Shown here: in pieces, positions 1 to 34,359 of the stretch
Layout: each line of letters starts with the position of its first letter
How positions within the stretch are numbered: position 1 is the first letter of the stretch
Assembly (NCBI GenBank): GCA_026388445.1
Contig: JAPLJU010000247.1
Coordinates: forward strand, 1-34,359
DNA length: 34,359 nt
Reading direction: 5' to 3'
From: Deltaproteobacteria bacterium
Lineage (GTDB): Bacteria > Desulfobacterota > Syntrophia > Syntrophales > UBA2192
Program-made: the position numbers and the translations under genes
The notes under the pieces: generated by a model
Seen by the model: only the letters and a program-made list of their open reading frames with translations
What the model was told of the DNA's origin: nothing
Database searches by the model: none

Positions 1-1284
1 GACGATGTACTTGTTGGCAACGTTGATAAACTCCCAGAGAGAAATGAGGCTCTTGTGAAAAGTCAACTCCCGGAAGGAGGCGTCAAAGTTCTCGAAGGTT
101 CTGAGCGCCCCTTCGGTGATCTTCCGATCGGTCTCTTCCGAAGCCCCGGCCTCGGGGACCTTCCCCTTGAAGTACTTGACGGCCATGGCGACCACCCGGC
201 TCACCAGGTTTCCGAGATCGTTGGCCAGGTCGGCATTGATTCTCTGGACGAGGGCCTCCTCGCTGAAGCTCGAATCGAGGCCGAAGACCATGTCGCGAAG
301 GAGAAAATAGCGGAAGGCGTCGAGGCCGTACTTGTCCTTGAGGTCCAGCGGCCGGACGACGTTGCCCAGGCTCTTGGACATCTTGCTCTGATCCACGTTC
401 CAGTAACCGTGGACATTGAGATTCTTGAAGGGGGGAATACCGGCGGCCCTCAGCATCGTCGGCCAGTAGATACCGTGGGGCTTGACGATGTCCTTGGCAA
501 TCAGGTGCTCCGAGGCGGCCCAATACTTACCGAAAACCTTCTTGCCGGGATAACCGATGCCCGTGACGTAATTGATCAGCGCGTCGAACCAGACATAGGT
601 GACGTAGTCCTTGTCCCAGGGGATCTCGATCCCCCAGGTAAGCCTGGACTTGGGCCGCGAGATGCACAGGTCCTCCAGGGGTTGCTGCAGGAAGGCGAGG
701 ACCTCGTTTCGGTATCGTTCGGGGCGGATAAATTCGGGGTTATCCCTGATGTACTGGATCAGCCAGCCCTGGTACTTGCTCATCCGGAAGAAATAGTTGC
801 TTTCCTCGCGAAACTCGGGGACCGTCTGGTGGTCAGGACATTTGCCGTCGACGAGTTCCGTCTCCGTGTAGAAGCGCTCACAGCCGACACAGTAATGGCC
901 GCCGTATTTTCCAAAGTAGATGTCCCCGGCATCGTACACTTTTTGGAGAATGTACTGAACGGTCTGCACGTGGTTCTCGTCCGTGGTGCGGATGAAGTAG
1001 TCGTTGGTTACGCTGAGCTGGGGCCACAGGTTTCGGAACTGGGCGCTGATGCGGTCGGTGAAGGCCTGGGGGGATTCATTCGCCTTGCGGGCCGCCTCGG
1101 CGATCTTGTCGCCATGCTCGTCGGTGCCCGTCATGAAGAAGACATCATATCCCGCCATGCGGTAGAACCGGGCCATGACATCGGCGACGATGGTCGTGTA
1201 GGCATGCCCGATGTGCGGGGATGCATTGACGTAGTAAATGGGCGTCGTCACGTAGAAGACTTTTTCCCGACTTTCACTCTTCAC
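1..1284 (-). CDS. metG: Methionine--tRNA ligase, N-terminal 428 codons (rest lies beyond the window start)
   Basis: Absent from the ORF track because it is open at the window edge. The reverse complement from GTG 1284 reads VKSESREKVFYVTTPIYYVNASPHIGHAYTTIVADVMARFYRMAGYDVFFMTGTDEHGDKI, which has the class I HIGH motif and a MetRS-type N-terminus. AGGAG lies 7 nt upstream of the GTG. Confidence 0.9.
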   Translation of the reverse strand, partial: MKSESREKVFYVTTPIYYVNASPHIGHAYTTIVADVMARFYRMAGYDVFFMTGTDEHGDKIAEAARKANESPQAFTDRISAQFRNLWPQLSVTNDYFIRTTDENHVQTVQYILQKVYDAGDIYFGKYGGHYCVGCERFYTETELVDGKCPDHQTVPEFREESNYFFRMSKYQGWLIQYIRDNPEFIRPERYRNEVLAFLQQPLEDLCISRPKSRLTWGIEIPWDKDYVTYVWFDALINYVTGIGYPGKKVFGKYWAASEHLIAKDIVKPHGIYWPTMLRAAGIPPFKNLNVHGYWNVDQSKMSKSLGNVVRPLDLKDKYGLDAFRYFLLRDMVFGLDSSFSEEALVQRINADLANDLGNLVSRVVAMAVKYFKGKVPEAGASEETDRKITEGALRTFENFDASFRELTFHKSLISLWEFINVANKYIV

Positions 1285-1401
1285 GGAGAGGCTCCTTTCA
1301 CCGGGGCGCTCCGACAGTCCCGATTTCAGGCGGGGTTCAACAGAGCGCGATCTGTATTATGGACTCCTTGCCGGGACGCTTCGCCCTCCGGGCGAAAAAC
1401 T

Positions 1402-2232
1402 TCACTTTTTGGGCGGATCCACACTTTCCTGGAGAAGGATTTCCTTCATCTTCTTCAAATCCAGCTCTACTTCCTTGCCCCCTTCCAGCTCCACGGAGAT
1501 GGTCCCTTTCAGGATATTCTGCCGGCTCACCTTCCCCGTCCCCTCGGGGGTCGTGATCCGTTTCCCGCACTTCGGCATGCCCCGTTTCATATCCAGATAG
1601 GCATCAAATTCAAAGGCCAGGCAGCACATGAGCCTTCCGCAGAGCCCCGATATCTTCTCCGGGTTCAGGGGCATGTTCTGCTCCTTGGCCATTTTGATGG
1701 ATACGCGGTCCAAATTGTAGAGAAAGTTCGTGCAGCAGATCTTTCTTCCGCAGATGCCGAGCCCGCCGAATATCCGGGATTCATTTCTGGCACCGATCTG
1801 CCGGAGTTCGATTCGTGTTTTAAACCGTTGGACCAGATCCTTCACGAGCTCCCGGAAGTCCACGCGGCTATCAGCGGTGAAATAAAAGATCAGTTTGCTC
1901 CGGTCGAAGTTACTCTCCACCTCGACCAGGTTCATCGGAAGTTCCCTCTCCTGAATCCTCCCCAGACAAAATTTAAAGGCCTCTTCCTCGAGACCGCGGT
2001 TTGATTCACTGGACCGGATGTCCTCTTCTGTGGCCTTGCGGACAATGTTCTTGAGATCCGTGGGCAGCTTGTGGAGGGGAACGGATTTCACCTCCGACAC
2101 GACCAGACCCATAGAAAGGCCGTTATCGGTATGGACGATGACCTGATCATTCTTTTTGAGGGGGATGTCGCCCGCACTGAAGCTGAAGACCTTCCCTTCC
2201 TTTTCAATCTTGACACTGACGATATTTTTCAA
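1402..2232 (-). CDS. ricT: PSP1-domain protein, YaaT/RicT-like
   Basis: 276-aa ORF with a YaaT-like N-terminus (IVSVKIEKEGKVFSFSAGDIPLKKNDQVIVHTDNGLSMGLVV) and a Cys cluster (GICGRKICC...GLCGRLMCC). The tmk-holB-yaaT-metG order matches Bacillus. The start codon at 2232 is TTG. Confidence 0.85.
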   Translation of the reverse strand: MKNIVSVKIEKEGKVFSFSAGDIPLKKNDQVIVHTDNGLSMGLVVSEVKSVPLHKLPTDLKNIVRKATEEDIRSSESNRGLEEEAFKFCLGRIQERELPMNLVEVESNFDRSKLIFYFTADSRVDFRELVKDLVQRFKTRIELRQIGARNESRIFGGLGICGRKICCTNFLYNLDRVSIKMAKEQNMPLNPEKISGLCGRLMCCLAFEFDAYLDMKRGMPKCGKRITTPEGTGKVSRQNILKGTISVELEGGKEVELDLKKMKEILLQESVDPPKK

Positions 2233-2306
2233 CGGTGCTCAATCTCCTTCCGGTGAGACCGGTACCCGACCGTGCCTCACAGACAGGATTGAATAATTTC
2301 ATGAGG

Positions 2307-3278
2307 TTATGCCTGTCCGGATAATTTAAAAGTCATTGCTTCCAAAGTCAACTGTTTATTCGCGTTCTTCTCCAGGGCATTGTAGGCCCATTCAATGGTG
2401 TCGATGGCCCGGAGGATCTCGGAGGGCGTCATGCCCCCGGCCATGGACTGGATGGCCTCTGCGAAGTCATGATGGATGAGTCTTTCCGTCCCCCCTGTCT
2501 CCTTGTAGACCAGCAGGTCCCGGTACCAGTTTTTCAGGATTTCGAACCGCAACTGGATTTCCTTCCTGTCCTTTCCGAAATCTCCGGCAAAGAGAATCCC
2601 CTTCATGGGATCCGAAAACCCTTCGCAGATTTTCTCGATGAACTGTTTTCTGCGGGCCAGATAGGACTCCCCGTGCATCTCCAGGGCCCTACCGATGCTC
2701 CCCCCCGAGGAGGCGGCCAGGACGGACGCCGTCTTTCTATCGAGGCCGATCTTTTCCTCGAGGTAACGGGCCACGACGTCGGCGGGTATCGGGTGGAAGC
2801 GAAGTTTCTGGCAGCGGGAGAGAATCGTCATGGGAAGCTGATAGGGACGCGAGCTGATCAGGATGAGGACATTGACAAGGGAGGGCTCCTCCAGGGTTTT
2901 AAGAAGAGAGTTCGCGGAGGCGATGTTCATCCTCTCCGCATCAACGAGAATGATGATCCGCTTACGTCCCTCAAGGGGCCTGAACCTCATCTGGTTCCGC
3001 AGATCGCGTATGTCCTCGATCTTGATGAACTGTCCCTGCGGCACGATGACGACCACATCGGGATGGTTTCCGCTTTCGACCTTCCGGCAGGCCGGGCAGA
3101 GGCCGCAGGCATCCAGCCGGTCGCAAAGAAGGGTCTTTGCGAAGGCCAGTGCCGTCGTTCTCTTCCCGATCCCCCGCATGCCGTGAAAAAGAAGGGCATG
3201 GGGGATCCGGCCTTTATCCATCGATCGCCTGAGGACGGCGAGTTGCTTATCCTGGCCATAGATACCCTCGAAGGACAC
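2307..3278 (-). CDS. holB: DNA polymerase III subunit delta'
   Basis: P-loop-like HGMRGIGKRTTALAFAKTLLC, Cys module CGLCPACRK and the SRCQ box (LSRCQKLRF). The track ORF runs to 3353 but that extension overlaps tmk. The likely start is GTG 3278 (MSFEGIYGQ...), 4 nt after the tmk stop and 7 nt after AAGAGG. Confidence 0.85.
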   Translation of the reverse strand: MSFEGIYGQDKQLAVLRRSMDKGRIPHALLFHGMRGIGKRTTALAFAKTLLCDRLDACGLCPACRKVESGNHPDVVVIVPQGQFIKIEDIRDLRNQMRFRPLEGRKRIIILVDAERMNIASANSLLKTLEEPSLVNVLILISSRPYQLPMTILSRCQKLRFHPIPADVVARYLEEKIGLDRKTASVLAASSGGSIGRALEMHGESYLARRKQFIEKICEGFSDPMKGILFAGDFGKDRKEIQLRFEILKNWYRDLLVYKETGGTERLIHHDFAEAIQSMAGGMTPSEILRAIDTIEWAYNALEKNANKQLTLEAMTFKLSGQA

Positions 3279-3282
3279 GGCA

Positions 3283-3924
3283 TCACCTCTTGATCGCCGC
3301 GTCGATGAGGGCACAGACGTCCCGGTGGATCTCATCGATTTTCCGCGATCCATCTATGACCCTGAACCGGCCAGGTTCCTGCCCTGCAAGTTCCAGATAA
3401 CCTTTCCGGATTCTGTCATGAAATTCCCCGGCCTCCTGCTCAAAGCGGTCCTCGGGTGCGGATCCTTTTCTTTTCGATATTCTTCTCAAGGCCCTCTTCA
3501 ATCCCACTTCGACAGGAACATCAAAGAGAAGGGTCAGATCAGGGGTCAGGGAACCGGAGGCAAAATCGATGACCCGCCTGACGGTATCGGTGTCGAGCCT
3601 CCTGCCGTAGCCCTGATAGGCGATGGTCGCATCAGAGTATCGGTCGCATAGAACCACCTTGTTTTCCCTCAGGGCGGGGAGGATGACGTCCTCCACATGC
3701 TGCGCCCGGGCCGCCGCAAAAAGAAGAACCTCCGCGTTCGGGCCGATCCGGAAGGATCCCCTGTTCAGCAGGATCTGCCGGATCTTATTGGAAAGCGGTG
3801 TCCCGCCGGGCTCCTGGGTCACAATCAGAGGGACGCCCTTCTGCTGAAGATATCCAGCCGCCAGCCTGACCTGCGTGGTCTTGCCGCAGCCTTCAATGCC
3901 TTCAAAGGTGATGAAGAGTCCCAT
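3283..3924 (-). CDS. tmk: Thymidylate kinase
   Basis: MGLFITFEGIEGCGKTTQ P-loop and a CDRYSDATIAYQG (DRY) motif. The start is trimmed to ATG 3924 because the upstream ORF extension has no family match. Confidence 0.9.
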   Translation of the reverse strand: MGLFITFEGIEGCGKTTQVRLAAGYLQQKGVPLIVTQEPGGTPLSNKIRQILLNRGSFRIGPNAEVLLFAAARAQHVEDVILPALRENKVVLCDRYSDATIAYQGYGRRLDTDTVRRVIDFASGSLTPDLTLLFDVPVEVGLKRALRRISKRKGSAPEDRFEQEAGEFHDRIRKGYLELAGQEPGRFRVIDGSRKIDEIHRDVCALIDAAIKR

Positions 3925-4032
3925 AAGAACCGTTACCCGGAGCGTCAGGATGCTGAAAAATAAAGAAGGGGAATCTAGAGCCCTCTGGAGGGTCACCGGA
4001 TTCCCCTTGCGATTCGCTGTGATGCCGACGGA

Positions 4033-4239
<207 letters not shown>

Positions 4240-4374
4240 CTATTTTTAATACCGTAAAAAATCCAGCTCACGAACCCGTCGATTGCCGAGGGAGCCGGAT
4301 GATGTCCGTCGCTCTATCGCAAATTTATCCGCATTATTCAACCTTTTTATGAAGATGTCTTCTTCCCGGGAAAA

Positions 4375-4596
4375 TCACACAGATTCAACCCTCTGGACCT
4401 CGGGAACCAATTTCTTCAGGTAGCTTTCGATCCCCATCTTCAGGGTCATCTGAGACATGGGACAGCCCTTGCAGGCCCCCAGCAGCCTCACCTTCACCAC
4501 ACCATCCTCCGTGACATCGACCAGCTCCACGTCCCCACCGTCGGCCTGAAGATTCGGCCTGATTTTATCGATGATTTCCTTAACCTTTTCTTTCAT
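4375..4596 (-). CDS. NifU C-terminal (Nfu-like) Fe-S assembly domain protein
   Basis: [28 protein letters not shown]...[14 protein letters not shown] shows the typical Nfu CxxC domain. ATG 4596 is preceded by GGAGAT. Confidence 0.8.
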
Positions 4597-4716
4597 CGCA
4601 ATATCTCCATTTTCCTTTAATGTAACCACGATTCCCGGAAGGGCAAACAACTTCCGCGTCCGGGTTCATTTTCCTCTTGCCTCTTGCCCTTCACCCGGTG
4701 CCTGATGGCCCTTTTT

Positions 4717-5304
4717 TCAATGGGGCATCCTGTCGACCATCTGGTCGACGATCTTTTTTGCCACTTTCACAAGCTCGGGCCGCCACCACCTGTATTTTTC
4801 CTGGACCTCGTGCCGGGCGCTCCAGATAACCGCCCCCGTGTCGGCCTCCACCAGGGTCAGGCCCAAGCCGACTCTCGCCACTTTGTTTTCTCCGAGAGTG
4901 GTGTATTCCCAGAAGTCGAGAGTGGAGACAAGCAGCACATCAACACGAAAGGCAGAACCCATCTTCCTGGAAAGATCGGGATCCGAGAAATTGACCGTCG
5001 TCAGCTTTGACAGGTAATCGGCCATGGCCTTACCGAGTTCTTCATCTTTGGCTATCTCATCCTGTATGGTCGAGGACGGCAGAACCCTCTCAAACCACCT
5101 TCTCTTCATCAGGTCATCGGCGATGATCTTGTCGATGGTGCCCTTTGCCTCGGTGTTGATCCCTACGCCCACAGGGAGAACGCCGACGGCCTTCGGGTGA
5201 AAATTCTTGGCCTCGGGCGTGGTCTTGACGTACTGCAGCTCCCCGCAGCCGCTGAGGGCCATCAGGGCAGAGACCAGCAGAAACCCGATGATTCCCCGAA
5301 CCAT
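4717..5304 (-). CDS. Putative lipoprotein of unknown function
   Basis: Signal peptide plus lipobox: MVRGIIGFLLVSALMALSG|C. GGAGG lies 6 nt upstream of ATG 5304. The longer track ORF (to 5427) has an implausible N-terminal extension. Confidence 0.7.
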   Translation of the reverse strand: MVRGIIGFLLVSALMALSGCGELQYVKTTPEAKNFHPKAVGVLPVGVGINTEAKGTIDKIIADDLMKRRWFERVLPSSTIQDEIAKDEELGKAMADYLSKLTTVNFSDPDLSRKMGSAFRVDVLLVSTLDFWEYTTLGENKVARVGLGLTLVEADTGAVIWSARHEVQEKYRWWRPELVKVAKKIVDQMVDRMPH

Positions 5305-5482
5305 GTTCATCCTCCAGCAGACAGATTTTTTCACGTCATGCAACACATCGAAACCCATGGGTAAGCACGTTTCGAACCGGAGCGGGAAGTACCTTGGCAG
5401 GTGAAAGGGGGCAGGCTCAACCACCATTCTTCAACCGCCACGGCCGGTGCAGGTCATAAAGGTCTGCGATTCCGGTCATTTT

Positions 5483-7234
5483 TCAGGGCACCATCCTAAA
5501 AAGGAAAAGGGCCCTGAAAACAGACCAGACGGTGGCCACGAGTCCGGCTAAAACATAGTTTGTTTCCAGAAACCCGTTCAGCACGGCGGCGGAAAACGCC
5601 GCTTTTCTATCACAAAGCTCGAAACAAATCCACATGTAAAACACGCAGGCCAGCAGCACGAAACTCACCGTGGAGGTCCATCCCAGGGGAAAGGCCACAG
5701 CCAGCAGCAGGAACAGAAAAAGAGAAAGCCCCTCCATGAGCCGTCTCGTCCGTTCCTCTCCGATGACGACCGGAATCGTCTCACGACCCATGAGCCGGTC
5801 ACTCTGGATGTCCATGAGATCCGAAAGGGCGGACCGGACGAAGACAACAGTGAAGGTGAAAAGAAAAGCAACCATCATGGACGGCTTGACGACGATATCG
5901 ACATCCACCTGGGGAACAACGGCCACAACGACGGCCCATGCCACGGCCATGAAAGAGTTCTTTGTGCCGGGCAGGTCTTTCAGCTTCCGGAAGCGCCAGC
6001 TTTTCGGGAAAATCCTCGTATTGTAGAGGGCGCCCACGATCGAGATGAAGGACAGAACAAGGAAAGGCTCAAGACCGATCAGATAAGCCGACAGGAGAGA
6101 GATGAACATGCAGAAAATGGCCACGACGGTGAAGGCCTTCTCATGCCTCAGATAGGACTCTTCCCGAAAGGACCCTTTGAACGGGGTGGATTCCCGGTCG
6201 ATGAGGCGGTTGAGCGTATGCACGGAAAATACATAGGCGGAGGCCATGAGAACGGCGAGAGGGTTCAGGGATTCCCTCTGAAGGAAAGCCGAAGCGACGG
6301 CGAGGCAGCCAGCCCCCAGGGCCGAATAGATATCCGTTCTCACCGTCAGAAGCCAGAAATTGATCAGGCGCTGTTTCAGCGTCCTTCTCTTTTGACTCAG
6401 CCTGCCGGTGATGTGGTCGACAACACGCTCGATGATCCAGTTGGGGGTCGAGGCGCCGGCGGAAATCCCGATCCGCTCGTACGCATCGATGGAGATCCTG
6501 TCCAGTTCCTCAGCCGTCTCAATGTGGAAGGTGGGGATGCCCTTCGCCGTTGAAATTCGTGCGAGCCTGCGGGTGTTGGCGCTGTTTTTTCCTCCGACGA
6601 TGAAGATGGCGTCCATCTCGGAGGCTAGATTCCTGATCTCCGACTGTCTCTCCTCCGTGGAGTCGCAGATGGTATCGAAGACCACCACGTCCGGAAACCG
6701 TGCCTGGACCTTTTTGATGATCTCGGCGTATTCCTCGGAACTCTGCGTCGTCTGGGCAACCACACAGACATGCTCCAGCGCGGGCAGGGCCTCCACGTCC
6801 TCCAGCCGTCCGATCACGATACCATGCCCGGAGCTGTACCCGAGAAGGCCGTCCACCTCCGGGTGCTCCCTGTCACCCACGATGAGCACGGCATAGCCCC
6901 TGGCGGCGTGCTTCTTGATGATAGCCTGGACGCGGCCCACCCGGGGGCAGGTGGCATCGATGATTTTCAGACCCTTGTCCTGCAGGACCTTTCGTTCCTG
7001 CGGCGAGATCCCGTGGGCGCGGATGATGATGGTGCCTTCTTCAACGTCGCTCAAATCGGTGACGGGGATGATCCCCCGCTTCTTCAAGAGCTCCACCGTC
7101 TGCGGGTTATGAATCAGGGGACCGTAAGTGTATATCTTTTCTTCCCCCTTGTGCTGGGCGATATCGAGCACCATATCGACGGCCCTTTTCACGCCCATGC
7201 AGAAACCCGCTGTCCTGGCCAGCTTAATCTCCAT
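5483..7234 (-). CDS. ispH: IspH (HMBPP reductase) fused to a C-terminal UbiA-like polytopic membrane domain
   Basis: Residues 1-~280 are a complete IspH with three cluster cysteines (FC12MGV, ATC96P, TIC190DS). Residues ~290-583 are hydrophobic helices with a UbiA-type second Asp motif, DLMDIQSDRLMGRETIP. It is one uninterrupted ORF. Confidence 0.85.
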   Translation of the reverse strand: MEIKLARTAGFCMGVKRAVDMVLDIAQHKGEEKIYTYGPLIHNPQTVELLKKRGIIPVTDLSDVEEGTIIIRAHGISPQERKVLQDKGLKIIDATCPRVGRVQAIIKKHAARGYAVLIVGDREHPEVDGLLGYSSGHGIVIGRLEDVEALPALEHVCVVAQTTQSSEEYAEIIKKVQARFPDVVVFDTICDSTEERQSEIRNLASEMDAIFIVGGKNSANTRRLARISTAKGIPTFHIETAEELDRISIDAYERIGISAGASTPNWIIERVVDHITGRLSQKRRTLKQRLINFWLLTVRTDIYSALGAGCLAVASAFLQRESLNPLAVLMASAYVFSVHTLNRLIDRESTPFKGSFREESYLRHEKAFTVVAIFCMFISLLSAYLIGLEPFLVLSFISIVGALYNTRIFPKSWRFRKLKDLPGTKNSFMAVAWAVVVAVVPQVDVDIVVKPSMMVAFLFTFTVVFVRSALSDLMDIQSDRLMGRETIPVVIGEERTRRLMEGLSLFLFLLLAVAFPLGWTSTVSFVLLACVFYMWICFELCDRKAAFSAAVLNGFLETNYVLAGLVATVWSVFRALFLFRMVP

Positions 7235-7988
7235 CGTTTCCAGCTTGTTTTCTCAGATAGATGAAAAACTCTTTGTTGCCCGCTGGGCCCAAGAGAGGGG
7301 ATTCGCAGATCCCCTTGACTTCCAAGTGGAGCCCCTGACTGAACCCGGTCATGTCTTCGATCACCCTCTCATGCGTGGCGGGATCCGTGACGACGCCCTT
7401 CTTTCCCACCTCTCCTTTTCCGACTTCGAACTGGGGTTTGATGAGGGCCAGGATGGAAGCCTTTTCCCCGATGAGACTCACCACCCGGGGAAGGACGAGC
7501 TTGAGCGATATAAAGGAGGTGTCCACCGTGGCGATATCGACGGTGTCCTCGATGCCCCTGCCGTCGAAGAAGCGGATGTTCGTCTTCTCGAAGAGGACGA
7601 CCCTCTCGTCCTTCCGCAATTTCCAGGCGAACTGTCCGTAGCCCACATCGACAGCGTAAACCTTCTTGGCCCCCGCCTGGAGGAGGCAATCCGTGAACCC
7701 GCCCGTGGAGGCCCCCACGTCAAGGGCTACAAGCCCCGCCACATCGATGCCAAAGGCGTCGAGGGCGCTCTTGAGTTTAACGCCCCCCCGGCCCACGTAG
7801 GGATGATCCTCGCCCTTGAGGCGGATCTCCGCGTCGGCCGCCACCAGGGTCCCGGCCTTGTCCACCCGCCTTTCACCGACCATGACGACGCCGGCAAGGA
7901 TAAGGGCCCTCGCTCTTTCGCGTGTCGGGGCGATTCCCCGCTCCACGAGAAGCCTGTCAAGTCTCACCTTGATGTTTTTTGGACGCAT
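7224..7988 (-). CDS. tlyA: TlyA-family rRNA 2'-O-methyltransferase (S4 + FtsJ domains)
   Basis: From ATG 7988: MRPKNIKVRLDRLLVERGIAPTRERARALILAGVV (S4 domain) and LDVGASTGGFTDCLLQAGAKKVYAVDVG (SAM site). The track extension to 8246 overlaps dxs. Confidence 0.85.
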   Translation of the reverse strand: MRPKNIKVRLDRLLVERGIAPTRERARALILAGVVMVGERRVDKAGTLVAADAEIRLKGEDHPYVGRGGVKLKSALDAFGIDVAGLVALDVGASTGGFTDCLLQAGAKKVYAVDVGYGQFAWKLRKDERVVLFEKTNIRFFDGRGIEDTVDIATVDTSFISLKLVLPRVVSLIGEKASILALIKPQFEVGKGEVGKKGVVTDPATHERVIEDMTGFSQGLHLEVKGICESPLLGPAGNKEFFIYLRKQAGNDGD

Positions 7989-8005
7989 GGATGAGCGGAA
8001 GGGGC

Positions 8006-9874
8006 CTAACGGGAAATCATCTGCCGGACGGCTTCCTTGATCCCCTCCTCGTCGATACCGTATTTTCGCCTCAGTTCCGCCTGCGTGGCGTGCTCGACAA
8101 AGACATCGGGAATCCCGAGCCTCTTCACAGCGACATCCCGGATGCCTCTCTCCTGAAACATCTCGAGCACAGCGCTCCCGAAGCCGCCCATGAGGACGTT
8201 TTCCTCCACCGTGATGACCCGCTTCACCGTGGCGACGATGGAGCACAGAAGCTCGGCATCCAGGGGCTTGACAAAGCGGCAGTTGACAACAACCACATGG
8301 ATGCCCTCGGTCTCGAGTTGCCGCGCGGCCGAAAGCGCGGGATAGACCGTGGACCCGATGGCCAGGAGGACGAGGTCTTTGCCCTCTTTCAAGACCTCGC
8401 CTTTGCCAATCTCGAGAAGCCGCGGAGGATCCTCCAGGGGCACGCCCACACCCCGGCCCCGGGGATATCGAATGGAGACGGGGCCGGAATGCTCAACGGC
8501 GGTCTTGAGCATGTGCCGGAGCTCGTTTTCATCCTTGGGCGCCATGACAACCAGGTTGGGGATGGACCTCAGGTAGGACAGATCGAAGAGCCCCTGGTGT
8601 GTTGCGCCGTCCTCGCCGGCGATGCCCCCGCGGTCGAGGACAAAGACCACCGGCAGATTCTGCAGACAGACATCGTGGAGGACCTGGTCATAGGCCCTCT
8701 GGAGAAAGGTGGAATAGATGGCCACGACGGGTTTGAATCCTTCCACGGCGATCCCCGCCGCCAGCGTCACGCCGTGCTGCTCCGCAATGCCGACATCATA
8801 GAATCGCTCCGGCAGTTCCCCGCAGAACGGATCCAGGCCCGTGCCGGAGCACATGGCCGCGGTGATGGCCACGATCTTTGGATTTTCTCTTGCGAATTGA
8901 ACGAGGGTCCTGCCAAAGACCTCCGTGTAGGTGGGAGGGCTGGCACCGTCGGACAGCGGCTGACCGGTCTCCCGGTTGAAAGGCCCCACGCCGTGAAAAC
9001 GCGACGGCTCTTCCTCGGCGAAGCGGTATCCCTTGCCCTTCTTCGTGACGACATGAACGAGGACGGGTCTCTTGAGCTCCTTCACATTCCGGAGGTTCTT
9101 GATGAGATGATCGAGTCGATGACCTTCCAGGGGTCCAACGTACTGAAACCCCAGCTCCTCAAAGAGGACCCCGGGGACGAAAAGACCCTTCAGCGATTCC
9201 TCGGCCTGCCGGGTGAATTTCACCACCTGTTCACCGATGTTGGGGATGGTCTTCAGAAAATTCTTCACGTCCGTCCTGAACTTCGTCATCTTGTGCCCCG
9301 TCATGATGCGGTTCAGATAGGAGGACAGGGCCCCCACGTTGTGGGAAATGGACATCTCGTTGTCATTTAAAACGATGATGAGATCTTTCTTTCGGTCGCC
9401 GGCCCAGTTGAGGGCCTCGAAGGCCATCCCCGCCGTGAGCGATCCATCACCGATGACAACGATCACCTTGAAATCTTCGCCTTTCAGGCATCGGGCTTCA
9501 GCAATCCCGGCTGCGGCCGATATGGAAGTGCTACTGTGACCCGCGTTGAAGGCATCGTAGATGCTCTCCTCCCTGCGGGTGAAACCGCTGATACCGTCCT
9601 TCTGGCGGAGGGTGTGAAAGCGCTCCCTTCGGCCCGTGATGATCTTGTGGGCATAGGCCTGATGTCCCACGTCCCAGACGATCTTGTCCCGGGGGGTATC
9701 GAAGACATAATGGAGCGCCAGTGTCAGTTCCACCGCTCCGAGCGACGAGGCGAGGTGTCCCCCGGTATGGGACACGGTCTCAATGATTTTCTTACGAATC
9801 TCCCCGGCCAGAATCTCCATCTCTCCCAGCTGAAGATTCTTGATGTCCGCAGGTGAGTTGATCTTCTCAAGCAT
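8006..9874 (-). CDS. dxs: 1-deoxy-D-xylulose-5-phosphate synthase
   Basis: 622 aa with GGHLASSLGAVELT and the ThDP motif IGDGSLTAGMAFEALN...LNDNEMSI. Similarity to Dxs runs the full length. Confidence 0.95.
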   Translation of the reverse strand: MLEKINSPADIKNLQLGEMEILAGEIRKKIIETVSHTGGHLASSLGAVELTLALHYVFDTPRDKIVWDVGHQAYAHKIITGRRERFHTLRQKDGISGFTRREESIYDAFNAGHSSTSISAAAGIAEARCLKGEDFKVIVVIGDGSLTAGMAFEALNWAGDRKKDLIIVLNDNEMSISHNVGALSSYLNRIMTGHKMTKFRTDVKNFLKTIPNIGEQVVKFTRQAEESLKGLFVPGVLFEELGFQYVGPLEGHRLDHLIKNLRNVKELKRPVLVHVVTKKGKGYRFAEEEPSRFHGVGPFNRETGQPLSDGASPPTYTEVFGRTLVQFARENPKIVAITAAMCSGTGLDPFCGELPERFYDVGIAEQHGVTLAAGIAVEGFKPVVAIYSTFLQRAYDQVLHDVCLQNLPVVFVLDRGGIAGEDGATHQGLFDLSYLRSIPNLVVMAPKDENELRHMLKTAVEHSGPVSIRYPRGRGVGVPLEDPPRLLEIGKGEVLKEGKDLVLLAIGSTVYPALSAARQLETEGIHVVVVNCRFVKPLDAELLCSIVATVKRVITVEENVLMGGFGSAVLEMFQERGIRDVAVKRLGIPDVFVEHATQAELRRKYGIDEEGIKEAVRQMISR

Positions 9875-9901
9875 GAGCTTTAGACCTCATGAGGATGACC
9901 A

Positions 9902-10798
9902 TCATGATTTCCGTTCAATCGTATACCGGGCGATTCCCCTCAGGGGTTCGGCCTTCTCATCGAAGGACCCGAGATGGGTGAGGGCGTGCGCCACAAGCTC
10001 CCGGGCTTTCTGACGCGACGCTTCGAGACCCATCACTGTGGGGAACGTTACCTTCTTGAGCCGGGTGTCACTTCCCGTCTCTTTCCCGAGCGCCTCCCGG
10101 TTGCCCTCCACGTTGAGAATGTCGTCGGCGACCTGAAAGGCGAGCCCCAGATCCCTGCCGTACTGCGAGAGGGCGTGGAGCTGTTCCTCCGTCGCGCCCG
10201 CCAGGATGGCCCCGGTCCGCACGGCAGCCGTTATGAGCGCACCCGTCTTGTGCGTGTGAATAAAGTAAAGGGTCTCCTCACCGACGGTCTGACCCTCCGA
10301 CTGGATGTCCACGACCTGTCCGCCCACCATGCCGAAGTAACCGGAGGCCTGGGATAACTCATGGATCACCCGCAGGATGCTCTCGACCCGTGCACCCTTG
10401 AAGAGTTCCCGGCTCGAAATCAGGTGGAAGGCCTCTGTCAGGAGCGCATCGCCGGCCAAGATGGCCACGGCCTCACCAAAGACCCGGTGGTTCGTCGGTT
10501 TTCCCCTCCGGTAATCATCATCGTCCATGGCCGGGAGGTCGTCGTGGATGAGGGAGTAAGTATGGATCATCTCCAGGGCACAGGCCGCTGGAAGCACGGC
10601 TTCCGCCTTCCCGCCCACCGCCTCGGCCGAGGCAAGGCAGAGGATCGGCCGGAGCCTCTTTCCTCCCGCGAAGACACTGTAGCGGACAGACTCAAAGATG
10701 ATGGGGGGAACGGAACTCACGCCGGGCAGGTAGCTCTCGAGGGCGGCGTCAACGGTTTCCTTTTTCGACTTGAGGTAATCCTCAAGATTATTTTTCAT
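9902..10798 (-). CDS. ispA: (2E,6E)-farnesyl/geranylgeranyl diphosphate synthase
   Basis: First Asp-rich motif LIHDDLPAMDDDDYRRGKPT and second Asp-rich motif FQVADDILN. Confidence 0.9.
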   Translation of the reverse strand: MKNNLEDYLKSKKETVDAALESYLPGVSSVPPIIFESVRYSVFAGGKRLRPILCLASAEAVGGKAEAVLPAACALEMIHTYSLIHDDLPAMDDDDYRRGKPTNHRVFGEAVAILAGDALLTEAFHLISSRELFKGARVESILRVIHELSQASGYFGMVGGQVVDIQSEGQTVGEETLYFIHTHKTGALITAAVRTGAILAGATEEQLHALSQYGRDLGLAFQVADDILNVEGNREALGKETGSDTRLKKVTFPTVMGLEASRQKARELVAHALTHLGSFDEKAEPLRGIARYTIERKS

Positions 10799-11036
10799 CT
10801 TCTCCCGTTTCCTCTGTCTCCCCCGAATAGGGCTTCACGGACAGACCCTCCTCGGTCTTCAGGAGGAGTTGGACCCGCCGTTCCGCTTCATCGAGCCTTT
10901 TCGCGCAGAGCCTCGAGAGCCGAATCCCCTCCTCGAAGGCCTTGAGGGATTCCTCCAGCGTCAGGTCCCCCTGCTCCATCCGCCTGACGATATCCTCAAG
11001 CTTGGCAAGGGCTTTTTCAAATTTCTCTTCTGCCAT
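10788..11036 (-). CDS. xseB: Exodeoxyribonuclease VII small subunit
   Basis: MAEEKFEKALAKLEDIVRRMEQGDLTLEESLKAFEEGIRLSRLC. ATG 11036 lies 8 nt after GGGAG. The track start at 11045 is a GTG overlapping the xseA stop. Confidence 0.85.
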   Translation of the reverse strand: MAEEKFEKALAKLEDIVRRMEQGDLTLEESLKAFEEGIRLSRLCAKRLDEAERRVQLLLKTEEGLSVKPYSGETEETGEDEK

Positions 11037-11041
11037 GGTGA

Positions 11042-12382
11042 TCACTCCCTGTCGATACGAATAACCCTGGCATCGAAGCTCCCCGCTGAAACCTTGACGC
11101 CCACCTCGTCCCCCACCGAAAGGGCCGAGGCCTCTTTGATGATCAGACCCTCCGGACGCTTGCGGGTGATGCTGTAGCCCCGCTTCAGTATGGCAAGGGG
11201 ACTCAGCGAATCCAGGATACCCGTATGCGTCTCGAGCCTGCTTCTGAAATAATCCATCGTTCGGAAAAGTCCAGTTAGCATGTTTTTTTTCATATTTTCA
11301 ATAAGAAACCGCGAGTTTCTGATGCCGGCCAGGGGTGTCAGGGCCATCAGGTGGCGGAGCTCGGCCGCAACACGCGATCTTTTTTCCACAGCCCCGCGTC
11401 GGATGGCCGCCGTGAGTTTCTCGTAAGAATCGTCCACGGAAATGCGGAGCTCGACGATCTTTCTCCGGGGATCCCGGAGACGCTCCCTCAGGGACTCCAC
11501 CTGCTCAGCAAGGTTTTCCCTCATCTTGCGGTGAAGGACTTCCAGGCGAAGGCAAAACCGCTTCAGGGACTCCCGCAGTTCATTTCTCACCGGGACAGCC
11601 AGCTCGGCCGCGGCGGAGGGTGTGGGTGCACGAAGGTCGGCCACAAAATCGGCAATGGTAAAGTCAATCTCATGACCCACCGCCGAGATGACAGGTATCC
11701 GCGATTCGAAGATGGCCCGGGCGACCCTTTCATCGTTGAAGGGGGCGAGGTCCTCCAGTGACCCGCCGCCACGGGCCACGATGATGACCCCCACGTCCGG
11801 CAGGGTGTTCAGGTTTGCCAGGGCTTCCACGATCTCCGGGGGGGCCTCAGCCCCCTGGACACGCACGGGCGCGATGACGATGCCCACGGAGGGAAAACGT
11901 CTCCCGGTGATGTTGAGAATGTCGCGAATAGCGGCACCGCTGGGGGAGGTGATGACGCCGATCTTTTTGGGGAGAAAGGGGATTGGTTTCTTGCGTGCAG
12001 GATCGAAAAGCCCTTCCTTCTCCAGGCGCGCCTTCAGCTGCTCGAAGGCGATCTGGAGGGCCCCGATGCCTTTTGGTTCGGCCACCTCGATGATGATCTG
12101 ATACTCACCCCGGGGTTTGTAGACGCCGAGCCTCGCCCTGCAGATGATGTGCATGCCGTCCTGGATTTCGAATCTCATGGCCCGGTAGACGGGACGGAAG
12201 ATGACAGCCCTGATCTGGGCCTGTTCATCCTTGAGGGTGAAGTACAGATGTCCTGAAGCAGGTTTTCTGAGATTTGAGATTTCCCCTTCGACCCAGAGGG
12301 AATCAAAGCTTGACTCGAGAACGAACTGGATTCGTTCCGTCAGTTCCCGGACGGTCAGGATTTCCTTCATTCGATGCGGCAA
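11042..12382 (-). CDS. xseA: Exodeoxyribonuclease VII large subunit
   Basis: 446 aa with an N-terminal OB fold (LWVEGEISNLRKPASGHLYFTLKD), GVITSPSGAAIRDIL and ARGGGSLEDL. Confidence 0.9.
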   Translation of the reverse strand: MPHRMKEILTVRELTERIQFVLESSFDSLWVEGEISNLRKPASGHLYFTLKDEQAQIRAVIFRPVYRAMRFEIQDGMHIICRARLGVYKPRGEYQIIIEVAEPKGIGALQIAFEQLKARLEKEGLFDPARKKPIPFLPKKIGVITSPSGAAIRDILNITGRRFPSVGIVIAPVRVQGAEAPPEIVEALANLNTLPDVGVIIVARGGGSLEDLAPFNDERVARAIFESRIPVISAVGHEIDFTIADFVADLRAPTPSAAAELAVPVRNELRESLKRFCLRLEVLHRKMRENLAEQVESLRERLRDPRRKIVELRISVDDSYEKLTAAIRRGAVEKRSRVAAELRHLMALTPLAGIRNSRFLIENMKKNMLTGLFRTMDYFRSRLETHTGILDSLSPLAILKRGYSITRKRPEGLIIKEASALSVGDEVGVKVSAGSFDARVIRIDRE

Positions 12383-12796
12383 CCTCTTGTGGATCTAAGG
12401 CTCCTTGCGGTGTCTGTGACCGGCCGGACCCTCGATCCATCAGGGACTATCTAACAGAGCCGTCAGTGGGTTGCAAGAACTTTGTATCTCCCCGTTTCGG
12501 CTCAGGAAAAGCTTTGGCCAGGGATTTCATTTTGGCATCTGAGCGCTCATAGGTTAAAAAGGGCACCGTTCACGCTGGATGCTGGAGGAAGAGGAATAAA
12601 TGGGGGTTCGCAAGGCTATTTGATTGAACCGGCAGACCCCACCGCTAAACTCCTTTCCTAATACCCCGGTCTTAAAAAAATACGACTAAAAATACGACTA
12701 TCTACCGATTGATTTGCCAACTTATTTGTGCGAAATGAAACCCAAGAAACATTTGCAGTTGATAAATTATATATGGCTTCTAAGATATTTAAATAT

Positions 12797-13186
12797 ATGG
12801 ATAATTCAGCCAACAAAAAAGGTTTCACCCTGATAGAGATTGTCTCAGTTCTTGCGATCTTAGGTATCATTGCGGCCATTGCCGTGCCGAGATACTTCGA
12901 TCTCATCGAGGATTCAAGACTCAAAGCAGTCCAATCTGCGCTTGCCGAAGGGCGCGCCCGTGTGACGTCATGGGGGAGCCTGCAATACCTGCATAACGGG
13001 ATATGGCCGACTGTTGATGAATATATTGAGGCCGTCGATACCATCGGGAGGGACGGGGGAGATTTCCGTTTTTCCTACACGAGGGTTGACGAAAACACCC
13101 TCAAAATAAAGGCCGAGGGGAGGGAAGGAACGACCCTCCACGACTTCGAGCAGTCCGTTCGCGTGGTCATCCCCGGAAGCAGTTAA
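12797..13186 (+). CDS. Type IV pilin-like protein, copy 1 (prepilin N-methylation motif)
   Basis: MDNSANKKG|FTLIEIVSVLAILGIIAAIAVPRYF shows a class III signal peptide with G-1/F+1/E+5. The start is set at ATG 12797 to give a normal short leader. The globular part has no Cys. Confidence 0.8.
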   Translation: MDNSANKKGFTLIEIVSVLAILGIIAAIAVPRYFDLIEDSRLKAVQSALAEGRARVTSWGSLQYLHNGIWPTVDEYIEAVDTIGRDGGDFRFSYTRVDENTLKIKAEGREGTTLHDFEQSVRVVIPGSS

Positions 13187-13358
13187 GGGGAGAGAAGAAA
13201 CTCCCGGATGAGAGCGAAAAGAAGAAGGCTCTTTACATCATAAAAGAACTCCGTGTCTCGATCGAGTGCGGGGTTTTTACCTTTCATACCGGCCTATTAT
13301 GAATGGTTAAAGGGGGTCGGTATAAGAAGACAGCGAAAAAGGGCCATGCACATAAAAA

Positions 13359-13390
13359 GGGGCAGGCTGCATAGCAGTCTGCCCCTTTTT
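13359..13390 (+). terminator. Rho-independent terminator, probably bidirectional
   Basis: GGGGCAGGCTGC-ATA-GCAGTCTGCCCC forms a 12-bp stem with one G.U pair. TTTTT follows it and AAAAA precedes it. Confidence 0.75.
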
Positions 13391-13410
13391 ATGCCGTGAT
13401 GTGGGAAAAA

Positions 13411-13435
13411 TGGTGGAGATGAGGGGGATCGAACC
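13411..13435 (-). other. Orphan 3' fragment of a tRNA-Ala gene (acceptor/T-arm, att-like)
   Basis: TGGTGGAGATGAGGGGGATCGAACC matches 24 of the first 25 nt of the full tRNA gene at 23444-23468. Similarity stops abruptly after GAACC. Confidence 0.7.
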
Positions 13436-13753
13436 TATTTTGAACGCCAGTGATCTCATCCGTCGCAGGCTCGGCCACCCCGCGGCCTCGCACTGCTCCT
13501 GGTGCCGCTCCCTCCTGAACGTCGGTCGCGGGAAGGTGTGGCCCTGGCCCGGGCCATGACTGAACGTCATGGCCTGCGGGCGGTTCTGAAGATTTATTTT
13601 ATATGCGCCGCCGCCCCATTCGTTTTGAACTGAAATAATAAGGTACCCTCAGCCCTACCTTTTATAATACCACATGTCGGCGCGCGCAGGCAGGCGAAAA
13701 CCGAAGGTTGAGCCACGAGCACGCCGACGAAGCTGACCCACCCAGACCAGGTT

Positions 13754-14986
13754 TCATGGTTTCTGCGGTTCCTTCCAGAGACGGACTATAAATTGCTCCC
13801 CGTCCTCTATGAATTCGGGTTCAGTTCCGTTGTGATCGAGCATCCCACGGATGATTTTGCGGGGAACACCCATGCCCATATGTTCCATGTAGCCGTAATC
13901 ACGCATCACGTCCTTAATGAGCTGGTTCCTGGCCGCACGACAGCCAGTACGCATCCGTGCGGGCGTGATACCGTTCGGCAATCTTCCAGGAGAGATCACT
14001 TCGAGGCGGTTCTCGTAAAGGCTCAATTCGATATCGGTTGCCGAGAGTGAGTAGTCACGGTGGGCCAGCGCATTCACGACGGTCTCACGAATCACTTCCA
14101 AGGGATAGTCCTTCCATCGCTCTTGACGCCGGCCGGTTTCGTCAAGATGTGCCTCGACTGTCGTATTGCGGCGTACAAAGTCGATTGCCTGCTCGACAAG
14201 ACCGTTCTCAACAATTTCCCCCTGTCTATTATAGAGCGGTATGATTGGGCCTCGGAGGGGACTGCGTTCCTTGGCTGCGTAGTCCTTCTCCAATCCCGGG
14301 TGGGCGACAGCATCCATCCCAGCGTGCGGAAGAAAACGGTTTGGGTTGCGCCCGAATAAGAGAAGACCTGCGACTGTAGCCGGAGAGTTACCGCCGTCTT
14401 CTGTCATGATCTCCGTGTTGACAAGGAGCATACGCCAGCCCACCTCGTCTTCATCCGGTGGAACCTCCTGCTGCCGTACACGCGCAAAGTAATCCCGTAA
14501 TCGCCTCCGGTCGAGGTCCACCATGGAAGACCCAGAGACCGGTCGGACTTCCAGACGAAATCCACCTCGCTGCTGGAACAAACGCTCCAGTTCTTCCTGG
14601 CTCGGCTCACGGCTCAGCGTCCCGACGCGGATGTACCACATTCGGTGGTTGTCGTGCCAGACATGGTGCGCAGTCCACCCGCGCTCCACCTGGACAACAG
14701 CGACATTTTTGCCCGGCGCGACATCACGATGGATTTCAAAGTAAGGGATCAATTCTGGCCGGATCTTATCTCTGCACGCTGTCATGATCCATTCTTCTAA
14801 GTTATCCCGAGTGATGCCGCAGATGGTTCCGTCGTTCTCGACTCCGAGCAGCACGCGCCCCCCCTGCAAGTTGGCAAAGGCCACCAGTTCCTTCGCGAGA
14901 GCGCGGTTATCAATAGTGTCCCGCTTGAACTCCACGCCGGAATTCTCGCCATTTCGAATAAGTTCGATCAGTTCCGTCTTCGTCAT
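13754..14986 (-). CDS. AlbA_2 (Schlafen-like) DNA-binding domain protein with a C-terminal HATPase_c_4/wHTH-like region
   Basis: The N-terminus MTKTELIELIRNGENSGVEFKRDTIDNRALAKELVAFANLQGGRVLLGVENDG is the typical AlbA_2 signature. The C-terminal part (VVNALAHRDYS...IELSLYENRLEVISPGRLP) resembles the ATPase-like module usually fused to it. The start lies 9 nt after the upstream gene's stop. Confidence 0.75.
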   Translation of the reverse strand: MTKTELIELIRNGENSGVEFKRDTIDNRALAKELVAFANLQGGRVLLGVENDGTICGITRDNLEEWIMTACRDKIRPELIPYFEIHRDVAPGKNVAVVQVERGWTAHHVWHDNHRMWYIRVGTLSREPSQEELERLFQQRGGFRLEVRPVSGSSMVDLDRRRLRDYFARVRQQEVPPDEDEVGWRMLLVNTEIMTEDGGNSPATVAGLLLFGRNPNRFLPHAGMDAVAHPGLEKDYAAKERSPLRGPIIPLYNRQGEIVENGLVEQAIDFVRRNTTVEAHLDETGRRQERWKDYPLEVIRETVVNALAHRDYSLSATDIELSLYENRLEVISPGRLPNGITPARMRTGCRAARNQLIKDVMRDYGYMEHMGMGVPRKIIRGMLDHNGTEPEFIEDGEQFIVRLWKEPQKP

Positions 14987-14995
14987 GAATGATCC

Positions 14996-17689
14996 TTAGA
15001 AGACATACTTCAGACGGCGCGTCTCGAATGCCTCCTTGCCGCCTTCGAGAACTTCTTCGACAAGCTCTCGCACTGGCCGAGCGTCAATCGACCCCATGTG
15101 TTCGGTCGGCATCTCAGCCTTTCCCTCGCCAGCTTCACCTGCTGCCCTAAGACCGACAATCAGTTCTGCATCGCCAAGGACAGGGATGTTCGCATTGTGC
15201 GTAGCGAATAGGAACTGACGACGGCGTTTCTCCTCGCGCATCTTGGGTACTACCCCTTCTGTGATGAAGCGGTTATCGAGGTCGTCTTCCGGCTGATCTA
15301 CCACGAGGGGCGCCTCGCCCTCGAGTAGGAGCAGCAACAACACCGCTGTTGCCTTCTGCCCCGTGGAGAGATCCGCCAGGGCCTGCCAGGCAATCGGCTG
15401 ACCCTCCCCGGCTATATTGAGCTCAATGCGAGTTGTCGGAGGAAGGTCCAATTCCTCCATCGCCATAAATGTTCCAGATGAAGCTTGAGCAAGGCGTTCA
15501 GCCTGAGCCGGTGGAATCGCGAAGTTTTGCGCGAGGGCATCACGCCCCGCACGACAGGCGTCGGCAAACTCCTTGAGTGATAACGAATCTCGCTTTTTGA
15601 GTGCATCAACAGCTTCACCGAGACGCCCGCCAACTTGCTCCCGGAGGAGTTGGAACAGTGGTTCTCTGTTCCCCGCAGAGGTCACCTGAACTCGAACCCG
15701 GTCAGCGAGGGCCTTGTTCACCTTTTTCGCCGCCCGATCAAGCTGCCGATACGCTGCGGTCTTAAGATCTTCCCACTCGGCCAGGAAGTTACGGCGCTGG
15801 TCTTCGAGTTCCTTCAGGTCACGCTGAAGCGTCCCCTGCCTCTCCTTGAGCGGACGGAGCTCCTCAATCTGATGCCGGAGCCGTATAAACTCTTCGCCGT
15901 CGATCTTAGATTTCTGAAGTTCTCGGAGAATCTTTTCATAGGCGGCTTGAACACCCTTCTTCCGGTCATCCCATCGCTGGCGGACTATGGCAAGTCCCTT
16001 ATCAGCTTCCTCAAGAGCCTTAGCCATTTGATTAATAGCAACCCCAATATCCCGATCAAGCCGCTCGAGAACTGTATCCGCCTCTGTAAGGATCTCTTTT
16101 CCTGGCAACCCTTCCAGCGCCTTCACCGATAAAAACGCACGATCGATCGGTATGGCCCGGCGAAGCTGGTCTAGGATCTCGCGGAAGGGAGTAGCACGCT
16201 CTCCTGCCGTGCGTAGGATTCTCTCTTCACGGACTAAGAGACTCTGTTCCTTGAGTTTCTTCTCAAGGCCCGCTTCTTGAAAGCGCTTGAGAGTTTCCTC
16301 CAGGGCGGGGAGGGATGCCAAACGCTCATCAATCTGGCGTAACTCCTTCTTTACCTCAAGAATACGGACTCGGGATCGTTCTAGTTCTCGCGTAAGATCA
16401 ATCTTGCGCTGTGATAGGCTGGGATCGTGGTCCACGAAACGCTCTAGAAGGCGTGTAAGCTTCTCGGGGCTCTTCGTAAGTTCTGAGATTTCGTGCTGCC
16501 CGTACACCTGGGCCTGCGGAAAGATGTCCGCTGGAGTTAGGGTAATCACTTTCCCGGTGTTATCCCTCACCACCGGTGGATTGGGAACCGTTCTTTCAAT
16601 CAGATACTCGCGCTTTGCCGGCCTGTGAGAACGGACAAGAAGGGAAACCTTTGTGCCACTGCGAAGGACCTGCCGGATAATCCCCTCGTGGGCCTTGCGA
16701 GCCTCCTCACCGAGTGGCTCCAAACCCAACACATACCGCACGCTCTCGACCACTGTTGATTTGCCTGTGCCCCGCCCGCCGATGAGGACGTTCAGGTTTT
16801 CATTGAAGTGGATGGCGCCCCCATCGAGAAACCCACTTTGCCAGGCCATGGCAACAAACTCGGTATGATCCTCTGGTGCCGGGGCATTTGCAAGTCGGAT
16901 GCGGGAGACAGGATCGAGGAAGGCCTGACGTAGACCCTCGACGGTGACTTCGGACATTTTGATCCAACAGGTCGCCGATGGGTCCGATAGCTCCTCTGGT
17001 TGCGTAACGTCCTTCGCGTTCACGACAGCCATAGCAAGATTCGGGGCGGCAGTAGGAACCCGTTTGTACTCCGGGTTCTGATTGCGCAAAATGGGTCGTT
17101 TGTCGTCCGGCACATCATCAATAGCCCCTGGAATTTGAACGGCCAACAGATTCTTGTCTTTCCATGCATTTATCCTGGACTGACCGTGAAGAACGCTAAG
17201 AAGGCCTTTCTCTTGCGTGACGTGTGCTGCGATGGTCACACCTCCCTGTTCCCTCACGCAGGACAGAATCTCAGCGATTGATTTGTTCGAAAGTTTAGCG
17301 GAGGGGTCCACGTCACGAATACCGAACTCTCCAAGGTAGCGGCCCAATGTGTCTGTCAACGTGTCAGGCGGATAAATACACAAAATGTGCACACCTTCGG
17401 ATGAGGAAATTTCGAATCCAGGGAACACATAGATGTCATTTTTCTGCGCCTCATCGCGGATATGATCGATCGAGCCAGCATGGTTGTGGTCTGTGATAGC
17501 AATGACGCGAATGTCCAACTCGATGCACTTTGCGACAAGGCCGCTAAGGTAGTCACTTTCATTCATGCCATGGTTCCGTCCGCGGTAAGTTCTTGCGTAA
17601 TGAGAGGGATTTACCTGAAGAGCACACTTATAAAAACATGCGCCACCTGGCAGCATCAGCACTTTGGAAATTGGTTCAGGCCAGTTCAT
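14996..17689 (-). CDS. PHP-domain phosphoesterase fused to a Rad50/SMC-like coiled-coil ABC ATPase
   Basis: PHP motifs AITDHNH, GFEISSSEGVHIL and TIAAHV in residues ~20-260. Walker A is LIGGRGTGKST (K310). A ~400-aa charged helical region follows. Signature-like LSTGQKATAVLLLLLL, Walker B PLVVDQPEDDLD and H-loop FATHNANIP complete the ATPase. AGGAGG lies 6 nt upstream of ATG 17689. Confidence 0.8.
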   Translation of the reverse strand: MNWPEPISKVLMLPGGACFYKCALQVNPSHYARTYRGRNHGMNESDYLSGLVAKCIELDIRVIAITDHNHAGSIDHIRDEAQKNDIYVFPGFEISSSEGVHILCIYPPDTLTDTLGRYLGEFGIRDVDPSAKLSNKSIAEILSCVREQGGVTIAAHVTQEKGLLSVLHGQSRINAWKDKNLLAVQIPGAIDDVPDDKRPILRNQNPEYKRVPTAAPNLAMAVVNAKDVTQPEELSDPSATCWIKMSEVTVEGLRQAFLDPVSRIRLANAPAPEDHTEFVAMAWQSGFLDGGAIHFNENLNVLIGGRGTGKSTVVESVRYVLGLEPLGEEARKAHEGIIRQVLRSGTKVSLLVRSHRPAKREYLIERTVPNPPVVRDNTGKVITLTPADIFPQAQVYGQHEISELTKSPEKLTRLLERFVDHDPSLSQRKIDLTRELERSRVRILEVKKELRQIDERLASLPALEETLKRFQEAGLEKKLKEQSLLVREERILRTAGERATPFREILDQLRRAIPIDRAFLSVKALEGLPGKEILTEADTVLERLDRDIGVAINQMAKALEEADKGLAIVRQRWDDRKKGVQAAYEKILRELQKSKIDGEEFIRLRHQIEELRPLKERQGTLQRDLKELEDQRRNFLAEWEDLKTAAYRQLDRAAKKVNKALADRVRVQVTSAGNREPLFQLLREQVGGRLGEAVDALKKRDSLSLKEFADACRAGRDALAQNFAIPPAQAERLAQASSGTFMAMEELDLPPTTRIELNIAGEGQPIAWQALADLSTGQKATAVLLLLLLEGEAPLVVDQPEDDLDNRFITEGVVPKMREEKRRRQFLFATHNANIPVLGDAELIVGLRAAGEAGEGKAEMPTEHMGSIDARPVRELVEEVLEGGKEAFETRRLKYVF

Positions 17690-17791
17690 AACCGACCTCC
17701 TTCCTGAAACATTGCTCCAACCTGGGTGTGGTGGAACTCGATCTTCACAGTGGGCAAGTACAAATCATTCATTAGAATACACCTCTAAAAA

Positions 17792-19279
17792 CTAAATCGT
17801 TTCAAGAAGATCTTTATCTTCCTCTCCCGGTTCGATGATACCTTCGACAGCCAGAGAGATCTGCTTGGCTTTGTTCCTGAGAGCCACCCGACCCAGCACG
17901 GTCTCCTGCGTTTCCCTGGTTATCCGCTCTCGGAGATCTTTGTCTTTTGGAATGGGCAATATGACTTCGAAAATGCGCTTGCCCAGAGTATCAATCACAT
18001 CGCGAGTGAATTGCTTGGCACGCATCTGCCGCTTGACAATGGGACAGTTCAACAGAGATAACAAAAGATAGGGATCAAGCTGGTCTTTCTTCTTCACCCG
18101 TATTTTGTAGAGTCCACCACAATACAGAATGCGGGTATCATGCTCAGTCAGAATGCACGATGTTCCGACCAAGTAGGTGCCGTCGCGTACGACAAACAAG
18201 TCCTCGGCGCGCACGTCCAACTTGTCTTTAAACTCATCGTAGAGGTCTTCGCTGACGCTCTGCTTTGGATCAGCTTTGAGTTCCCAGTTGGAGAGGTCGG
18301 AGGTACGGATGAACGGCACTGGACCCGTCCCGTAGGCCATCTTGCCGACCTCGATGCCTGTATCAAATGCAAGCACGCCTTTCTTGACGAGGTCACTGAT
18401 CGAAATGAGATCATGGGTGGTAGCCAAGCCACGAAGTCCCTCATCCGCTACTGGATCGTAATACCGAGGAATGAAGATATTATATCGGACCTTGCCATAC
18501 CGGATGACAAAACCGGGGTTCCCGCTCAGCTCGAATTGGTCGTTATCTATGTCTGGGAGCTCTGCCGAAACGTTTTGTATGAGTCCCTGCGACCAGAGAG
18601 GTATCCGCCGTAACCGCTCTCGTAGAGCCACGCGATCGTGAACGACAGCCAAGACCGACCTTTCTATTTTTGAGCGAATTTCGGAATGTCTTGGAAGTGG
18701 CAGAATAAGTTCATGGTAACGGTTTCCGATCGTGTCAATAATATCTGCCGTGAACTGCTTGGCTCGAATCTGCCTACGTACTATCGGGGCACTTAGAAGT
18801 GCCAGGAGTAACGGGCTAGAGACCGGCGCATCGGCCGCGACTCTGAATTTCAGAATATGAGACTGATACAAGATTTTGGAGTCGGCCTCGGTTACGAGAC
18901 AGGTTGCACCTATGAGGTAGGTGCCGTCACGAACGAAGAGCAGGTCTCCACGCTGCACATCTTGCTTTGAAGCGTACTGCTCATATATGGTCTCGCTTAC
19001 ACCCTGTTTAGGATCAGCTTTGATCTCCCAATTCGAAATGTCGGACGTTCGAATGAACGGGATTGGCCCCGTGCCATAGGCCATTTTGCCTATTTCGTCA
19101 CCGGTGGCAGTCTGGATATGACCCCGGTGAATGAGTTCTCCGAGAAGTACTGGCTCATGGGTATGTCTGAGGTTGTCAAGATGGGTCTTAATCTCTGGGT
19201 TGTAGTATTTGGGGATAAGAACAGACCCACGAACCGCTGAGCTTTTTAAGAGAAACCCAAGGTGATTGTACACTGTCAT
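17792..19279 (-). CDS. hsdS: Type I R-M specificity (HsdS-like) subunit with two closely related target-recognition halves
   Basis: 495 aa with an internal duplication (GKMAYGTGPIPFIRTSDISNWEIKADPKQ / GKMAYGTGPVPFIRTSDLSNWELKADPKQ). HsdS-like GDLLFVRDGTYLIG / EDLFVVRDGTYLVG motifs and helical spacers are present. The start overlaps the methylase stop as ATGA. Confidence 0.7.
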   Translation of the reverse strand: MTVYNHLGFLLKSSAVRGSVLIPKYYNPEIKTHLDNLRHTHEPVLLGELIHRGHIQTATGDEIGKMAYGTGPIPFIRTSDISNWEIKADPKQGVSETIYEQYASKQDVQRGDLLFVRDGTYLIGATCLVTEADSKILYQSHILKFRVAADAPVSSPLLLALLSAPIVRRQIRAKQFTADIIDTIGNRYHELILPLPRHSEIRSKIERSVLAVVHDRVALRERLRRIPLWSQGLIQNVSAELPDIDNDQFELSGNPGFVIRYGKVRYNIFIPRYYDPVADEGLRGLATTHDLISISDLVKKGVLAFDTGIEVGKMAYGTGPVPFIRTSDLSNWELKADPKQSVSEDLYDEFKDKLDVRAEDLFVVRDGTYLVGTSCILTEHDTRILYCGGLYKIRVKKKDQLDPYLLLSLLNCPIVKRQMRAKQFTRDVIDTLGKRIFEVILPIPKDKDLRERITRETQETVLGRVALRNKAKQISLAVEGIIEPGEEDKDLLETI

Positions 19280-21123
19280 TTGCCACCCTTAACAATTTCC
19301 TTAAACCGCTCGGCAACCTTTGGTACATCATCGAGAAGGACTTCAACCCCCGAAGAATCCTTTCGAATTGTGGGGTTGCCGCGAGAATCGTGACCGCACC
19401 ACTTAACATCTGCCATAAAGATCACGTAGGCCTCACCTTCCTTCGGGACTGTCTTCTCAATAAAGACCACGCAAACTTTGGCATGGGTGCCGCCCTTACC
19501 ACTGGTCTTAAATAAAGCTTCAGGCATCGAGACAATGCCAAGAATTTTGGTCCGCTCGCGGAGAAACGTCACGACATATTCGTACGTGGGCATTCCAAAC
19601 ACAGCCTCGGGCAAGACAATCCCGAGACGTCCGCCAGGCTCAAGAAATTGCAGGCAACGTTCTAGGAAGAGGATTTGAGGCGGCTGGTCCTCGTGGAGCG
19701 TGTTTGTCTTTTCAACCTTGCCAGTCTTCTTGTCCTTTTTCCATTTGTATCCCAGTTCGTACTGCGCCAGCACGCGCTCCCCCTTGATCGGAATTTTCGT
19801 TCCGAAGGGAGGATTGGTTAGCACTACATTGAAAGAACCGATCTCGATGGTGTCTCGTGTAGCATGGTGCCAGTCCTTAGGAGGAAGCAGGCTATTCTCA
19901 CAGAAGACCCCGCCACGACCGTCACCGATGATCGCCATGTAGGCTTTGGTAACCTTTGCCAGAAAAGAGTCTTTGTCAATGCCTCGAAAACACTTACTCG
20001 CAATATCGCGCTTCTTCCGATCGAGCTGCACAGCGCTCCAAGCCTTCGCCTTGGACTGGACCTCCATTTTCTTCCAGACGTGCTCCAGTGCCATGATCAG
20101 GAAGCCACCGGAACCGCACGCGGGGTCAAGGATCATACCTCCCGGCTCTGGGTCTAAGATATCGATCATCATCTTGACGACGTTTCGGGGAGTAAAGAAC
20201 TGGCCCTCCCCACCGCGAAGGGCGGGGCCGATAAAGACCTCAAACGCATCACCGACCGCGTCCCGGGGCGCTTCCGTAATGCAATAGTTCTCTAGCTCGC
20301 CAACAACGTATACGAGGCTCTCGGCGTCTATCGTGATGGCGTCGGTCTTATCGAAGACATCGTTGAAATCCCCCTTTACCTTGTCATCAAAGAGGGCCAG
20401 TATCCGCTTCCTGACCTCACGTGGTGGCTCGTCAATCCCGGAACGGAAAGTGACGACATCATCGGCTCCGGTATTGATCTCGTCATAAATCTTACAGAAG
20501 AGGAGATTGATAATCTGTTGGGCCAAGGCCTCGTCGCGCGTGATGCCCGTGACGTTGCCGGCGAGGTGGTTACGAAGATCACGGAAGACGGCCTTTAGGT
20601 CTGAAGGAACTTTAAGGTCTTTCCTCTTGAAAAGGCCGATGTCCTCGATACGCTGGCCGTGGCGTGGTATGCTGGGAAGATCTTGGTAGGTGCGCCGCCC
20701 ATCCTTGTGGTAGACCTTTCTTAGATATGCGTGCTCAAGACCGTTGAACCAGACCCCAATCTCTGCTGCTGACATGTCCAGGTAGAGTTTGAGCTGCGCA
20801 AGGCCATCCTTGCGGTTTTTCTTTTTGCACTCAACAACCATGAACAGATCATCTTCGACCCGGCGGCTGTTTTTGAAAACGGCAATATCCACGGGGTAAG
20901 ATTTTTCCTCGTCCGATGGGCGCTTGCGGACACGGTATTGGGGCCGAGTCTGAATATGCGATTTCGGGTAGTCATAATCTTCAATCAGGCGTCGTGAAAA
21001 AATCTGGACAGCGTCGAGCTCTTCGGGGCTAGCCTTTACCCAGTGACCGGAGACAAAGTCCCGGATCTGCCCTTCTCGCTTTTCGGTCTCTTCCGCCTTC
21101 TCGAATTTCTTGACCATGGTCAC
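19276..21123 (-). CDS. hsdM: N6-adenine DNA methyltransferase (HsdM-like, gamma class) with an N-terminal HsdR_N/PD-(D/E)xK-like domain
   Basis: SAM motif ILDPACGSGGFL and catalytic VLTNPPFG. N-terminal ~140 aa carry YPVD79IAVF...FMVVE98CK100. The start is GTG 21123 (GTGA overlap with the radC stop) or ATG 21117. Confidence 0.85.
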   Translation of the reverse strand: MTMVKKFEKAEETEKREGQIRDFVSGHWVKASPEELDAVQIFSRRLIEDYDYPKSHIQTRPQYRVRKRPSDEEKSYPVDIAVFKNSRRVEDDLFMVVECKKKNRKDGLAQLKLYLDMSAAEIGVWFNGLEHAYLRKVYHKDGRRTYQDLPSIPRHGQRIEDIGLFKRKDLKVPSDLKAVFRDLRNHLAGNVTGITRDEALAQQIINLLFCKIYDEINTGADDVVTFRSGIDEPPREVRKRILALFDDKVKGDFNDVFDKTDAITIDAESLVYVVGELENYCITEAPRDAVGDAFEVFIGPALRGGEGQFFTPRNVVKMMIDILDPEPGGMILDPACGSGGFLIMALEHVWKKMEVQSKAKAWSAVQLDRKKRDIASKCFRGIDKDSFLAKVTKAYMAIIGDGRGGVFCENSLLPPKDWHHATRDTIEIGSFNVVLTNPPFGTKIPIKGERVLAQYELGYKWKKDKKTGKVEKTNTLHEDQPPQILFLERCLQFLEPGGRLGIVLPEAVFGMPTYEYVVTFLRERTKILGIVSMPEALFKTSGKGGTHAKVCVVFIEKTVPKEGEAYVIFMADVKWCGHDSRGNPTIRKDSSGVEVLLDDVPKVAERFKEIVKGGK

Positions 21124-21872
21124 GAAGTGTCCCTCGAATCAAAGTCCTTATCGTATTGTTCGATTATCCCGGTGTCAGCGAAGCTGAACTTCTCATTATC
21201 TCCAATAATGATGTGGTCATGAACCTTCATGCCCATGAGCCGGCATGCAAAAACAAGATCCCGCGTAATCTTTTTGTCATCCTCGCTGGGCTGTGCGGCT
21301 CCGGATGGATGATTGTGAACAAACACGAGCGCAGCGGCGGAATGTCGAAGGGCAACCTTGACCACCTCTCGCGGATAAATTCGAGCGGTCGTCAGCGTTC
21401 CCTTTGCGATTTCCTCGATTCTCAAGACATGGTTTTGCCCATTCAGGAGAAGGACCTTGAAGGCCTCTTGGTCCAAGTCGCGCATTTCTTGATAGAGAAG
21501 CTTAAGAATATCGCCCGAAGACTCCACATAGGGACGATTCTGAAACCCTTCAGCAAGGTAACGTTTGCTCAACTCGATCACTGCCTTAAATTGAGCGATC
21601 TTGGCCCGACCTACACCGAGCACACTTTCCAATTCCTCTAGGGGTGCTACGTAGAGTTCTCGTAAAGAGCCAAATCGAGAAAGAAGCTCCTGAGCCAAGC
21701 CAATGGCAGTCTTACCCTTTACACCTACTCGAAGAAAGATAGCGAGAAGTTCAGCGTTCGAAAGGGATTCCGGTCCCTTAAGAAGTAATTTCTCCCGTGG
21801 GCGTTCTTCAACAGGCCAGTTTGCTATGGCTTGAGGATATTTCTTTCTCCTTATGTTTTCAGATAGGCTCAT
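21120..21872 (-). CDS. radC: RadC-like JAB/MPN domain protein
   Basis: ERPREKLLLKGPESLSNAELLAIFLRVG (HhH region) and the JAMM motif FVHNHPSGAAQPSEDD. ATG 21872 overlaps the upstream stop as ATGA. The track start at 21911 is less likely. Confidence 0.85.
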   Translation of the reverse strand: MSLSENIRRKKYPQAIANWPVEERPREKLLLKGPESLSNAELLAIFLRVGVKGKTAIGLAQELLSRFGSLRELYVAPLEELESVLGVGRAKIAQFKAVIELSKRYLAEGFQNRPYVESSGDILKLLYQEMRDLDQEAFKVLLLNGQNHVLRIEEIAKGTLTTARIYPREVVKVALRHSAAALVFVHNHPSGAAQPSEDDKKITRDLVFACRLMGMKVHDHIIIGDNEKFSFADTGIIEQYDKDFDSRDTS

Positions 21873-22060
21873 CTTTTCGCTTGCTTCCGTGGTCGTTGGG
21901 CCTTTGCCCATTCTTCAACCTCTTCCCTGTTAAACCGCCATTGGTTGCCGATCTTCGACACAGGGATTTTCCCTTGTTGCGCCCACTTGTAGATAAGGTC
22001 CTTGCTGATCTGAAGGTATGCAGCAACCTCTTTTACCTTCATCCACCTGTTTTCCAACAC
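21869..22060 (-). CDS. Excisionase/MerR-type helix-turn-helix DNA-binding protein
   Basis: MKVKEVAAYLQISKDLIYKWAQQGKIPVSKIGNQWRFNREEVEEWA matches the excisionase-family HTH pattern. GTG 22060 has GGGAGG 4 nt upstream. ATG 22042 is an alternative start. Confidence 0.75.
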   Translation of the reverse strand: MLENRWMKVKEVAAYLQISKDLIYKWAQQGKIPVSKIGNQWRFNREEVEEWAKAQRPRKQAKR

Positions 22061-22103
22061 CAGTCCTCCCAGATTTCCAGGGATTCAGAAGAATTCAAGT
22101 GAG

Positions 22104-22132
22104 ATCATAATGAATCCTGCATAAGATGTCAA
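22104..22132 (-). promoter_or_regulatory. Near-consensus sigma70 promoter for the island operon
   Basis: On the minus strand: TTGACA (22132-22127), a 17-nt spacer, then TATGAT (22109-22104). It lies ~44 nt upstream of the HTH start. A 7-bp inverted repeat, GGATTCA (22081-22087) / TGAATCC (22111-22117), brackets the -10 and TSS region. Confidence 0.6.
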
Positions 22133-22233
22133 ATGTTTTGTCATCGAAGGGGGCGATAGGAGAGGTCCATTGATTTTATTTCAGGGGGAGGGGGAGTCCC
22201 CCAAGCCTGGGGGACGGAAGCTGTGCTGGCGGA

Positions 22234-22536
22234 GTGAACGGCGGAGGCGTGCCCAAGAACTTCGCCCAGGACACCGTCATCTGCGCGGAGATCCTCGGAA
22301 TCGATGCTCCCATGCACAAATACGCCATCCAGATCACGGTGGCCGATGTCAGGGACGGGGCCTGCTCGAGTTCGACCTTGAAAGAGGCCTCCTCCTGGGG
22401 CAAGGTGGACAGCATTTACGAGCAGATGCTCTTTGCCGAGGCCACCTCGGTGTTGCCGCTCCTCGCAAGCCATGCCTGTCACGGCGGGCGCTGGAAGAAG
22501 AGGAAGAAATGGAGATTCGCAAAGCTTTTCGATTGA
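22234..22536 (+). pseudogene. 3' remnant (~100 codons) of a deoxyhypusine synthase-like gene
   Basis: GGGVPKNFAQDTVICAEILG...HKYAIQITVADVRDGACSSSTLKEASSWGKVD...LFAEATSVLPLL matches the C-terminal part of DHS-family proteins, which are normally >300 aa. The frame is closed just upstream. Confidence 0.65.
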
Positions 22537-22567
22537 TCCGGAGGACCGGGGAGATTTAATAAATGAT

Positions 22568-22603
22568 GGGGACAGGTTATTTATCAGCCTGTCTCCTTTT
22601 TTT
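22568..22603 (+). terminator. Rho-independent terminator behind the DHS remnant
   Basis: GGGGACAGG-N11-CCTGTCTCC forms a 9-bp stem with one G.U pair and is followed by TTTTTTT. Confidence 0.7.
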
Positions 22604-22824
22604 AACTGATATCTTTGTCGATTTGGAATCACAGGGACCGTCCTGTAAATCGGGCCTGATGATCACGCCTTCTCTGCGATATTCCTTTCGTAATACCCCG
22701 GTCATAACAAAATACGAATGAAAATACGACGATCTACCGATTGATTTTCCCACTTACATGTGCGAAATGAAACGCAAGAAACATATGCAGTTTATAAAAT
22801 ACGTATTACTAAATAATGAATTAA

Positions 22825-23214
22825 ATGAATATGTTAATCGATAAAAAAGGCTTCACCCTGATCGAGATTATGGCTGTTCTGGCGATTTTAGGCATCATTG
22901 CGGCCATAGCCCTGCCAAGATACTTCGATCTTATCGAGGATTCAAGACTTAAAGCGGTCCAGTCGGCGCTCGCAGAGGGGCGCGCCCGTGTGACTTCATG
23001 GGGAAGCCTGCAATACCTGCATAACGGCATCTGGCCTACCGTCGATGAATACTTGGCAGCCGCCGATACCATCGGAAAGGACGGAGGGGATTTTCATTTT
23101 TCTTACAAGAGAGTTGATGAAAAAACCCTTAAAATAAAGGCCGATGGGAGGGAAGGAACGATCCTCTACGACGTCGATGAGTCCGTTCACGTTGCCATCC
23201 CCGGAAGCAGTTAA
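22825..23214 (+). CDS. Type IV pilin-like protein, copy 2
   Basis: MNMLIDKKG|FTLIEIMAVLAILGIIAAIALPRYF. It is a paralog of 12797-13186, with about two dozen amino-acid differences counted by eye, mostly in the leader and C-terminal half. Confidence 0.8.
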   Translation: MNMLIDKKGFTLIEIMAVLAILGIIAAIALPRYFDLIEDSRLKAVQSALAEGRARVTSWGSLQYLHNGIWPTVDEYLAAADTIGKDGGDFHFSYKRVDEKTLKIKADGREGTILYDVDESVHVAIPGSS

Positions 23215-23388
23215 GGGGAGAGAAGAAACTCCCGGATGAGAGCGAAAAGAAGAAGGCTCTTTACATCATAAAAGAACTCCGTGTCTCGATCGAAAACAGG
23301 GCGTTTACTTTTCATGTCCCAGTATGATGAGATGAATGGTCACGGGGGTGGTATAGGAAGCTGTCGAAGACGGACCGTCCACGGAAAA

Positions 23389-23423
23389 GGGGGTAGACTA
23401 AACAACAGCCTGCCCCCTTTTTT
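23389..23423 (+). terminator. Rho-independent terminator of pilin copy 2
   Basis: GGGGGTAG-N13-CTGCCCCC forms an 8-bp stem with one G.U pair and is followed by TTTTTT. Confidence 0.7.
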
Positions 23424-23443
23424 ACCAGGAAGCCGGGAAAAAA

Positions 23444-23519
<76 letters not shown>

Positions 23520-23694
23520 ACGTCAATTTTGACTTCGAAATATAACATGCCGATTTCGTCTGTCAAGGGCTGATTCGTCATACATCCCTTCAGAATATCC
23601 TGTGATAACCGATAAGATTAAGATGTGGGGGTGTTCATATCCACCGCGCATGTTCTCGCACTTTTTGACGCGTCCTTACCCATATGCCGTGAAG

Positions 23695-23710
23695 GGGCAC
23701 AAAATTTGCA
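23695..23710 (+). promoter_or_regulatory. Candidate sigma54 (-24/-12) promoter upstream of pilT
   Basis: GGGCAC-AAAAT-TTGCA compared with the consensus TGGCAC-N5-TTGCA. It sits ~42 nt upstream of the pilT ATG. Confidence 0.45.
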
Positions 23711-23751
23711 CTTAATTCCTGATATTAAAGTGGCACACAGGGAGATGCAAC

Positions 23752-24825
23752 ATGGCGAAATTAGACCATCTTTTTAGACTGATGCATGAACGCAACGCCT
23801 CGGACCTCCATCTTTTTACCGGAAACGAGCCGGCACTGAGAATCCGGGGTGACATGATAAGGATCTCCAGCGAGGTCCTGACAAATGAGAAATTGAAGGA
23901 GATGCTCTACGAGATTATAACACCCGACAAGATCCGCTTTTTTGAACAGACGGGGGATCTGGACTTCGGTTATGAGCTGGACGGATTGGCCCGTTACCGC
24001 TGTAACTACTTCATGCAGAAAAACGGTCACGGGGCGGTCTTCAGGGAGATCCCGAGTACCATTCTCTCCGTCGACCACCTGGGACTTCCGCAGGTGCTGA
24101 AACAGCTTGTCATGCTCCCGAGGGGGCTTGTTCTCTGCACGGGTCCAACGGGAAGCGGCAAATCGACGACACTGGCTGCTATGATCGAGCACGCCAATCA
24201 GAACCGAAAAGGTCATGTGATCACCATCGAGGACCCCATCGAATTCGTCCACCAGGGAAAGCAGTGCATCATCAACCACCGGGAAGTGGGCACCCACACC
24301 CAATCCTTTGCCATGGCCCTGAGGGCGGCACTTCGCGAAAATCCCGATATCATTCTCGTCGGGGAGATGCGCGACCTCGAGACGACAGAACTTGCCATCG
24401 AGGCAGCCAACACAGGACACCTTGTCCTTTCCACCGTGCACACCATGGGGGCCACTCGAACGATCGACCGAATCGTGGACATGTTCCCCGCCGCCCAGCA
24501 GGCGCAGATCCGCACCTCGCTCTCCGAGTCTTTAAAGGCCGTTATTTCTCAGGCCCTCTTCAAAAGGACGGACACCATGGGCCGTGTGGCCGCGCTGGAG
24601 ATCCTCCTGGTCACGCATGCGGCGGCAAACCTGATCAGGGAAGAGAAGACCTATCAGCTTCTAACGGTTATTCAGACGGGAAGAAGGCTTGGTATGGTAT
24701 CCATGGACGACTCCATTATGGAGCTTCTCCAGAGAAGGTGGATCAGTGTGGAGGAGGGCTACGATAAGTGTGTCGATAAAGACCGCTTCTGCAAGCTCCT
24801 CAAGTACACCCCCCCCGAGTGGTAA
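23752..24825 (+). CDS. pilT: Type IV pilus retraction ATPase PilT
   Basis: 357 aa with ASDLHL, Walker A GPTGSGKSTT, ITIEDPIEF, Walker B ILVGEMRD and the His box TGHLVLSTVHT. Confidence 0.9.
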   Translation: MAKLDHLFRLMHERNASDLHLFTGNEPALRIRGDMIRISSEVLTNEKLKEMLYEIITPDKIRFFEQTGDLDFGYELDGLARYRCNYFMQKNGHGAVFREIPSTILSVDHLGLPQVLKQLVMLPRGLVLCTGPTGSGKSTTLAAMIEHANQNRKGHVITIEDPIEFVHQGKQCIINHREVGTHTQSFAMALRAALRENPDIILVGEMRDLETTELAIEAANTGHLVLSTVHTMGATRTIDRIVDMFPAAQQAQIRTSLSESLKAVISQALFKRTDTMGRVAALEILLVTHAAANLIREEKTYQLLTVIQTGRRLGMVSMDDSIMELLQRRWISVEEGYDKCVDKDRFCKLLKYTPPEW

Positions 24826-25756
24826 GTTTTTTCAGAATGTCTTCGGCCAGCTCCGGAAGCCCCGCCTGCGCGTACGCCTCGGCCAGGTGCAGGGCATAAA
24901 AGGGGGTTCCAGGCTCTTTCTCGACGGCCCTCTTGAAGACCTCTATCGCTTCGCGGAATTTATTTTCCCTGAGGAGGGATTTCCCGAAACGATTCAGATA
25001 GGCCGCTGCGGAGGAAGAACCTTTCCTCACCGCCTCATCGTATACTGCGGCGGCCTCTTCGATTCTCCCCATTTTGACGAGAGCATCCCCGAGATCACAG
25101 AAGTAGAGCGATTCACCCGGATTCCTTTTGATGGCGTCCCTGAAGGCCGATTCGGCCTTTTCATGGTAACCGTAATGGCTCAGGGCGACCCCCATTTTAT
25201 GGTGAACCAGCGCAGCGCTTTCCGGATCGATGGTGATGCTTTTTTCATAGGCCTCCCGGGCGCGGTCGAGATCTCCCGCCGCGATGAAGGCGAGACCCAG
25301 GTGGGAAAAATAAAGTGTAGAGTCAGGATCCATCCCGGTGAGGCTTGAAAAAATTTCAATGGCCTTCCCCGCCTGGCCGGCCCGGATGTAGGCATCTCCA
25401 AGCGTGAAAAGAAGCGCCGGGTCTTCGGGCTGTGCGTTCACCGCCCTTTCACAGACATCAACGAACCTGCTGTGCTGCCCCTCCTGCCTGAAGATCCTGA
25501 CAAGCTCATCGTAGGCAAAGCCCGTGAAAACCTTCCTCTTCAGTTCCTTTTCCAGAAGACCCTCCAGACATTCAATGGCATCCTCCAGTTTTCCGGCGTC
25601 CTTAAACGCCAGGGCCAGACGAAAAACATAGGAATCCTCGCCCGGGTGCTGCGCCGCGAGCTTTTTAAACAGATCGATCGCCTCCTCGTGACGTCCCTCT
25701 TTCATGTACCGCTCAGCGAGTATTTCGAATCGGTCTGATGCACCGGAATCATCCAT
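24800..25756 (-). CDS. Tetratricopeptide repeat protein
   Basis: 318 aa of repeated A..Y...G......A...F..A....P units. It converges on pilT with a 26-nt 3' overlap. Confidence 0.75.
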   Translation of the reverse strand: MDDSGASDRFEILAERYMKEGRHEEAIDLFKKLAAQHPGEDSYVFRLALAFKDAGKLEDAIECLEGLLEKELKRKVFTGFAYDELVRIFRQEGQHSRFVDVCERAVNAQPEDPALLFTLGDAYIRAGQAGKAIEIFSSLTGMDPDSTLYFSHLGLAFIAAGDLDRAREAYEKSITIDPESAALVHHKMGVALSHYGYHEKAESAFRDAIKRNPGESLYFCDLGDALVKMGRIEEAAAVYDEAVRKGSSSAAAYLNRFGKSLLRENKFREAIEVFKRAVEKEPGTPFYALHLAEAYAQAGLPELAEDILKKLTTRGGCT

Positions 25757-25832
25757 GGTTTATCCGAACCTCCCGTAACTTCCAGCGGTCTATATCCCCA
25801 AAAAGGATTTCCCGCAATCCCGAAAATGAGCC

Positions 25833-25876
25833 TTGACAGCCGGGGGATGAGTCTATATATTGCTAATTAGCAATAT
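25833..25876 (+). promoter_or_regulatory. Sigma70 promoter plus perfect 20-bp palindromic operator (ArsR-type autoregulation site)
   Basis: TTGACA (25833-25838), a 17-nt spacer, then TATATT (25856-25861). The palindrome ATATTGCTAA|TTAGCAATAT (25857-25876) overlaps the -10 and the first ATG (25875). Confidence 0.6.
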
Positions 25877-26231
25877 GGAGGTCCTCTTGAAAGACTTTAT
25901 CAAGGTCATGAAGGCCCTTTCGGACCCCAACCGGGTCAAAGTGCTCAAGATGCTGCAACACAGGCCTATGTGCGTCTGCGAGATCCAGGCCGCCCTGGAC
26001 ATCGCACAGCCCACGGTTTCCAAGCACCTGAAGGGTCTTGAGGAGGCTGGCCTGGTTCGATGTGAGAAAGATGGTCTCTGGGCGAATTACAATCTGTCTG
26101 ATGGCGCATCCAGCCCGTACACGGCGAGCCTGCTGGGAAACCTGAGACACTGGCTGGATCAGGAGCCGGAGATTGCCGCGCTCATTGATAAGACACAAAA
26201 AATCAGGAGAGAAAATCTTCGAAAGAAATAA
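25875..26231 (+). CDS. arsR: ArsR/SmtB-family metalloregulator (copy 1)
   Basis: LSDPNRVKVLKMLQHRPMCVCEIQAALDIAQPTVSKHLKGLEEAGLV shows a wHTH with a CVC metal site. The start is uncertain: TTG 25860, ATG 25875 or the ATG of MKALSDP. Confidence 0.85.
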   Translation: MEVLLKDFIKVMKALSDPNRVKVLKMLQHRPMCVCEIQAALDIAQPTVSKHLKGLEEAGLVRCEKDGLWANYNLSDGASSPYTASLLGNLRHWLDQEPEIAALIDKTQKIRRENLRKK

Positions 26232-26236
26232 AAGTT

Positions 26237-26256
26237 GTATTGCTAAATGGCACTAT
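26237..26256 (+). promoter_or_regulatory. Second, degenerate copy of the ArsR operator
   Basis: GTATTGCTAA|ATGGCACTAT shares the left half-site ATTGCTAA with the 25857-25876 palindrome and 7/10 of the right half. It lies between arsR and the permease gene. Confidence 0.4.
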
Positions 26257-26319
26257 AAGGATCCGGTGTTTTAGGTTTTTGCGCGTTTTGTTTAATCATT
26301 TACTGTGAAGGAGAAAATC

Positions 26320-27366
26320 ATGATTATGGATTTGATCATCGCCGGATTGCTGGCGATTCAGGACTATGTGGCCACTCACGTGCTGACCTGCCTGATCCCG
26401 GCCTTCATGCTCGCCGGTGGAATGGTTGCCTTCATCAATCAGGAGGCGATCTTGAATCATCTGGGTGCGAAAGTTAACAAGGCGAAATCCTTTTCCCTGG
26501 CGAGTTTCGCCAGCTTCTTCGTAGCCGCCTGCTCCTGCACGGTCATCCCCGTCTCGGCGGGCCTTTACTTCAGCGGTGCCTCCATAGGTGTTGCCTTCAT
26601 CGTCCTCTGGGTCTCACCCTCTGCAAATATTCTGTCTCTCATATACACGGGAAACATCCTGGGCCCTGAAATCGTCGTTGCCCGCGTCATCGCCTCCCTT
26701 TCGATGGCCTTTGTGGTTGGTTGGGTAATGACCCTGGTCTTCCGCAATGAAGTCCGGGAGATTGCTGCACCCACAAATGTCACTGCACAAAACAGCATCA
26801 TCTCGAGGAAACACCTCATCTTTCTTCTTCTCATTACCGCATCCTTGCTACTTCCGAATTACGTTGGCCAGACAGGGCCTTACATTCAAAAGGTCATCAT
26901 CTGGGGGGTTGCGACACTGATTCTGCTGGCCTATGGTCTGAAGGCACTGTCGAAAGAAGAAATAAAGAGCTGGCTGCGGGAGACTTGGTGGTTCATAAAA
27001 CTGATTTTCCCTCTTCTCATCGTGGGTGTTTTTCTCGTGGGGGTCCTGGGAAAACTGTTGCCACCGGATTGGATACAAAAGTGGCTGGGGGGGAATGGTG
27101 TCACGGCATCCTTCATCGCCACCTTCATCGGGGCCGTGAGCTACTTCGCCACGATGACGGAGGCCCCCTTCGTCGACACACTGATGAAACTCGGGATGGG
27201 CAAAGGCCCCGCGCTCGCTTTGCTTTTAACCGGCCCCGGGCTGAGTCTCCCCAACTGGATCGCCATTGCCCGGGTTTTCGGGGTTAAAAAATCATTCGTC
27301 TATGTCATTACCATCATCATCCTGGGAACCTTCGTTGGCTGGTTTTTTGGAAACTTCATTCTTTGA
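26320..27366 (+). CDS. COG0701/DUF318-type permease (ArsP-like)
   Basis: Polytopic membrane protein with the conserved ACSCTVIP motif. AAGGAG lies 6 nt upstream of ATG 26320. It pairs with a small thioredoxin-fold gene, as is common downstream of ArsR. Confidence 0.75.
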   Translation: MIMDLIIAGLLAIQDYVATHVLTCLIPAFMLAGGMVAFINQEAILNHLGAKVNKAKSFSLASFASFFVAACSCTVIPVSAGLYFSGASIGVAFIVLWVSPSANILSLIYTGNILGPEIVVARVIASLSMAFVVGWVMTLVFRNEVREIAAPTNVTAQNSIISRKHLIFLLLITASLLLPNYVGQTGPYIQKVIIWGVATLILLAYGLKALSKEEIKSWLRETWWFIKLIFPLLIVGVFLVGVLGKLLPPDWIQKWLGGNGVTASFIATFIGAVSYFATMTEAPFVDTLMKLGMGKGPALALLLTGPGLSLPNWIAIARVFGVKKSFVYVITIIILGTFVGWFFGNFIL

Positions 27367-27382
27367 GGAAAGGAGTCAGTGT

Positions 27383-27622
27383 ATGAAAATTATAGTTGCA
27401 GGTCCCGGTTGTGCTAGATGTCATGCCACGGAAAAGAACGTCATTGACGCCTGTGCGGCACTCAATCTCGCAGCGGACATCTCCCACGAATTCGATGTGA
27501 AATCTTTTCGGAATCTCGGCGTAAGAGTAACGCCAGCGGTCATCGTGGATGGTAAGATTGCCATCTCGGGCAAGATCCCGACCGTCGATGAACTGAAAAA
27601 GCTCTTTGCCGATATCAAATAA
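27383..27622 (+). CDS. Small thioredoxin-fold 'redox-active disulfide protein 2'-like protein, copy 1
   Basis: 79 aa: MKIIVAGPGCARCHATEKNV...VTPAVIVDGKIAISGKIPTVDELKK. It has a CxxC site, and AGGAG lies upstream. Confidence 0.8.
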   Translation: MKIIVAGPGCARCHATEKNVIDACAALNLAADISHEFDVKSFRNLGVRVTPAVIVDGKIAISGKIPTVDELKKLFADIK

Positions 27623-27761
27623 ATCTCTGTGTTATAGATTGGTTGTGGTCAGGGTTTTCAGATATAAAGATGATGAAGTGTGCCCGAATCTGGTCACTGC
27701 CTTACCAAGGCAAAATAACCAGGATTGTCAGGCCCGATGTCCTTAAAAGTGAGGAATCGAA

Positions 27762-28223
27762 ATGCGAATAGGATGGACACGTTTCTTTCTTCTGCTGTTT
27801 ATTTTATTTTTTGTCTGCGATGTATCCATTGCAGAACAGGCTGTAACAACCGCTAAGAAGGCAAAGGCTGCGCAGAAAACAGAAACAACAGTCATCGCCT
27901 ATTACTTTCACGGAACTTACCGCTGTTATACCTGCACAAAGATCGAAAAGTATTCACGGGAAGCGATCGAAACATATTTTGCCGACGATTTAAAAAGCGG
28001 CAAGCTCGAATTTCGCTCCGTCAACGTGGATGATCCTGCCAACCGGCATTTCATTCAGGACTACCAGCTCCACACTCGTTCGCTGGTTCTGGCTCTTTAC
28101 CGCAACAATCAGCAACAGAAATGGAAGAACCTGAAAGACGTCTGGCAATTGATACGGGACCAGGACCGATTTTACCAGTACGTCAAGAGTGAAACGACGC
28201 AGTTCCTGGAGGAGGCAAAATAG
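27762..28223 (+). CDS. Secreted thioredoxin-like CxxC protein (resembles proteins annotated as ArsF family)
   Basis: Signal peptide MRIGWTRFFLLLFILFFVCDVSIAEQ, then YYFHGTYRCYTCTKIE (CxxC). It is immediately followed by, and translationally coupled to, a DsbD/CcdA-like gene. Confidence 0.6.
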   Translation: MRIGWTRFFLLLFILFFVCDVSIAEQAVTTAKKAKAAQKTETTVIAYYFHGTYRCYTCTKIEKYSREAIETYFADDLKSGKLEFRSVNVDDPANRHFIQDYQLHTRSLVLALYRNNQQQKWKNLKDVWQLIRDQDRFYQYVKSETTQFLEEAK

Positions 28224-28922
28224 GTGGACCTCTCTCTTACGGCAGTGACTGCACTGTGGCTGGGCATTCTCTGCTCCATCAGCCCCTGCCCTCTGGCAAC
28301 GAATGTGGCCGCCATATCCTTCGTTTCTTTCCATGTGACGAACAGGAAACGGGTGCTCCTCTCGGGCGTTCTATACACCCTGGGTAGAAGCACCGTTTAC
28401 GTGGTGATAAGCATTCTTGTTGTGCAGGCCATGGTTAATACTCCCCTGTTGTCGAATTTTCTGCAAAACGATTTCAACAAAATCATGGGGATCCTTCTGA
28501 TCCTGGTAGGTCTCATTCTACTGGATATATGGAAAATCAACTTGCCCGGTTTCTCCCCGTCTCAGGGGCTTCAGGAACGGCTGGACCGCTCAGGCGTGAT
28601 CGGGTCGTTTTTCCTGGGCGGCCTCTTCGCGCTGGCCTTCTGCCCCGTGTCGGCGGCATTATTCTTCGGGAGTCTCATCCCTCTGGCAGTCCAGGCAAGA
28701 TCCGGCATCGGCTACCCTCTTGTTTTCGGCATCGGCACGGCGCTTCCCGTCATGGTCTTTGCCGTCCTGATCGCCTTGGGCTCCCGGTATGTGACAAGAA
28801 TCTACCACGGGATTACACGGATTGAAGTCTTTGCCAAGAGGGCTACAGGAGTCATTTTCATCGTGATCGGCCTTTATTACGTGTTGACCTACATTTTTGA
28901 GATCCCCATAGAAATCCTATGA
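28224..28922 (+). CDS. DsbD/CcdA-family transmembrane thiol-disulfide electron transporter (ArsG-family-like)
   Basis: About six predicted TM helices with the two hallmark Pro-Cys motifs, CSISPCPL and AFCPVS. The start is GTG 28224, directly after the upstream TAG. Confidence 0.7.
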   Translation: MDLSLTAVTALWLGILCSISPCPLATNVAAISFVSFHVTNRKRVLLSGVLYTLGRSTVYVVISILVVQAMVNTPLLSNFLQNDFNKIMGILLILVGLILLDIWKINLPGFSPSQGLQERLDRSGVIGSFFLGGLFALAFCPVSAALFFGSLIPLAVQARSGIGYPLVFGIGTALPVMVFAVLIALGSRYVTRIYHGITRIEVFAKRATGVIFIVIGLYYVLTYIFEIPIEIL

Positions 28923-28939
28923 TACAGGCGGTGTAAGGT

Positions 28940-29179
28940 ATGAAGATCCAGGTATGCGGACCCGGCTGCGCCAGGTGCAATGCGACGGAAAAGAATGTCA
29001 TCGAGGCCTGCGCCCAGATGAATCTTCCCGCTGAAATTACGCATGTTCATGACATGCTGAAGTACGCCACGTTGGGTATCCGGGTCACGCCGGCTGTCGT
29101 TGTGGATGGCAGGATCGTCGTCTCTGGAAAGATTCCGACGGTGGAGGAACTGAAGAAAATCCTTTCCGGCATAAAATAA
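28940..29179 (+). CDS. Small thioredoxin-fold 'redox-active disulfide protein 2'-like protein, copy 2
   Basis: 79 aa: MKIQVCGPGCARCNATEKNV...VTPAVVVDGRIVVSGKIPTVEELKK. It is a paralog of 27383-27622. Confidence 0.8.
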   Translation: MKIQVCGPGCARCNATEKNVIEACAQMNLPAEITHVHDMLKYATLGIRVTPAVVVDGRIVVSGKIPTVEELKKILSGIK

Positions 29180-29273
29180 GACATCCTGCACACGCAGCAG
29201 CGGAATTCCCTCTGACAGGAGAATTTTTACCATGCTCTGTCTGAAAGTTTAGAACACACTAAGAGAATCGGCC

Positions 29274-30014
29274 ATGACAACCACTGCCATCGTGATGACC
29301 TCCGGCCTGTTCATTCTTGCCATCGCCTCGGGGATGCTGGGGCTGGGGGTGGCCTTTTCCGCCGTTCCCTTCCTGGCGCTTTTTCTCCCCGATCTCGTTC
29401 ACCAGGTACAGCCGCTTAGCCTCCTTCTCAACGGCATCACGGCCCTCTTCGCCGTCTTCGGATTCGCCCAGAGCGGTTTTGTGGACTGGAAAAAGGCAAT
29501 CACTCTCGCCATAGTAACGACTCTGACGGCGCCCTTCGGCGCCTGGCTCGTCCAGCATGTGGCGCAGTTTTATGTCTGGTTTGCCTACCTGGCCTCGGTT
29601 CTTTACCTGTCCTACAGACTCTTCAGGCCGGTAAAAGAACGGCCCGGGGATGAAAACTTCAAGTTGGCCCTGATCCTTGCCGTACCCATCTCCGTCCTGA
29701 GTGGGTTTCTGGGCATCGGTCCGGGCTTTCTCCTTATGCCCACACTCATCCTCGTCGGATTCAATGCCAAGAAGGCTGCAGGAATCAACGCCTTCGCCGT
29801 TTGCCCACCCTCCTTTTCGTCGTTAATTCCACACATAGGCACAGCCCAGTGGGATATGTCCATAGCGATTCCCCTGCTTCTCGCAGGTGCCATAGGTTCA
29901 TTTATCGGCGCACGGATCACGAGCCTCTACGTGCCGAGCGGGAGGATCCGTCAGTTCTTCGGCATTCTCATCGTTATCATGACGGCGTACAAAATCTATA
30001 CTCTGGTTCATTGA
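29274..30014 (+). CDS. TauE/SafE (DUF81) family anion exporter
   Basis: 246 aa and polytopic, with an internally repeated pattern (GMLGLGVAFSAVPFL / GFLGIGPGFLLMPTL) and GAIGSFIGARIT. Confidence 0.7.
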   Translation: MTTTAIVMTSGLFILAIASGMLGLGVAFSAVPFLALFLPDLVHQVQPLSLLLNGITALFAVFGFAQSGFVDWKKAITLAIVTTLTAPFGAWLVQHVAQFYVWFAYLASVLYLSYRLFRPVKERPGDENFKLALILAVPISVLSGFLGIGPGFLLMPTLILVGFNAKKAAGINAFAVCPPSFSSLIPHIGTAQWDMSIAIPLLLAGAIGSFIGARITSLYVPSGRIRQFFGILIVIMTAYKIYTLVH

Positions 30015-30127
30015 ATCCATGGCATGAATCCGGAACAATCACCGGCTCCTACCCGCGGCATGCCGCGGGGAATGCGCCCGCAGAGTGCCACAAAACCCGC
30101 CGAAGTTCCCTTTCCATACATTTTTCC

Positions 30128-30182
30128 TTGACAAGATCGCTTTAGTGACTATCATATGCACAGAATTGAATATGTGAATATG
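30128..30182 (+). promoter_or_regulatory. Sigma70 promoter and imperfect inverted repeat upstream of the second arsR
   Basis: TTGACA (30128-30133), a 16-nt spacer, then TATCAT (30150-30155). The inverted repeat CATATGCACA (30153-30162) / TGTGAATATG (30173-30182) matches 9/10 and sits between the -10 and the ATG at 30188. Confidence 0.5.
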
Positions 30183-30187
30183 AAGAA

Positions 30188-30646
30188 ATGGACGACTTCG
30201 TAGAACAATTGAAAGCATTGGGGGATGAAACCCGAATTAAAATTATTAGGCTTTTGAGCGAGGCCAAGGTAGACCTCTGCGTTTGTGAGATCATGGATGC
30301 CATTGAGGACAGCCATTGCAACATCTCACGTCACCTAAAAATCCTTAAAACAGCCAAACTTGTTAAAGAAAGCAAACAGGGGAAATGGGTCTACTTCAGT
30401 CTGGCTACTCCTAAAGACCCGTTTCATGAATCCGTTCTTCATGCCGTTTCGAGCATAATGGACGAGCATTTCTTCAATGATTCCAAAAGATTGAAGTTGA
30501 GATTATCCCTGAGAGAAAAAGAGAAGTGCGTCGATGGTCTGAAGAGCGAAAAGTGGGCCCGAGCATTAGAGTTGTTGGCGACAATGGTTCCAAGGCCTGA
30601 TGATAAAAATAAAAAACGGGAGAAAAGTTATTATGGGGAAAAATGA
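30188..30646 (+). CDS. arsR: ArsR/SmtB-family metalloregulator (copy 2, with ~50-aa C-terminal extension)
   Basis: LGDETRIKIIRLLSEAKVDLCVCEIMDAIEDSHCNISRHLKILKTAKLV shows a wHTH with a CVC motif. Confidence 0.85.
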   Translation: MDDFVEQLKALGDETRIKIIRLLSEAKVDLCVCEIMDAIEDSHCNISRHLKILKTAKLVKESKQGKWVYFSLATPKDPFHESVLHAVSSIMDEHFFNDSKRLKLRLSLREKEKCVDGLKSEKWARALELLATMVPRPDDKNKKREKSYYGEK

Positions 30647-30965
30647 GTTGATCATTTATGAGGGTGCAATGTGCTGTTCGACCGGCGTATGCGGGCCCGA
30701 GCCGGACCGGGAACTGATAGAGTTTAACGAAACCGTAAAGAAATTTCAAAGCCAGTACAACGGGCAGTTAAATATCATCCGGGCAAGCCTGGCTTTCAAC
30801 AGCCTCATGTTTTTTGCCAATAAGGAAGTCTTTCAGATGGTAAGGGAAAACGGCGGGGCAATATTGCCCATCACAGCCATCAACGGCGAAATCGTCGCCA
30901 AGAAAAGATATCTCAAGTACGACGAATTAAAAAAGAATTTAGAGGAGAGAATGATTCATGATTAA
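30633..30965 (+). CDS. arsD: Arsenic metallochaperone / weak repressor ArsD
   Basis: MGKNELIIYEGAMCCSTGVCGPEPDRELIEFNETVKKF carries the ArsD Cys12-Cys13-Cys18-type motif. It overlaps the arsR stop by 14 nt and the arsA start by 8 nt. Confidence 0.85.
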   Translation: MGKNELIIYEGAMCCSTGVCGPEPDRELIEFNETVKKFQSQYNGQLNIIRASLAFNSLMFFANKEVFQMVRENGGAILPITAINGEIVAKKRYLKYDELKKNLEERMIHD

Positions 30966-32666
30966 GGACGTCGTTGTTCCTAAAACGAAGGAAGTCAAAT
31001 TCATCTTTTTCAGCGGAAAGGGCGGTGTTGGTAAGAGCACGATGAGCTGTGCGACGGCCGTGTGGCTGGCTAAAAAGGGGTATAAAACCCTCCTCGTCAC
31101 AACGGATCCCGCACCGAATCTCTCTGACATATTCAGCCAGACGATTGGACATCACATCACACCGATCCACGGCATCGAGAGCCTCTTTGCCATCGAGATT
31201 GATCCTGATGAGGCCTCGGAGGAATACCGGGAGAGGATTGTGGGCCCTCTGAGAGAACTTCTAGATGAAAAGAATCTACAGGTCACCAGAGAACAACTGA
31301 ACAGCCCCTGCGTGGAGGAGGTGGCGGCCTTTGACAAGTTCATCGAGTTCATGGATGACCCGCAGTATGACGTCGTGATCTTCGATACGGCGCCGACGGG
31401 ACACACGATCCGGCTCCTGGAGCTCCCGAGCGGATGGACCGAGACCCTGGCGGGCAACAGCGCGACCTGCATCGGGCCGGGCGCCTCCCTTCAGAGCGCG
31501 AAGGCAAAATACGAAAAGGCGATTTCCTATCTTCAGGACCGGAATAAAACCTCTTTTGTCTTCGTCCTGAAGCCCGAGAACTTATCCATCGTGGAGACGA
31601 AGCGGAGCTTCGAAGAGCTGTCGAAGCTTGGGATTGAGACGAGCCTCCTGATCGTCAACGGGATCCTGCCCGCGGAGGCGATCACCGATGACTTTTTCCG
31701 GCACAAGAAAACGGAGGAGGAAAAGATCGTAGAAAGAATCAATCGCGAACTTTCCTCGTTGCCGAAGATTTATTATCCGCTTCAAGACCAGGAGGTATCG
31801 GGCATTGATCTTTTGAACGCCGTGGGCCGGTTGATCTACGACGGCAAAGAGGAGAAGAGGAAAGCCCGGCCCCGCGAGGAATCCGCCTGGACGCTAGGAC
31901 GGACGCATCAAAGAAATGATTTGTGCGGCAGCCTGTTTGTGCCTTCAAACGGCTCCCGTTATCTCTTCTTCACCGGAAAGGGCGGCGTCGGAAAGAGCAC
32001 CATCGCCTCCACGACCTCCGTCTGCATGGCGCAGCGCGGATTCAAGACCCTCATCGTGACGACCGACCCGGCCTCTCATCAAAGGACCAGAGTGAGGAAA
32101 CGAAGAAATCCGTTGAGGAGGATCTCAATTCCCCCTGCGCCGAAGAAATGGCCGCCTTCGAGCGCTTCATGAGCTACTTCAAGACAAACGGATTCAACAT
32201 CACCATCTTCGATACGGCCCCGACGGGTCACACCCTGAGATTGCTGGAACTTCCTACGGATTGGAAGGGATTCATCGACCTGGGTACGTTGACGAAGCAG
32301 ACGTCGGAGGAGACGACAAACAAATATGCCGACGTCATCGAGAAGATGAAAAATCCGGCCAAGAGCTCCTTCGTCTTCGTCATGTACCCCGAGTACACAC
32401 CCATGATTGAGGCCTGGAGGGCCGCCGAAGAGCTGAAGAAACAGGTCGGCATCGAAACGGCGGCGGTTGCCGTAAACTATATTCTACCGGACCATTCCGG
32501 TGAAAATTCCTTCTTTCATAACAGAAGGAGACAGCAGGAGAAGTACATCTCCGAGATTGAAGACAGATTCAACAAGCCGATGATGCTCATTCCGCTTCTT
32601 GAACGGGAGCCGAAGGGGCTCGAGGATCTGATAGCGCTGGGCCAGGAGGTGTGCGGTGGCGTTTGA
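30958..32666 (+). pseudogene. arsA: Arsenite-stimulated ATPase ArsA, disrupted in the A2 half (internal deletion plus frame change near 32079)
   Basis: The A1 half is intact: GKGGVGKSTMSCATAVWLA, NSPCVEEVAAFDKF, DTAPTGHTIRLLELP and ATCIGPG. A2 starts normally (FFTGKGGVGKSTIASTTSV...VTTDPASH). The frame is then lost, and the homologous sequence resumes in another frame at EEDLNSPCAEEMAAFERF...DTAPTGHTLRLLELP. The track shows two overlapping ORFs, 30958-32172 and 31923-32666. Confidence 0.75.
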
Positions 32667-32693
32667 TTTTCGTATGGAACGGAGGAGAAGACC

Positions 32694-33014
32694 ATGAACG
32701 TTGTGAGGATATTTACCGCATCCCTGCAGTTCCCCTGCGGGCCGGGGACGACCTGCTGCTCGATAGGACAGAGCGAGGAATACGTAAAAGCCCTTGTTTC
32801 CGCCATGGAAGGCCTTGGGGTATCCGTGAAGGTTCATCCCATCGAAAAGGATAACGACCTCGGAGCCCGGTTCCCCGATGCCGGAAAAATGCTGGAGGAA
32901 TTCGGCCCGGGGATTACGCCGATTCTGAGCTTCAATGACGAACTTGTGGCCATGGGGGTACCGACGATTGAAGAAGCCGTGTCCATGATCAAAGAGAGAA
33001 TAAATCAGTCTTAG
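32694..33014 (+). CDS. Small ArsD-like/thioredoxin-fold Cys protein
   Basis: 106 aa. LQFPCGPGTTCCSIG echoes ArsD AMCCSTGVCG. PILSFNDELVAMGVPTIEE echoes ArsD PITAINGEIVAKKRYLKYDE. Confidence 0.55.
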   Translation: MNVVRIFTASLQFPCGPGTTCCSIGQSEEYVKALVSAMEGLGVSVKVHPIEKDNDLGARFPDAGKMLEEFGPGITPILSFNDELVAMGVPTIEEAVSMIKERINQS

Positions 33015-33027
33015 AGGAGATGATGAT

Positions 33028-33243
33028 ATGCCCACATATGAATATGTTTGTATGGAGTGCAGGGAAAAAACAGACGTGTTTGCATCCATTGCAGAGAAGG
33101 AGAAGTGGCTGAAATTAAAATGCCCCAAGTGCGGAGGCAAGAAGATGGTCCAGTTCTTCGGACGAATGAATGTCATGGGTTCCAGAGGAGACATGGGGGG
33201 CTTTTCGGGATGCGGCCCTCAGTCGGGAGCGGGTTGCTGCTAA
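33028..33243 (+). CDS. FmdB-family zinc-ribbon protein (CxxC...CxxC) with a Gly/Ser/Cys tail
   Basis: MPTYEYVCMECREKTDVF...LKCPKCGGKKMVQ...GCGPQSGAGCC. Confidence 0.8.
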   Translation: MPTYEYVCMECREKTDVFASIAEKEKWLKLKCPKCGGKKMVQFFGRMNVMGSRGDMGGFSGCGPQSGAGCC

Positions 33244-33300
33244 AACGGCAGAATGATGATTGTTTATAAAGGTGAACCCTGGAAGGAGCTGAATATCAGA

Positions 33301-33681
33301 ATGGAAAGTGTAACGAGAAAAGAGGTCATGAGAGTGGCCAAGGATTTTGGCGCAGCCTTGTTTGAGTCTAAGGAGCACAAAGCCCTTAAACAGGCCGAGG
33401 CGGCTTTCAGAAACAATAAGGAGGCCCGTAGTCTTCTTTCAGATTATCAACTCCGTCAACGGGTTGTACAGATGGCGCGCATGAGGGGAGCAGGGGTGCC
33501 GGAAGAGGAAATGACCGCACTTAATAAGCTGGAGGCAAAGGTCAAATCCGATGCTCTAATTAAGAATCTTATAGAGAGGCGCGAGAAATTTCAGGAGAAA
33601 ATGAGAACCCTGAATACGGAAATATCCGGCTTGCTTGGGATCGATTTTTCAGCAAATTCAAGCACCGGTGGCTGCTGTTAG
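33301..33681 (+). CDS. YlbF/YmcA-like (Com_YlbF family) protein ending in GGCC
   Basis: MESVTRKEVMRVAKDFGAALFESKEHKALKQAEAAFRNNKEARSLLSDYQ...ISGLLGIDFSANSSTGGCC is helical with the family's typical GIDF-(x)n-Cys tail. The start is set at ATG 33301. Confidence 0.65.
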   Translation: MESVTRKEVMRVAKDFGAALFESKEHKALKQAEAAFRNNKEARSLLSDYQLRQRVVQMARMRGAGVPEEEMTALNKLEAKVKSDALIKNLIERREKFQEKMRTLNTEISGLLGIDFSANSSTGGCC

Positions 33682-33696
33682 AAAGGAAGGGGCGAT

Positions 33697-33991
33697 ATGG
33701 AAACAACAAGGCCGTCTTCTCTGGTTGAAAAGGCGAGAGCATTTGCGAAAACCTTGGCATCATCGCAGGAACTGGAAGAATACTATTCCTTGCAGGATAA
33801 AAGGGGCACATGATGATCTATATGTAAAGATCGAGGCGCTTCAGGACAAAATTCGCGCCAGTGATACCATCATGAACTGGATGCGGGCGGAGCAAATCGC
33901 CATCGGTCTAATCCAGGAGGCAAACGAAGCCATTTCCGGGGCGGCTGGTTTTGACTTCGGACAGAACGCATCGACCAATGGCGGTTGCTGA
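33697..33991 (+). pseudogene. Second YlbF/YmcA-like gene, frame broken at an A4G4 run (33799-33806)
   Basis: ATG 33697 after GAAAGGAAGGGG gives METTRPSSLVEKARAFAKTLASSQELEEYYSLQDKRGT*. The homologous remainder, AHDDLYVKIEALQDKIRAS...ISGAAGFDFGQNASTNGGC*, continues in another frame to 33991. Confidence 0.6.
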
Positions 33992-34024
33992 TCGTCCGGG
34001 CACACGGCAGAGAGGTAGCCCCTG

Positions 34025-34359
34025 ATGTTATTGGGCAAAACAGTCGTCCTGGGCGTCACGGGCAGTATCGCGGCTTGGCAGACCCCTGAAATCGTCGGGC
34101 AGTTGAAAGATCTGCTGATCAATGTCCATTGCATCATGACAAGATCCGCCACGGAATTTATCACGCCGCTTACCCTGCAGGTTGCCTCGCAGAATCCCGT
34201 ATTCGTGGAGATGTATGACGGGCGGGACGACGGGGGCATCGCCCATATCGCTCTGGCCGAGATCGCCGATCTGTTCTTGATCGCGCCTGCCACCGCCAAC
34301 ATGATCGGCAAGATGGCCAACGGCATTGCCGACGATCTCCTCTCGGCCACGGTCCTGGC
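34025..34359 (+). CDS. coaBC: HFCD-family flavoprotein, N-terminal 111 codons (CoaBC/Dfp-like phosphopantothenoylcysteine decarboxylase domain); runs off the window
   Basis: Absent from the track because it is open-ended. From ATG 34025: MLLGKTVVLGVTGSIAAWQTPEIVGQLKDLLINVHCIMTRSATEFITPLTLQ...HIALAEIADLFLIAPATANMIGKMANGIADDLLSATVL. This closely parallels the E. coli Dfp N-terminus. Confidence 0.75.
   Translation, partial: MLLGKTVVLGVTGSIAAWQTPEIVGQLKDLLINVHCIMTRSATEFITPLTLQVASQNPVFVEMYDGRDDGGIAHIALAEIADLFLIAPATANMIGKMANGIADDLLSATVL

Follow-up and report, generated by a model that had tools for sequence, protein, structure and literature searches.

A probable composite defence operon of two modules

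The six-gene region of the window (the whole analysed stretch of deltaproteobacterial DNA, 34,359 nucleotides) is best read, with a probability of about 0.72, as a composite two-layer defence operon, in which two autonomous modules, a type IIB-like restriction-modification (R-M) enzyme as the front line and TrlFG as an abortive back-up, would lie behind a common promoter and an HTH_17 leader gene. The first module, HTH-RadC-RM-S, occupies positions 22162-17792 and the second, TrlF-TrlG, positions 17689-13754. Both are of already recognisable anti-phage kinds; it is their combination that is new. The initial annotation of this DNA had proposed a methylase and specificity pair with a PHP-ATPase acting in place of the translocase-nuclease HsdR; its gene content, layout, kinship to the defence protein Ppl and link to DNA methylation stand, but the HsdR-substitute effector does not.

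Organization of the locus

The six genes are co-directional on the minus strand and lie behind one sigma-70-like promoter (TTGACA-17-TATGAT, 22104-22132), which putatively serves the whole array. With 11 of the 12 consensus positions it is the best promoter match of the region, in which promoter-like matches are not in excess overall (8 against 7.0 expected from shuffles). The homology blocks common with independent cassettes in other genomes (L081-L083, L085-L089) start at 22132-22162, just 5' of this promoter. The array comprises a small HTH_17 / MAD1-like DNA-binding protein (21869-22060; Pfam HTH_17, E 4.8e-19), a RadC-like JAB protein (21120-21872; Pfam RadC, E 4e-42), a 615-aa RM protein (19276-21123; Pfam HSDR_N_2 and N6_Mtase), a 495-aa HsdS-like specificity (S) subunit (17792-19279; PADLOC Specificity_I models), the 897-aa TrlF-family PHP/ABC-ATPase (14996-17689; NCBIfam NF045780) and the 410-aa TrlG (13754-14986; Pfam AlbA_2 and HATPase_c_4). 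According to the ORF coordinates and the sequence, the first four genes are joined by start/stop overlaps (ATGA at 21869-21872, GTGA at 21120-21123 and ATGA at 19276-19279), and gaps of 102 nt (17690-17791) and 9 nt (14987-14995) follow. On its coding strand the 102-nt inter-module junction was searched for promoter-like and terminator-like sites and none was found; it holds a GGAGG ribosome-binding site 5' of the TrlF ATG. These overlaps and gaps, the single-promoter layout, the Pfam domain calls, and the motifs DPACGSGGF, NPPFG and GGRGTGKST (Walker A, K310) in the translations all agree with what had been annotated initially, as does the absence of HsdR from the window: no SF2 helicase or HsdR was detected in a Pfam scan of 33 ORFs, every gene-sized ORF included, the largest being of 897 aa.

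The HTH_17 protein, which scores 77.7 bits against the NCBIfam MAD1 model (cut-off 80), is likely the regulator of the operon. Its gene leads the RM module and is found directly 5' of TrlF in three deletion variants (L091, L094 and L097). The RadC protein exceeds its NCBIfam cut-off (256.8 bits against 180) and keeps an intact HNHPSG...SEDD motif in its translation; within the HTH-RadC-RM-S cassette its gene is conserved, with the RM gene as its neighbour in L081-L084 and L104.

A nuclease-methyltransferase fusion with a two-domain specificity subunit

The RM protein had been taken for a plain methylase, and an N-terminal nuclease domain had been overlooked (HSDR_N_2, PF13588, E 2e-13). This HsdR-type PD-(D/E)xK domain spans about aa 20-170; a helical connector links it to a gamma-class N6-adenine methyltransferase (DPACGSGGF / NPPF). 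Residues D79, E98, K100 and Q110xxxY114 are kept in 28-29 of 29 diverse representatives, whose N-terminal domains are 32-76% identical to that of the window; such near-invariance of the nuclease residues and QxxxY across distant relatives indicates selection on catalysis. The type IIB enzyme RM.BsaXI is the top match of the protein both in PDB sequences (E 3e-26) and by fold (E 1e-17, 645-675 aligned columns), and the catalytic residues E73, D90, E105 and K107 of BsaXI sit in the equivalent N-terminal domain (PMC11997821). Given the conserved nuclease domain and the full-length likeness to BsaXI, no nuclease is missing from the locus.

As in BsaXI and BcgI (PMC11997821), nuclease, helical connector and gamma-class methyltransferase are combined in one chain, and a separate HsdS-like subunit carries two target recognition domains (TRDs). 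The RM protein is, however, only about 20% identical to BsaXI, is shorter (615 against 916 aa) and is without the C-terminal knob/paddle, and unlike in type IIB systems the HTH_17 and RadC genes always lie 5' of the RM gene in the cassette. Distant RM+S pairs, as well as fused forms, were found standing alone on plasmids.

The S subunit consists of two tandem halves, 49% identical to each other and giving two TRDs, and the PADLOC Specificity_I models each match it in two stretches. Its gene contains a 122-nt internal direct repeat (18232-18353 and 18976-19097). In three relatives (L087, L088 and L095) the DNA corresponding to 18396-19321 is deleted, leaving about 243 aa of S adjoining M. The reshuffling of the S subunit seen among relatives is a usual feature of restriction systems that evolve under diversifying selection.

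That the RM and S proteins form an orphan or epigenetic methyltransferase with a vestigial nuclease domain, leaving TrlFG as the sole active defence module, seems improbable. The paddle absent from the RM protein is required for cleavage in BsaXI (PMC11997821), and annotation pipelines label the RM relatives plain 'N-6 DNA methylase', both of which would suit an orphan enzyme, but the near-invariance of the nuclease residues, the reshuffling of S and the loss of RM-S more than once among close relatives, as seen with costly restriction genes, argue against it.

TrlF and TrlG

The 897-aa protein scores above the threshold of the NCBIfam TrlF model (NF045780 'TrlF family AAA-like ATPase'; 540.7 bits, cut-off 350). 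Its kinship with Ppl is borne out by PADLOC (E 1e-42); since it reaches only 207 bits against an NCBIfam Ppl cut-off of 1000, it is placed in a sister family of Ppl. It comprises a PHP phosphoesterase (about aa 17-250) and an ABC/SMC-type ATPase head with Walker A GGRGTGKST (K310), signature LSTGQK (774-779) and Walker B VVDQPED, with about 240 aa of coiled coil inserted; invariant residues support this layout. A structural model shows a PHP domain similar to RNase AM and EndoQ and an ATPase head, modelled at low confidence, similar to MukB, Smc and condensin. Ppl itself is a validated single-gene defence composed of PHP and ATPase (Gao et al. 2020; mechanism summarised in PMC12904381), and likewise joins a PHP phosphoesterase to a coiled-coil-bearing, ABC/SMC-like ATPase. 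Ppl acts alone, whereas TrlF nearly always comes with a Schlafen partner: in about 77 of 80 loci trlG is located directly 3' of trlF.

Its sequence identifies the AlbA_2 protein as TrlG, one of the prokaryotic Schlafens (pSlfn), with the Ex4ExK motif intact: an SLFN_AlbA_2 domain with the predicted catalytic residues E14-x4-E19-x-K21 is fused to a histidine-kinase-like HATPase_c_4 C-terminal region. E14 and K21 are present in 66/66 TrlG sequences and E19 in 62/66. Domain, motif and HisK-like region are those of the pSlfn-HisKinase(-HTH) class (10.1101/2025.07.24.666596). Prokaryotic Schlafens of other architectures provide phage defence, one of them, studied in detail, by tRNA cleavage (10.1101/2025.07.24.666596). 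Prokaryotic Schlafens have been described as 'backup effectors' embedded in BREX and DUF499/Hma loci (PMC12839542); TrlG likewise occurs within BREX and Hma operons, but its host operon here is a type IIB-like RM-S module. A term search of these two texts found no mention of a PHP-ATPase partner of pSlfn, 'PHP' being absent from both.

That these two genes form a named family pair had been overlooked: trlF and trlG are known from the temperature restriction locus (TRL, trlR-trlF-trlG) of Photorhabdus laumondii (Hapeshi et al. 2020, PMC7554251), and TrlG belongs to the prokaryotic Schlafens (10.1101/2025.07.24.666596), which tells against an undescribed system. At 36 C the Photorhabdus operon brings growth to a halt, and all suppressor mutations located in it fall in trlG (PMC7554251). 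The locus described here shares with TRL a protein above the TrlF equivalog cut-off, a last gene with the AlbA_2 and HATPase_c_4 architecture of TrlG, and a small HTH gene in first position (HTH_17 here). It differs in having RadC, the RM fusion protein and the S subunit between the HTH gene and trlF, and TRL is known for arresting growth on heating, not for defence against phage. In Yersinia ruckeri pYR3, methyltransferase genes lie between trlR and trlF (PMC7554251).

Comparison with MADS

The methylation-associated defence system MADS (mad1-8; Maestri et al. 2024, preprint 10.1101/2023.03.30.534895) likewise has an operon led by HTH_17 that encodes an S subunit as well as an ABC-type ATPase, and its MAD2 methyltransferase shares the N-terminal domain of the RM protein, which matches the MAD2 model over its full length (NCBIfam, 383 bits, cut-off 720). 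The locus could accordingly be read as a reduced MADS-like complex, with the HTH protein as MAD1, RM as MAD2, S as MAD5 (54 bits) and TrlF in the role of MAD3, its ATPase being matched by PADLOC mad3 (E 8e-10). Carriers of MADS survive deletion of mad5 only when mad2 or mad3 is deleted as well (10.1101/2023.03.30.534895), implying that a combined MAD2 and ATPase activity is toxic. We consider this reading unlikely: every MAD score at the locus is under its equivalog cut-off; the mad3 match, weaker than that of Ppl and no better than that of LmuB, reflects generic ABC-ATPase similarity; and HTH-RadC-RM-S stands alone in relatives without any ATPase. PADLOC found no match to mad4 or to mad6-8, the latter mandatory in the authors' model (10.1101/2023.03.30.534895), among the ten proteins scanned from the island and its left flank. 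RadC is moreover present here, and the ATPase is a TrlF/Ppl-type PHP fusion. Since the homologous MAD2 defends only together with several further genes (10.1101/2023.03.30.534895), the intactness of the nuclease motif is no proof that RM and S restrict on their own.

Modularity in relatives and in other defence operons

The composite operon can be taken apart in nature. HTH-RadC-RM-S occurs alone, without TrlFG, in four loci (L081-L084) at 80-92% identity to the window, and homology to these cassettes ends at the S stop codon (17794-17796). Conversely, RadC-RM-S has been lost in two independent natural deletions (L091/L094 and L097), which keep HTH and TrlF; these variants are short metagenome contigs, in which an intact TrlG 3' of TrlF was not seen. 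This pattern of recurrent loss is typical of costly restriction genes. The complete six-gene unit recurs in L002, L085, L086, L089 and L104 with TrlF identities of 72-98%; in L085-L089 the flanking DNA is a different one, and in L002 the RM-S and TrlF reading frames overlap. Retention of the arrangement down to 72% TrlF identity could indicate functional integration rather than mere juxtaposition.

TrlFG is also embedded in other systems. As had been supposed for the PHP-ATPase, TrlF is linked to DNA-methylation modules: a co-directional methylation-based system adjoins it in 21 of 55 well-flanked loci. TrlFG lies within BREX-1 operons (L014, L101, L102), a BREX-3 operon (L030), Hma operons (at least 15 loci) and complete type I R-M systems ordered hsdM-hsdS-TrlF-TrlG-hsdR (L065 and plasmid pCFR-0b27), and the BREX-1, Hma and type I hosts keep effectors of their own (PglZ/BrxL, HmaA and HsdR). 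This embedding comes close to one of the findings that the initial annotation had named as refuting its reading.

It is very unlikely that M and S mark self DNA only and that TrlF, with TrlG, is the methylation-sensitive effector of one integrated, undescribed R-M-like system, even though the six genes are tightly spaced behind one promoter, the window is without an SF2 HsdR, and the six-gene unit recurs, with frame overlap in one locus: the RM protein brings a conserved nuclease domain of its own, each module is found alone at high identity, TrlFG co-occurs with intact effectors of other systems, TrlG appears from its sequence to be RNase-like with no DNA-restriction domain, and a TrlF restrained only by the methylase should not tolerate the loss of RadC-RM-S, which would leave it autoimmune.

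Proposed mode of action

Under the two-layer reading, the RM protein would pair with the two-TRD S subunit, as in BsaXI, BcgI and other type IIB enzymes, into an (RM)2S-like complex that would methylate a bipartite host motif and cut unmodified DNA without an ATP-driven translocase. TrlFG, presumably co-transcribed with this module from the common promoter, would provide abortive-infection back-up: TrlF, with a putative PHP nuclease and an ABC/SMC-type ATPase akin to those of Ppl, may sense infection through, for instance, DNA ends, nucleotide pools or failed restriction, upon which the Schlafen tRNase-like TrlG would arrest growth through RNA cleavage. The part worth following is the recurrent siting of TrlFG beside methyltransferase genes.

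Organization of the operon and its surroundings

The operon consists of six open reading frames (ORFs) on the minus strand, extending across positions 13754-22060, whose gene identities are supported by Pfam, PADLOC and NCBIfam matches. In the order of transcription, these encode an HTH_17 protein (63 aa), RadC (250 aa if the ATG at 21872 is taken as the start), an N6-adenine methyltransferase (RM; 615 aa, 19276-21123), an HsdS-like protein (S; 495 aa, 17792-19279), a PHP/ABC-ATPase (TrlF; 897 aa, 14996-17689), and a protein with AlbA_2 and HATPase_c_4 domains (TrlG; 410 aa, 13754-14986). They are preceded by a TTGACA-17-TATGAT promoter (22132-22104; 11 of 12 positions match). The S gene overlaps the RM stop codon, trlF and trlG are separated by 9 nt, and neither a promoter nor a terminator was found on the coding strand of the 102-nt gap that separates S from trlF. 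The initial annotation of six coupled genes, with its ATGA/GTGA overlaps, 9-nt and 102-nt gaps and promoter, was confirmed in all these points.

The island is bounded by xseA (11042-12382) and a tRNA-Ala gene (23444-23519), with no integrase gene between them. No terminal repeats were found to bound the 8.4-kb cassette, the internal repeat of hsdS being the sole meaningful repeat. Three minus-strand ORFs that flank the cassette within the xseA to tRNA-Ala interval (12658-13044, 128 aa; 13307-13570, 87 aa; and 22141-22632, 163 aa) have no Pfam, PADLOC or NCBIfam match, and a plus-strand ORF of 649 aa (55-2004) has no Pfam match. At 5483-7234, on the minus strand, a 583-aa ORF displays an unusual fusion of LytB/IspH (residues 3-275) with a UbiA prenyltransferase domain (residues 312-541), and is located in an isoprenoid gene cluster with dxs, ispA and xseA close by.

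The RM-S module resembles type IIB enzymes

RM and S had been described as an HsdR-less, type I-like pair. This holds for the translocase: a Pfam scan of 33 ORFs, among them all ORFs of gene size in the window, revealed no SF2 helicase and neither ResIII, Helicase_C nor an HSDR-type helicase. It does not hold for the nuclease, as RM carries its own PD-(D/E)xK domain (HSDR_N_2, residues 40-153) N-terminal to N6_Mtase, with the motif P77-V-D79 ... V-V-E98-C-K100 ... Q110-L-K-L-Y114. The N-terminal 176 residues were queried against 1.8 billion cluster representatives, and 28 near-full-length relatives (at least 496 aa, 32-76% identity to the N-terminal domain of the window protein) were aligned with RM; D79 is present in all 29 sequences, and P77, E98, K100, Q110 and Y114 in 28 of the 29 each. 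Cleavage by the type IIB enzyme BsaXI depends on four residues of its corresponding N-terminal domain, namely E73, D90, E105 and K107 (PMC11997821). Where an M+S pair appears to be HsdR-less, the N-terminus of the methylase should be inspected before the absence of a nuclease is inferred.

The RM subunit of BsaXI is also the best sequence match of RM in the PDB (E 3e-26), and three BsaXI entries are the best fold matches (E 1e-17, 645-675 aligned columns) of its AlphaFold model, in which the nuclease domain has a pLDDT of about 90; these entries outrank all type I M subunits. As in BsaXI and BcgI, a PD-(D/E)xK nuclease precedes a gamma-class N6A methyltransferase in one chain, and a separate HsdS-like subunit with two predicted target recognition domains (TRDs) would correspond to a bipartite site. 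A two-TRD HsdS is shared with type I systems, whereas a type I HsdM is not: RM has no HsdM_N match and scores 19.5 bits against TIGR00497 (cut-off 242.75). Based on the nuclease-methyltransferase fusion, the BsaXI matches and the two-half S, RM and S share the architecture of a BcgI/BsaXI-type enzyme.

PADLOC Specificity_I models match S in two stretches, and its gene holds a 122-nt internal DNA repeat. Alignment of the two halves of S over 228 residues gives 49% identity, and since the aligned stretch takes in most of both predicted TRDs, the two half-sites may be related to each other. The RM family is very large (more than 7,800 matches) and occurs in two forms, of approximately 615 aa and 860 aa; in a homologous Nitrospira locus (L002) an 855-aa form is a single ORF joining M to approximately 233 aa of S.

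Similarity was also found to the methylation-associated defence system MADS (mad1-8). The NCBIfam MAD2 model matches RM over its full length at 383.1 bits (cut-off 720), MAD1 matches the HTH protein at 77.7 bits (cut-off 80) and MAD5 matches S at 54 bits (cut-off 400), while PADLOC mad3 matches the TrlF ATPase at a generic level only (E 8e-10). No match to mad4 or mad6-8 was found among ten scanned proteins encoded in the island or its left flank. With these components absent and the scores below their cut-offs, identification of the locus as MADS was ruled out; since MAD6, MAD7 and MAD8 are mandatory in the MacSyFinder model of the MADS authors (10.1101/2023.03.30.534895), the RM module is related to the methylation module of MADS and is not itself a MADS system. 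A minority reading sees the locus as a reduced MADS-like system, in which the MAD2-type RM and the TrlF ATPase act together. It is kept alive by the finding that loss of mad5 is lethal except where mad2 or mad3 has been deleted as well (10.1101/2023.03.30.534895), and that a MAD2-type protein plus ATPase can therefore be toxic.

The TrlF and TrlG proteins

The PHP/ABC-ATPase matches NF045780, the "TrlF family AAA-like ATPase", at 540.7 bits (cut-off 350) over residues 16-895. Its score of 207 bits against the Ppl model NF042955 is far under the cut-off of 1000, by which its identification as Ppl was ruled out. The structural model comprises a PHP domain like those of RNase AM and EndoQ, a long coiled coil, and an SMC/MukB-like head modelled at low confidence. 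No solved structure of Ppl or TrlF was recovered, phmmer returning only a marginal SMC match and Foldseek only separate matches to PHP domains and SMC heads.

TrlG scores 68.5 bits against the Pfam domain SLFN_AlbA_2 (cut-off 25.3) and carries the Schlafen catalytic motif E14-x4-E19-x-K21, which is kept in 62-66 of 66 TrlG sequences; it thus has both the domain and the Ex4(E/D)xK motif that define prokaryotic Schlafens. These proteins are anti-phage effectors; the member characterized in detail, which is an Ig-like fusion, acts by cleaving tRNA, and Slfn-HisKinase(-HTH) is their commonest architecture class (10.1101/2025.07.24.666596).

The names TrlF and TrlG come from the temperature restriction locus (TRL) of Photorhabdus laumondii, where the trlR-trlF-trlG operon halts growth at 36 C and the operon mutations found in temperature-tolerant clones were all in trlG; on Yersinia ruckeri pYR3, methyltransferase genes are located between trlR and trlF (PMC7554251). 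As in TRL, a trlG with AlbA_2 and HATPase_c_4 domains lies directly downstream of trlF in the window. In TRL, trlR is directly upstream of trlF; in the window, HTH_17 leads the operon and RadC-RM-S is placed between it and trlF. The idea of a general, trlR-like regulator upstream of TrlF, with the HTH protein belonging specifically to TrlFG, was considered and dropped, as just 2 of the 24 small ORFs found upstream at 80 TrlF loci resembled genuine HTH genes. Most TrlF loci have no HTH gene directly upstream of trlF; three metagenome contigs (L091, L094 and L097) have HTH_17 adjoining it.

TrlF-TrlG is embedded in several methylation-based systems

Among 185,579 species genomes scanned, 416 TrlF relatives were confirmed; the best 80 loci were kept and their neighbour genes clustered and annotated. 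Among these best 80, TrlG follows TrlF at approximately 10-15 nt in about 77, and the HTH, RadC, M and S genes of the window were all found in one, the Nitrospira locus L002. Components of the DUF499 "BR" system Hma (HmaA helicase, HmaB DUF1156 methylase and HmaC) are present at 26 TrlF loci, BREX at three and, according to neighbour annotation, type I restriction-modification at three. A methylation-based system is co-directional with TrlF at 21 of the 55 loci for which 5 kb or more is available on either side, and at 15 loci TrlFG lies between components of such a system. Examples of embedded pairs are HmaA-TrlF-TrlG-HmaB (L016), hsdM-hsdS-TrlF-TrlG-hsdR (L065) and BrxC-PglX-TrlF-TrlG-PglZ-BrxL (L101). 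RefSeq annotates hsdM-hsdS-TrlF-"RNA-binding domain protein"-hsdR on the IncC plasmid pCFR-0b27. Two tandem TrlFG-like pairs are present within BREX in L102, whose BREX-1 operon (1476-11946 of that locus) contains between PglX and PglZ two SMC-like ATPases (1008 aa and 898 aa), each followed by a Schlafen-HisK protein.

Plasmids, too, commonly carry TrlF (335 records with coverage of at least 80%), sometimes without TrlG. It is found without TrlG between PglXI and BrxHI in a BREX-3 operon (L030, 10001-12661) and as a solo gene on Xanthomonas and Staphylococcus plasmids (L098 and L100); because of these occurrences, TrlF may act alone, like Ppl. A 2026 survey described, for 1,017 or more taxa, Schlafen-HisK-wHTH genes embedded as "backup" effectors in BREX and DUF499 loci (PMC12839542); the term "PHP" is absent from its text, and term searches of it gave no PHP-ATPase partner.

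The two modules are separable and TrlG is replaced between relatives

Homologues of the methyltransferase with 80-92% identity occur in HTH-RadC-RM-S cassettes without TrlFG (L081-L084), whose nucleotide homology to the window extends from approximately 22156 to 17794 and ends at the S stop codon. Metagenome contigs encoding TrlF at 87-98% identity display three arrangements. The full six genes are present in L085, L086 and L089, and L092 is a truncated contig carrying M-S-TrlF. In L087, L088 and L095, positions 18396-19321 are deleted, by which the last codons of M to the middle of S are lost and approximately 243 aa of S are left beside M; such a deletion may be the origin of the RM forms of approximately 860 aa, comparable with the single M and half-S ORF of L002. 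In the third arrangement, RadC'-RM-S' is removed and the HTH gene joined to TrlF, by deletion of 17869-21776 in L091 and L094, two contigs of separate sample origin, and of 17841-21825 in L097; the different junctions represent two independent events.

The initial annotation had proposed that methylation by M+S marks self DNA, while the PHP-SMC protein replaces HsdR as the effector of a new restriction system. A restriction effector restrained by methylation should not survive loss of the methylase, and the methylase-deleted variants that keep TrlF therefore argue against this proposal, as do the separable modules.

The six-gene unit is also found at 72-73% TrlF identity (L002 and L104), and in L085-L089 homology to the window ends at the ends of the unit, the flanking DNA being different; the unit thus moves as a block and has stayed stable over time. 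L085 matches the window at 97% identity as far as 14806, beyond which its TrlG protein is only 66% identical. The divergent allele (window 13754-14806 versus L085 7293-8519 and L087 12355-13189) encodes 463 aa instead of 410 aa, with the break point approximately 60 codons into trlG, the remainder of these cassettes being 96-98% identical. TrlG is in this sense a replaceable allele, and such replacement is what diversifying selection on a sensor or specificity region would be expected to produce.

A probable layered defence operon

The locus is best read as a layered defence operon assembled from two known kinds of module, and not as a new restriction system with a PHP-SMC protein in place of HsdR. 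The front layer would be a type IIB-like, MAD2-related RM-S enzyme with HTH and RadC companions, and the second layer a TrlF-TrlG cassette combining a Ppl-like PHP-ATPase with a Schlafen. Neither the combination of RM-S with TrlFG nor the partnership of TrlF with HisK-type Schlafens was found in the literature searched.

TrlFG may merely accumulate beside methylation-based systems. That it is instead a dedicated guard of methylation-based immunity, and not a random island neighbour, is suggested by its insertion beside methyltransferase or specificity genes in four or more unrelated kinds of system (type I, type IIB-like, BREX and Hma), and is nevertheless rather unlikely in our judgement. As a guard, TrlFG could watch for failure of the system, such as DNA-mimic anti-restriction proteins or complexes stalled on unmodified DNA, and could respond via Schlafen-mediated RNA cleavage, the PHP-ABC ATPase then being the sensor or licensing factor.

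As a single locus, the operon represents ordinary modular assembly of a defence island, and the wider pattern is more useful: a conserved pair of a Ppl-like PHP-ATPase and a Schlafen recurs as an integral part of type I, type IIB-like, BREX and Hma operons, can be lost or gained as a block, and has its TrlG replaced by divergent alleles in near-identical cassettes. This pattern provides a testable candidate for the control of HisKinase-fusion Schlafen effectors, the commonest bacterial class, and bears on why back-up effectors cluster around methylation-based systems.
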